Shown: positions 1 through 16,931 of the stretch, piece by piece
How positions within the stretch are numbered: position 1 is the first letter of the stretch
Layout of the letters: each line of letters begins with the position of its first letter
IMG/VR virus record: IMGVR_UViG_3300029095_000223
Direction: 5' to 3' (one strand)
Origin: a virus
Lineage: Duplodnaviria; Heunggongvirae; Uroviricota; Caudoviricetes
Length of the DNA stretch: 16,931 nt
Made by a program: the position numbers and the translations under genes
Notes under the pieces: model-generated
What the model saw: only the letters and a program-made list of their open reading frames with translations
Database searches by the model: none
Told to the model about the DNA's origin: nothing

Positions 1-117
1 TATCACAGCACCGGACTGCTCACCGGATGTCATGGTGGCTGACGTTCCCATGTACCCGCGTATCGTTTCATCGGCGCAGGCAATGGCAGCATCGAACAGG
101 TTATCGAAATCAGCCAC
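1..117 (-). CDS. Lambda-like head-tail joining protein FII, N-terminal 39 codons (gene runs off the window start)
   Basis: Reverse-complement of 1-117 translates VADFDNLFDAAIACADETIRGYMGTSATMTSGEQSGAVI, matching the lambda gpFII N-terminus as I recall it. Apparent GTG start at 117, 11 nt after the FI stop. Partial. Confidence 0.7.
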   Translation of the reverse strand, partial: MADFDNLFDAAIACADETIRGYMGTSATMTSGEQSGAVI

Positions 118-128
118 AGCGCCTCCCG

Positions 129-524
129 TTATTGCATTCTGGCCAGGCCGCGCTCTGTCATTTCAGCTGCCACACCGGCAGAGACACGGAACGCCGTTCC
201 CGGCAGCACAAATGCCACAGCCTCATCCCGCGTGGCGTGAAGTGCATCAGTATGCAGCGTCACCAGTGCCACAACCGTGACCAGATCAGCCGTATCAGTC
301 ACGGTATCCGGCTGCGCTGATACAACCTCATTTTCATGTCCGGTCAGCACATTTTCCGGGCTGAGAGGGGTCTCCTGACCGGCAGTGTCGCCCGTGTCAT
401 CAAGCTCTTCTTCCAGCTCTGCCACACGGAGCGCCAGTTTTTCTTTCGTCCCCGTCAGGCTGATATCACGGTTCAGTTGTTCACCCAGCGAGCGGAGACG
501 GGCAATCAGTTCATCTTTCGTCAT
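129..524 (-). CDS. Lambda-like DNA packaging protein FI
   Basis: ORF-track protein from internal Met (MTKDELIARLRSLGEQLNRD...TERGLARMQ, 131 aa) matches lambda gpFI from memory. GGAGGAG Shine-Dalgarno upstream of the ATG at 524. Position immediately downstream of E as in lambda. Confidence 0.85.
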   Translation of the reverse strand: MTKDELIARLRSLGEQLNRDISLTGTKEKLALRVAELEEELDDTGDTAGQETPLSPENVLTGHENEVVSAQPDTVTDTADLVTVVALVTLHTDALHATRDEAVAFVLPGTAFRVSAGVAAEMTERGLARMQ

Positions 525-565
525 GGACTCCTCCACAGAGAAACAATGGCCCCGAAGGGCCATGA

Positions 566-1591
566 TTACGCCAGTTGTACAGACACGAACTCATCAGGGT
601 CAGCCAGCAGCATCAGCGGTGCTGACTGAATCATGGTGAACTCACGCGCCGGGTCGCCGGTGGTCACCCAGTTTTTCGGGTAACGGGCAGAGGCGTTAAT
701 GCCTTCGCGCTGTGCGTCCGCATCCTGAATGCAACCATAGGTGCGCAGACCGCGTGCCTGAGTGTTCCCCAGCACCATCGTGTTGTCCGGCAGGAAGTTC
801 TTTTTGACGCCGTTTTCCACGTACTGTCCGGAATACACGACGATGGCCACATCGCCATACATTCCCTTATAAGACACCGCTTTGCCCAGGTCTTTTACCG
901 CTGTCTCCAGCTCGGAATGAGAGCCGCGACGGGTATCCAGCTTCTCCCTGACGGCCTTGAAGGAACGGAACAGCGCCCAGCCTTTCGGATCAAACACGAT
1001 GATATTCACCACACCGCTGGCGTTCAGCGCGTAGGCTTCGATATCGTCGGTCGGGTCATACGTGGACTTGTCACGCTTGCTCCACTCCGTGCCGCCGGAC
1101 TGCGTGATGTTATTCGCCGCACTGCGGCCCATATCCACCTCAACCGGATCGAAGGCTTCACCGGTCATGGTGTATTTGCCCTTAAGCACGGCAGAAACTG
1201 CCTGCATCTCTTCGACCTGGGCAATCGCCAGATTTTCATCCAGCATATTCTGCCGAATAATACGGCGACGACGGTAAGCCGGGTCAGCCAGGTTCTGCGG
1301 ATCTTCATCCGGCAGGCGACGCAGGGTCATCTGCGGATTCACCTCATGCTTGGGTTTGACATAACCCGGCGTAAATTCAGAGGTGGAGCCGCCACGGGAT
1401 CGGATAACCTCACCGGAAACAATCGGCGAAACGTACAGCGCCATGTTTACCAGTCCCGGAATTTGTGAGAGATAGACTTTTTCCGTGGTGAAAGGATAGG
1501 TTTCACGGAAAAACAGGCGCAGAAACAGCGGATCGAACTTAAAGTGATGCTGGGTCGATGCCAGTAATTCTGCAGTTGTATATACAGACAT
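566..1591 (-). CDS. Lambda-like major capsid protein E
   Basis: 341-aa translation (MSVYTTAELLA...EFVSVQLA) is near-identical along its length to lambda gpE as recalled. ATG confirmed at 1589-1591. Confidence 0.95.
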   Translation of the reverse strand: MSVYTTAELLASTQHHFKFDPLFLRLFFRETYPFTTEKVYLSQIPGLVNMALYVSPIVSGEVIRSRGGSTSEFTPGYVKPKHEVNPQMTLRRLPDEDPQNLADPAYRRRRIIRQNMLDENLAIAQVEEMQAVSAVLKGKYTMTGEAFDPVEVDMGRSAANNITQSGGTEWSKRDKSTYDPTDDIEAYALNASGVVNIIVFDPKGWALFRSFKAVREKLDTRRGSHSELETAVKDLGKAVSYKGMYGDVAIVVYSGQYVENGVKKNFLPDNTMVLGNTQARGLRTYGCIQDADAQREGINASARYPKNWVTTGDPAREFTMIQSAPLMLLADPDEFVSVQLA

Positions 1592-1603
1592 AAATTATTT
1601 CCA

Positions 1604-1626
1604 TAAAAAAAGCCGCACAGGCGGCC
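1604..1626 (-). terminator. GC hairpin plus U7 tract (minus-strand sense) about 10 nt upstream of the E start codon; terminator-like or RNA-processing element
   Basis: Seen in sequence: plus-strand aaaaaaa-gccgc-acag-gcggc; on the minus strand the hairpin is followed by TTTTTTT. I believe the same element exists between D and E in lambda. Confidence 0.4.
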
Positions 1627-1655
1627 TTTGTTGATGAAGGGGAAGATTAAACGAT

Positions 1656-1827
1656 GCTGAAAGGGCAGTGTTTCCCAGCGCCCTTCCTGGTATGCGGATT
1701 CTTTCGGGAGATAGTAATTGGCATCCGCCCATTCAACGGCGGTCTGTGGCTCCGGCCTGAACAGTGAGCGAAGCCCGGCGCGGACAAAATGCCGCAGCCT
1801 GTTAACCTGACTGTTCGATATATTCAC
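1656..1827 (-). pseudogene. Terminase large subunit (gpA) N-terminal remnant, first about 57 codons, fused out of frame to the tail end of the D/E intergenic sequence
   Basis: First 57 aa of ORF 1447-1827 (MNISNSQVNRLRHFVRAGLRSLFRPEPQTAVEWADANYYLPKESAYQEGRWETLPFQ) match the lambda gpA N-terminus. After that the frame reads through ...ATC GTT TAA (like the last codons of lambda D) and into E in a non-E frame. Start overlaps the Nu1 stop as in lambda. Confidence 0.8.
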
Positions 1828-2347
1828 TCAGCAACCCCGGTATCAGTTCATCCAGCGCGGCTGCCTTGTTCATGGCTTTGATGATATCCCGTTTCAGGAA
1901 ATCAACATGTCGGTTTTCCAGTTCCGGAAAACGCCGCTGCACCGACAGGGGGATCCCGTCGAGAATACTGGCAATTTCACCTGCGATCCGCGACAGCACG
2001 AAAGTACAGAATGCGGTTTCCACCACTTCAGCGGAGTCTCTGGCATTTTTCAGCTCCTGTGCGTCGGCCTGTGCACGCGTAAGTCGGTGGCGTTCGTACT
2101 CAATAGTCCCTGGCTGGAGATCTGTCTCGCTGGCCTGCCGCAGTTCTTCAACTTCCCGGCGCAGCTTTTCGTTCTCAATTTCAGCATCCCTTTCGGCATA
2201 CCATTTTATAACGGCGGCAGAGTCATAAAGCACCTCATTACCCTTGCCACCGCCTCGCAGAACGGGCATTCCCTGTTCCTGCCAGTTCTGAATGGTACGG
2301 ATACTCGCACCGAAAATGTCAGCCAGCTGCTTTTTGTTGACTTCCAT
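1802..2347 (-). CDS. Terminase small subunit Nu1 (NohA/NohD-like)
   Basis: 181-aa translation (MEVNKKQLADIFGASIRTIQNWQEQGMPVLRGG...SEYIEQSG) matches lambda gpNu1 almost residue for residue from memory. Correct distance from cosN. Confidence 0.9.
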   Translation of the reverse strand: MEVNKKQLADIFGASIRTIQNWQEQGMPVLRGGGKGNEVLYDSAAVIKWYAERDAEIENEKLRREVEELRQASETDLQPGTIEYERHRLTRAQADAQELKNARDSAEVVETAFCTFVLSRIAGEIASILDGIPLSVQRRFPELENRHVDFLKRDIIKAMNKAAALDELIPGLLSEYIEQSG

Positions 2348-2524
2348 TGTTCATTCCACGGCCAAAAACAGAGAAAGGAAACGACAGAGGCCCAAAAGTT
2401 CGTTTTCAGCACCTGTCGTTTCCTTTCTTTTCAGGGGGTATTTTAAATAAAAACATTAAGTTACGACGAAGAAGAACGGAAACGCCTTAAACCGGAAAAT
2501 TTTCATAAATAGCGAAAACCCGCG

Positions 2525-2536
2525 AGGTCGCCGCCC
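2525..2536. other. cosN cohesive-end site (12-nt, GGGCGGCGACCT on the minus strand), flanked by cosB (about 2348-2524) and the cosQ/phage right end (about 2537-2640)
   Basis: Reverse-complement of 2511-2536 is GGGGCGGCGACCTCGCGGGTTTTCGC, the lambda left-end sequence. Reverse-complement of 2537-2549 is CCGACAGGTTACG, the lambda right end. Surrounding sequence matches the lambda ends as recalled. Confidence 0.85.
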
Positions 2537-2735
2537 CGTAACCTGTCGGATCACCGGAAAGGACCCGTAAAGTGATAATGATTATCATCTACATATCACA
2601 ACGTGCGTGGAGGCCATCAAACCACGTCAAATAATCAATTATGACGCAGGTATCGTATTAATTGATCTGCATCAACTTAACGTAAAAACAACTTCAGACA
2701 ATACAAATCAGCGACACTGAATACGGGGCAACCTC

Positions 2736-2969
2736 ATGTCAACGAAGAACAGAACCCGCAGAACAACAACCCGCAACATCCGCTTTCCTAACCAAATGAT
2801 TGAACAAATTAACATCGCTCTTGAGCAAAAAGGGTCCGGGAATTTCTCAGCCTGGGTCATTGAAGCCTGCCGCCGGAGACTGTGCTCAGAAAAAAGAGTT
2901 TCTTCTGAAGCAAACAAAGAAAAGAGTGACATTACTGAATTGCTCAGAAAACAGGTCAGACCAGATTGA
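2736..2969 (+). CDS. Small basic prophage protein, YnfO/YlcI-like (DUF3950-type) candidate
   Basis: 77-aa ORF MSTKNRTRRTTTRNIRFPNQMIEQINIALEQKGSG... with GGGG Shine-Dalgarno 7 nt upstream. Placement next to the Nu1 homolog resembles ylcI/ynfO in K-12 cryptic prophages. Family assignment is from memory and unverified. Confidence 0.55.
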   Translation: MSTKNRTRRTTTRNIRFPNQMIEQINIALEQKGSGNFSAWVIEACRRRLCSEKRVSSEANKEKSDITELLRKQVRPD

Positions 2970-3026
2970 AGCAATTTAGATAATCGTGCAGACTACGCCC
3001 CCTCATATCACATGGAAGGTTTATCT

Positions 3027-3437
3027 ATGGATCAGGTAGTCATTTTTAAACAAATATTTGATAAAGTTCGAAACGATTTAAACTATCAATGGTTTTATTC
3101 TGAGCTAAAACGTCACAATGTCTCACATTACATTTACTATTTAGCCACAGAGAATGTTCATATTGTATTAAAAAATGATAATACAGTGTTATTAAAGGGC
3201 CTAAAAAACATTGTGTCTGTCAAATTTTCAAAGGATAGGCATCTTATAGAAACGACCTCTAATAAGCTGAAATCCAGAGAGATCACATTTCAGGAATACA
3301 GAAGAAACCTTGCTAAAGCAGGAGTTTTTCGGTGGGTTACAAATATCCACGAACAAAAAAGATATTACTATACCTTTGATAATTCATTACTATTTACTGA
3401 AAGCATCCAGAAAACTACACAGATCTTACCACTCTAA
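3027..3437 (+). CDS. YdfO-like prophage protein (DUF1398-type), 136 aa
   Basis: ORF 3012-3437; the second ATG at 3027 has a GGAAGG Shine-Dalgarno 7 nt upstream and gives 136 aa ([24 protein letters not shown]...). Identity to K-12 YdfO is by recollection of size and context only. Confidence 0.6.
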
Positions 3438-3588
3438 ACCATAACGTCCGGCTTCTCTCACTCCTGAGCCGGACTGCATTGGTTTAATAAAAACCATCAA
3501 CAATGGTGATTTAGATATTCGGAACCATTCAAATATAACAAAACCCCGTAAAAACGAGGTTTATGGATAAATTTTATTATTGAATACA

Positions 3589-3762
3589 TCAGATTAAATT
3601 AATCTTGACATCATAGCTTTCAAGACCCGTCATTTTTTCCCGTGCGGTAAACTGAATACTGGTAACTTCTTTCCCGGTCTTTTTCTTAAGTTCAATAATT
3701 TTTTTTGTTATATATTCAGAAATATCTGCTTCTGCTTTTGTTTTTAAGTTTTCAATATTCAT
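3589..3762 (-). CDS. gnsB: GnsB (Gns-family small protein), 57 aa
   Basis: Not in the ORF track (below its length cutoff). Reverse-complement of 3589-3762 translates MNIENLKTKAEADISEYITKKIIELKKKTGKEVTSIQFTAREKMTGLESYDVKINLI, clearly homologous to GnsA/GnsB. TGA stop at 3589-3591. Confidence 0.8.
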   Translation of the reverse strand: MNIENLKTKAEADISEYITKKIIELKKKTGKEVTSIQFTAREKMTGLESYDVKINLI

Positions 3763-3933
3763 CATTTCCTCTTTTAGTCTGTTATGACTTTCCAGTTACA
3801 CAGTAAGTCGATTATATGGTGCAAACGTGTAAAAGATAAGATGAAACATCGCAATAATCAACATACGATAGTCTAAATTTTACACAAACAGACAAAGAGA
3901 ATTTTCCTGAATTATCAATGCAATAGCATCAAA

Positions 3934-4089
3934 TCAACTCAAGAGCCTTATTGCTGCTTCCAGAATTTCTTCTGAAGTAACATGTCGATCCGCGGCTACA
4001 TAAATGACTTTATGATCTCCGGTCAGAGATGGAAACCCTGCGGCCATTACAGTAAGGTGTGTTTTTTCGCCATTTGGATATTCACGCAT
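3934..4089 (-). CDS. YnfN-like small protein (51 aa from Met40; alternative starts at 4164 giving 76 aa or 4110 giving 58 aa)
   Basis: ORF 3934-4206; the 51-aa form MREYPNGEKTHLTVMAAGFPSLTGDHKVIYVAADRHVTSEEILEAAIRLLS has a GGAG about 13 nt upstream. Size and position (between gnsB and cspI) fit K-12 ynfN as recalled. Start is uncertain. Confidence 0.5.
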   Translation of the reverse strand: MREYPNGEKTHLTVMAAGFPSLTGDHKVIYVAADRHVTSEEILEAAIRLLS

Positions 4090-4205
4090 GATGGTGTTAA
4101 CTCCAGTCATCGCTGGCACTACCACTGCTGGTTCAGAGTTAAAAAAAACTATGATTTTTTTCATGATGTTACCGTAGTATGTGAGTATCCATCGAATAGA
4201 CACCA

Positions 4206-4228
4206 AGCAAAAAAGCTCCCGAAGGAGC
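4206..4228 (-). terminator. Candidate intrinsic terminator downstream of cspI
   Basis: Plus strand aaaaaaaa-gctcc-cgaa-ggagc: on the minus-strand RNA a 5-bp GC stem with a 4-nt loop is followed by a U-rich tract. Lies about 200 nt downstream of the cspI stop. Short stem, so weak. Confidence 0.35.
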
Positions 4229-4435
4229 CTTCATTTTCACTTTTTTAAATCCAACGACAGACGGCTGGCATTTAAGTATTGTGAAATATTATCAAATGTA
4301 ATCATCATTGATTTACAAAAGATACATTTTGCCCCGAAAGGATTCATGTCAGAAACATCAAAAGATGATGTTCTATACTGGGAACCATGACAACACGGGC
4401 ATCTAAAGTGAATATGGTTTGTAATATTGTCTACC

Positions 4436-4648
4436 TCAAAGCGCCACTACATGAACAGCGGCAGGACCTTTAGGTCCGTTCTCAATACCAAATTCAACTT
4501 CCTGATTCTCAGTTAATGTTTTGAAATCGTTGCTCTGAATTGCTGAGAAATGGACAAACACATCTTTGCTGCCATCTTTCGGCGTGATGAAACCAAAACC
4601 TTTTTCAGGGTTAAACCATTTCACTAAACCAGTCATTTTGTTAGACAT
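4436..4648 (-). CDS. cspI: Cold-shock protein CspI (CspA family)
   Basis: 70-aa translation [70 protein letters not shown] has the CspA-family cold-shock domain motifs. AAGG Shine-Dalgarno upstream and a long AT-rich leader. Confidence 0.9.
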
Positions 4649-5010
4649 AATTATTACCTTTTGAAGAAATTAGCCCTTGGGCAGAATGGTCCGAAAAAAA
4701 ATATCAGAGAGAAAAACCAACAAGGAAATCTCAAGAGGTACAAATAATAAAATTATAACAATGACTGCTTCAGATAAATTTGTAACAAACCAGAACACCA
4801 TTAACGCATGATTAACCACCCATAGCAAGGATTACTTTTGTAAAGAAAAACACAGCAATGAAAGAATAGTTTTATTTATTAATAAAACGTGTCATTCTGA
4901 TTAAGACCTTTTATCTTACCCTTAAGATTTCAGGAATTTTGGCTCATGGAAGAGTCCTTTTTATTTAAATTTTACATTCCGCGATGTAAATGTTCCGATT
5001 TAATATTACC

Positions 5011-6034
<1,024 letters not shown>

Positions 6035-6038
<4 letters not shown>

Positions 6039-6346
6039 AGATATTTATGATGAGGACGCTCGTGCTTATTGGCAGGATTTTCAATCTTAAAGGAGTACTG
6101 ATGCTGCAGATAAGACTCAACTTTTTCTGACAATTTTTCTGCTACTTCCAGGAAGACTTGCCGGACGCTCCTTCTGGCTGCTGCCTCATAAAACTCCAGC
6201 GCAGCTCCTTCAACACGGTCCATGGCGACATCCAGGTCAAAAATTTCACCGTCAAAGCGTTCTTTGTCCTGTAAGGCTACAGTTACCGTAACTTTATTCT
6301 CAAAATTACGGACTCCTTTCACAACCAGTTCATAGTCTTGAGTCAT
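6035..6346 (-). CDS. YdfR-like protein (DUF1327-type) within the lysis cassette
   Basis: 103-aa ORF (MTQDYELVVKGVRNFENKVTVTVALQDKERFDGE...) between holin and lysozyme, overlapping the lysozyme start by 4 nt. Name assigned by context and size from memory. Confidence 0.65.
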
Positions 6347-6350
6347 TGGA

Positions 6351-6566
6351 TTACTCTCCTCTCGCAGCCTTACGCCTGTCTTCTTTAATCTTGAAATAAA
6401 GATTTGTCAGATACGTCAGCAGGCCAAAAACCAGGCTACCCAGCACACCGATTGCAGCCCACTGTGACGGAGTTACTTTATCGAGTAACTGCAATGCCCA
6501 GAAACCAGCATTACCCGCCGATGTGCCATAGGCAACACCTGTTGTTAACTTATCCATTGATTTCAT
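6351..6566 (-). CDS. Holin (EssQ-like), 71 aa
   Basis: From Met26 of the track ORF ([31 protein letters not shown]...[32 protein letters not shown]): two hydrophobic segments and a charged C-terminus. GGTGAGG Shine-Dalgarno before the ATG at 6566. First gene of the lysis cassette. Confidence 0.75.
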
Positions 6567-6785
6567 ATCCTCACCCCGATGTACACGGATGGTGCAATAT
6601 GTTTGAAAAGATCGGAGTCTACGGGGTAGTTTTGACAGCACACGTTGTTCTCAACGGCGCTAAAAAAACATACACATTAAAAATGTGGGTAATTATTTTG
6701 AAAGAAAGTCATATATAAAATAATAATACGAGAAATGTTTTCATATTTAGTGTACTGTATACGGCCATTTATACAGGAAAAGCCT

Positions 6786-6956
6786 ATGTCAGAACGTAAA
6801 AACTCAAAATCACGCCGTAATTATCTCGTTAAATGTTCCTGCCCAAACTGCACCCAAGAGTCAGAACACAGTTTTTCAAGAGTACAAAAAGGTGCCCTTT
6901 TGATCTGCCCTCATTGCAACAAAGTATTCCAGACAAATCTTAAAGCTGTAGCCTGA
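6786..6956 (+). CDS. Small zinc-ribbon protein (56 aa; CxC-x2-C ... C-x2-C), possibly the YnfU-type putative zinc-binding protein
   Basis: From the internal ATG at 6786 with an AGGAAA Shine-Dalgarno 6 nt upstream: MSERKNSKSRRNYLVKCSCPNCTQESEHSFSRVQKGALLICPHCNKVFQTNLKAVA. Four-Cys arrangement typical of zinc ribbons. Name recollection uncertain. Confidence 0.5.
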   Translation: MSERKNSKSRRNYLVKCSCPNCTQESEHSFSRVQKGALLICPHCNKVFQTNLKAVA

Positions 6957-7018
6957 TTGATTTTATTAGTAACAAGTATTTTTTATATTTTAATAATATA
7001 TTTAAAGCAGATAATAAA

Positions 7019-7038
7019 AAACCCGCCTGAGCGGGTTT
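7019..7038 (-). terminator. Intrinsic terminator (minus-strand sense; A-tract on the other side gives possible bidirectional function)
   Basis: aaacccgc-ctga-gcgggttt hairpin (8-bp stem). On the minus strand it is followed by TTTTTATTAT. Lies downstream of cspB (minus) and of the zinc-ribbon gene (plus). Confidence 0.5.
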
Positions 7039-7319
7039 GAGATTGTGGTGCTTTTTGTGGGAGTCATCCACTTACGCACTTTGTTTTGCCATGCCAGCAG
7101 TTAGCTTCTGCTGTAAAACTATTCATGCAGCAAACCTGCACTTCACCACAATGGTTAGCATACTTTTCCTGATTAAGATTTTGCCAAATATGCTAGCCAT
7201 TGTTTCATGTATTGGACCTCCTTACTTTTTATTAAAGAGATCCAATATTCACTACTCTGTCCGTATCTCTACTCAGGCATCAGCCTTCTTCGTTATCGTA
7301 TACAGACGAGCGATGAATT

Positions 7320-7535
7320 TTAATCAGTAATGATGACATTTGCTGCTGCAGGACCTTTAGCACCACTCTCTATAGAGAAGGTAACCTTTTGACCTTCAAA
7401 TAAGGTTCGATAATTATCATTCTGAATCGCAGAAAAATGCACAAACACATCTTTACTACCATCAACAGGAGAAATAAAGCCGAAACCTTTATCAGCGTTA
7501 AACCATTTTACTAAACCAGTCATTTTATTTGACAT
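7320..7535 (-). CDS. cspB: Cold-shock protein CspB (CspA family)
   Basis: 71-aa translation [71 protein letters not shown]. Divergent from cspF as in Qin. Confidence 0.9.
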
Positions 7536-7835
7536 TCTACATTCCTTAACTTGAGCCTTTCGGCATAAATGGTTTGCATAACAGAAACGACTTCGTACTT
7601 AATTGGAGAGACTCAAAGAAGGAATAAGTGAATAACACCTGAAATGAGAACTGCTTTAGTAAACTACTTCGTATATCGTCTGTTCTTCAAACCGACGCAA
7701 TCATTAACGCATAGTTGAACATATGAAGCAATGTTTATTTTAGACATCCAGCCATCTTCAACCCCATCAAAAAACTATAGCTTTCTTCAGGAACGTGTGT
7801 ATAGTGCGCCAAGTTATCAGTATTAAGGAATTTTT

Positions 7836-8048
7836 TTGTCCCGTAAAATGACAGGAATTGTCAAAACCTTTGACGGCAAAAGCGGCAAGGGTCTTATCAC
7901 CCCATCCGATGGTCGTATCGATGTCCAGCTTCATGTTTCAGCGCTCAATCTCCGCGATGCAGAAGAAATTACCACCGGATTACGCGTGGAATTTTGCCGG
8001 ATAAATGGTCTGCGTGGCCCTTCAGCTGCCAATGTTTACCTTTCATGA
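7836..8048 (+). CDS. cspF: Cold-shock protein family member CspF
   Basis: 70-aa translation [70 protein letters not shown]: divergent CspA-family member as recalled for CspF/CspH. Divergent from cspB across an approximately 300-bp promoter region. Confidence 0.9.
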
Positions 8049-8102
8049 GCTATATTAAAGCTTTAATTTCAGGCCCCATCGGATCACACATGGAGAGTTT
8101 TT

Positions 8103-8192
8103 ATGAATAACCCCGTCTGTCTTGATGACTGGTTGATTGGCTTTAAAAGCTTATGCTGTACTTTGGCCGTAATAGCTCTGCTAATAATATAA
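8103..8192 (+). CDS. Candidate 29-aa small hydrophobic protein (unannotated small ORF)
   Basis: ATG at 8103 preceded by GGAGAG at 6-nt spacing; [32 protein letters not shown] at 8190-8192. Only sequence-level support. Confidence 0.25.
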
Positions 8193-8340
8193 TAAGCAGA
8201 CTCATTGTGTTTAGGGACATTGTACTGGAAGAAAACATTTTAAACATCAGGCAAATAACCAAGTCACCAGCTAAATAATAAGTTAACAGACATGAGTCCC
8301 GGGATGAGATTCAACATTACCATTGCCCCATTTAAAGCAC

Positions 8341-8364
8341 AAAACCCGCTCATCAGCGGGTTTT
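8341..8364. terminator. Bidirectional-looking intrinsic terminator hairpin; candidate tR'-like terminator for the Q-dependent late promoter and/or cspF terminator
   Basis: aaaacccgct-catc-agcgggtttt: perfect 10-bp stem with a 4-nt loop. CTACTTTTTC follows on the plus strand; a U-rich run follows on the minus-strand RNA. Confidence 0.5.
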
Positions 8365-8409
8365 CTACTTTTTCTTAACGTCGGGTATACAAAGCCCATC
8401 GTTGAAAAA

Positions 8410-8438
8410 ATTTTATCCATATTTTTTGAAAAATGCAA
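8410..8438 (-). promoter_or_regulatory. Sigma-70 promoter, candidate Q-dependent late promoter (PR'-like)
   Basis: Minus-strand sequence TTGCAT-17 nt-TAAAAT (-35 at 8433-8438, -10 at 8410-8415), about 30 nt downstream of the Q stop, with the hairpin about 40-60 nt further on. This is the canonical position of PR'/qut/tR' in lambdoid phages. Confidence 0.45.
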
Positions 8439-8469
8439 ACATCATGTCGCCATCTTCAGCAAAAATCAT

Positions 8470-9222
8470 TTATCTCGTCACCTTCCTCAATTGCGCTTCC
8501 GCGTATGCTTCTTCCTGCCAGCACTTTGTTACCAGTTTACCAATGACGTCCGCATACCCCTTATACCACTGATAATCGGTCAGGTCTGGTACCAGCTTCT
8601 GGACATGACGTCGTGCCAGCGTGGTCGGTAAACGACTAAACCGGTTTCCATTACAACGCCCACAAATCTTATATACCGGTACGCCATGAAACCGGGTTCT
8701 TTTTTCATCCAGAACAATCCCTTTACCCTTACACCCTCTGCACGCTGTGCTGGCTTCGCCCTTACCATGGCAATGCTGACATAGTTCCTTCACCCATTCT
8801 TCCTTGATTACAGATTCCCCGCGTCTGTAGTGTTTCACCACTTCGCGCAATACATTATAAAATCCCGTACCTGAACAATGCTCACAGCGAGCCTTACTTG
8901 CCGCAGACCTGGAGTAATCAGCAAAGGCAAAACTCACGAGGTAAGGAATAATCTGTAACCGGATTTCTTCACTCAATTTGTTCAATGTCGGGTTATCCAG
9001 TGCCATCGCGTAATTTAGCAGGCCTTCAATCGCAAACTGAGGGTCCTGAACACCAACTTTTGCCAGAAATAAGGCCAACCCAAGTGGTGCTTTCGACTGC
9101 ACCATCCCCTGCGCTGCCATTACATCCGTAATTGTTAAACAACCGGTGCCTGTCGCTGGAGCGTCATCGCTCAATTTTGGAGATTTTGGGGAGTAATATT
9201 TTGGTAAGGCTTCAAGGTTCAT
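8470..9222 (-). CDS. Late-gene antiterminator Q (QuuQ-like), 250 aa
   Basis: From Met11 of the track ORF (MNLEALPKYYSPK...), with a GGAGAA Shine-Dalgarno before the ATG at 9222. Cys-rich zinc-binding motifs (CEHCSGTG, CQHCHGKG, CRGCKGKG, CGRCNG) typical of Q antiterminators. Lies upstream of the lysis cassette. Confidence 0.85.
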   Translation of the reverse strand: MNLEALPKYYSPKSPKLSDDAPATGTGCLTITDVMAAQGMVQSKAPLGLALFLAKVGVQDPQFAIEGLLNYAMALDNPTLNKLSEEIRLQIIPYLVSFAFADYSRSAASKARCEHCSGTGFYNVLREVVKHYRRGESVIKEEWVKELCQHCHGKGEASTACRGCKGKGIVLDEKRTRFHGVPVYKICGRCNGNRFSRLPTTLARRHVQKLVPDLTDYQWYKGYADVIGKLVTKCWQEEAYAEAQLRKVTR

Positions 9223-9235
9223 GCTCGTTCTCCAC

Positions 9236-10324
9236 TTACGCCAGTACGCCAATTGCCAGCGCGCGATCGATAAAACGAAATATCAGCTCCAGTTGGGAGC
9301 CATACTTATCTTCAAATGCCACTGTATCCGTATGCAGCTCGTTGTGATGCTTTCTGCACAAAGGCAACACAAAGAGATCATGTGCTTTTGTTCCCATTCC
9401 GCCCTGCCCGTGACCAATCAGATGATGCGGATCGTCGGCTGGCATACCGCAGCAAGCACACGGCTGTGTCTTAACCCAACGTGTGTATTTCTCCTTAACC
9501 CAGCGGCGACGTTTAGGCAGCTTCATGAAAGATTCCGGAGACTCTGGATCAACGGTGATGCTTACCACCGTCTTTTCCTGTGGTGATTTTTGTTGCTGGT
9601 GGGCGTAAGGCAACGGTGCAAGATTTTTTGTGCGTTGTTTCAATATGCTGGTGGCGGTCTGCTCTCCCGGTACGATGTCGCTTTCGCGGTACACCGAGCA
9701 GATTTTTTCCGCTGGTAATCCCAGCGAACGACGCGATACAGCCTCAGGTAGTGCATCCACCACCTGATTGCAGACCGCCCACCAGGATAATTCAGCCAAA
9801 GATAATTCCCGCTCCTGCGTACCGCTTATTGCGTGACGGATGACGTCAATCACCCATGCTGTCAGATTTTGTTGAGCAAGCAGCTCCAGTGATTCCGATG
9901 TCTGGTCACGCAGTTGGTTGTCGCAGTGCCAGCACAACACCATTGCGCCGGTACCATAACGGTGAATGACTGTTTCAGTGTGATGGTAATCGCCATTAGG
10001 CCACTGGCAGGATGTAACATGACGTAATAGCCAGTCGGACAATGCGCCAACGCCGCCAGCAGCACGAATCACCCGTTCGTTACTAAAAAACGGCAGCAAT
10101 GTTTTGTCTTCCGCCAGCGGCTGGCGAACGGCAGGAACGACTCCGGATGGCAGATTACGCATGCTTTTTGGTTCCGGTTCCACCAGCACTCGAGGATTAT
10201 GAAATATCTGTATGGATTCACGGCCCGGCTTAAGGACCACCAGCCCAAGCTCAGGCACCAGAACAGGTCTAAGTAATACCCGCACGTTACCTCCAGATCC
10301 GTTGCTGGAAAGTGCGGGACGCAC
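9236..10324 (-). CDS. YdfU-like prophage protein (DUF968-type; C-terminal Cys/His-rich putative metal-binding region); start codon uncertain
   Basis: 362-codon open frame beginning with GTG at 10324 (the track renders it as M); internal Met candidates exist. C-terminal ...CACCGMPADDPHHLIGHGQGG...CRKHHNELH motif. Overlaps the Q start by 13 nt. Name by context and size from memory. Confidence 0.6.
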   Translation of the reverse strand: MRPALSSNGSGGNVRVLLRPVLVPELGLVVLKPGRESIQIFHNPRVLVEPEPKSMRNLPSGVVPAVRQPLAEDKTLLPFFSNERVIRAAGGVGALSDWLLRHVTSCQWPNGDYHHTETVIHRYGTGAMVLCWHCDNQLRDQTSESLELLAQQNLTAWVIDVIRHAISGTQERELSLAELSWWAVCNQVVDALPEAVSRRSLGLPAEKICSVYRESDIVPGEQTATSILKQRTKNLAPLPYAHQQQKSPQEKTVVSITVDPESPESFMKLPKRRRWVKEKYTRWVKTQPCACCGMPADDPHHLIGHGQGGMGTKAHDLFVLPLCRKHHNELHTDTVAFEDKYGSQLELIFRFIDRALAIGVLA

Positions 10325-10565
10325 GTGGTGGGCGTTCGGAATAAGGCAGCCTGACAGAGATTATCCAGTGCCGATAGTCGAGACTGAGAGCTTTCTTAAC
10401 CTCGAACCCGCGCCTGCGGTAAGAATGAATCAGCCATTCGGCCTGTTCTGCAGTGCATGGAGGGTGCTGGAACCATTCAGACTTGAATGCGTGAGAATAC
10501 CGCCCGTGCGTGCAGGCAAGAACGGGCGAATTATCAGAATTGTAATATTTTGCGTTGCGTGCCAT
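10287..10565 (-). CDS. Hypothetical 92-aa ORF overlapping the 5' end of ydfU in another frame; may be a frameshifted N-terminal part of a larger gene or a separate small gene
   Basis: ORF-track entry MARNAKYYNSDNSPVLACTHGRYSHAFKSEWFQHPPCTAEQ...; same strand as its neighbours, ends 38 nt inside the ydfU frame. No recognisable motif. Confidence 0.3.
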   Translation of the reverse strand: MARNAKYYNSDNSPVLACTHGRYSHAFKSEWFQHPPCTAEQAEWLIHSYRRRGFEVKKALSLDYRHWIISVRLPYSERPPRASRTFQQRIWR

Positions 10566-10631
10566 CGGTTTTCTCCGGTGGCACGGTGTTACTCAGCGGG
10601 AGTTCAGCCCCGCGCAAGATTGTAGATGAGT

Positions 10632-10883
10632 TTATTCTCCTGAAAAAGCAGAAAAGCCAGCTTTTATTCCGATCTCTTTCAATGCCTGTAATGAAGTGAC
10701 AAACTCACCTTCGCGCAAGATAAATCCGTCCGTGACCCGAGCATCCACAAAATTAATTAACGCAGCCCCATTCTTTCGCAAACACATAATGCGGTAATGA
10801 CTAACAAGATTTCCATTTTCAACGCACACAGCATAGAGGCCATCTTCACAAAAAATTTTACGCAGTTCTTCGATGTTCATCAT
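10632..10883 (-). CDS. Rem-like prophage protein (83 aa)
   Basis: 83-aa ORF MMNIEELRKIFCEDGLYAVCVENGNLVSHYRIMCLRKNGAALINFVDARVTDGFILREGEFVTSLQALKEIGIKAGFSAFSGE. Position between ydfU and hokD and length match K-12 rem as recalled. Confidence 0.65.
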   Translation of the reverse strand: MMNIEELRKIFCEDGLYAVCVENGNLVSHYRIMCLRKNGAALINFVDARVTDGFILREGEFVTSLQALKEIGIKAGFSAFSGE

Positions 10884-10998
10884 CAGAATCCTTCCGGATA
10901 ATTAGCTCTCCCCTTTAAGGGACCATCCCTCTTATCCCTGCGCGCTACTTAAGTATTTTTGATTCTATTCCGGCACCGTCCAGAACTTCAAACGCGTT

Positions 10999-11031
10999 GA
11001 AAATAAAAACAAAAACCCGCCGAAGCGGGTT
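10999..11031 (-). terminator. Intrinsic terminator of the relB-relE-hokD operon
   Basis: Minus-strand RNA has an aacccgc-uucg-gcggguu hairpin followed by UUUUUGUUUUUAUUUU, about 70 nt downstream of the hokD stop. Confidence 0.6.
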
Positions 11032-11099
11032 AAGTGCGGGTGCGTTGAGGATGCCTGCCACATCAGAGGTGGCGAGGGATTTCTCCCCCGCCGGGTCTC

Positions 11100-11255
11100 T
11101 TACTCCTCAGGTTCGTAAGCTGTGAAGACAGCGACCTCCGTCTGGCCGGTTCGGATTCGTACCTCGCAGAGGTCTTTCCTCGTTACCAGTGCCGTCACTA
11201 TGACGGTTAAACAGATGACGATCAGGGCGATTAACATCGCCTTTTGCTGCTTCAT
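11100..11255 (-). CDS. hokD: Hok-family membrane toxin HokD (RelF), 51 aa
   Basis: Not in the ORF track as a minus-strand gene. Reverse-complement of 11100-11255 translates MKQQKAMLIALIVICLTVIVTALVTRKDLCEVRIRTGQTEVAVFTAYEPEE, then TAA. Sits 71 nt downstream of relE. Confidence 0.9.
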   Translation of the reverse strand: MKQQKAMLIALIVICLTVIVTALVTRKDLCEVRIRTGQTEVAVFTAYEPEE

Positions 11256-11326
11256 AGCCTGCTTCTCCTGTCAACGCAAAGCAGAAGTGTCACCTTCGGT
11301 GCGAAACAGAGATGTCATGCTTTGGT

Positions 11327-11614
11327 TCAGAGAATGCGTTTGACCGCCTCGCTATATACTTCCGAGCGTTCTCTTTTCCCAACAGAAATCACGAAAACGA
11401 CAACTTTCTCGTCTATAACCTGGTATACAAGGCGATAGCCTGAAGACCGGAGCTTAATCTTGTAACAATCAGGCATACCACGGAGCTTGTTTGCTTCAAT
11501 CCGGGGTGACTCAAGTACTTCAACCAGCTTCTTTTTCAACTGTTCACGTACCGTCGAGCCCAGCTTTCGCCATTCCTTTAGTGCCCGCTCGTCAAAATCC
11601 AGAAAATACGCCAT
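11327..11614 (-). CDS. relE: mRNA interferase toxin RelE
   Basis: 95-aa translation MAYFLDFDERALKEWRKLGSTVREQLKKKLVEVLESPRIEANKLRGMPDCYKIKLRSSGYRLVYQVIDEKVVVFVISVGKRERSEVYSEAVKRIL matches E. coli RelE as recalled. Start overlaps the relB stop. Confidence 0.95.
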   Translation of the reverse strand: MAYFLDFDERALKEWRKLGSTVREQLKKKLVEVLESPRIEANKLRGMPDCYKIKLRSSGYRLVYQVIDEKVVVFVISVGKRERSEVYSEAVKRIL

Positions 11615-11853
11615 CAGAGTTCATCCAGCGTCACACGTACTGGCTTAGGATTACGAAGCCGTTCTTTCACTATCTCCACAAGTTCAGCATCTTCATCACT
11701 CAGGAGTGTCTGTTTGAACGGCAAGCGTTCATTGTCAGCGATATACTCGAGCATGAGACGAAGCGCTTCAGAAGGAGTTACACCCATTTTTTCAAGCGCG
11801 GCGTAAGAACGCGCTTTAAGTTCATCGTCAATACGCAGGTTAATGCTACCCAT
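11614..11853 (-). CDS. relB: Antitoxin RelB
   Basis: 79-aa translation MGSINLRIDDELKARSYAALEKMGVTPSEALRLMLEYIADNERLPFKQTLLSDEDAELVEIVKERLRNPKPVRVTLDEL matches RelB as recalled. Operon order relB-relE-hokD. Confidence 0.95.
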   Translation of the reverse strand: MGSINLRIDDELKARSYAALEKMGVTPSEALRLMLEYIADNERLPFKQTLLSDEDAELVEIVKERLRNPKPVRVTLDEL

Positions 11854-11864
11854 GTCTTACACCT

Positions 11865-11890
11865 CTTGTAATTACAAATGTCATTACAAG
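11865..11890 (-). promoter_or_regulatory. relBE operator/promoter region (relO-like palindrome)
   Basis: cttgtaat-tacaaatgtc-attacaag: inverted repeats immediately upstream of the relB start (11853), consistent with the TTGTAAT-repeat operator bound by RelB2-RelE. Confidence 0.6.
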
Positions 11891-12183
11891 TATCGCACTA
11901 CAACATGCTTAGGGCAAGTCACGAAGGAAGTCAGAAAGTAGTCGTAAGAACGGTGATCACTGTCCGCTTTGTGCCAGGAGCAGCCATTGCTAAGTCCATC
12001 CTGTATTGTGCAGGTCAGCTCGTTTTTAAAGAGTCCGGCCATCATCTTACTGGTACAGACACCATATACTTTGTGACGGTCAGGCTACATATGCACAACT
12101 CAACTTATTCATCTATTTTTTGCTTTAGCATGTCAGTGTTGCTTTCTCGTCGGCGGGTGAGCGGTGACCTGAACTGTCGATAA
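11878..12183 (+). CDS. YdfV-like hypothetical protein (101 aa); coding status doubtful
   Basis: 101-aa ORF divergent from relB whose ATG lies inside the rel operator. Size and position match K-12 ydfV as recalled. No recognisable motifs, no strong Shine-Dalgarno. Confidence 0.4.
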   Translation: MSLQVSHYNMLRASHEGSQKVVVRTVITVRFVPGAAIAKSILYCAGQLVFKESGHHLTGTDTIYFVTVRLHMHNSTYSSIFCFSMSVLLSRRRVSGDLNCR

Positions 12184-12335
12184 AGGAACGTAACACGTTT
12201 TATGCAACACCCGCATGCGGCAGAAAATTATTGCCGAACGTTTACCCCTGTCAACAAGCTTTACTTTCTGAGGCGCGCCAGCCCGCGAGGAAAACAATCT
12301 GAACATCAAACAATTAATGACACAAGAAATACGAT

Positions 12336-12362
12336 TAAAGATTTTTTTGTGCATGCCGATAG
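12336..12362 (+). promoter_or_regulatory. Sigma-28 (FliA) class-3 flagellar promoter for flxA
   Basis: TAAAGATT-11 nt-GCCGATAG versus consensus TAAAGTTT-N11-GCCGATAA. About 25 nt upstream of the flxA Shine-Dalgarno (AAAGGAG) and start. Confidence 0.65.
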
Positions 12363-12385
12363 TGCTTTTTTAAAAGGAGAAATCT

Positions 12386-12718
12386 ATGTCTGTCACAATT
12401 CAGGGAAATACCTCAACCGTTATTTCAAACAACTCCGCCCCGGAAGGAACATCAGAAATAGCCAAAATCACAAGACAAATTCAGGTGCTGACTGAAAAGC
12501 TTGGGAAAATCTCATCGGAAGAGGGGATGACGACACAGCAGAAAAAAGAAATGGCTGCATTGGTACAGAAGCAAATTGAAAGCCTCTGGGCTCAACTGGA
12601 GCAGTTGTTAAGGCAGCAGGCAGAGAAAAAGAATGAAGACGCGACAGTTCAGCCTGATAAAAAAGAAGAGAAAAAAGACGATACAAATACCGCTGGCACC
12701 ATTGATATTTACGTCTAA
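12386..12718 (+). CDS. flxA: FlxA (FliA-regulated protein)
   Basis: 110-aa translation MSVTIQGNTSTVISNNSAPEGTSEIAKITRQIQVLTEKLGKISSEEGMTTQQKKEMAALVQKQIESLWAQLEQ... matches FlxA as recalled. Strong Shine-Dalgarno. Confidence 0.9.
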   Translation: MSVTIQGNTSTVISNNSAPEGTSEIAKITRQIQVLTEKLGKISSEEGMTTQQKKEMAALVQKQIESLWAQLEQLLRQQAEKKNEDATVQPDKKEEKKDDTNTAGTIDIYV

Positions 12719-12732
12719 GTGACAGCCGTATT

Positions 12733-12759
12733 GTGGCCCTCATCGGGCCACTTTTCGCC
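12733..12759 (+). terminator. Intrinsic terminator after flxA
   Basis: gtggccc-tcatc-gggccac hairpin followed by TTTTCGCC, 15 nt downstream of the flxA stop. Confidence 0.55.
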
Positions 12760-13154
12760 ATCAGCCTTTTCTTTAAAGACATATTATCTTTGTATCATTT
12801 CTGATAGTTAACATTACAAGATATAAGTAATGGACGCACTCCCAATTAGTCTATTTAAATCGCCACGAGTTTAACTGACAACCCATGATCAATTATGAAT
12901 TGCAACTATTTCTGTAGTCACTTTTGTGGGGACAGTCCACAAAACTGCCAACTTCCGCTTCTTGCTCTTAGCGGACATTAGCATAGGCTATTTACCATAA
13001 CGCCTCATTACGCGCACCGCCCAGACTGACTCAGCGCGTTTCTGGCATATCCCCGGTAAAACAAGTAACAAACCACCCGAAAATGAACACCAGAAACGCG
13101 ACTTAAGAATCTACCCTATGAATGGATATGCACTCAACCGAATCGATCTTGGTT

Positions 13155-14468
13155 TCAATCTTTTTTATCGGGATCAGGCTTCTTTTTAGGTAACTTCGGG
13201 GGCTTAACTTGCTGATGACTTTGCGTTCGGCGCGTAAGCCAGGGATGGTCAGCTTTAGGTTTAACATAGTATTTTGAGCGTAAATCAATACGGGCATTAT
13301 CCACTCGTTCATGGACACTCTTTTCATCATCCAGTGGTATAGGCTCCGGGCCATCAACATACTTTTCCCAGCCCAGCGCTTTCCCGTCATACAGAACGTT
13401 AATTTCACCGTCAAAGTTCTCGCATACAGTAACAACCGAATGCCTAAGTCGATATCCCCGGCCCTCACTGCGTACCTGAAACGCACTGCTTTTGTACTGG
13501 AAAGTGAGATTTTTAGACAGAACGCGCTTCGCCTGTAGGCTGAAGATATAACCCAGTTCCTCTTCAGAATGGTGCACATCAAGATGAGCATTATCAGTAG
13601 TACGAGGCGACGTAGCGAACCGGTTGTTATAGGCTTCAATAAAGGTCGGCAACCATGCATTTGCTGTTTCAATATCACTGATATTCTGAAGCCGCATTTC
13701 TTTGACCAGCCTGTCCTGTAGTGTCTGATTGGCGCGCTCTACCCGCCCTTTTGCCTGCGGGCTGTTGGCATGGATTGGCTCGATGCCCAGTGTCTTTATC
13801 GCACGAGTGAACTGGGTCAGCTCACCTTCCCGCTCTGGGTTATTTACCCTGAATATACTGTGTCTATCAGAGTAGAGAGCGAGCGGTACGCCATGATCAT
13901 TAAGGTAACCCCGGAGGGTTTCCATGTAAGCCCGGGTTGTTTCAGCAGGCACAAAACGCAACGCCATCAACGCACTGGTGGCATCATCAATGAAAACGAT
14001 CAGTGTACATCTGGGGCCTCGATTTTCAAACCAGTCATGAGGTGAGCCATCAATCTGGATCAGTTCACCGTAAGATGGTCGTCGCATGCGGCGTTGATAT
14101 ATACGGGCAATTTTACGACGGCGTTCACGCCATAACCCCTCTTCTATCATCCACTTTCTGAGAGTTTCAACGGATAAAGATAAACCGTGTATCTCGCGCA
14201 ATTTTTCGCACGCAAACGTAGGTCCAAAATCAGCGTAACGGCCTTTGAGGAGTGAAATTACTGTTGCTCTGAATTCAGTAGAAAAGGAATTATTAGGACG
14301 CTTTCCACGTCGGTGGGAAACCAGACCAGAAGGCCCTTCATTTCTATACCGTTGCACCAGACGTTTAACCTGCCGAATAGAAATGCCAATGCGTGCCGCA
14401 GCTTGTTCCTGAATAATCTGAAGTCGGTGGAGTTCCTTATGACTCATCGTAACAGTCTCTTTGATCAT
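13155..14468 (-). CDS. DDE transposase/integrase-core protein with N-terminal helix-turn-helix (IS481/ISNCY-type), 437 aa
   Basis: ORF with N-terminal HTH-like region (MSHKELHRLQIIQEQAAARIGISIRQVKRLVQRYRNEG) and an rve-like core (LIQIDGSPHDWF...LIVFIDDATS...LYSDRHSIF...ANSPQAKGRVERANQTLQ). Basic C-terminal tail. ATG at 14468 with a GGGGG Shine-Dalgarno upstream. Family assignment is from motif recognition only. Confidence 0.85.
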   Translation of the reverse strand: MIKETVTMSHKELHRLQIIQEQAAARIGISIRQVKRLVQRYRNEGPSGLVSHRRGKRPNNSFSTEFRATVISLLKGRYADFGPTFACEKLREIHGLSLSVETLRKWMIEEGLWRERRRKIARIYQRRMRRPSYGELIQIDGSPHDWFENRGPRCTLIVFIDDATSALMALRFVPAETTRAYMETLRGYLNDHGVPLALYSDRHSIFRVNNPEREGELTQFTRAIKTLGIEPIHANSPQAKGRVERANQTLQDRLVKEMRLQNISDIETANAWLPTFIEAYNNRFATSPRTTDNAHLDVHHSEEELGYIFSLQAKRVLSKNLTFQYKSSAFQVRSEGRGYRLRHSVVTVCENFDGEINVLYDGKALGWEKYVDGPEPIPLDDEKSVHERVDNARIDLRSKYYVKPKADHPWLTRRTQSHQQVKPPKLPKKKPDPDKKD

Positions 14469-14686
14469 GAAAAATCCCCCAGAGAATTGTCTGGGGACAT
14501 TTTAGAATGGTTCAAAGGGGACATTACAGCTTGGTGTTAACAATAGCCTGCTTCTCCGTGCCTTTCGGCACGTAAGAGGCTAACCTACATGTGTCTAGCA
14601 TGAAATTGGCCTCAGATTAATGTTAAGCGTCTTGCAGGACGCGTAATGTTAACTGGGGCTTTTCTCTATCTGCCTTTGGTGTTCGT

Positions 14687-14726
14687 GCCCGAGGCAGATA
14701 GCCTCAAGCACCCGCCGTGATTCTAC
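14687..14726. repeat. 40-bp imperfect direct repeat, copy A (pairs with 16706-16745)
   Basis: gcccgaggcagatagcctcaagcacccgccgtgattctac; 32/40 ungapped identity with copy B, including a 14-nt exact core cctcaagcacccgc. Confidence 0.55.
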
Positions 14727-14951
14727 AAAAACATTACCCACCTTTCCAGCAATTCACAACAACTCCATGCAAATAGTAAGTAGAATAATAAGTTATTAGT
14801 ATTAGCAATTTACTTAGTTTCTAATTTGTGCCAATGATTTTCATTTTTGCATGAAAAATACCTTAACATTTTATATTTACTTACTATTTGTAAGCCCCAT
14901 CAGTTCTTTCTGATGGCGGCTGGTATTTCAGTTCCAGATATAGTATATGCT

Positions 14952-15980
14952 TTACGCCTTAATAGGGTTAATCACATTTCCGCTATCCGTACCATAGTAT
15001 TTTTTTGTAGTCATGCCTTGTTTATAATAATCATTTAACAGTTTGAGAAAGTTTCTTCCTTGCCTCTCATCTTCTATGACTAATTTACCATGCTCATTGG
15101 TCTTAAACTCTTCGTTCTGAAACATTTTTAGCACATCATTCATAGCTTGAACATCATTCTTTTCCAGAACCGTATGGTTACCTTTCTCAGCGATATGAGT
15201 GAGAATTTTTCTCAGTGATGGCTTATGAAGAATAGCTTGTTCAATAACATCTAAACCTTCAATAAGATCAAGTTCTTTAATTGTATTTAATGTTTTTTGT
15301 GCAGCTTCTGTAAACTCAACCTCCAAGCCTACAATAGCCTCAAAACTTTTCTTATGAAATACATAAAATTGATCTTTTATATAAACACAATCGATTTTGT
15401 CATCAAAATTGACTGCGCTGCCATCAAATGATCTTAACTCTTTATCTGTTTTATCAAACAAAGCGAATACGCGCTGAGTCATATTTTGTGGTTCATTTGT
15501 TGTGACTTTCCCCCTGCTGATTTTTCGGAAAGAATAAGTGACGTCAGCCCCCTTTTGGACTTTAATACAATAGGCCCACAAATCATTCTGAACCTCAGCA
15601 AGAGAGGTAAGTACAACTGGTTTATCATTCTTTATATCGTTATTAATAACTTTTGAAAACGATATCGCGTTATTCATAGCATAGGCATAAATCTTATTAT
15701 CAATATCATCATCAATAACAGTATACTTTTTCATCACAATATCATCTTTCGAAGCATGAGAAATAATCTGGTTTGATAAAGTATACTTAAAAAATTTAGC
15801 AATATCTGGAGCGATTGGAGCTTTAATGATTTTAAAATCGAATTTATCAACAACTCTTGCGGTTCTACTCATACCCGCTTTAAGATGTCTAGTAATGAAA
15901 TACAACGATATTTTCGCCGCATCATCATCCTTAAGTTGCTCAGCATACTCTAATAATTCTTCAAGCTTTAACATTTTCAT
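14952..15980 (-). CDS. Uncharacterised soluble protein (342 aa), second gene of an AT-rich two-gene operon; candidate defence-system component (KwaB-like by architecture only)
   Basis: Long clean ORF in very AT-rich DNA, with Lys/Asn/Asp/Ile-biased composition. Its ATG overlaps the upstream gene's TGA (ATGA at 15977-15980). No catalytic motif recognisable by eye. Confidence 0.8.
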   Translation of the reverse strand: MKMLKLEELLEYAEQLKDDDAAKISLYFITRHLKAGMSRTARVVDKFDFKIIKAPIAPDIAKFFKYTLSNQIISHASKDDIVMKKYTVIDDDIDNKIYAYAMNNAISFSKVINNDIKNDKPVVLTSLAEVQNDLWAYCIKVQKGADVTYSFRKISRGKVTTNEPQNMTQRVFALFDKTDKELRSFDGSAVNFDDKIDCVYIKDQFYVFHKKSFEAIVGLEVEFTEAAQKTLNTIKELDLIEGLDVIEQAILHKPSLRKILTHIAEKGNHTVLEKNDVQAMNDVLKMFQNEEFKTNEHGKLVIEDERQGRNFLKLLNDYYKQGMTTKKYYGTDSGNVINPIKA

Positions 15981-16591
15981 TCCTTATGGGATTCAGCATA
16001 AAAAAGTTTTGGGCCCACGTCCTCAACATCAAGAAGATCATCTTCCTCCAAATACTTTGATTTAGTCAAAACCATACCAGTGCGTTTTTTGTCGCTTTCT
16101 AAATCCAAATATGTAACTTGATATAAAGTATAATTAATACTTATTGTAGGATTTATAAGTATCATGCTTGAATTAATATATATTAAAGCCGTTACCGTTA
16201 ACAATATTGCTATAGGTATAACATTAGTTAAAGTGGATAGATCCTGAAATACAAACGGAATTATATATGTAAAAAGATAGCTTATTGATTCATTGTTTTT
16301 ATTTTCAATATCTATAACTCTTACAGTTCTACCACTAGTGGCGCATCGACGTTTTATATTTTTTAAAAAAATTGTTAATCCTACAATACCAAATAATGAT
16401 AATACACCAATGACACTGACCGCGCCAAAGTATTTAAAGAAAATAGTTAATGATTCAACACTTATACCTTTCCAATTTAAATAGCTTCTATAAGTATACA
16501 ATTGCACAAAACACATGATAAAGAATAGGGGAAGGTATGACACTATAAATAGCGAAACTCTAGCACCTAAATGTAGTTTATTTACTCTCAT
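15977..16591 (-). CDS. Predicted integral membrane protein (204 aa, about 4 TM helices plus acidic C-terminal tail), first gene of the two-gene operon; candidate defence-system membrane component (KwaA-like by architecture only)
   Basis: Hydrophobic segments VSLFIVSYLPLFFIMCFVQLYTY, YFGAVSVIGVLSLFGIVGLTIFL, ISYLFTYIIPFVF and VIPIAILLTVTALIYINSSMILI, with a basic loop KNIKRRCATSGR. Translationally coupled to the downstream gene. Confidence 0.8.
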   Translation of the reverse strand: MRVNKLHLGARVSLFIVSYLPLFFIMCFVQLYTYRSYLNWKGISVESLTIFFKYFGAVSVIGVLSLFGIVGLTIFLKNIKRRCATSGRTVRVIDIENKNNESISYLFTYIIPFVFQDLSTLTNVIPIAILLTVTALIYINSSMILINPTISINYTLYQVTYLDLESDKKRTGMVLTKSKYLEEDDLLDVEDVGPKLFYAESHKE

Positions 16592-16705
16592 AACTACCCC
16601 ACAGCCTACACGTCTAGTATTTTATGTTATTTCGAATAATTATGCATCAGATTACCATCCTACAATTGTGCATAAAACGAGCATTTTGCTGATTTTTCTG
16701 CGGAT

Positions 16706-16745
16706 GCCTGAGACAGACAACCTCAAGCACCCGCAGCAATTTTAC
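16706..16745. repeat. 40-bp imperfect direct repeat, copy B (pairs with 14687-14726)
   Basis: gcctgagacagacaacctcaagcacccgcagcaattttac; same orientation as copy A. Together the two copies bracket the two-gene AT-rich operon. Confidence 0.55.
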
Positions 16746-16931
16746 TTAACTCCCGCTACCTCGCCAATATGAAATCAATAAGAAAGGTGCTCCATAAAAT
16801 CACTCCTTCTCTTCTTTATCGTAGTGGAGTTGACCAATTTTGATAAGAGGGCGTCCCTGAGATTTGCGGTGTAGATTGGTATCGCGCAGAGAATACACAC
16901 AGCCACAATATTCCTGCTGATAGAATTTTTC

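Follow-up and report, generated by a model that had tools for sequence, protein, structure and literature searches.

Probable scar of a single head-gene deletion at a 5-bp microhomology in a lambda-type prophage at the Qin locus of Escherichia coli DP051

Introduction

Large terminase subunits of the lambda gpA type (Pfam Terminase_GpA) are proteins of about 641 residues, which combine an ATPase (Walker) domain with a nuclease and prohead-binding region at the C-terminus. In the lacI gene of E. coli, spontaneous deletions occur between short direct repeats. The functions of gpA, gpNu1, the portal and cos are established lambda biology (reviewed in PMC2366019). Module exchange is common between lambdoid phages and defective prophages, and in K-12 a region of homology involving DLP12 extends across R, Rz, cos, nu1 and A (PMC3945230). 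The cryptic prophage Qin ranges in size from 11 to 97 kb among 189 strains (PMC6379469).

By its description, the nohD/truncated A region of DLP12 in K-12 has decayed in a similar way to the locus studied here, with cos and Nu1 preserved and the large terminase gene cut short. DLP12 is nevertheless another prophage, at another site and with another breakpoint. A literature search found no paper describing the junction between genes A and D that is the subject of this work, only general studies of Qin diversity and of defective-prophage recombination.

Here we analyzed a stretch of viral DNA of 16,931 nucleotides (IMG/VR record IMGVR_UViG_3300029095_000223), hereafter called the window. The feature under study very probably marks where one spontaneous deletion removed part of the late (head) operon from a lambda-type prophage at the Qin locus (ydfJ) of E. 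coli DP051.

Materials and methods

The window was searched by TBLASTN with every lambda head protein as query, and the reverse complement of window 1-2700 was aligned by BLASTN with positions 1-9000 of the lambda genome (NC_001416). Three-way junction alignments placed the window beside both parental breakpoints in lambda, DA33135 and CFSAN061771. A junction probe of 411 nt was run against 5,426 complete E. coli genomes. The exact junction 37-mer used for scanning was GGAAACACTGCCCTTTCAGCATCGTTTAATCTTCCCC.

Results and discussion

Position of the element at the Qin locus

The whole window is 100% identical to positions 2350944-2367874 of the DP051 chromosome (NZ_CP156034.1). In this genome the element lies between rspB and a truncated ydfJ (ydfJ'/ydfK), which is the Qin cryptic prophage locus, and spans about 33 kb from ydfJ' to int. 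Its cargo consists of ynfO, ydfO, gnsB, cspI, rzpQ, rrrQ, essD, cspB/F, ydfT, ydfU and rem, together with hokD, relBE, flxA, dicB, exo, xis and int. Both the insertion in ydfJ and this characteristic cargo identify the element as Qin. The two flanks, on the ydfJ' side and on the rspB side, are syntenic with K-12 and with DA33135.

The Qin prophage of K-12 MG1655 (NC_000913 1632277-1652745) has the ydfJ site and the right arm in common with DP051. It matches window 1819-7981 at 99.8% identity, a region that includes nohA, ynfO, ydfO, gnsB, cspI and the lysis genes. In K-12 as in DP051, the head-assembly genes have been lost by a deletion beginning in or beside gene A. In K-12, however, homology ends at window 1819 (gpA codon 3), and E, FI and FII are also absent, the deletion being larger. 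This larger deletion fuses nohA directly to stfQ, so that K-12 NohA has 189 residues instead of 181. Moreover, int, xis and exo are kept in DP051 but absent from K-12 Qin. The K-12 deletion either arose independently or overwrote a junction of the DP051 type. Descent of the K-12 deletion from the DP051 junction is undecidable, because the K-12 breakpoint lies upstream of that junction and would erase it.

A phage satellite of the cos type (PICI-like) was also considered for the element and rejected. Such satellites measure about 10-15 kb, against about 33 kb for this element; they bring their own genes for replication and for hijacking a helper, from which they obtain every structural protein. 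In the annotation of the element, by contrast, the early, lysis, capsid and tail-fibre genes are of the ordinary lambdoid kind and are collinear with those of complete Qin-site prophages.

Late genes kept and lost

The TBLASTN searches and the alignments give direct evidence for the gene content of the late region (Table 1). Nu1 was matched over residues 1-181 at 98.9% identity to lambda Nu1, and nohA matches Pfam Phage_Nu1 over the full profile (E = 3.9e-101). E was matched over residues 1-341 at 95.6% identity to lambda gpE, with a Pfam Phage_cap_E hit at E = 7.4e-70, and its accession, WP_000118192.1, is also found in undeleted prophages. FI is complete, lambda residues 1-132 being matched, and Pfam Packaging_FI is full-length. 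For FII, lambda residues 1-39 were matched within the window. In contrast to these genes, W, B, C, Nu3 and D gave zero matches in the window with the lambda head proteins as queries, and neither TBLASTN nor alignment found a trace there of gpA beyond the N-terminal remnant.

The original prediction, made from the letters of the window alone, had held that most of A plus W, B, C, Nu3 and D were missing, in agreement with these searches. It had also described Nu1, E, FI and FII as intact. This is borne out for Nu1, E and FI; for FII the window holds only 39 codons, and it is in the genome record that the gene is seen to be complete.

Table 1. Features of the late region, with window positions for the genes of its left part (ORF list; all on the minus strand), and positions of the TCAGC copies in undeleted head modules.
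Feature	Position	Strand	Remarks
FII, head-tail joining protein, first 39 codons	1..117	-	gene runs past window edge
FI, DNA-packaging chaperone	129..524	-	intact, 131 aa; ORF within 129-563
E, major capsid protein	566..1591	-	intact, 341 aa; WP_000118192.1
Fusion ORF, gpA 1-57 + 69 out-of-frame codons	1447..1827	-	126 codons, GTG start; from ORF list and translation
D/E intergenic spacer with terminator-like hairpin	1592..1646	-	identical to spacer of undeleted CFSAN061771 prophage
D remnant, last 14 nt	1647..1660	-	TCAGCATCGTTTAA (..TC AGC ATC GTT TAA); first 5 nt are the shared microhomology
Deletion junction, 5-bp microhomology TCAGC	1656..1660	-	overlap of two lambda blocks; single copy
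Large terminase gene A remnant, codons 1-57	1657..1827	-	GTG start 1827-1825
nohA/Nu1, small terminase subunit	1802..2347	-	intact, 181 aa; RefSeq nohA, WP_000453587.1
cos region, lambda right and left ends joined	2348..2898	-	contiguous; cosQ/cosN/cosB uninterrupted
TCAGC copies in lambda	left 878-882, right 6066-6070		missing from window: 5,188 bp
TCAGC copies in DA33135 (L005)	left 1314-1318, right 6502-6506		missing from window: 5,188 bp
TCAGC copies in CFSAN061771 (L006)	left 3801-3805, right 9001-9005		missing from window: 5,200 bp

An uninterrupted alignment links window 2898-1656 with lambda 48141-48502 followed by lambda 1-882, at 98.1% identity and with 1 gap. The left cohesive end, which is lambda position 1, falls at window 2536. 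A complete packaging site, with a cos 98% identical to that of lambda, is thus still present beside an intact Nu1 in this deleted prophage.

The junction between A and D

The BLASTN comparison with lambda returned two collinear blocks on the minus strand. The first joins lambda 1-882 to window 2536-1656 at 98.0% identity and contains cos, Nu1 and gpA codons 1-57. The second joins lambda 6066-7728 to window 1660-1 at 94.1% identity and contains the 3'-terminal 14 nt of D, the spacer between D and E with its hairpin, E, FI and the start of FII. Since lambda A starts at 711, lambda 882 is the first base of codon 58. On the other side, lambda D ends at 6079, so that 6066-6079 are its last 14 nt; the D stop codon falls at window 1649-1647.

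The three-way alignments give direct evidence for both breakpoints and for the microhomology between them. The window retains a single copy of TCAGC, whereas lambda, DA33135 and CFSAN061771 each have two and keep the 5,188-5,200 bp between them. The loss amounts to one TCAGC copy plus 5,188 bp by reference to lambda, or 5,200 bp by reference to the closest relative, CFSAN061771. No inserted bases, IS ends or att-like sequence were found at the junction in these alignments, and similarity of the flanks beyond the 5 bp of TCAGC is at background level. A repeat at both breakpoints, one copy left and no filler are the marks of a microhomology-mediated (illegitimate) deletion. When 200,000 pairs of breakpoints were placed at random in the head region of CFSAN061771, which is undeleted, a microhomology of at least 5 bp occurred at a frequency of 0.007. 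It is thus very unlikely that the TCAGC repeat is a coincidence.

Beyond the D stop codon, a pattern scan located the D/E hairpin (GCCGC-CTGT-GCGGC), whose stem occupies window 1612-1625 between an upstream A-run and a downstream T-run. RNA folding gave -15.2 kcal/mol (z = -2.05).

The original prediction had placed the join between about codon 57 of gpA and the last codons of D. This agrees with alignments to lambda and two E. coli prophages that lack the deletion, and the proposed alignment to the lambda left arm put the breakpoints at lambda 882/6066, with the 5 bp of TCAGC as microhomology. It had also read the sequence after 57 gpA-like codons as ...CAG CAT CGT TTA A, the 3' end of D, followed by the D/E hairpin and an intact E; the translation, the D 3' end, the hairpin and the full-length E at 1591-566 all match this description. 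Two observations could have spoken against it, namely a residue after codon 57 of another origin or an intact A elsewhere. The residue proved to be derived from D/E, no other segment of A is present in the window, and the Nu1-A'/D-E probe found a single matching place in the DP051 chromosome, where a second probe likewise hit only once. The observation and its main interpretation are correct.

The 126-codon reading frame

All 57 residues of the A remnant (VNISNSQ...ETLPFQ) are identical to lambda gpA. TBLASTN matched lambda gpA residues 1-61, of which only 1-57 are derived from A. Codon 57 (CAG) occupies window 1659-1657 and is followed by CAT CGT TTA ATC (H R L I F P F...). Read in the frame of the A remnant (TTA ATC), the TAA that ends D is no stop. 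The ORF therefore runs past it, crosses the D/E spacer and enters E for 145 nt before it ends with a stop at 1449-1447, which accounts for its 126 codons and for the coordinates 1447-1827 given in the original prediction.

The GTG start (1827) overlaps the end of nohA (1802) exactly as lambda 711 overlaps 736. This overlap with the 3' end of Nu1, together with the identity, establishes the descent of the remnant from gpA. It is not a full-length gpA of the Pfam Terminase_GpA type, having residues 1-57 only and no Pfam domain. The 126-residue fusion product as a whole had no Pfam match at E <= 0.01. As far as can be judged from its sequence, the 126-codon ORF is a pseudogene product and not a functional member of the gpA family, and it is probably a non-functional by-product of the deletion. 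RefSeq (PGAP) annotates window 1645-1827 as 'terminase, incomplete, missing C-terminus', so the broken terminase gene was already on public record. A promoter scan of window 1300-2800 found no sigma-70-like promoter, and thus no sign of a new promoter made by the junction.

Distribution and undeleted relatives

The junction was found in 5 of the 5,426 complete E. coli genomes, namely DP051, SCZE5, ECJXMCRH7, XH993 and VTB96816v, with 100% identity in all of them. As these genomes were assembled independently, an assembly artefact at the junction was ruled out. In 50,697 phage records there was no instance of the junction, and the exact 37-mer had zero matches in IMG/VR viral contigs and zero in GTDB species representatives. 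The junction is therefore rare, and it is of single origin.

Undeleted relatives are directly observed. A prophage that sits at this Qin site and has this right arm, but not the deletion, is present in DA33135 and in other genomes. Identity between DA33135 and the window is 99.9% over the stretch extending from ynfO to gpA codon 57 inclusive, and 94.2% over D'-E-FI-FII. The head module of CFSAN061771, the lysis region of which differs, is 99.9% identical to the window on either side of the junction. Between cos and the junction, the 881 nt contain a single mismatch (window 1865); the 1,660 nt on the right side likewise contain one (window 440). In lambda, DA33135 and CFSAN061771, the order cos-Nu1-A-W-B-C/Nu3-D-E-FI-FII is that of the window wherever genes are retained, lambda being 94-98% identical to it.

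An allele switch is apparent when window 1-1660 is compared with window 1656-2973. The E-FI-FII part is 94% identical to DA33135 and 99.9% identical to CFSAN061771, and Nu1-A' is essentially identical to both.

This mosaic could be taken to mean that the junction joins two lambdoid elements, the Nu1-A end of Qin and the D-E part of a second prophage or of an infecting phage. Such an origin would account for an E-FI-FII-Z' allele unlike that of other Qin-site prophages, in an island of approximately 2 kb that has a deletion junction at either end. The CFSAN061771 head module makes it unnecessary. Because this module matches both sides of the junction at 99.9%, a single deletion of 5,200 bp within one element is sufficient. 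Its differences from the window begin only at window 2553 and continue onward, just past cos, which places the mosaic boundary near cos. A swap of modules there, combined with a deletion inside the element, explains everything without a second partner at the junction. Moreover, recombination with a prophage located elsewhere would rearrange the chromosome, whereas the Qin flanks are syntenic with K-12 and DA33135. The 5-bp microhomology is expected both for one element and for two. Altogether, we consider a two-element origin of the junction very unlikely.

The simplest history is then that a module was first exchanged by ordinary homologous recombination, with the boundary near cos, and that a deletion inside one element came afterwards. 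Among the genomes of the collection, none that is undeleted pairs the Qin right arm with the exact E-FI-FII allele. The direct parent is therefore inferred and not observed, as Qin-site relatives such as DA33135 reach only 94% over E-FII.

For the deletion within one element, we propose illegitimate, microhomology-mediated recombination between the two direct TCAGC copies, of which the first falls at gpA codons 56-58 and the second at the fifth-from-last codon of D. Such an event would have removed one of the repeats together with the approximately 5.2 kb separating them. The pathway may have been RecA-independent replication slippage (copy-choice), or else break repair, end joining or annealing at short repeats. 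The break-repair route is equally possible, since two repeats of 5 bases with 5.2 kb between them lend themselves poorly to simple slippage. The outcome resembles spontaneous short-direct-repeat deletions in lacI of E. coli: one repeat copy stays and nothing is inserted.

The deletion is ordinary microhomology-mediated prophage decay. It is not novel in kind, and the gene was already annotated as broken. Its interest lies in offering a base-precise example of head-gene loss from a lambdoid prophage through a 5-bp microhomology; otherwise the result is mainly bookkeeping, and it raises no new question. Qin of the DP051 type is an intermediate between complete prophages at this site (the DA33135 type) and the much smaller Qin of K-12. 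The junction could also serve as a clonal marker of the small lineage that carries it.

Consequences of the deletion and further decay

The gpA ATPase and nuclease domains, W, the portal B, the protease and scaffold C/Nu3 and the decoration protein D are lost, and cos, Nu1, the 57-residue gpA stub, E, FI and FII are retained. An element of this composition would be unable to form proheads, to cut cos and to package DNA.

A second deletion lies just to the left of the window, where Z codon ~29 is joined to the interior of lom (L004 13169-13752 in DP051; L002 22195/22196 in SCZE5). Relative to DA33135 it measures 11,062 bp, with a 2-bp overlap, and it takes out U, V, G, T, H, M, L, K, I and J, nearly all of the tail genes. 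The Z'-lom' junction is carried by exactly the five genomes that have the A-D junction, so the two deletions cannot be ordered by their distribution. The original prediction had offered the head deletion as the explanation of the prophage's defect. It is sufficient for this, but with the 11-kb tail-gene deletion present as well it is neither the sole cause nor the only lethal lesion.

Decay has continued in SCZE5, where an extra deletion of 249 bp (83 codons) inside nohA, with a 3-bp overlap (L002 19998-20000), argues that Nu1 is under no strong constraint. This genome also has an IS150 insertion and has lost ydfT/ydfU.

These losses bear on whether the block cos-Nu1-gpA(1-57)-E-FI-FII might have been kept by selection as a functional module, either packageable with the aid of a helper or interfering with superinfecting lambdoid phages. 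The gpA stub might titrate Nu1, or foreign E might poison capsid assembly. Defective prophages do exchange DNA with infecting lambda (PMC3945230), which can be counted in favor of such a role. So can the intact and contiguous cos and the full-length Nu1, E and FI. The extreme N-terminus of gpA, which the stub retains, is reportedly the Nu1-binding region, as Frackman, Siegele and Feiss are said to have found in 1985. However, the stub continues into 69 out-of-frame codons, and no Pfam domain matches it. At about 33 kb from ydfJ' to int, the element falls short of the minimum for lambda packaging, about 37 kb. In addition, with only 5 carriers among 5,426 genomes there is essentially no divergence on which selection could be tested, and one of these carriers, SCZE5, is already missing 83 codons of nohA. 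We therefore regard a selected module as extremely improbable; the stub and the retained genes most likely have no function and are remnants of the deletion within one element.

Other features of the window

According to the RefSeq annotation of DP051, the toxin-antitoxin genes hokD, relE and relB of Qin are intact at window 11100-11853. A truncated ISNCY transposase lies at about 13425-14447. Farther along the window, on the minus strand, the RefSeq annotation places a protein resembling KwaB (Kiwa anti-phage) at about 14952-15974, and a hypothetical protein of 204 residues adjoins it at 15977-16591. This KwaB-like region (window 14952-16591) may be defence cargo carried within Qin.

Follow-up and report, generated by a model that had tools for sequence, protein, structure and literature searches.

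A defective lambdoid prophage that keeps a cos site and the gene for the small terminase subunit after the gene for the large subunit has been broken raises the question of whether such a remnant can still be moved by another phage. This question is posed by a 16,931-bp stretch of DNA (the window; virus record IMGVR_UViG_3300029095_000223), for which an original prediction held that intact cos and Nu1 could allow the element to be packaged in trans by the terminase of a superinfecting lambdoid phage, resulting in helper-dependent mobilization of its morons and accessory cassette. We compared the cos region with that of lambda, identified the element and its relatives, and considered the polarity of packaging and the size of the unit that could be packaged.

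The cos site and the adjacent nohA gene

When the reverse-complemented window was aligned by blastn with the circularized lambda junction, window positions 2898..1656 matched lambda 48141..48502/1..882 with 98.07% identity over 1244 columns (E = 0). The subsites were placed by published definitions, with the exception of the cosQ coordinate, and eleven elements were aligned, namely lambda, the window, the Qin and DLP12 prophages of E. coli K-12, and seven deposited lambdoid phage genomes. A complete lambda-type cos is enclosed within 2348-2640 on the minus strand, where the original prediction had placed it, and is followed by nohA.

2560-2566, minus strand: cosQ heptamer GGGTCCT, the packaging-termination subsite; identical to lambda and invariant in 11 of the 11 aligned elements
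2520-2541, minus strand: cosN, 22 bp, TTACGGGGCGGCGACCTCGCGG; identical to lambda 48498-17
2525-2536, minus strand: 12-nt cohesive end GGGCGGCGACCT within cosN
2487-2519, minus strand: I2 spacer with static bend, 33 bp (lambda bp 18-50); sequence and length identical to lambda
2472-2487, minus strand: R3 of cosB, the critical TerS binding site (lambda bp 50-65); identical to lambda
2447-2472, minus strand: I1, IHF site and intrinsic bend segment (lambda bp 65-90); one difference from lambda
2451-2463: IHF-like core inside I1, between R3 and R2
2413-2428, plus strand: R2 of cosB, inverted relative to R3 and R1 (lambda bp 109-124); 16-mer identical to lambda
2372-2387, minus strand: R1 of cosB (lambda bp 151-166); 16-mer identical to lambda
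2345-2347, minus strand: ATG of Nu1
1802-2347, minus strand: nohA, full-length homologue of Nu1 (small terminase subunit), 181 aa; Pfam Phage_Nu1, 336 bits

We take cosQ to be lambda 48473-48479, as reportedly defined by Wieczorek & Feiss in 2001, and its distance to cosN, which it precedes by about 30 bp, is the same as in lambda. The 7-bp length of cosQ and its conservation have been stated elsewhere (PMC4669245). A 238-bp fragment, lambda 48446-182, holds cosQ, cosN, and cosB, with I2 (bp 18-50) being essential and I1 comprising bp 65-90 (PMC4856287), while R3 has been assigned to bp 50-65 with TerS contacts at 55-63, and R2 and R1 have a common 16-bp sequence, inverted in R2 (PMC9026076).

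The prediction that cosN and the flanking lambda ends are intact was borne out, as there were zero differences from lambda 48167 through bp 72. Within cosB, the order is R3-I1-R2-R1, with R2 inverted and the IHF-like core between R3 and R2, and alignment of these sites to lambda, which had been proposed as a check, revealed identical R3, R2, and R1 and one polymorphism in I1. Since neither cosN nor the R sites carry a mutation, the observation that the original prediction had named as speaking against itself was not made. Seven differences were found in lambda bp 1-190 (73 A>G, 102 T>C, 134 G>A, del138, 139 G>A, 145 T>G, and 176 T>G), none of which is in cosQ, cosN, I2, R3, R2, or R1; six are located between subsites and one (73) in I1. 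The 73 A>G change (window 2464) lies 1 bp outside the IHF-like core, and the same base is present in seven of the nine other non-lambda elements, phage isolates included. Furthermore, phage PhiR49_1 carries the full set of seven variants, and single ones recur in other lambdoid phage genomes that have been deposited. A search for the 12-mer of cosN at up to one mismatch gave 1 match in 48.9 kb, where 0.14 would be expected by chance. An Rfam scan of the cos region gave no match, and promoter and terminator counts in window 1500-3100 were at or below shuffle expectation.

Nu1 was likewise retained intact, as had been claimed, with 179 of 181 residues identical to lambda Nu1 and only two substitutions (A75T and L132I). 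Residues 1-74 are the same as in lambda, including the recognition helix (17-24), the wing (31-39), E24, and K35; the DNA-binding domain is identical, and the recognition helix encoded next to cos matches the R sites. The PGAP call for this homologue is nohA (WP_000453587.1). Judged by sequence, this cos is intact, and cos and nohA together appear competent and of lambda packaging specificity; cleavage of the site by a helper terminase of that specificity is plausible.

A less decayed Qin prophage without a large terminase subunit

The window belongs to the Qin cryptic lambdoid prophage of E. coli and represents a variant in which decay has gone less far than in K-12. The window differs by 1 base from the chromosome of E. 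coli DP051 (NZ_CP156034.1), the sole mismatch (T vs C) being at position 5541, inside rrrQ, and therefore comes from DP051 or from a genome almost identical to it. In DP051, the integration site has a truncated ydfJ (ydfJ') on one side and rspB on the other, and the annotated gene order is nohA, ynfO, ydfO, gnsB, cspI, rzpQ, rrrQ, cspB/F, ydfT, ydfU, rem, hokD, relBE, and flxA; both site and order agree with the K-12 annotation. Identity to K-12 Qin is 99.878% over window 1819-13339 (11.5 kb), and window 1656-16931 matches, at 99.935%, a full-length Qin-type prophage at the same locus of E. coli DA33135 (L013, 1-40121). In the latter, A, W, portal, protease, D, E, and the tail genes are all present, providing a complete terminase and a head and tail gene set, and the NohA protein is identical to that of the window. 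The Qin of DP051, the Qin of K-12, and the full-length prophages thus form one young lineage at different stages of deletion, and the variant documented here connects the K-12 remnant with the full-length Qin-type prophages. In 304 genomes, a single place covers 80% or more of the window, so that 'Qin' is not always cryptic-looking.

The Qin cos and nohA in the window are an ordinary remnant that was already known, as cos-nohA of Qin and cos-nohD of DLP12 are both annotated features of K-12. K-12 Qin (nohA-cos-ynfO, b1548-b4533) occupies the same ydfJ'/rspB site with the same gene order and has the same cos, with 2 differences in 357 bp. It has, however, undergone one larger deletion, which extends from 17 bp inside the 3' end of nohA to stfQ. 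In the window, nohA is instead complete, and 57 codons of A are still present together with E, FI, and FII. Unlike K-12 Qin, the window element also has intact int and xis, and it carries an ISNCY remnant and the Kiwa genes in place of ydfX-dicC.

The remains of the late region on the two sides of cos are as follows.

1656-1827, minus strand: remnant of gene A (large terminase subunit), first 57 codons; translation equal to lambda gpA 1-57, then diverging
1656-1660: deletion junction with 5-bp microhomology GCTGA; from blastn against the DA33135 prophage and junction sequences
566-1591, minus strand: gene E for the major capsid protein (341 aa), left isolated downstream of the deletion; Pfam Phage_cap_E, 236 bits
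129-563, minus strand: DNA-packaging protein gene FI; Pfam Packaging_FI, 171 bits
2736-2969, plus strand: ynfO (DUF3950), the gene nearest to cos on its right-end side; Pfam DUF3950 and annotation

The large terminase subunit is indeed destroyed, as the original prediction stated, with only gpA residues 1-57 left. The truncated gene (A') reads on into a 126-aa open reading frame (1447-1827) with an unrelated tail, which PGAP calls 'terminase, incomplete' and for which no Pfam match was found. The translocation ATPase and endonuclease domains of the large subunit are absent, and a functional terminase holoenzyme (Nu1 plus A) is not encoded. Compared with DA33135, 5183 bp are missing, comprising the rest of A, W, the portal gene, the S49 protease/scaffold gene, and nearly all of D. 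This loss of most of A through D is a recent deletion via illegitimate recombination at the 5-bp microhomology. E, FI, and FII come after the junction, and a second deletion took out the tail genes Z through J. On the other side of cos, the 5' part of ynfO lies inside the block that is homologous to lambda.

The two sides of the deletion junction differ in their relatives. Window 1-1660, which contains E and FI, is only 94.2% identical to DA33135, versus 99.94% on the right side, and shares 99.9-100% identity with the head genes of other strains, among them CE10 and SK1144. The mosaic histories of the two sides thus differ.

Packaging polarity and the size of the unit

TerS binds cosB and TerL nicks cosN, after which terminase stays on the cosB end as Complex I; this end is translocated into the prohead, the cosQ end is exposed to nucleases, and termination needs a downstream cosQ-cosN (PMC4669245, PMC4856287). 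It has also been reported that cos terminases need a second cos and that uncut, protruding DNA blocks tail attachment (PMC6687093). Because terminase stays on the cosB end and this end enters the prohead, packaging would run from 2536 toward nohA and window position 1. Window 2600-16931, with ynfO, ydfO, gnsB, cspI, the lysis genes, cspB/F, Q, relBE, hokD, and Kiwa, would thus lie on the unpackaged and unprotected side. In DP051, the packaging direction leads through ~9.3 kb of prophage left arm into ydfJ', ydfI, dcp, dgcZ, marRAB, and the lsr operon, and no second cosN (at up to one mismatch) was found within 55.6 kb downstream or 53.3 kb upstream. The DP051 flank on the packaging side (2383875-2421000; L014) includes marRAB, the lsr AI-2 operon (with an internal stop in lsrA), and a RelE/ParE toxin pair; hipBA is located just past a 48.5-kb reach.

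The int and xis genes are annotated as complete, and 11-bp direct repeats flank the element (L003, 9247 and 42278). An excised circle would be ~33.0 kb, that is, 68% of lambda. Lambda packages productively ~78-105% of its genome length, with ~78% being the lower limit for stable packaging and for length-dependent terminal cleavage at cos. The element offers neither two cos in the same orientation ~38-51 kb apart nor a replicating unit of 78-105% of lambda. Packaging by lambda has a polarity and requires a second cos at a suitable distance, so that a cos kept in place does not render the morons of the late region packageable; the step from one to the other, attractive as it is, is geometrically wrong. 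Packaging in trans by a helper, as originally predicted, therefore finds support in the intact cos and Nu1 of lambda specificity and in the precedents of Sp4/Sp14 and DLP12 discussed below. Helper-dependent mobilization of the morons and the accessory cassette by packaging is not supported, being weakened by the polarity, the lack of a second cosN over the distances searched, and the ~33-kb unit.

All defined cos subsites are the same as those of lambda in order, orientation, and spacing, and outside I1 also in sequence. In contrast to lambda, no large subunit, portal, protease, or decoration gene follows, and unlike in a lambda concatemer, the Qin cos is a single chromosomal copy. DLP12 (K-12 cos-nohD) and Sp4/Sp14 of E. 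coli O157 Sakai are likewise terminase-defective lambdoid prophages with a lambda-type cos, but they differ in integration site and flanking modules. Cos and nu1 of DLP12 are functional once recombined into lambda (PMC3945230). Sp4 is packaged despite having no intact terminase of its own, which its authors credit to the terminase of Sp14, which has the same cos (PMC2669165); Sp4 kept the large subunit and lost nu1 to an IS, the reverse of the window element. The cos-type PICIs (EcCICFT073-type) are helper-dependent and have cosQ and cosN nearly identical to lambda upstream of a gene for a wHTH protein. However, they have no cosB R sequences and encode Rpp, which redirects the helper TerS, whereas the window element has a canonical cosB, a true Nu1, and the architecture of a lambdoid prophage. 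Membership among the PICIs or satellites was rejected, as the neighbor of cos is Phage_Nu1 (336 bits) and not Rpp, cosB is present, and the size is ~33 kb versus ~10-15 kb.

Persistence of cos and nohA and their likely role during infection

The junction between A and D was found in 5 of 5426 complete E. coli genomes, and four of these five (SCZE5, ECJXMCRH7, XH993, and VTB96816v) have an additional in-frame deletion of 249 bp (83 codons) inside Nu1, corresponding to window 1861-2109, while their cos is still 100% identical. In SCZE5 (L018), this deletion is at 2351-2599, and the four genomes offer a snapshot of stepwise decay. The cos region, with its 2 differences per 357 bp from K-12, is not better conserved than Qin overall (0.12%). 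A composite probe of the 238-bp cos and 256 bp of gene E hit 4602 of the 5426 genomes (median, 2 places in each), and orphan or resident lambda-type cos sites are thus commonplace. As the prophage decays by deletion, the 750 bp of cos-nohA would simply not yet have been lost, and their retention looks passive. Selection for keeping cos was considered and found unsupported, as cos is no more conserved than the rest of Qin and siblings lose Nu1. The intact cos of both Qin and DLP12 in K-12, despite much heavier decay, could mean selection or gene conversion from infecting phages, although we regard this as a weak indication.

During lytic growth of a phage with lambda specificity, helper terminase and IHF would bind R3-I1-R2; the terminase would then nick cosN and remain bound to the end that carries cosB and nohA. 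From there, any packaging would enter nohA, cross the ~9.3-kb left arm of the prophage, and continue into ydfJ'-ydfI...marRAB...lsr. For lack of a downstream cos it would have no point of termination, and the side with cosQ and the morons would remain as a free double-strand end. Given this free end and unterminated packaging, the realistic consequence would be cos-stimulated homologous recombination, by which late-region genes of Qin would move into the infecting phage. Such recombination is the classical origin of the lambda-qin and lambda-qsr' hybrids, and cutting of the E. coli chromosome by lambda terminase was reportedly described by Kotani et al. in 1992. Recombination is stimulated when terminase cuts a prophage cos. 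In K-12, the cos-containing homology of DLP12 gave ~100-fold more lambda recombinants than the stf/tfa region of Qin or Rac, 10 of 19 recombination junctions adjoined cos, and recombinants with DLP12 nu1 were viable (PMC3945230). We infer that recombination into an infecting lambdoid phage is a much likelier route of transfer than packaging of the defective element as one unit. The recombination route requires a second homology beyond the morons, on their far side. If the Qin cos is cut in vivo, this would be relevant to the supply of genes from cryptic prophages to infecting phages via cos-stimulated recombination, and to the question of whether cos phages can move chromosomal flanks.

The account that joins these points, namely the cos-nohA of Qin, its passive retention, and cos-stimulated recombination in preference to unit packaging, is in our view probably correct. 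As a rival explanation, the element might excise, replicate, and be packaged from cos to cos by a superinfecting or co-resident lambdoid phage, as a 'proto-hitcher' carrying its morons and Kiwa. The cos and Nu1 of lambda specificity, the complete int and xis with the flanking 11-bp repeat, and the packaging of Sp4 by what appears to be the terminase of Sp14 would all agree with this, and defective prophages have been proposed as proto-hitchers (PMC11389934). We nevertheless consider it improbable, as the monomer is too short and a 66-kb dimer too long, part of Nu1 is lost in sibling genomes, and Qin, DLP12, and Rac of K-12 did not excise during lambda infection (PMC3945230). There is also no hijacking function such as Rpp, and with its ordinary cosB, the Qin cos would compete with the helper instead of redirecting it (PMC9026076). 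As for a co-resident phage, neither a second lambda-type E/FI nor a match to a 200-bp piece of lambda-type gene A was found in DP051 at the sensitivity of megablast, so that no close resident helper was detected at that sensitivity. The DLP12 remnant of DP051 is without nohD or cos, and a second lambda-type cos-like match is located elsewhere in the chromosome (2 places with the composite cos and E probe).

Alternatively, packaging could start from the orphan cos in situ and proceed in one direction, as in lambda docL or lateral transduction, filling a head with ~9 kb of prophage and ~39 kb of chromosome (ydfJ' to the lsr operon, including marRAB) and occasionally transducing this flank. Particles of lambda docL from unexcised single-cos prophages were reportedly described by Little and Gottesman in 1971 and by Sternberg and Weisberg in 1975, the subsites for initiation (cosN, I2, and cosB) are intact, and the polarity and the gene content of the downstream 48.5 kb are established. 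A downstream cosQ-cosN is lacking within 55.6 kb, however, and since DNA protrudes without a terminal cut and tails cannot attach (PMC6687093), infectious particles would be rare and reliant on adventitious trimming by nucleases, which makes this explanation very unlikely. We give a similarly slight chance to the related idea that the orphan cos is a fixed chromosomal entry for the terminase of an infecting phage, with directional encapsidation of the ~39-kb flank on the nohA side (ydfJ'-marRAB-lsr). The orphan cos might also give rise to a terminase-dependent chromosomal break that shapes recombination or the outcome between phage and host, and any such entry-point effect would, if true, be species-wide, because the composite probe matches most of the genomes. 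Least credible is interference with lambda-type phages, for which cos-nohA-A' would have been kept so that NohA and the 57-residue gpA fragment titrate terminase, or so that cos serves as a sink for terminase or as a suicide cut site. A Nu1-binding determinant lies in the extreme N-terminus of gpA, which the A' reading frame keeps, and the same prophage carries other defense cargo, Kiwa KwaA/KwaB. This explanation presupposes expression of the cos-nohA-A' genes in a repressed prophage, to which nothing points, and the siblings are without 83 codons of Nu1 and K-12 without A' altogether. Moreover, K-12 has two such cos sites and supports normal growth of lambda. Finally, DLP12 nu1 substitutes functionally for lambda nu1 (PMC3945230), which also argues against interference.

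Several accessory features of the prophage were also observed. The Kiwa anti-phage pair is complete, with KwaA at 15977-16591 (PADLOC, 337 bits) and KwaB at 14952-15980 (527 bits), both on the minus strand, and adjoins the ISNCY transposase remnant (13155-14468). Between this remnant and kwaB lies a sok antitoxin RNA (14542-14713, minus strand; Rfam 105.6 bits, gathering score 59) with no annotated hok, which may be an orphan hok/sok remnant. Leaders of the cspA-type thermoregulator (Rfam RF01766) are located at 4409-4794 (113 bits) and 7304-7696 (159 bits), both on the minus strand, upstream of the prophage cold-shock genes cspI and cspB.

Follow-up and report, generated by a model that had tools for sequence, protein, structure and literature searches.

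The window analysed here, a stretch of 16,931 nt, belongs to the Qin cryptic (defective) prophage of E. coli K-12, and immediately past its Q gene, quuQ, it very probably contains a late regulatory cassette built like PR'-qut-tR' of lambda. The region around the late promoter is 100% identical in MG1655 and in some 1,250 further E. coli genomes that are complete. The design is the textbook lambda one; what is new is a member of it in Qin that has gone unannotated and whose terminator is backed by published data, and with the cassette an intergenic stretch of E. coli K-12 that carries no annotation would acquire a function. The argument draws on the sequence elements themselves, their homology to lambda, their conservation among relatives and an RNA 3' end mapped in vivo. 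Searches of the literature for quuQ, for ydfT and for a late promoter in Qin returned nothing relevant.

The gene quuQ (ydfT; 8470–9222, minus strand) encodes a Q antiterminator of 250 aa according to the K-12 annotation, Pfam and a PDB match, and ends in a TAA stop codon at 8472–8470. Its product matches PF03589 (E 3.6e-54) together with DnaJ_CXXCXGXG, and among structures it matches Q-lambda (7ubm, E 4.6e-36) and also 4mo1, with the lambda Q structures aligning to both its N-terminal and C-terminal parts. Judged from these matches, QuuQ belongs to the Q-lambda family and has in addition a zinc-finger insert, a segment of about 40 aa carrying two additional CxxC motifs that distinguishes it from lambda Q. 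A cassette of the Q82 type is ruled out by Pfam (PF03589 only), by the PDB match and by the position of the pause element (+1 to +6) described below.

The PF03589 gene lies directly upstream of the predicted PR' and on the same strand, its stop codon being followed after 31 nt by the -35 hexamer TTGCAT (8438–8433, minus strand), a 17-nt spacer TTTTCAAAAAATATGGA (8432–8416) and the -10 hexamer TAAAAT (8415–8410). The original prediction had placed TTGCAT-N17-TAAAAT on the minus strand about 30 nt past the Q stop, which is where we find it, although its description of the promoter as near-consensus is overstated, with 8/12 consensus positions matched in total, 3/6 in the -35 (relative to TTGACA) and 5/6 in the -10. 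TTGCAT is invariant in 27 distinct relatives and is also annotated as the -35 of pR' in the phi80 record, while the -10 is TAAGAT in most relatives, TAAAAT being confined to the K-12 type. Promoter-like matches alone are not beyond chance in the region (7 found, 4.8 expected). For the composite TTG-N20-TAnnnT-N6-AACGATGGG the window has one occurrence where 0.04 are expected, so that the site rises above chance because of AACGATGGG located 6 nt after the -10 and not because of the hexamers alone.

The lambda PR' has AACGAT at +1 to +6 as a -10-like element that is re-bound by sigma70, with GGG at +7 to +9 as the discriminator (PMC5001585), and together they make polymerase pause close to the promoter, at +16/+17, as Q requires (PMC5001585; PMC9388147). 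The Qin element AACGATGGG (8403–8395, minus strand) is identical to +1 to +9 of lambda PR' and, as there, is separated from the -10 by 6 nt. A search of the initial transcribed region for a -10-like pause element had been suggested by the original prediction, and such an element is present there as AACGATGGG. By homology to lambda and its numbering, we place the predicted start at A8403, where a start at about 8402 had been proposed. Lambda additionally has a -35-like TTGACT beside the pause element, which docks the repositioned sigma region 4 (PMC9388147); this is absent from Qin, where the corresponding position 1 bp upstream of the pause element reads TTTTTT (3/6 match), and in relatives it reads TTTTCT (4/6 match). 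The weak -35 and the TTTTTT at this position both count against reading the site as PR'.

The spacer is the putative Q-binding element, to judge from its conservation and from where Q sites lie in related phages. In lambda the Q-binding element lies in the PR' spacer; likewise, the phi80 record annotates a Q site there. Across 27 modules the Qin-type spacer has 93.5% mean pairwise identity, with 12/17 columns invariant, as compared with about 86% in its flanks, and its core TTTTCAAAAAAT (8421–8432, minus strand) is invariant. The core resembles the lambda spacer in part only, and the Qin spacer, hence presumably its Q-binding element, is unlike that of lambda.

These 27 distinct versions of the module were obtained from viral contigs and phage records, and mean pairwise identity was calculated by segment. 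It is 85.7% in the 3' coding sequence of Q and 86.5% from the stop codon to the -35, and reaches 100% in the -35 hexamer, 90.4% in the -10 hexamer and 99.2% in the pause element. Further downstream it is 82% at +10 to +27, 56% in the linker between the hairpins (the lowest part of the predicted RNA), 78% in the terminator hairpin and about 36–40% after the U-tract. Pairing within the hairpin is kept in the relatives, three pairs being altered on both sides. Sequence similarity ends right past the U-tract, where ten unrelated downstream contexts are found, and these conserved segments together with the divergence beyond the U-tract indicate that Q moves as a unit with its promoter, pause element and terminator, the last of these being the boundary of the unit. 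The same order of parts is seen in P22, phi80, Klebsiella phage 5 LV-2017, SEN22 and Erwinia phage vB_EhrS_59, whose Qs are 33–42% identical to QuuQ. The layout shows homology to lambda PR' and not just a resemblance.

The same alignments bear on the possibility that the stretch encodes a 51-aa protein (ORF 8283–8438, minus strand), as annotated in PhiR42_1. The frame is open, has a TTG start and is entered as a hypothetical protein in PV340562.1, but that TTG is the one in the -35 hexamer and the frame crosses the terminator. Because the linkers of the relatives differ by indels of 1 and 2 nt and no relatedness is left past the U-tract, the frame is not conserved, which rules out this ORF; a coding function is scarcely credible.

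A perfect 10-bp hairpin soon after the promoter had likewise been foreseen, and tR' is found at 8364–8341 on the minus strand as AAAACCCGCT-GATG-AGCGGGTTTT, a perfect 10-bp stem with a GATG loop spanning +40 to +63. The stem begins 45 nt past the -10 and the hairpin is followed by the tail GTGCTTT, the U-rich tail UUUUGUGC occupying 8337–8344. The predicted 74-nt RNA from 8403 folds with -30.4 kcal/mol (z = -6.7 relative to 200 shuffles). The SfV and Ayreon records annotate a terminator at the orthologous site.

Published Term-seq data (Adams et al. 2021, PMC7815308 Supplementary file 1) provide an RNA 3' end on the minus strand at MG1655 (U00096.3) position 1642356, which is window position 8337, the genome-to-window offset of 1,634,019 having been set from the coordinates of ynfS (PMC6001520). 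This position has three entries in a file whose sheets each cover one growth condition (LB OD 0.4, LB OD 2.0, M63), with read counts of 103,591 and 55,367.6 in two entries, and is classed as 'orphan' with the flank ...GAGCGGGTTTTGTG[C]TTTAAATGGG. It lies 8 nt past the G+C-rich core of the stem, at predicted +67, which is the usual spot for intrinsic termination. tR' works in vivo on minus-strand transcripts, the origin of these transcripts being either PR' or the quuQ operon, and an end that had been left as an 'orphan' is thereby explained.

As the 8337 end is 133 nt downstream of the quuQ stop, it could derive from quuQ operon transcripts and not from PR'. The hairpin would then serve to end transcription of the ydfU-quuQ operon on one strand and of cspF-ynfS on the other, the hexamers would be a silent relic and 8337 the end of the quuQ mRNA. 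Such an arrangement would agree with the weak -35 and with the terminator-like character of the hairpin on the plus strand too, where it faces cspF-ynfS and has A4 and T4 flanks with the plus-strand tail CTACTTTTTC; it would also agree with genomic SELEX, in which the constitutive sigma70 promoters listed include the essQ-cspB spacer but not the quuQ-cspF spacer. No transcription start at PR' was found in the supplementary data of papers on RNET-seq, Cappable-seq and SMRT-Cappable-seq. However, a relic would not be expected to show a -35, spacer and pause element conserved above the adjoining Q coding sequence, the -10 of K-12 is nearer to consensus than that of the relatives, and records of complete phages contain the identical module. 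Moreover, the Term-seq table has the minus-strand end only, with no plus-strand 3' end at the tR' hairpin. We regard this explanation as quite unlikely and favour the late regulatory cassette. The PR'/tR'-like layout originally proposed is borne out by a Q of the lambda family, a pause element identical to that of lambda, a conserved module and a hairpin that marks a real minus-strand 3' end.

By homology to lambda, we propose that sigma70 RNA polymerase would initiate at about A8403 on the minus strand, that sigma region 2 would re-bind the -10-like AACGAT (+1 to +6), with GGG at +7 to +9 serving as discriminator, and that the polymerase would pause at about +15 to +17. In the absence of Q it would resume and terminate at the hairpin, releasing an RNA of about 67 nt that ends at 8337. 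QuuQ, once made, would bind the conserved spacer DNA and load onto the paused complex, probably with NusA, and the modified polymerase would then pass tR' and a second intrinsic terminator 3' of cspB (7019–7038, minus strand; a strong one, with an 8-bp stem followed by a T-run). Read-through of this kind would run antisense over ynfS and cspF, in the sense direction via cspB and into essQ-ydfR-rrrQ-rzpQ. Qin is defective and the expression and activity of QuuQ in K-12 are putative; where it may be expressed, the prediction is that the Qin lysis genes and cspB are switched on and that antisense RNA appears across cspF and ynfS.

The annotated order of genes in Qin, read in the minus-strand direction, is ydfU, quuQ/ydfT, ynfS (plus strand), cspF (plus), cspB (minus), ynfU (plus), essQ-ydfR-rrrQ-rzpQ (minus) and cspI. 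The small gene ynfS (8103–8192, plus strand; MG1655 1642122–1642211) and cspF (7836–8048, plus strand) would both be antisense to any RNA reading through from PR', and cspB (7320–7535, minus strand) has the same orientation as PR' and its own cold-shock leader, the Rfam cspA thermoregulator matching at 7304–7696 (158.8 bits). A Term-seq 3' end on the plus strand, at 1641060, coincides with the 7019–7038 hairpin. The lysis cassette essQ-ydfR-rrrQ-rzpQ (5011–6566, minus strand; from annotation and ORFs) lies downstream of tR', is co-oriented with PR' in the annotation and is the presumed target of read-through.

The gap from terminator to holin gene in Qin thus holds about 1.8 kb of cargo, partly antisense. 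The original prediction was right that the csp pair precedes the lysis genes, and ynfS is antisense as well, but to call this unusual is too strong: cargo genes ('morons') are known to settle in the interval that separates Q from the lysis genes (PMC3851460), ten different contexts follow the module, and the complete phage records of PhiR42_1 and Tritos have the same order of Q, csp genes and holin gene (S). The less common feature is an antisense gene within a late operon, rather than the cargo itself. In the Tritos-like variant, ynfS is missing and cspF is frameshifted.

The leader RNA of the cassette is also predicted to form a 5'-terminal stem-loop (8377–8403, minus strand), in which AACG (+1 to +4) pairs with CGUU (+24 to +27) and UGGG (+6 to +9) with CCCG (+19 to +22), and a 5' stem of the AACG/CGUU type recurs in lambda, P22, phi80 and others. 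Covariation was examined in about 450 loci from five Q-lambda subfamilies by an alignment-free complement test with shuffle and head-swap controls. In a first pass, 91 unique 34-nt leaders were grouped by their first four bases. Leaders starting with AACG (n = 53) contain CGTT in 91%, CATT in 9% and TGTT in 4% of cases; for AATG (n = 15) the figures are 27%, 87% and 0%, and for AACA (n = 22) they are 18%, 5% and 100%. Rarer leaders obey the same rule (AAGAAT with ATTCTT, AGCGA with TCGCT), and the pairs of arms seen include AACG/CGUU, AACA/UGUU, AAUGA/UCAUU and AAGAAU/AUUCUU. In a second pass with a slightly looser anchor, the reverse complement of +1 to +4 is present inside +10 to +34 in 121 of 132 unique 40-nt leaders, as compared with a mean of 14.1 (maximum 26) when tails are shuffled and 11.1 (maximum 18) when heads are swapped between classes. 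Recent single-base variants are, in 4/4 classes, transitions that preserve a G-U pair.

The spacing between the arms varies from 14 to 30 nt and the bottom-strand copy lacks the T needed by a functional -10-like element, which together favour base pairing in the RNA over a protein site or a second pause element. By MFE folding the 5' stem is recovered in just 16 of the 31 representative leaders, as compared with 5.5 (maximum 12) after shuffling, and stems of the AACA/UGUU type are A/U-rich and weak. RNAalifold found no structure in an ungapped MAFFT alignment of 31 diverse leaders, because loop lengths differ. As the sequences are related and the modules recombine as blocks, the independent events are few (about 4–6 classes). 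We tentatively suggest, at somewhat less than even odds, that the leader RNA is under selection throughout cassettes of the Q-lambda type, that of Qin included, such that its first 4–5 bases, which are also part of the pause element, co-evolve with a complement at about +14 to +30 to form a stem starting at +1. On this RNA-stem reading, the pause element would be under two constraints at once, one on the DNA signal and one on the arm that it forms in the RNA. No description of such covariation was found in the literature searched, which did not reach back to the older lambda papers. If real, the stem means that a regulatory cassette among the best studied of all has a further element at the RNA level, and the family-wide covariation of the pause element with its downstream complement is the part worth following.

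A stem of this kind, together with the abundance of the 8337 end in all three growth conditions, raises the question of whether the K-12 unit now serves mainly as the source of a trans-acting small RNA, about 67 nt long and made constitutively, with antitermination vestigial. There is precedent for regulatory RNAs derived from PR' in StxS (PMC7547250) and IsrK of Gifsy-1 (PMC4825925), short RNAs that arise by termination just past a Q-regulated late promoter and are constitutive in lysogens; their genomic position is that of the Qin RNA, directly after the Q gene and ended by the first terminator. The two-hairpin fold of the Qin RNA is stable (z = -5.6) and its 5' stem covaries throughout the family. 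Nevertheless, we found no target, chaperone-binding data or phenotype for it, and the linker between its hairpins is the least conserved part of the RNA. The Rfam isrK model (RF01394) matches Qin at 16.6 bits, far short of its gathering score of 50, so there is no real homology, and the Gifsy-1 cassette is of the Q82 type, unlike Qin. A search of the late-promoter region against Rfam likewise gave no match at gathering score, the weak matches being terminator look-alikes. A role chiefly as a trans-acting RNA is unlikely, and we retain the lambda-type late cassette as the account of this locus.

Compared with known systems, the Qin cassette would resemble that of phage 82 in having a late promoter, a sigma70-dependent pause and an early terminator. 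The phage 82 PR' has an extended -10, a pause element at about +9 to +14, a GCC discriminator at +15 to +17, a pause at +25 and an RNA that starts with AAA (PMC5001585). Q82 belongs to PF06323, and we found no phage 82-specific feature in Qin.

The correspondence with lambda is much closer, as its Q is of the same family as QuuQ, its parts follow in the same order, and the arrangement of a -10, 6 nt and AACGATGGG is identical. Lambda has TTGACT, N17, TAAATT, the linker tgactc and AACGATGGG, where Qin has TTGCAT, N17, TAAAAT, the linker tttttc and AACGATGGG. Both have an intrinsic terminator before the late genes, and in both the 5' arm AACG(A) can pair with a CGUU further downstream. They differ in the length of the terminated RNA, which is predicted to be about 67 nt in Qin; in the lambda sequence the hairpin and U-tract are about 190 nt downstream, in keeping with the published length of 6S RNA, roughly 190 nt.

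Phi80, with a Q that is 36% identical to QuuQ, has the same annotated parts, namely pR', a Q-binding site in the spacer and a terminator. The nearest relatives are SfV, Ayreon, mEp460 and the Stx2c- and Stx2k-converting phages, in which Q is 90–95% identical and promoter, pause element and terminator are the same as in Qin, apart from the TAAGAT of most orthologous modules in place of TAAAAT. Where Qin has csp genes, the Stx2c phages with the same Q module have a DNA methylase and tRNAs in the interval, with stx beyond. This module of Q, promoter and terminator is therefore found upstream of stx2c in Stx2c-converting phages, as well as in an Stx2k phage record, and the Qin prophage of K-12 could for that reason serve as a safe model of the stx2c toxin switch.

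In the cassettes of Q-lambda type, the bases with which the late transcript begins may serve twice. Within the 40 nt following each predicted late-transcript start in loci L003-L460, the opening 4-5 bases of the RNA double as the sigma70 pause element and covary with a complementary segment located about +14 to +30, the paired arms being AACG/CGTT, AACA/TGTT, AATGA/TCATT or AAGAAT/ATTCTT. The complement is present in 121 of the 132 unique leaders, as against about 14 in shuffles. The covariation suggests that a 5'-terminal RNA stem is under selection in leaders of this type, and the candidate stem region in Qin is situated at 8377-8403 on the minus strand.

The -10 hexamer of K-12 type is TAAAAT (8410-8415, minus strand), whereas most of the relatives compared (L036-L089) have TAAGAT or TAGGAT, so that the K-12 allele is one step nearer to consensus. 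Upstream of the -35 of PR', the motif GATGGCNACAT (8445-8456, minus strand) is common to Qin and lambda, where its counterpart lies at 723-733 of the lambda comparison locus L002, and it is mostly retained among relatives.

For one condition, the Term-seq table (PMC7815308) gives a further minus-strand 'orphan' 3' end, at 1642188 (window 8169) and with 87,904 reads; it is located 168 nt past tR', antisense to ynfS, near a TCTGCT/AGCAGA hairpin at 8177-8200 on the same strand, and could reflect either read-through of tR' or transcription from another promoter. On the plus strand, a Rho-dependent termination region listed at 1643015 (window about 8996) and labelled 'antisense ydfT' falls within quuQ and antisense to it. 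Some plus-strand transcription therefore runs antisense into quuQ, and must either cross the tR' hairpin or begin beyond it.

A second hairpin, terminator-like on the minus strand, lies in the cspB-ynfU interval at 7019-7038, and its core (AAACCCGC...GCGGGTTT) is almost identical to that of the tR' hairpin; a Term-seq 3' end listed at 1641060 is on the plus strand. The most abundant minus-strand Term-seq 3' end of the neighbourhood, with 0.6-1.2 million reads, is at 1641224/1641226 (window 7205-7207), downstream of cspB, where it is without a hairpin and coincides with the ATG of a Shine-Dalgarno-plus-ATG motif. Further on, upstream of essQ, stands TTTATA-16-AATAAT (6692-6719, minus strand), the hexamer pair that a genomic SELEX study counts among the constitutive sigma70 promoters and marks as bound by H-NS, and for this reason the Qin lysis genes may have a promoter independent of Q.

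A common variant of the locus, seen in phage Tritos (L084, 4206-4408) and in L036 and L039, lacks about 250 bp including ynfS, and in these three cspF directly follows the terminator and is frameshifted, with cspB intact. The Q/PR'/tR' module of Qin recurs, about 84% identical in DNA and with a Q that is 94% identical, in an Stx2c phage (L088, 3150-5640) and in matches H39, H40 and H43-H57 of the relatives search. In L088, the Stx2c phage examined, it is situated upstream of a methylase gene and tRNA genes. An Stx2k phage record and Lys8385Vzw carry the module as well.

Compared with lambda Q, QuuQ (quuQ, 8470-9222, minus strand) has an insert of about 40 aa in the zinc-ribbon 'arm', at residues ~121-160, which gives it four CxxC motifs and a match to the DnaJ CXXCXGXG family (Pfam). 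This long-arm form is common to QuuQ, the Q proteins of SfV and Stx2c phage (250 aa) and that of phi80 (269 aa); its recognition of the Q-binding element may differ from that by lambda Q.

What the first reader, a model, noticed from the sequence alone, without database searches (positions are those of the whole stretch)
12921..14530. DDE transposase insertion with unresolved ends; hairpins and same-orientation GG(G)GACA(T/G)T motifs on both sides
The 437-aa HTH plus rve-type transposase is clearly an insertion after flxA, but I could not find classical terminal inverted repeats. Instead both flanks carry a perfect hairpin (ttttgtgg-ggacagt-ccacaaaa at 12921-12943; ccccaga-gaattg-tctgggg at 14475-14494) and direct copies of a GGGGACA-like motif (about 12930, 12975, 14493, 14517). 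This is unusual for a simple IS and could indicate subterminal transposase-binding sites, a degraded element, or a larger composite element that includes the adjacent cassette.
Basis: seen in the sequence. Interest (0 to 1): 0.45.

Follow-up and report, generated by a model that had tools for sequence, protein, structure and literature searches.

The report
relBE-carrying transposon inserted in hokD
The "transposase with no ends" is one arm of a 3.3-kb IS1202-family transposon, whose true ends lie at 11269 and 14542, that carries the relBE toxin-antitoxin genes and landed in the start of the hokD toxin gene.

Summary
The interval 12921-14530 is not a complete element. The 437-aa ORF is an IS1202-family (ISNCY/"ISEsa1-like") DDE transposase. 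Its left end (IRL) has its tip at 14542. The GGGGACATT copies at 14493 and 14517 are the family's two subterminal repeats in IRL.

The true right end (IRR) is at 11269, between relE and hokD. It shares 19/26 positions with IRL, has a TGT tip and matches the family consensus ...TTTGCGTTGACA. The transposon therefore spans 11269-14542 (3274 bp) and carries tnp, flxA, ydfV, relB and relE. A perfect 15-bp target duplication, ATAGCCTGCTTCTCC, flanks it.

It split a hok/sok locus. The leader lies at 14542-14713 and the hokD CDS at 11100-11255. Uninterrupted sites exist in other E. coli. The same unit also sits in the IncI1 pnd (hok-like) locus with a different perfect 15-bp duplication.

Relatives carry other cargo: about 14 kb including nickel- and chromate-resistance genes, or a TacA/GNAT pair. 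IRL abuts a hok leader or hok start in about 12 of 20 flanks examined.

This probably explains why ISEsa1 has "no detectable duplication", and how the relBEF operon arose. The window copy has a 9-aa deletion in its transposase.

The parts
11100..11255 (-). hokD coding sequence. This is the downstream half of the interrupted hok/sok target and lies outside the transposon.
   Evidence: Pfam HOK_GEF, 82.9 bits. PGAP names it hokD in identical records. In the empty site it is contiguous with the leader.
11254..11268 (.). Target-site duplication, left copy: ATAGCCTGCTTCTCC. On the hok strand this reads GGAGAAGCAGGCTAT, which is the hok Shine-Dalgarno sequence plus the AT of the ATG.
   Evidence: It is identical to 14543-14557. 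The uninterrupted locus in E. coli 746 has a single copy.
11269..11320 (+). IRR, the true right end. The sequence is TGTCAACGCAAAGCAGAAGTGTCACC...AGATGTCATGC, with the tip at 11269. The two repeat positions are about 17-26 and 42-51 nt from the tip.
   Evidence: It shares 19/26 positions with IRL. It matches the family IRR tip CTGCTTTGCGTTGACA seen in L037, L021, L046 and L077, and the tips of simple IS copies in Rhabdochlamydiaceae, Castellaniella and Elusimicrobia. In the spread of rows listed, genomes lacking the element stop matching at this base.
11327..11853 (-). relE (11327-11614) and relB (11614-11853). This type II toxin-antitoxin cargo lies next to IRR.
   Evidence: Pfam ParE_toxin and RelB; PGAP names. 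The module 11279-11980 is 98.9% identical in the roughly 16-kb Enterobacter plasmid version.
11959..11981 (.). Inner edge of the conserved relBE-IRR module. It holds a motif copy (ACTGTCCGC on the + strand) and a 21-nt repeat, TGTCCGCTTTGTGCCAGGAGC.
   Evidence: It is inverted relative to 12957-12977 and matches it at 17/21 positions.
11981..12949 (.). Variable cargo segment.
   Evidence: This segment is not shared with the Enterobacter plasmid version or with L037. flxA matches Pfam FlxA.
12922..12944 (.). It lies in the variable cargo, just outside the conserved transposase module.
   Evidence: It is seen only in the Qin-type element. Its arms resemble degenerate IRR tips (TTTTGYGKKGACA), but that is inference only.
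12950..12979 (.). Palindrome at the end of the conserved transposase module. In relatives it reads AATGTCCGCT-aagagcgaga-AGCGGACATT.
   Evidence: Similarity to 79 loci and 831 plasmid records ends between 12950 and 12964. No target duplication occurs at this boundary.
13155..14468 (-). Transposase gene, 437 aa. It has an N-terminal HTH and the catalytic residues D140, DD161-162, D201, E244 and Q251. It carries an in-frame 27-bp deletion at about 14406/14407 that removes ESINRHITQ. The gene annotated as 'ydfW' (13155-13304) is its C-terminal 49 codons.
   Evidence: Apart from the deletion it is identical to the 446-aa WP_004196353.1 of Klebsiella plasmids.
14476..14497 (-). On the transposase strand it pairs the CCCC of the inner repeat with the G-rich stretch just before the start codon, and it is followed by ATTTTTC.
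   Evidence: It scores as terminator-like. In 7 of 8 diverged copies the predicted fold pairs the inner repeat with the stretch just before the start codon, although the paired bases differ between copies.
14491..14542 (-). IRL, the true left end. The sequence is TGTTAACACCAAGCTGTAATGTCCCC-TTTGAACCATTCTAAAATGTCCCC, with the tip at 14542. The repeats on the + strand are at 14517-14525 and 14493-14501.
   Evidence: Similarity to diverged copies stops at 14542-14545. The same two-repeat layout is present in relatives from several phyla.
14543..14557 (.). Target-site duplication, right copy: ATAGCCTGCTTCTCC.
14542..14713 (-). hok mRNA leader and sok region. This is the upstream half of the interrupted hok/sok target and lies outside the transposon.
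   Evidence: Rfam RF01794 (sok), 105.6 bits against a gathering score of 59, covering model positions 1-157.

Best explanation
Window 11269-14542 is a single 3274-bp unit transposon of the IS1202 family. In the transposase's orientation (minus strand) it reads IRL, tnp, palindrome, flxA and ydfV (variable cargo), relB-relE, IRR.

Shown: the family has TGT tips and two AATGTCC-type repeats about 19 and 43 nt from each tip. Inferred from published work on the family: the DDE transposase binds these repeats, cleaves at the tips, and joins the ends to a target cut with a 15-bp stagger.

Shown: a 15-bp duplication flanks the element. Here it entered a Qin-prophage hok/sok locus at the hok Shine-Dalgarno/start codon. 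The leader/sok half stayed beside IRL. The hokD reading frame, which keeps a duplicated SD and its ATG, ended up just downstream of relE. This produced the known relB-relE-hokD (relBEF) arrangement.

That arm ends at a palindrome (12950-12979), where the cargo begins, and not at a transposon end.

In this clade of enterobacterial elements, insertion favours the translation-start region of hok-family loci. This is shown as a pattern; its mechanism is unknown.

The hairpin just inside IRL probably stops or silences transcripts reading in from outside, here from the hok promoter. This is inferred.

The window copy lacks 9 residues of the N-terminal DNA-binding region. It is probably no longer autonomous. 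This is also inferred.
For: 1. Family. NF033594 scores 456 bits. D140, DD161-162, D201, E244 and Q251 are present. This signature is described for IS1202 in bioRxiv 10.1101/2022.12.17.520857.

2. IRL. Similarity to diverged copies ends at 14542-14545. The Hahella relative has 10 near-identical 1449-bp copies with 15-16-bp duplications. Its IRL has the same layout: TGTTAG..TGTAATGTCCCC, then AAAATGTCCCC 24 nt further in.

3. IRR and duplication. TGTCAACGCAAAGCAG... begins at 11269. ATAGCCTGCTTCTCC lies at 11254-11268 and 14543-14557. IRL and IRR share 19/26 positions.

4. Empty sites. The window flanks, joined through one copy of the duplication, match E. coli 746 over 520/520 nt at 99.4% in one piece. 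That strain shows rem-hokD-leader-KwaB with no relBE, flxA or tnp.

5. Independent transposition. In IncI1 plasmid NZ_CP039299.1 the same 3301-bp unit sits in the pnd locus between perfect 15-bp repeats, TGGAGGGGCTATGAT. The reconstructed empty site matches other IncI1 plasmids 600/600 at 100%.

6. Other cargo, same ends. L037 is 4275 bp with a perfect 15-bp duplication, CATTAAGCTGCAAAT, and carries TacA/GNAT, GrpB and an acetyltransferase. In Enterobacter plasmid OW849205.1, IRL lies in a hok-like leader. It is followed by tnp, about 14 kb that includes ncrABCY and chromate-resistance genes, and then relBE and an IRR. 10 of the 15 duplication bases are retained.

7. Distribution. 1165 of 5426 E. 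coli genomes have the relE-IRR-hokD junction. In the spread of rows listed, genomes lacking it stop matching exactly at the IRR tip.

8. hok preference. 11 distinct IRL flanks are hok leaders: the window, L003, L086, L006, L007, L010, L013, L015, L024, L038 and L039. Their scores are 20-63, against a maximum of 14 for shuffled flanks. L020 (inverted hok start) and L021 (hok-start remnant) are further likely cases. IRL lies 0-8 nt from the ATG. The leaders differ from each other far more than the IRLs do.
Against: - No transposition assay has been done. Transposase binding to the repeats is inferred from conservation and from the literature (PMC10132070).
- Complete elements with both ends and a duplication were found in only four contexts, one of which has a damaged tip. 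Most other loci had only 3 kb of flank, so their distal ends were not seen.
- Eight IRL flanks show no similarity to hok leaders (one of them, L021, carries only a 10-nt hok-start remnant), and L037 is a proven non-hok insertion. Targeting is therefore a preference and not absolute.
- Some hok-flanked copies could descend from shared ancestral insertions rather than from independent events.
- The conserved boundary at 12950, with its vestigial IRR-like sequence, leaves open that a 1.6-kb form was once, or still is, mobile.
- RNAalifold gave no consensus structure for the IRL hairpin.
Confidence: 0.88

Rival explanations
1. A simple ~1.6-kb insertion sequence (ISEsa1 as catalogued: 1609 bp, IR 15/22, no duplication) sits after flxA, with degenerate or atypical ends at about 12950 and 14542. 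On this view relBE, ydfV and flxA are ordinary neighbouring prophage genes.
For: Similarity to dozens of copies in different contexts ends at 12950-12964. PGAP labels the gene as an ISEsa1-family transposase. ISEsa1 is catalogued at 1609 bp with no detected duplication (PMC10132070). A degenerate IRR-like stretch follows the palindrome in the window and in L024.
Against: No copy has a duplication at the 12950 boundary (PMC10132070). The end at 12950 shares little with IRL. A canonical IRR with a perfect 15-bp duplication lies at 11269. The empty site lacks relBE, ydfV and flxA as well as tnp. The whole 3.3-kb unit moved to an IncI1 plasmid.
Confidence: 0.05
2. The mobile unit is normally the 1.6-kb insertion sequence. 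The long units arise occasionally when the transposase skips a weak proximal right end and uses a distal, orphan IRR, mobilising whatever lies between. This would resemble ISEcp1-style read-through.
For: The proximal palindrome contains the repeat motif. It is followed by a vestigial IRR-like sequence (GAAAAGCGGACATTTAAGTTTTG in L024). Cargo differs between elements.
Against: The distal IRR, and in three cases the adjacent relBE, is conserved among elements with different cargo and up to about 30% nucleotide divergence: the window, L087 and L021 (relBE) and L037, L046 and L077. That is not expected from random capture of surrogate ends. No short form with a duplication was found.
Confidence: 0.07
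3. relBE entered hokD as a free toxin-antitoxin module by recombination, and the transposase gene is an unrelated later arrival nearby. This is the horizontal-transfer view attributed to Ramisetty & Santhosh 2016.
For: The literature states that relBE integrated into hokD from plasmids and names no vehicle (PMC6379469).
Against: The 15-bp duplication brackets tnp and relBE together. IRL and IRR form a matched pair. The same whole unit is present in the pnd locus.
Confidence: 0.02

Closest known systems
IS1202 family, ISTde1-type subgroup (15-17-bp duplications); catalogued member ISEsa1
   Same: It has a DDE transposase with an N-terminal HTH and the D..DD..D..E..Q signature. Its tips are TGT/ACA. 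Both ends have a conserved block about 20 nt in, plus a second internal repeat. Its duplication is 15 bp. PGAP assigns the protein to the ISEsa1 family.
   Different: The unit is 3.3-16 kb and carries four or more passenger genes. Published members are 1.3-2.0 kb, with at most one passenger gene. ISEsa1 is catalogued as 1609 bp with no duplication, which appears to describe only the transposase arm. Preferential insertion at hok start regions has not been reported for this subgroup.
ISAba32/ISAjo2 subgroup of IS1202, which targets XerCD dif/pdif sites
   Same: It belongs to the same family. Its insertion is oriented and site-preferring, with IRL next to a short structured target. It has Tn7-like TGT/ACA tips and repeated internal binding sites.
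   Different: That subgroup makes 5-6-bp duplications and targets Xer sites. This element makes 15-bp duplications and favours hok/sok leaders. The spacing to the target also differs.
Tn3-family transposons that carry toxin-antitoxin pairs within the transposition module
   Same: A type II toxin-antitoxin pair is a recurrent built-in part of a transposon and is not random cargo. Here it is relBE in three elements and TacA/GNAT in a fourth, always beside IRR.
   Different: The transposase family is unrelated. There is no resolvase. The toxin-antitoxin pair sits at the far end from the transposase.
IS150 and IS186 insertions beside chromosomal hok loci in E. coli K-12
   Same: Mobile elements interrupt or flank chromosomal hok/sok loci and inactivate their regulation.
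   Different: Those are simple insertion sequences of other families located near the loci. Here a cargo transposon sits at the SD/start codon and rewires hokD into a relBE operon.

Membership tests
IS1202 family (formerly the ISNCY/IS1202 group) | DDE transposase of 400-500 aa with an N-terminal HTH, a conserved DD between the first two D residues, and a Q seven residues after the E | tested here: met
   NF033594 scores 456 bits against a cutoff of 250. HTH_32, HTH_29 and rve_3 are present. D140, DD161-162, D201, E244 and Q251 are present. The signature is taken from 10.1101/2022.12.17.520857.
IS1202 family | Termini 5'-TGT ... ACA-3', with a conserved block around position 20 of both inverted repeats and a second internal repeat | tested here: met
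   IRL is TGTTAAC..TAATGTCCCC..AAAATGTCCCC, with its tip at 14542. IRR is TGTCAAC..AAGTGTCACC..AGATGTCATG, with its tip at 11269. They share 19/26 positions. The features are described in PMC10132070 and in the Siguier et al. preprint.
IS1202 family, ISTde1-type subgroup | Target duplication of 15-17 bp | tested here: met
   There are perfect 15-bp duplications in the window, L003 and L037, and 10/15 bases retained in L086/L087. The Hahella relative makes 15-16-bp duplications.
IS1202 family, as a simple insertion sequence | Length of 1.3-2.0 kb with a single transposase ORF and at most one passenger gene | tested here: not met
   The element is 3274 bp and holds tnp, flxA, ydfV, relB and relE. 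Relatives are 4.3 kb and about 16 kb. It is therefore a unit transposon built on an IS1202-type transposition module.
ISEsa1 (ISfinder entry) | At least 95% DNA or 98% protein identity to the reference ISEsa1 sequence, with the same ends (threshold recalled from ISfinder naming rules; not checked here) | not testable with these tools
Only the PGAP label 'IS1202-like element ISEsa1 family' and the published size could be compared. The published values are 1609 bp and a 439-aa transposase. Here the conserved arm is 1591 bp (1618 bp with the 27 bp restored) and the transposase is 437/446 aa.
Composite (compound) transposon | Two copies of an insertion sequence flanking the cargo | tested here: not met
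   There is one transposase gene only. The relBE arm has an IRR but no transposase gene.
[quoted passage not shown] | A hok mRNA leader with the sok region, followed directly by a Hok/Gef reading frame | tested here: met
   RF01794 scores 105.6 bits at 14542-14713. HOK_GEF matches at 11100-11255. The two halves are contiguous in E. coli 746.

The most novel reading that the evidence does not exclude
An enterobacterial clade of IS1202-type transposons is currently annotated only as the short 'ISEsa1' or 'ISNCY' transposase and is present on more than 800 sequenced plasmids. These are really cargo transposons with a built-in toxin-antitoxin pair at the right end. They actively home to the ribosome-binding/start region of hok/sok loci, replacing one addiction module's control with their own. 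On this reading the textbook relBEF operon of E. coli K-12 is the scar of such an event. The same vehicle also moves a roughly 14-kb segment that includes nickel- and chromate-resistance genes between plasmids.
Probability: 0.55. Interest if true: 0.72.

Novelty: new variant of a known kind. Interest (0 to 1): 0.6.

Why it matters
- Annotation. It corrects how a widespread element is delimited. The 'ISEsa1/ISNCY transposase', the 'ydfW' gene and the 'missing C-terminus' pseudogene calls are all pieces of one transposon. It probably also explains why no target duplication was ever found for ISEsa1.
- Origin of relBE. It gives a concrete vehicle and insertion event for relBE, one of the most studied toxin-antitoxin systems, and for the odd relB-relE-hokD operon.
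- Target choice. It extends site-preferring insertion in the IS1202 family beyond Xer sites to hok/sok loci. These loci are common on conjugative plasmids, so the element has a ready route between plasmids and prophages.
- Resistance cargo. It identifies the ends needed to recognise larger versions, such as the one carrying nickel- and chromate-resistance genes.

Tried and rejected
- Inverted repeats. A local alignment between 12860-13160 and the reverse complement of 14440-14700 gave only chance 9-mers. This is why I turned to comparative boundaries.
- The 12950-12964 boundary. I first treated it as the right end. I rejected this because no duplication is present there in any locus, the sequence does not match IRL, and the Hahella relative showed what a real IRR looks like.
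- Distal IRR search. I looked for a distal IRR or duplication in 18 other enterobacterial loci. Only L037 gave one within the 3-kb flanks. L085 and L086 showed none within 8 kb. Extending the Enterobacter plasmid record by about 19 kb then revealed relBE and a tip-deleted IRR.
- IRL hairpin. RNAalifold on eight diverged copies gave no consensus structure, probably because of alignment mis-register. Single-sequence folds were used instead, which is weaker evidence.
- The 12922 hairpin as a terminator. It was not called as one and has no T-run.
- PGAP's 'missing C-terminus'. I rejected this call. The ORF is collinear to its stop codon with an accepted 446-aa transposase.
- Literature. Searches for ISEsa1+hok and for ISNCY+relBE+transposon found nothing.
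Full report
**Checking the observation**

The 437-aa ORF at 13155-14468 (minus strand) is real. It has N-terminal HTH domains and an rve_3 core. It matches NCBIfam NF033594, 'ISNCY family transposase', at 456 bits against a cutoff of 250.

Both hairpins exist, 1-2 nt from the stated coordinates, at 12922-12944 and 14477-14496. Perfect hairpins of this size are only modestly over-represented in the window: 8 against 3.0 +/- 2.2 for stems of at least 8 bp.

The motif is clearly non-random. GSGGACAKT occurs 5 times against 0.41 expected. A fifth lies on the other strand at 11959-11967.

**What the gene is called elsewhere**

Identical sequence is present in hundreds of E. coli chromosomes. NCBI's pipeline annotates it as a truncated 'ISNCY' or 'IS1202-like element ISEsa1 family' transposase plus a separate 'ydfW' gene.

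'ydfW' is simply the last 49 codons of the same ORF. The window protein is collinear to its stop codon with the accepted 446-aa transposase of Klebsiella plasmids. The only difference is that nine residues (ESINRHITQ) are missing, through a 27-bp in-frame deletion between TCCTGA repeats at about 14406/14407.

The catalytic signature described for IS1202 transposases is intact: D140, DD161-162, D201, E244 and Q251 (the signature is from bioRxiv 10.1101/2022.12.17.520857).

**Finding the left end**

I fetched 79 related loci from one genome per species and compared them with the window. On the transposase-proximal side, similarity stops at 14542-14545 even in copies only about 70% identical.

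A Hahella relative has ten near-identical 1449-bp copies, each flanked by 15-16-bp duplications. It shows the canonical layout. The tip is TGT. An AATGTCCCC block lies about 19 nt in, and a second copy lies 24 nt further in. The right end mirrors this.

Read on the minus strand from 14542, the window has exactly this layout: TGTTAACACCAAGCTGTAATGTCCCC-TTTGAACCATTCTAAAATGTCCCC. They match the extra internal binding site described for this family in PMC10132070. The same layout recurs in relatives from several phyla.

**Finding the right end**

On the other side, similarity to most enterobacterial copies stops at 12950-12964. This boundary never carries a duplication. That agrees with the published statement that ISEsa1 (1609 bp, IR 15/22) has no detectable duplication (PMC10132070).

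The decisive clue came from the flank outside IRL. Rfam finds a full-length hok/sok leader at 14542-14713 on the minus strand, scoring 105.6 bits against a gathering score of 59. It ends at the hok start codon. The matching hok reading frame is hokD at 11100-11255, which is 3.3 kb away on the same strand.

Immediately upstream of hokD lies TGTCAACGCAAAGCAGAAGTGTCACC...AGATGTCATGC. This sequence shares 19/26 positions with IRL and has the same two-repeat spacing. It ends in the family-wide right tip ...CTGCTTTGCGTTGACA, which is also found in simple 1.44-kb copies in Rhabdochlamydiaceae, Castellaniella and Elusimicrobia.

The 15-mer ATAGCCTGCTTCTCC abuts both tips, at 11254-11268 and 14543-14557.

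**Proof of the insertion**

I joined the two window flanks through a single copy of the 15-mer. The joined sequence matches E. coli strain 746 over all 520 nt in one piece at 99.4%. The gene order there is rem, hokD, leader, KwaB-like gene, with no relBE, ydfV, flxA or tnp.

Of 5426 complete E. coli genomes, 1165 contain the relE-IRR-hokD junction. In the spread of rows listed, genomes lacking it stop matching exactly at the IRR tip.

The same unit is also found in IncI1 plasmid NZ_CP039299.1. There it is 3301 bp because it lacks the 27-bp deletion. It lies inside the pnd (hok-like) locus next to trbA, between perfect 15-bp repeats of a different sequence, TGGAGGGGCTATGAT. The reconstructed empty site matches other IncI1 plasmids 600/600. 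The 3.3-kb unit has therefore transposed as a whole at least twice.

**Relatives with other cargo**

- In Scandinavium (L037), a 70%-identical transposase arm and the same IRR tip enclose 4275 bp. The cargo is a GrpB protein, a hexapeptide acetyltransferase and a TacA/GNAT toxin-antitoxin pair. The element lies between perfect repeats of CATTAAGCTGCAAAT in a site that is not a hok locus.
- In Enterobacter plasmid OW849205.1, IRL sits in a hok-like leader. It is followed by the transposase, about 14 kb that includes nickel (ncrABCY) and chromate-resistance genes, then relB-relE and an IRR. The relBE module is 98.9% identical to the window's. A 15-bp deletion has removed the tip of that IRR, but 10 of the 15 expected duplication bases remain.
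- In Leclercia (L021), relBE and an IRR again lie together.

The conserved parts are thus the transposase arm (12950-14542) and, in three of the four elements whose right end was seen, a relBE-IRR arm (11269-11980). The middle varies.

**Target preference**

In 11 distinct flanks, IRL lies 0-8 nt from the start codon of a hok-family leader. These are the window, L003, L086, L006, L007, L010, L013, L015, L024, L038 and L039. L020 (inverted hok start) and L021 (hok-start remnant) are further likely cases.

These leaders differ from each other by roughly a quarter or more of their bases and show compensatory hairpin changes. The adjoining IRLs, by contrast, are identical or nearly so, and the offset to the ATG varies. 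This pattern fits repeated insertion better than a single inherited event.

Eight other flanks show no similarity to hok leaders (one of them, L021, has only the 10-nt remnant noted above), and L037 is a proven non-hok insertion. I therefore call this a preference and not a strict specificity. Its basis is unknown. The duplication always starts within 0-2 nt of the 3' hairpin of the leader.

**The two hairpins**

The 14477-14496 hairpin lies inside IRL, between the inner repeat and the start codon. On the transposase strand it pairs the CCCC of the repeat with the G-rich stretch that probably serves as the ribosome-binding site. It is followed by ATTTTTC and scores as terminator-like. In seven of eight diverged copies the predicted fold again pairs the inner repeat with the stretch just before the start codon, although the paired bases differ between copies. 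RNAalifold gave no consensus.

I infer that it limits transposase expression from transcripts entering from outside. Here those would come from the hok promoter; a promoter-like site lies at 14748-14720.

The 12922-12944 hairpin lies in the variable cargo and is specific to the Qin-type element. Its arms resemble degenerate right-end tips, but I could not establish a function for it.

**Unresolved**

The variable middle is bracketed by 21-nt inverted repeats that share 17/21 positions. One is TGTCCGCTTTGTGCCAGGAGC at 11961-11981. The other is the reverse complement of 12957-12977. These could be inner transposase sites, the ends of a nested element, or a place where cargo is exchanged.

**Comparison with what is known**

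The element meets every tested feature of the IS1202 family and of its subgroup with 15-17-bp duplications. The exception is that it is not a simple insertion sequence.

Published surveys report at most one passenger gene per element. They also report targeting only for the 5-bp subgroup, at Xer sites.

The integration of relBE into hokD has been noted before, without a vehicle being named (PMC6379469). I found no paper that links ISEsa1 or ISNCY elements with hok or relBE. The searchable library is incomplete, however, and I could not consult ISfinder or TnCentral.

**State of this copy**

In K-12, a deletion removed IRL, the leader and most of tnp, leaving only 'ydfW'. The window copy keeps both ends. 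Its transposase lacks nine residues at the start of the HTH region, so it is probably a non-autonomous fossil. The plasmid-borne 446-aa versions may still be active.

Noticed in passing
window 13155-13304 and 13425-14468: This is an annotation artefact. PGAP splits one intact ORF into 'protein YdfW' and a pseudogene labelled 'ISNCY transposase, missing C-terminus'. The K-12 gene ydfW is the 3' remnant of this transposase gene.
   Followed up: yes
window 11961-11981 and 12957-12977: The variable cargo (ydfV/flxA) is bracketed by 21-nt imperfect inverted repeats (17/21). Each begins with TGTCCGC, the core of the end-repeat motif. Their role is unknown: a nested element, inner binding sites or a cargo-exchange point.
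   Followed up: partly
L004, L007, L008, L010, L011, L013, L020 (about 4536 in the loci); L009, L022, L021: Other insertion sequences sit inside the loop of the palindrome that ends the transposase arm. ISEsa2 (IS110 family) lies at AAGAGCGAGA|TATAGTC. An element starting TGTGAGTTCAAC lies at AAGAGC| in copies that are only about 71% identical to each other. The palindrome may itself be a target for other elements, and it may have set the catalogued 1609-bp limit of ISEsa1.
   Followed up: no
L021 2857-2960: In Leclercia sp. EMC7, a relBE-IRR tip is followed by 10 bp (GAAGGCTATG, a hok start remnant) and then the IRL of a transposase arm. This could be two elements inserted back to back at one hok site, or a tandem or circle-type junction.
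   Followed up: partly
L046 about 2997; L020 about 2912-2926: In L046, an IRR tip is inserted inside another copy's transposase gene. In L020, IRL abuts the reverse complement of the R1-type hok start (ATGGCCTTCTTCTCC). This suggests either insertion in the opposite orientation at the same 15-bp site or an inversion.
   Followed up: no
L087 7150-7190 (OW849205.1, about 94150-94190): The roughly 16-kb version carrying nickel- and chromate-resistance genes has lost 15 bp (TGCGTTGACAGAGTT), which covered the IRR tip and 5 bp of the duplication. The loss was probably by slippage between TT repeats, and it would immobilise the element.
   Followed up: yes
L025-L031, L035, L036, L050 (Hahella sp. 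SMD15-11): A 1449-bp simple IS1202-family element is present in at least ten near-identical copies with 15-16-bp duplications, and two copies are adjacent in L026. It looks recently active and is a good reference for the canonical ends.
   Followed up: partly
window 4409-4794 and 7304-7696 (minus strand): There are two full-length Rfam cspA thermoregulator matches (112.8 and 158.8 bits). They are presumably the leaders of the Qin cold-shock genes.
   Followed up: no
window 14952-16591: Directly beyond the hok leader are a gene for a Kiwa KwaB-like domain protein and a 204-aa hypothetical protein. This is a possible anti-phage module in the prophage. Both are present in the empty-site strain, so they are not part of the transposon.
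   Followed up: partly

What the first reader, a model, noticed from the sequence alone, without database searches (positions are those of the whole stretch)
14687..16745. 40-bp imperfect direct repeats (14-nt exact core) bracketing the two-gene cassette
Copies at 14687-14726 and 16706-16745 share 32/40 ungapped identity and the same orientation, and lie just outside the 3' end and the promoter region of the cassette. A 14-mer match alone could be chance in 17 kb, but the flanking 18/26 identities make it unlikely. They could be recombination/att-like sites of a small mobile cassette, duplicated IS-end or target sequence, or relics of a site-specific insertion hotspot.
Basis: seen in the sequence. 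Interest (0 to 1): 0.6.

Follow-up and report, generated by a model that had tools for sequence, protein, structure and literature searches.

The report
Duplicated hok promoter ends flank Kiwa
The two 40-bp repeats are two partial copies of the start (promoter and first RNA hairpin) of a prophage hok toxin gene, left on either side of a Kiwa anti-phage gene pair that was inserted there once; it shows how a defence cassette can enter a phage without a recombinase of its own, but it is not a new kind of mobile element.

Summary
The repeat is real: 32/40, or 33/41 at 14686-14726 vs 16705-16745, with a 14-nt exact core and about 2e-6 expected by chance. On the minus strand both copies are positions -13 to +29 of a hok/sok type I toxin-antitoxin locus, i.e. 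the -10 box plus the mRNA 5' end (tac element and metastable hairpin). Between them lies a 1977-bp, 30%-GC Kiwa defence cassette (kwaA, kwaB; 14727-16703). It occurs in 156 of 5426 complete E. coli genomes, always once and always at this site. About 4000 cassette-free genomes have one copy, and their homology breaks exactly at the repeat edges. One of them (NCTC9022) equals outer half of B + core + outer half of A, 182/182. But the cassette has no recombinase, transposase or terminal inverted repeats, no circular or donor junction was found, and no other cargo uses the site. The best reading is a single recombinational insertion into the hok 5' end. Copy B then supplies a promoter and 5' hairpin to kwaAB, and copy A keeps hok expressible (intact in 7 of the 12 carriers whose downstream flank could be read). 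The flanking hok homology lets flanks be exchanged and the cassette be lost. Modest interest. Side finding: relBE sits in an IS1202-family transposon with a 15-bp duplication in the same hok locus.

The parts
16704..16745 (-). Copy B: hok positions -13..+29 (+1 = 16732). It is continuous with the conserved hok promoter upstream (to about 16798) and is cut off at +29, where cassette DNA begins.
   Evidence: Alignment with 933W hokW, HannyBb, PhiR42_1 and cassette-free E. coli alleles. In about 4000 cassette-free genomes flank homology starts at 16704.
14685..14726 (-). Copy A: hok positions -13..+29 (+1 = 14713). Homology to hok loci begins at -13 (14726) and runs on into the full leader.
16721..16734 (-). 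14-nt exact core GCGGGTGCTTGAGG in copy B (hok -2..+12; tac element).
   Evidence: The same 14-mer is invariant in all fetched hok loci.
14702..14715 (-). 14-nt exact core in copy A (hok -2..+12; tac element).
   Evidence: In intact hok mRNAs it pairs with the 3' fbi-like element CCUCAA(C/U)GCACCC at about +375.
14727..16703 (-). Kiwa cassette, 1977 bp, about 30% GC. It includes private non-coding ends (14727-14951 and 16592-16703).
   Evidence: 156 of 5426 genomes carry it, all at 99% identity or more, one place each, none on plasmids. The non-coding ends are found only together with Kiwa. GC drop. No terminal inverted repeats.
15977..16591 (-). kwaA (204 aa).
   Evidence: PADLOC KwaA PDLC00212, E=1.3e-101. 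Distant match to solved KwaA chains.
14952..15980 (-). kwaB (342 aa, DUF4868).
   Evidence: Pfam PF16162, 3.7e-16. PADLOC KwaB PDLC00223, 5.3e-159. Distant match to solved KwaB chains.
16739..16767 (-). hok-type sigma-70 promoter of copy B (TTGGCG-17-TAAAAT), now upstream of kwaA. It is the only promoter-like match between the upstream gene and the kwaA start codon.
   Evidence: The hexamers are conserved in natural hok alleles.
14720..14748 (-). Promoter of copy A: hok -10 box (TAGAAT) with a -35-like TGGAAA supplied by the end of the cassette.
14542..14713 (-). hok mRNA 5' leader (sok/mok region) that continues from copy A.
   Evidence: Rfam RF01794, 105.6 bits against a gathering score of 59, model positions 1-157.
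11269..14542 (-). Second insertion in the same hok locus: an IS1202-family (ISNCY) transposon carrying relB, relE, ydfV-like and flxA-like genes. It separates the leader from the hokD ORF in this window.
   Evidence: Terminal inverted repeats 22/30 (0 of 20000 random pairs reach this). ISNCY transposase NF033594, 7e-137. Flanking exact 15-mer at 11254-11268 and 14543-14557. NCTC9022 has one copy of the 15-mer and no block.
11100..11255 (-). hokD ORF (51 aa), the body of the hok locus whose 5' end is copy A.
16800..16931 (-). 3' end of a QueH-like gene, the conserved neighbour upstream of the hok locus. It runs off the window.
   Evidence: Annotation of identical regions in E. coli genomes.

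Best explanation
The repeats are two partial, homologous copies of the 5' end of a prophage hok/sok locus. Each covers the -10 promoter box, the transcription start, the tac element and the metastable 5' hairpin (hok -13..+29). They were left on either side of a Kiwa (kwaA-kwaB) defence cassette that entered the hok 5' end of a Qin-like lambdoid prophage once.

Shown: the identity of the repeats, the exact junctions, one copy in empty alleles, a single-site distribution, the absence of a recombinase or transposase, and exchange of the outer flanks among carriers.

Inferred:
(1) The insertion arose by general or phage-mediated short-homology recombination whose exchange point lies in the 14-nt core. 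The partners would be a resident hok and incoming DNA that carried the cassette joined to its own diverged hok-like 5' segment. This gives attL/attR-like hybrid copies without any site-specific enzyme.
(2) Copy B now gives kwaAB a constitutive hok-type promoter and a 12-bp 5'-terminal stem-loop. Copy A keeps a -10 box, start site and tac element, so the downstream hok/sok module stays functional.
(3) The two copies and the adjoining hok sequence act as homology arms. Through them the flanks are swapped with other lambdoid prophages, and the cassette can be lost by recombination between A and B.
For: Identity of the repeats: Rfam sok/hok-leader model hit starting at 14713. Alignment with hokW of 933W and six other hok loci. 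The duplicated transcribed part folds into a 5' hairpin in both copies (-18.3 and -20.9 kcal/mol, z about -5). The core pairs with a conserved 3' element in intact hok mRNAs, as described for tac/fbi and the metastable structure in PMC9841398.

Junctions and empty sites: hok homology ends at 14726. Flank homology begins at 16704 in about 4000 genomes. NCTC9022 carries the same prophage backbone without the insert, and one 41-nt stretch of it matches both copies. A synthetic junction of B outer half + core + A outer half matches NCTC9022 182/182.

Single event: 156 of 5426 genomes, one place each, 99% identity or more, all with both flanks. The private non-coding ends occur only with Kiwa.

Flank exchange: there are two kinds of promoter flank before B and at least three leader alleles after A, while the cassette-proximal halves are invariant.

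Hybrid pattern: 9/28 mismatches in the inner halves against 0/28 in the outer halves relative to NCTC9022 (p=0.0009).

Functional reading: the only promoter-like site upstream of kwaA is the hok promoter of copy B, and there is no terminator-like site between kwaB and copy A. hok is intact in 7 of the 12 carriers whose downstream flank could be read.

Not a transposon: no terminal inverted repeats. Pfam and PADLOC find only KwaA and KwaB in the cassette.
Against: The donor-type unsplit allele (inner half of A + core + inner half of B) was not found in IMG/VR, JGI metagenomes, E. coli genomes, plasmids or phages. The best natural alleles reach 38/42.

The inner/outer asymmetry is circular if NCTC9022 is itself a deletion product of a carrier. 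Its exact haplotype is unique among 5426 genomes and absent from IMG/VR. Against independent natural alleles the asymmetry is only 4/28 vs 1/28, which is not significant.

The 14-nt core is shorter than the homology usually needed for efficient RecA recombination (my own knowledge, not tested here).

Promoter use, the transcription starts and any stabilising role of the hairpin are untested. Distant Kiwa loci share only the coding sequences and have no hok motif, so the immediate source of the cassette is unknown.
Confidence: 0.6

Rival explanations
1. Two independent illegitimate joints. Foreign Kiwa DNA was joined to phage DNA at hok +29 on one side and at hok -13 on the other, either in one double event on two sister or concatemeric phage genomes, or in two steps involving two hok alleles. 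The 42-nt overlap is then a by-product with no role in the insertion. The differences between the copies come from different parental alleles or from later drift and flank exchange.
For: Sequence parsimony does not separate this from the crossover model. Each whole copy is 3 changes from its nearest natural allele, against 4 for the inferred donor allele. The two private changes in the inner half of copy B (+13, +15) fall in the loop of its hairpin, as expected for neutral drift after truncation. No donor or circular junction was found. Moron-type insertions by illegitimate recombination are the accepted origin of lambdoid mosaic joints (my own knowledge).
Against: It needs both joints to fall within 42 nt of each other. 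It does not predict that all differences between the copies lie outside the 14-nt core, nor the clean inner/outer split relative to NCTC9022, unless NCTC9022 is a secondary deletion.
Confidence: 0.27
2. True att sites. The cassette is a small non-autonomous integrative element, like a cis-mobilisable element or an IMEX. It would be moved in trans by a site-specific recombinase encoded elsewhere, which recognises the imperfect palindrome of the hok 5' hairpin (12-nt arms, 5-7-nt spacer). Copy B would be attL and copy A attR.
For: Direct repeats sit exactly at the boundaries, the empty site has one copy, and the copies look like hybrids. As DNA the duplicated segment is an imperfect palindrome. 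The cassette lacks a recombinase of its own, as IMEX-type elements do.
Against: Only one site and one event are seen in 5426 genomes. No other cargo is found at this junction in IMG/VR. No joined attP-like sequence exists in any collection searched. The exchange maps to one arm (-2..+12) and the putative spacers differ at 2 of 7 positions, which normally blocks tyrosine recombinases (my own knowledge). By my own comparison the site shares only 7 of 28 positions with E. coli dif. Conservation of the core is already explained by RNA structure.
Confidence: 0.08
3. A very long target-site duplication made by a transposase, for example the neighbouring IS1202-family enzyme, whose family makes direct repeats of up to 27-29 bp, acting on the Kiwa cassette in trans.
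For: An IS1202-family transposon with a 15-bp duplication lies in the same hok locus. The family is known for unusually long direct repeats.
Against: The Kiwa cassette has no terminal inverted repeats and no TGT ends (8/30, P=0.5; best 14/30 over offsets). The copies differ at 8 of 40 positions, whereas the 15-bp duplication next door is perfect. 42 bp exceeds any direct-repeat length reported for the family. Many carriers lack the transposon (7 of the 12 carriers whose downstream flank could be read have an uninterrupted hok).
Confidence: 0.02
4. Chance similarity, or a generic intergenic repeat unrelated to the cassette.
For: An exact 14-mer pair alone is expected 0.68 times in a window of this size. 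The hok 5' end is present several times in every E. coli genome.
Against: The full 32/40 match has an expectation of 2.4e-6. Both copies align in register with hok loci, and both cassette junctions coincide with the repeat edges.
Confidence: 0.01

Closest known systems
hok/sok (hokD/hokW-type) type I toxin-antitoxin loci of lambdoid prophages and plasmid R1: promoter, tac element and metastable 5' hairpin
   Same: Both copies are homologous to positions -13..+29 of these loci. Copy A continues into a full leader that matches Rfam RF01794. The core pairs with an fbi-like 3' element, and the +1..+29 segment folds into the nascent-transcript hairpin described for hok mRNA.
   Different: Copy B is only a 5' stub (promoter plus 29 nt) fused to a Kiwa operon in place of a hok leader. 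In this window copy A's locus is also split from its ORF by a transposon.
Morons and defence cassettes in lambdoid prophages: autonomous low-GC transcription units inserted between phage genes
   Same: A low-GC (about 30%) two-gene accessory unit with private non-coding ends lies in a variable region of the prophage between the replication genes and Q. Other alleles carry QueH, SIR2 or a hydrolase in the slot upstream of the same hok locus.
   Different: The insertion lies inside the 5' end of a toxin-antitoxin transcription unit and is flanked by a 42-nt duplication of that unit. It appears to borrow the hok promoter and not to bring its own.
attL/attR of integrative elements, and recombinase-less relatives (cis-mobilisable elements, Xer-dependent IMEX)
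   Same: Imperfect direct repeats with an identical core bracket the element, the empty site has one copy, and the copies look like hybrids.
   Different: No recombinase, no attP or circular junction, a single site and a single event, no resemblance to dif, and a core whose conservation is explained by RNA structure.
Kiwa defence system (KwaA membrane protein plus KwaB DUF4868; PMC11785009)
   Same: Both proteins match Kiwa profiles strongly and are arranged as an overlapping two-gene operon. The paper reports that about half of Kiwa loci sit on mobile elements, including prophages.
   Different: This subtype is only distantly related to the structurally solved O55:H7 system (E about 1e-5). 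Its insertion into a hok locus is not mentioned in that paper.

Membership tests
hok/sok type I toxin-antitoxin locus (5' region) | Match to the Rfam sok/hok-leader covariance model (RF01794) above its gathering score | tested here: met
   Copy A and its leader: 105.6 bits against a gathering score of 59, model positions 1-157, window 14713-14542. Copy B gives no hit because only 29 nt remain. Its membership rests on alignment.
hok/sok type I toxin-antitoxin locus (5' region) | The 5' tac element is complementary to a 3' fbi element, and a metastable hairpin forms at the 5' end | tested here: met
   The first 12 nt pair with CCUCAA(C/U)GCACCC at about +375 in intact carriers and in empty alleles, although the duplex energies as such were within about one standard deviation of the shuffled controls. 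The 5' hairpins have z about -5. Definition taken from PMC9841398.
hok/sok type I toxin-antitoxin locus (5' region) | A Hok-family toxin ORF downstream of the leader | tested here: met
   An intact 51-aa Hok ORF starts at +170 in 7 carriers. In this window the ORF (11100-11255) is separated from the leader by a 3.27-kb transposon.
Kiwa defence system | Adjacent kwaA and kwaB (DUF4868) genes matching Kiwa profiles | tested here: met
   PADLOC KwaA 1.3e-101 and KwaB 5.3e-159; Pfam PF16162 3.7e-16; the genes overlap by 4 nt.
Kiwa defence system | Protection against phage | not testable with these tools
   Requires plaque assays.
Integrative element att sites (attL/attR) | Direct repeats exactly at the element's boundaries, and an empty site with one copy | tested here: met
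Integrative element att sites (attL/attR) | Hybrid structure of the two copies (resident half plus element half around an identical core) | tested here: inconclusive
   9/28 vs 0/28 relative to NCTC9022. But NCTC9022 may itself be a deletion product, and against independent alleles the split is 4/28 vs 1/28.
Integrative element att sites (attL/attR) | A cognate site-specific recombinase in or next to the element | tested here: not met
   The cassette encodes only KwaA and KwaB. The neighbouring transposase belongs to a separate element with its own ends.
Integrative element att sites (attL/attR) | An excised or donor form with the joined site (attP-like), and repeated use of the site | tested here: not met
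   Zero hits for the joined sequence in IMG/VR and JGI metagenomes. One site and one event in E. coli. No other cargo at the junction.
Transposon or IS with target-site duplication | Terminal inverted repeats, a transposase, and an identical duplication | tested here: not met
   Ends match 8/30 (P=0.5), there is no transposase in the cassette, and the copies match only 32/40.
IS1202 family, ISTde1-like (side finding, block 11269-14542) | ISNCY/IS1202-type transposase, ends starting TGT with imperfect inverted repeats, and 15-17-bp direct repeats | tested here: met
   NF033594 7e-137. Ends TGTCAAC.../TGTTAAC... match 22/30. Exact 15-bp duplication. One copy in the uninterrupted allele. Family features taken from 10.1101/2022.12.17.520857. 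Subgroup placement by transposase phylogeny was not tested.

The most novel reading that the evidence does not exclude
The hok 5' hairpin and core is a genuine recombination site. Recombinase-less defence cassettes that carry their own hok-like 42-nt segment would loop out as circles and integrate into any hok locus (prophage, plasmid or chromosome), catalysed in trans by a phage or host recombinase. Type I toxin-antitoxin loci would then act as docking sites for defence genes, and the Kiwa cassette would be the first recognised member.
Probability: 0.08. Interest if true: 0.75.

Novelty: new member of a known kind. Interest (0 to 1): 0.4.

Why it matters
It gives a base-pair-resolved example of how a defence system enters and then spreads among temperate phages without mobility genes of its own. 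The cassette landed in the 5' end of a hok addiction module, so that each transcription unit kept a promoter and a 5' hairpin. It is now embedded in sequence that every lambdoid hok locus shares, so ordinary recombination can move it between prophages or delete it.

For people who clone Kiwa "with its native promoter" from E. coli, it also matters that this promoter may really be a hok promoter.

The side finding matters to the toxin-antitoxin field. The classical relBE-hokD (relBEF) arrangement of the Qin prophage appears to be the result of an IS1202-family transposon, carrying relBE as passengers, inserting between the hok ribosome-binding site and the hok start codon.

Tried and rejected
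1. Chance: rejected.

2. IS or transposon ends for the Kiwa cassette: rejected, no inverted repeats within +/-6 nt of either junction.

3. Search for the joined donor or circular junction. The exact 22-mer, a relaxed 22-mer, and each inner half in an ordinary hok context were searched in IMG/VR. The two 22-mers were also searched in JGI metagenomes. All gave nothing.

4. Search for a natural allele equal to the inferred donor 42-mer in E. coli genomes, plasmids and phages. The best were 38/42: hokC, a Photobacterium plasmid hok, and vB_EcoS-640R1. A 39/42 hit was copy B of carrier CEA224S.

5. Tracing the cassette's source through KwaB relatives. Loci from Yersinia, Symbiopectobacterium, a record labelled Martelella, and two IMG/VR contigs share only the coding sequences (74-80% nt) and have no hok motif. 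One 68% hit on a Vibrio plasmid was not informative.

6. Looking for other cargo that truncates hok at +29 in IMG/VR: only Kiwa carriers were found.

7. My first ungapped search for the fbi partner failed because of a 1-nt bulge. RNAduplex found it, though the duplex energies as such were not far from the shuffled controls, so the argument rests on the conserved, specific partner sequence.

8. Resemblance of the hairpin palindrome to E. coli dif: only 7 of 28 positions by my own comparison, rejected.

9. The inner/outer mismatch test against NCTC9022 is significant but possibly circular. I do not use it as proof.
Full report
OBSERVATION

The two copies are present as described. 14687-14726 and 16706-16745 share 32/40 ungapped identities with a 14-nt exact run. 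The repeat finder reports 41 nt at 80% identity (14686-14726 vs 16705-16745). An exact 14-mer pair alone is expected 0.68 times in a window of this size. The flanking 18/26 identities bring the expectation down to 2.4e-6, and none of 100 shuffles produced such a pair.

WHAT THE REPEATED SEQUENCE IS

Copy A lies inside a 184-bp stretch (14543-14726) that matches hok/mok/sok loci of many lambdoid phages, including hokW of 933W (annotation). Rfam's sok/hok-leader model (RF01794) matches 14713 to 14542 on the minus strand at 105.6 bits, against a gathering score of 59. So the hok mRNA starts at 14713.

I aligned both copies, read on the minus strand, with 933W, HannyBb, PhiR42_1 and three cassette-free E. 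coli alleles. Both copies are positions -13 to +29 of a hok locus. That is the -10 box (TAGAAT or TAAAAT), the start site, and the first 29 transcribed nucleotides.
- Copy B is continuous with the conserved hok promoter region upstream, as far as about -65 to -85, and loses homology after +29.
- Copy A gains homology at -13 and continues through the whole leader.

The transcribed part folds on its own into a 5'-terminal hairpin in both copies (B: 12 bp, -18.3 kcal/mol; A: 11 bp, -20.9 kcal/mol; z about -5). In a longer context copy A refolds into the long leader stem.

The first 12 nt, which are the exact core, pair with a conserved CCUCAA(C/U)GCACCC element at about +375 in intact hokD/W-type mRNAs. 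This matches the published description of the tac/fbi long-range interaction, and of the transient metastable structure in which tac pairs with the region immediately downstream (PMC9841398). The perfect conservation of the 14-nt core is therefore explained by RNA-structure constraint. The same 14-mer is invariant in every hok locus I fetched, and the 42-mer has relatives in all 5426 complete E. coli genomes, with a median of 4 places per genome.

WHAT LIES BETWEEN THE COPIES

The two ORFs are kwaA (15977-16591) and kwaB (14952-15980) of a Kiwa defence system. The evidence is PADLOC 1.3e-101 and 5.3e-159, and Pfam KwaB 3.7e-16. They are only distantly related to the structurally solved O55:H7 Kiwa. 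The region is about 30% GC, against 45-50% around it.

The 1977-bp segment 14727-16703 occurs in 156 of 5426 E. coli genomes. It is always present once, at 99% identity or more, never on a plasmid, and always with both flanks. Its non-coding ends (14727-14951 and 16592-16703) are found nowhere else in E. coli. More distant Kiwa loci in other genera share only the coding sequences and have no hok motif nearby.

JUNCTIONS AND EMPTY SITES

In about 4000 cassette-free genomes, homology to the right flank begins exactly at 16704. Homology of hok loci to the left side ends at 14726. Cassette-free alleles have a complete hok locus with a single copy of the segment, directly next to QueH, a SIR2 gene or a hydrolase.

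Strain NCTC9022 carries the same Qin-like prophage backbone, 98.2% identical over 8.3 kb, without the insert. One 41-nt stretch of it aligns to both copy A and copy B. A synthetic junction made of the outer half of B, the core and the outer half of A matches NCTC9022 182/182.

VARIATION AMONG CARRIERS

I examined thirteen carriers (the window, E. coli CEA224S, one MAG and IMG/VR contigs).
- The cassette-proximal halves of the repeats are invariant (A -13..-3 and B +13..+29).
- The outer flanks vary. There are two kinds of promoter flank before B (QueH-type with TAAAAT, and 933W-type with TAGAAT). There are at least three leader alleles after A, one of which switches right after the core (L018).
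- Of the 12 carriers whose downstream flank could be read, hok is intact in 7. In the other 5, including this window, it is interrupted by a transposon.

The flanks have therefore been exchanged by homologous recombination, with crossovers in or next to the repeats.

HOW THE INSERTION AROSE

The cassette is not a transposon. Its ends match at 8/30, which is chance level, and it encodes no transposase or recombinase.

Relative to NCTC9022, all differences lie in the inner halves (9/28) and none in the outer halves (0/28; p=0.0009). This is the attL/attR-like pattern expected from one reciprocal exchange within the 14-nt core. The partners would be a resident hok and incoming DNA carrying the cassette next to its own diverged hok-like segment.

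I do not treat this as proof, for three reasons.
- NCTC9022's haplotype is unique: 1 of 5426 genomes and none in IMG/VR. It could itself be a deletion product of a carrier, which would make the test circular.
- Against independent natural alleles the asymmetry is only 4/28 vs 1/28.
- The inferred donor allele was found nowhere. The joined sequence gave zero hits in IMG/VR and in JGI metagenomes. Neither inner half occurs in an ordinary hok context. The nearest natural alleles reach 38/42.

A model of two independent illegitimate joints at +29 and -13 remains viable. A dedicated site-specific system is unlikely for several reasons. There is one site and one event. No other cargo truncates hok at +29 in IMG/VR. 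The exchange maps to one arm of the palindrome, and the putative spacers differ between the two copies.

LIKELY CONSEQUENCES (INFERRED)

The only sigma-70-like site between the upstream gene and the kwaA start codon is the hok promoter of copy B (TTGGCG-17-TAAAAT, 16767 to 16739). The kwaAB transcript would then begin at 16732 with a 12-bp stem-loop, whose last two pairs are supplied by cassette DNA.

Copy A keeps its -10 box, with a -35-like TGGAAA provided by the cassette end. This fits the intact hok seen in many carriers. No terminator-like site separates kwaB from copy A, so read-through into the hok leader is possible.

COMPARISON AND NOVELTY

The repeats are members of the hok/sok 5' region family, and the cassette is a Kiwa system. 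The arrangement is best filed as a moron-type defence insertion with a recombination scar. It is not a new class of mobile element. The precise association is new in detail: Kiwa inside a hok 5' end, with duplicated promoter and hairpin, and a matching empty allele. I found no description of it. The Kiwa paper notes only that about half of Kiwa loci lie on mobile elements.

SIDE FINDING

The same hok locus is split a second time. The leader ends at GGAGAAGCAGGCTAT (14557-14543), and the same exact 15-mer precedes the hokD start codon (11268-11254). The chance expectation for that is 0.01.

The 3274-bp block in between has 22/30 terminal inverted repeats, and both ends start with TGT. It encodes an ISNCY-type transposase (NF033594, 7e-137) together with RelB, RelE, YdfV-like and FlxA-like proteins. 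NCTC9022 and other uninterrupted alleles have one copy of the 15-mer.

These features match the ISTde1 subgroup of the IS1202 family, which makes 15-17-bp direct repeats, has TGT ends and sometimes carries passenger genes. A review already states that relBE integrated into hokD (PMC6379469). It does not describe transposon ends or a target duplication in the passages I read.

Noticed in passing
window 11254-14557 (block 11269-14542; 15-mers at 11254-11268 and 14543-14557): relB, relE, ydfV-like and flxA-like genes, together with an ISNCY/IS1202-family transposase (13155-14468, minus strand), form a 3274-bp unit. It has 22/30 terminal inverted repeats starting with TGT and an exact 15-bp target duplication. 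It is inserted between the hok ribosome-binding site and the hokD start codon. Uninterrupted alleles have one copy of the 15-mer. This suggests that the classical relBE-hokD arrangement of the Qin prophage was created by a passenger-carrying IS1202-family transposon. Phage PhiR42_1 (L006) has the same arrangement.
   Followed up: partly
window 4409-4794 and 7304-7696 (minus strand): Two cspA-family cold-shock genes, each with a cspA thermoregulator 5' UTR (Rfam RF01766, 112.8 and 158.8 bits). They form the 200-nt, 73%-identical direct repeat D1 (spacing 2887) and correspond to the cspB/cspF-type genes of Qin-like prophages.
   Followed up: no
L003-L005, L009, L027 (the slot upstream of the hok promoter, equivalent to window positions above about 16800): The gene immediately upstream of the prophage hok locus varies between otherwise similar prophages: QueH, a SIR2-family protein, an alpha/beta hydrolase, or a DUF551 protein. 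Homology resumes at about hok -65 to -85. The hok promoter therefore marks one edge of a variable accessory-gene slot.
   Followed up: partly
L011 (JAGZPX010000007.1): A contig labelled as a Veillonella parvula MAG carries this E. coli prophage region with the Kiwa cassette, encoding a KwaB identical in amino-acid sequence to the window's. This is most likely a binning error in the metagenome-assembled genome.
   Followed up: no
L012 (NZ_SZPQ01000004.1): A genome labelled Martelella alba (an alphaproteobacterium) has a Kiwa locus about 80% identical in nucleotides to the E. coli one. That is unexpectedly close for such a distant host, so it is either recent transfer or a mislabelled or contaminated assembly.
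   Followed up: no
window 16616-16652 (minus strand), within the kwaA 5' untranslated region: A 7-bp inverted repeat, TTATGCA...TGCATAA, with a 23-nt spacer lies between copy B and the kwaA start codon. It could be an operator or an RNA element of the cassette's own regulation. Seen by eye in the sequence only.
   Followed up: no
E. coli genomes H32-H34 and H40: In several carriers the matched region contains additional IS150 or IS3 insertions, so this small region keeps accumulating insertion sequences.
   Followed up: no

What the first reader, a model, noticed from the sequence alone, without database searches (positions are those of the whole stretch)
14952..16591. AT-rich, translationally coupled two-gene cassette (4-TM membrane protein plus 342-aa soluble protein): candidate anti-phage defence system
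Directly seen: two same-strand ORFs with an ATGA stop/start overlap, in DNA visibly far more AT-rich than the surrounding prophage, placed next to a transposase at the prophage edge. This is the typical signature of a horizontally acquired accessory module. A small multi-pass membrane protein followed by a roughly 340-aa cytoplasmic protein is the architecture of Kiwa (KwaA/KwaB), but I cannot verify homology and several other two-gene systems (membrane effector plus sensor) look the same. If it matches no known family, it is a candidate new defence or abortive-infection module.
Basis: partly seen in the sequence, partly recalled or inferred. Interest (0 to 1): 0.85.

Follow-up and report, generated by a model that had tools for sequence, protein, structure and literature searches.

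The report
Known Kiwa anti-phage system in prophage

Summary
Two minus-strand genes, 204 aa (15977-16591) and 340/342 aa (14952-15974/15980), lie in a 1,977-bp block of 32% GC.

Both are Kiwa proteins:
- PADLOC KwaA E=1e-101 and KwaB E=5e-159, both full length.
- Pfam KwaB is above its gathering score.
- AlphaFold models match only the solved E. coli O55 KwaA (TM 0.76-0.80) and KwaB (TM 0.6-0.66) in the PDB.

Sequence identity to that archetype is only 15-21%, and the NCBIfam equivalog cut-offs are missed. This is therefore a divergent Kiwa clade, found in Vibrio, Aeromonas, Klebsiella and others, usually in prophages or defence islands.

RefSeq already labels these genes "KwaB-like" and, in newer records, "KwaA family". 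156 of 5,426 complete E. coli genomes carry the cassette at >=99.7% identity.

- The cassette is in the prophage interior, between replication genes/QueH and the Q antiterminator, not at the edge.
- The neighbouring transposase is a truncated, incidental remnant.
- The conserved kwaB start is 6 nt downstream of the ATGA overlap.
- In Kiwa the membrane protein is the sensor and the soluble protein the DNA-binding effector.

Side note: the cassette is inserted in the 5' leader of a hok/sok locus and sits behind the hok-type promoter.

Novelty: already known. Interest: low.

The parts
15977..16591 (-). kwaA: 204-aa inner-membrane protein with 4 TM helices plus a cytoplasmic beta-barrel formed by the 77-101 loop and the C-terminal tail. 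It is the sensor/anchor subunit of Kiwa.
   Evidence: ORF. PADLOC KwaA PDLC00212 E=1.3e-101, residues 1-203 on profile 2-204/205. NCBIfam KwaA 81 bits, below the cut-off of 100. The 100%-identical cluster P0100 is tagged Pfam PF28043 'KwaA'. TM analysis. AF2 model pLDDT 80.9. Foldseek to 9mrx_A KwaA: E=9.4e-11, TM 0.76/0.80, rmsd 3.4 A.
14952..15974 (-). kwaB: 340-aa soluble DUF4868 protein, the DNA-binding effector of Kiwa. The start used here is the conserved Met; an in-frame ATG two codons upstream (15980) gives the 342-aa ORF with the ATGA overlap.
   Evidence: ORF. PADLOC KwaB PDLC00223 E=5.3e-159, residues 3-341 on profile 1-338/339. Pfam PF16162 60.1 bits, above GA 26.3. RefSeq CDS of 340 aa named 'Kiwa anti-phage protein KwaB-like domain-containing protein'. 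AF2 pLDDT 86.4. Foldseek to KwaB 9mrx_D/9nyu_A/9mtn: E=5e-14 to 3e-11, TM 0.58-0.67.
14727..16703 (-). The inserted Kiwa cassette as a whole: 1,977 bp, 31.9% GC, comprising 5'UTR, kwaA, kwaB and a 225-nt non-coding tail.
   Evidence: Empty-site comparison with strain OSUCMP42NDM. L002 1501-1685 matches window 14543-14726 and L002 1644-1871 matches window 16704-16931, with a 42-nt overlap in the empty site. GC values.
16705..16767 (-). Probable kwaAB promoter. It is a hok-type sigma-70 promoter (-35 TTGGCG, 17 nt, -10 TAAAAT) plus the first ~28 nt of a hok mRNA leader (repeat copy 2). The inferred transcription start is near 16732, giving a ~140-nt 5'UTR.
   Evidence: Promoter-like site 16767..16739. 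41-nt direct repeat D1, copy 16705-16745. The stretch is 95% identical to the hok promoter region of the empty site. The register with Rfam model position 1 at 14713 is inferred. The start site itself is not shown.
14542..14726 (-). hok/sok 5' leader (repeat copy 1 at 14686-14726) immediately downstream of the cassette. Its hok ORF has been separated from it. This is the target locus into which Kiwa was inserted, not part of Kiwa itself.
   Evidence: Rfam RF01794 'sok' at 14542-14713(-), 105.6 bits (GA 59), model 1-157/157. Repeat D1. In relatives the leader is contiguous with hokD.
13340..14541 (-). Context only: a truncated ISNCY-family (IS1202/ISEsa1-like) transposase remnant, not associated with Kiwa mobility. 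The 437-aa ORF 13155-14468 runs on through the downstream ydfW CDS (13155-13304), as annotated.
   Evidence: RefSeq pseudogene 'ISNCY family transposase, missing C-terminus'. Pfam HTH_32/HTH_29 plus a sub-threshold rve_3. K-12 homology ends at window 13339, and the homology shared with other strains resumes at 14543. The remnant is absent in Kiwa-bearing strain YZLc23-1.
16800..16931 (-). Context only: the 3' end of prophage-borne queH (epoxyqueuosine reductase). It is the upstream neighbour and is cut by the window end.
   Evidence: RefSeq annotation of the near-identical strain (1 mismatch in 16,931 bases) mapped to window coordinates.

Best explanation
This is a complete, functional Kiwa anti-phage defence operon (kwaA then kwaB) of a divergent clade. 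It is carried as a 2-kb moron in the nin-like region of a Qin/Kim-type cryptic lambdoid prophage of E. coli.

The mechanism is inferred by homology to the characterised E. coli O55/ECOR Kiwa systems:
1. KwaA, a 4-TM protein with a cytoplasmic beta-barrel, assembles as tetramers in the inner membrane and tethers KwaB dimers.
2. [quoted passage not shown]
3. KwaB then binds the incoming DNA through its DUF4868 domain. This blocks phage replication and late transcription without killing the cell.
4. Lambda Gam-type DNA mimics would be the expected counter-defence.

Expression in the lysogen most likely comes from a captured hok-type promoter directly upstream of kwaA.

What is shown here: gene identity, fold, topology, the insertion boundaries, variable presence and purifying selection. 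What is inferred: the anti-phage phenotype, the trigger, DNA binding and promoter use.
For: Sequence:
- PADLOC KwaA 1.3e-101 and KwaB 5.3e-159, both end to end. Every other PADLOC hit is also KwaA or KwaB.
- Pfam KwaB above its gathering score.
- Profile searches of the PDB return only Kiwa chains as significant: KwaB 4e-10, KwaA 1.2e-7.

Structure:
- Confident AF2 models.
- Foldseek finds only solved KwaB (E 5e-14, TM about 0.6-0.66) and KwaA (E 9e-11, TM 0.76-0.80) over full length.
- 4 TM helices, N-in/C-in topology and a beta-rich loop and C-tail match the published KwaA architecture (PMC11785009).
- KwaB residues aligned to three of the four alignable O55 DNA-contact residues are kept: D169->D193, K187->K211, R233->R257 (residue list from PMC11785009).

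Gene order and selection:
- kwaA-kwaB adjacency is kept in Klebsiella and Vibrio copies.
- pN 0.09-0.14 against saturated pS.

Context:
- Accessory gene: 156 of 5,426 E. coli genomes.
- An empty site exists, and relatives carry alternative cargo at the neighbouring slot.
- The same subtype sits in a Klebsiella defence island (MazEF, DarT, UvrD-like) and in V. cholerae prophages.
- RefSeq already names both proteins Kiwa.

Published function: five diverse Kiwa operons all gave anti-phage activity (PMC11785009).
Against: - No experiment on this copy. I could not establish whether any of the tested operons (O55, ECOR8/12/49, D9, Ralstonia) belongs to this clade.
- Identity to the solved O55 proteins is only 15% (KwaB) and 21% (KwaA).
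- NCBIfam equivalog scores are below cut-off: 58 against 200, and 81 against 100.
- One aligned DNA-contact residue is not kept (R167->N191). Two others (N134, R142) and the KwaA-KwaB interface residues could not be aligned. Trigger, specificity and even effector chemistry could therefore differ.
- The host prophage is a defective, partly decayed element. AT-rich DNA of this kind is often H-NS-silenced in E. coli (my own knowledge), so expression is not guaranteed.
- No intrinsic terminator or experimentally mapped promoter is known for the cassette.
Confidence: 0.82

Rival explanations
1. The genes are Kiwa homologues but the locus is a silent or decaying relic of a cryptic prophage. It gives no present-day defence function in this strain.
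For: The surrounding prophage is defective and rearranged. It has partial terminase and tail genes, an IS remnant, and a hok locus split by a 3.27-kb block. The cassette is 32% GC, the kind of DNA that H-NS commonly silences (my own knowledge). The promoter assignment is only a consensus match.
Against: Both ORFs are intact and >=99.7% identical in 156 genomes. Purifying selection across genera is strong. A complete hok-type promoter, 95% identical to the one in the empty site, lies directly upstream. The Shine-Dalgarno motifs are intact.
Confidence: 0.1
2. A Kiwa-fold pair that works differently from the O55 paradigm. For example, it could be an abortive-infection or membrane-permeabilising module in which the 4-TM protein is the effector. 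Or it could be a prophage superinfection-exclusion device that blocks DNA entry rather than replication.
For: Identity to the characterised system is very low and the NCBIfam equivalog thresholds are missed. The solved KwaA tetramer has a central pore and was compared to an ion channel (PMC11785009). The prophage location fits superinfection exclusion.
Against: Both proteins share the full-length fold with the O55 proteins, including the KwaA beta-barrel that docks KwaB. The DUF4868 core residues are conserved. Published Kiwa does not act by abortive infection, and five operons from different clusters all behaved as direct defence (PMC11785009).
Confidence: 0.07
3. It is not a defence system at all but a housekeeping or metabolic pair, such as a transporter plus an enzyme.
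For: None beyond a sub-threshold LrgA-like match of the membrane protein (E=0.1, 13 bits against a cut-off of 28).
Against: No transporter or enzyme family hit appeared in Pfam, NCBIfam or the PDB. The pair is present in only 2.9% of E. coli genomes. It is always found in mobile or defence contexts.
Confidence: 0.01

Closest known systems
Kiwa defence system of E. coli O55:H7 RM12579 (KwaA P0DW45 / KwaB P0DW46; PDB 9mrg, 9mrr, 9mrx, 9mtn, 9nyu; Doron et al. 2018 as cited in PMC11785009; Zhang, Todeschini et al., PMC11785009)
   Same: - Two-gene operon in the order kwaA then kwaB.
- KwaA has 4 TM helices and a cytoplasmic beta-barrel built from ICL1 and the C-terminus.
- KwaB has the same full-length fold, including DUF4868.
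- The system is accessory and carried on a mobile element.
- Fold matches: TM 0.76-0.80 for KwaA and 0.58-0.67 for KwaB.
   Different: - Only 21% (KwaA) and 15% (KwaB) identity.
- The proteins here are slightly longer: 204 against 195 aa, and 340 against 315 aa.
- Both fall below the NCBIfam KwaA/KwaB equivalog cut-offs.
- One of the four alignable DNA-contact residues is changed (R167->N191).
- Phage specificity is unknown.
PADLOC Kiwa subfamily models PDLC00212 (KwaA) and PDLC00223 (KwaB); RefSeq WP_001265627.1 / WP_175077931.1
   Same: Essentially the same proteins. The matches are end to end at 337 and 527 bits. RefSeq already annotates them as 'KwaA family protein' and 'Kiwa anti-phage protein KwaB-like domain-containing protein'.
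   Different: Nothing of substance. This window is one of 156 near-identical E. coli copies.
Same-clade Kiwa cassettes in Klebsiella sp. (defence island) and Vibrio cholerae (lambdoid prophage)
   Same: 72-87% protein identity. The gene lengths and junction are the same, and GC is about 31% whatever the host.
   Different: The flanks are unrelated, and DNA homology stops at the ORF boundaries. There is no hok leader at those sites. The neighbours are MazEF/DarT/UvrD-like genes, or phage lysis genes with pRha, KilA-N or a SduA_C-domain gene.
Moron/defence hotspots of lambdoid prophages (nin-region cargo)
   Same: The cassette lies between the replication genes and the Q antiterminator. It has its own promoter and differs in GC content from the prophage backbone. 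The adjacent slot holds QueH, a RelA/SpoT-domain protein, a DUF4209 protein, methyltransferases or other cargo in different strains.
   Different: Kiwa itself is not in that exchangeable slot. It is inserted about 30 nt into the hok mRNA leader downstream of it, bracketed by a diverged 41-42-nt duplication.

Membership tests
Kiwa (KwaA/KwaB) | Two adjacent same-strand genes, with kwaA (membrane) upstream of kwaB | tested here: met
   Minus-strand ORFs 15977-16591 and 14952-15974/15980 are overlapping or 2 nt apart. The same order is seen in Klebsiella and Vibrio copies.
Kiwa (KwaA/KwaB) | KwaB carries the DUF4868 / Pfam PF16162 KwaB domain | tested here: met
   PF16162 at 60.1 bits against a gathering score of 26.3, residues 132-319. 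Eight PADLOC KwaB models hit, the best at 5.3e-159.
Kiwa (KwaA/KwaB) | KwaA sequence family membership | tested here: met
   Twelve PADLOC KwaA models hit, the best at 1.3e-101 and full length. The identical cluster P0100 and all homologues carry Pfam PF28043 'KwaA'. A profile of the homologues hits only KwaA chains in the PDB, at 1.2e-7.
Kiwa (KwaA/KwaB) | KwaA has four TM helices plus a cytoplasmic beta-barrel made from ICL1 and the C-terminus (PMC11785009) | tested here: met
   Hydrophobic segments at 12-32, 54-77, 103-116 and 121-146, with positive charges inside. The AF2 model has helices 8-33, 45-86, 104-114 and 121-140, and strands 88-97, 155-163, 169-176, 186-193 and 196-201. TM-score to 9mrx_A is 0.76/0.80.
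Kiwa (KwaA/KwaB) | KwaB full-length fold equals solved KwaB | tested here: met
   Foldseek finds only KwaB chains as significant (E 5e-14 to 3e-11, TM 0.58-0.67, about 350 aligned columns). The next hit has E=0.37.
Kiwa (KwaA/KwaB) | Conservation of KwaB DNA-contact residues (O55: N134, R142, R167, D169, K187, R233) | tested here: inconclusive
   Three of the four alignable residues are kept (D193, K211, R257) and R167 aligns to N191. N134 and R142 lie outside the HMMER alignments. No structure-based residue mapping was available.
Kiwa (KwaA/KwaB) | KwaA-KwaB supercomplex formation and its interface residues | not tested
   The alignments do not reach the KwaA C-terminal interface residues. 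No multimer prediction tool was available.
Kiwa (KwaA/KwaB) | Anti-phage or anti-conjugation phenotype | not testable with these tools
   This needs plaque and conjugation assays. Published data show the phenotype for five other Kiwa operons (PMC11785009).
NCBIfam equivalogs NF041622 (KwaA) / NF041623 (KwaB) | Score at or above the curated equivalog cut-off | tested here: not met
   KwaA 81.1 bits against 100, and KwaB 58.4 bits against 200. The pair is therefore a different clade from the equivalog exemplars. This does not argue against family membership.
hok/sok type I toxin-antitoxin locus (flank, not the cassette) | Match to the hok leader/Sok RNA covariance model | tested here: met
   RF01794 at 14542-14713(-), 105.6 bits against a gathering score of 59, full model. 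The hok ORF is displaced to 11100-11255.
LrgA/holin-like membrane proteins | Pfam PF03788 above its gathering score | tested here: not met
   13 bits against a cut-off of 28, E=0.1.

The most novel reading that the evidence does not exclude
This clade is only 15-21% identical to the solved O55 Kiwa system. It may differ from that paradigm in trigger or target range, for example by recognising different phage entry machineries or escaping Gam-type inhibition. Its precise insertion about 30 nt into a hok mRNA leader, behind the hok promoter, may reflect a recurrent route by which small defence cassettes are captured and constitutively expressed in cryptic prophages. Neither possibility is excluded by my data, and neither has direct support.
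Probability: 0.12. Interest if true: 0.35.

Novelty: already known. Interest (0 to 1): 0.12.

Why it matters
It matters little for discovery. Kiwa is among the most abundant known defence systems. PADLOC's KwaA and KwaB profiles match this pair end to end, and RefSeq already names it.

The useful results are:
2. A corrected context. The cassette is an interior prophage moron, inserted in a hok/sok leader behind a hok-type promoter. The adjacent IS remnant is irrelevant.
3. The point that this E. coli clade is structurally Kiwa but very distant in sequence from the only solved example. It would therefore be a reasonable second representative for testing how general the membrane-sensing/DNA-capture mechanism and Gam sensitivity are.

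Tried and rejected
- **Local Pfam copy for KwaA.** It gave only a sub-threshold LrgA match. The KwaA family PF28043 is not in that copy and appeared only as a precomputed tag.
- **NCBIfam.** Hits were below the equivalog cut-offs. I read this as clade distance, not non-membership.
- **Phage collection.** No match by DNA or by protein. Plasmids gave only two distant KwaB-like hits.
- **Matching to the tested operons.** I tried to find whether this clade is one of ECOR8/12/49/D9. The paper's supplement is not held and no ECOR, D9 or RM12579 strain appeared among the listed carriers. The residue numbering given for ECOR49 does not fit this KwaA or KwaB (my reading), so this remains unresolved.
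- **Transposase-mediated mobilisation.** Rejected. The IS is a truncated remnant and is absent in Kiwa-bearing strain YZLc23-1.
- **The 41-nt flanking repeat as a target-site duplication or att site.** Rejected in that simple form. The copies are only 80% identical, and both are hok promoter/leader sequence that is present once in the empty site.
- **Intrinsic terminator after kwaB.** None was found by the scan. The 234-nt tail folds somewhat better than shuffles (z=-3.4), and I attach no meaning to that.
- **Plus-strand ORFs inside the cassette.** These are 44-85 aa, have no support, and look like chance ORFs.
Full report
**1. Observation**

The window holds two minus-strand ORFs at exactly the reported coordinates. 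One is 204 aa at 15977-16591. The other is 342 aa at 14952-15980. They share the tetranucleotide ATGA.

Composition drops to 29-33% GC over roughly 14750-16750, against 46-50% just to the left. The inserted block defined below is 31.9% GC against 45.6% for the rest of the window. Other AT-rich islands exist in the window, at 2750-5250 and 6500-8500.

The small protein has four hydrophobic segments, at about 12-32, 54-77, 103-116 and 121-146. Positive charges are concentrated in the N-terminus, the 77-101 loop and the C-tail, which gives an N-in/C-in topology. The large protein has no hydrophobic segment.

- Homologues and RefSeq start the large protein at its third codon, giving 340 aa. An AAGGA motif is well spaced for that ATG and abuts the first one. 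The true junction is probably stop, 2 nt, start.
- The 'transposase at the prophage edge' description is wrong (see section 3).

**2. Identity**

Sequence evidence:
- Against PADLOC, the 204-aa protein matches KwaA model PDLC00212 end to end (E=1.3e-101), plus eleven other KwaA models.
- The 342-aa protein matches KwaB model PDLC00223 end to end (E=5.3e-159), plus seven other KwaB models. No other defence family appears.
- Pfam gives PF16162 (KwaB) at 60.1 bits against a gathering score of 26.3.
- NCBIfam's KwaA and KwaB equivalogs hit but fall below their cut-offs: 81 against 100 bits, and 58 against 200 bits.
- In the PDB the only sequence hits are Kiwa chains. Single-sequence searches give about 1e-5 to 1e-6. 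Profiles built from 59 and 51 homologues give 4e-10 and 1.2e-7.

Structural evidence:
- AlphaFold2 models built on those alignments are confident, with pLDDT 86.4 and 80.9.
- In Foldseek searches of the PDB, the KwaB model matches only solved KwaB chains (9mrx, 9nyu, 9mtn), at E 5e-14 to 3e-11, TM 0.58-0.67 and 15% identity.
- The KwaA model matches only solved KwaA chains (9mrx_A, 9mrr, 9mrg), at E down to 9e-11, TM 0.76/0.80, rmsd 3.4 A and 21% identity.
- The next-best hits have E around 0.4-1.
- The KwaA model shows four helices plus five strands contributed by the 88-97 loop and the C-tail. The published KwaA has TM1-4 with a beta-barrel formed by ICL1 and the C-terminus (PMC11785009).

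The solved proteins are the archetypal E. coli O55 Kiwa (P0DW45/P0DW46). This is therefore a genuine Kiwa system, but of a clade far from the archetype.

**3. Context**

The window is identical, bar one base, to E. coli strain DP051. There it lies in a Qin/Kim-like lambdoid cryptic prophage. The gene order is:

int-xis-exo ... dicB ... cI/cro-ydaT-replication-DUF977-QueH-KwaA-KwaB-[ISNCY pseudogene]-ydfW-flxA-ydfV-relBE-hokD-rem-ydfU-ydfT(Q)-lysis-nohA-head-tail.

The cassette is thus in the prophage interior, in the nin-like region between the replication genes and the Q antiterminator.

The 'transposase' ORF (13155-14468) is a truncated ISNCY remnant that reads on into neighbouring sequence. 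Strain YZLc23-1 carries QueH-KwaA-KwaB-hokD-rem-ydfU with no IS at all. The IS is therefore incidental.

**4. How the cassette got there**

- A 41-nt imperfect direct repeat (80% identity) brackets the cassette, at 14686-14726 and 16705-16745.
- The left copy is the start of a hok/sok leader. Rfam RF01794 matches 14542-14713(-) over the full model at 105.6 bits, against a gathering score of 59.
- In strain OSUCMP42NDM, QueH is directly followed by hokD. The two window flanks map onto that empty site with a 42-nt overlap.
- Kiwa is therefore a 1,977-bp insertion (14727-16703), about 30 nt into the hok mRNA leader. The -10 region and leader start are duplicated on either side.
- This leaves the original hok-type promoter (-35 TTGGCG, 17 nt, -10 TAAAAT; 16767-16739) directly upstream of kwaA. 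I infer that it drives kwaAB in the lysogen from a start near 16732. That start site is not demonstrated.
- Upstream of the hok promoter, relatives carry different cargo in place of QueH. Examples are a RelA/SpoT-domain protein, a DUF4209 protein, methyltransferases, and DUF1627 with an ATPase. The neighbourhood is a typical variable hotspot.

**5. Distribution and selection**

- 156 of 5,426 complete E. coli genomes (2.9%) carry the cassette at >=99.7% identity. It is single-copy and chromosomal.
- No sequenced phage in the INPHARED set has it, by DNA or by protein.
- The clade is spread through Gammaproteobacteria, including Klebsiella, Aeromonas, Vibrio, Shewanella, Edwardsiella, Photobacterium, Yersinia and Enterobacter, with more distant members in Bacteroidota.
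- In Klebsiella it sits in a defence island with MazEF, DarT plus an ADP-ribosylglycohydrolase, and a UvrD-like helicase. In V. cholerae it sits in lambdoid prophages next to lysis genes.
- DNA homology between these copies and the window stops at the ORF boundaries. All copies are about 31% GC in flanks of about 45% GC.
- Non-synonymous divergence is 0.09-0.14, while synonymous sites are saturated at 0.68-0.87. This indicates strong purifying selection on both genes.

**6. Mechanism**

The mechanism is inferred from family knowledge (PMC11785009).
- KwaA tetramers and KwaB dimers form a membrane supercomplex.
- Phage attachment, DNA ejection or conjugation perturbs the membrane, and KwaA senses this.
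- KwaB binds the incoming DNA through DUF4868. This blocks replication and late transcription without abortive infection.
- Lambda Gam inhibits KwaB, and RecBCD buffers that inhibition.

For this copy I can show the fold, the topology and partial conservation of the DNA-contact residues. D169->D193 is invariant in the clade. K187->K211 and R233->R257 are kept. R167->N191 is not. The interface residues and the remaining contacts could not be aligned.

**7. Rivals**

- A silent relic is possible but disfavoured. The ORFs are intact and conserved, selection is strong, and an intact promoter lies upstream.
- A mechanistically divergent Kiwa-fold system cannot be excluded at 15-21% identity. It has no positive support.
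- A non-defence function is effectively excluded.

**8. Novelty and verdict**

PADLOC's KwaA and KwaB profiles match this pair end to end. RefSeq already labels the proteins 'KwaB-like' and, in newer records, 'KwaA family protein'. The published survey counted Kiwa in 1,713 E. coli genomes.

It is already known, and interest is low.

The only mildly new details are the exact insertion into a hok leader behind its promoter, and the nested disruption of that hok locus.

Noticed in passing
window 14542-14726 and 16705-16767 (minus strand): The Kiwa cassette is inserted about 30 nt into the 5' leader of a hok/sok locus. The hok promoter (-10 region) and leader start are duplicated as 41-nt repeats of 80% identity on both sides. 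kwaAB therefore sits directly behind the original hok-type promoter. An empty site where QueH abuts hokD exists in strain OSUCMP42NDM.
   Followed up: yes
window 11100-11269 and 11270-14558: The same hok locus is split a second time. In relatives the leader runs straight into the hokD ORF. Here a 3,273-bp block (relE, relB, ydfV, flxA, ydfW and the ISNCY remnant; 11270-14542) separates the leader (14543-14713) from the hokD ORF (11100-11255). A 16-nt stretch is repeated at both joints. This may explain why K-12-type hokD, downstream of relBE, lacks its own sok/leader (the K-12 point is from my own knowledge).
   Followed up: partly
window 16800-16931 (minus strand; continues beyond the window), L001 20101-20766: The prophage carries queH (epoxyqueuosine reductase) as cargo between DUF977 and the hok promoter. 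In other strains the same slot holds a RelA/SpoT-domain protein, a DUF4209 protein, SAM-dependent methyltransferases, DUF7167, a SMEK-domain protein, or DUF1627 with an ATPase. Several of these look like candidate defence or modification cargo. I did not examine them.
   Followed up: no
window 13155-14468 (minus strand): The 437-aa 'transposase' ORF is an artefact of read-through. It is a truncated ISNCY (IS1202/ISEsa1-like) transposase with HTH domains and a sub-threshold rve_3 match. Its ORF runs on through the ydfW CDS (13155-13304). RefSeq annotates it as a pseudogene plus ydfW.
   Followed up: partly
window 4409-4794 and 7304-7696 (minus strand): Two full-length matches to the cspA thermoregulator RNA (RF01766; 112.8 and 158.8 bits). 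They cover the 5'UTRs and coding regions of the Qin prophage cold-shock genes cspI and cspB. Both lie inside the other AT-rich islands of the window.
   Followed up: no
window 14727-14951 (minus strand): The cassette has a 225-nt AT-rich non-coding tail after kwaB. It contains a 7-bp hairpin right after the stop codon (CCATCAG-AAAGAA-CTGATGG, with no U-tract) and a perfect 13-nt inverted repeat 95 nt apart (14770-14782 / 14878-14890). The tail folds better than shuffles (z=-3.4). It is not conserved in the Klebsiella or Vibrio copies, and its function is unknown.
   Followed up: partly
L006 3108-10978 (Klebsiella sp.); L008 6094-7590 (V. cholerae): The same Kiwa clade sits beside MazE/PemK, DarT with an ADP-ribosylglycohydrolase, a UvrD-like helicase and a Ymh-family protein in Klebsiella. 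In V. cholerae prophages it sits beside pRha or KilA-N genes and, in L008, a SduA_C (Shedu-like) gene. The kwaAB block is about 31% GC in every host.
   Followed up: no
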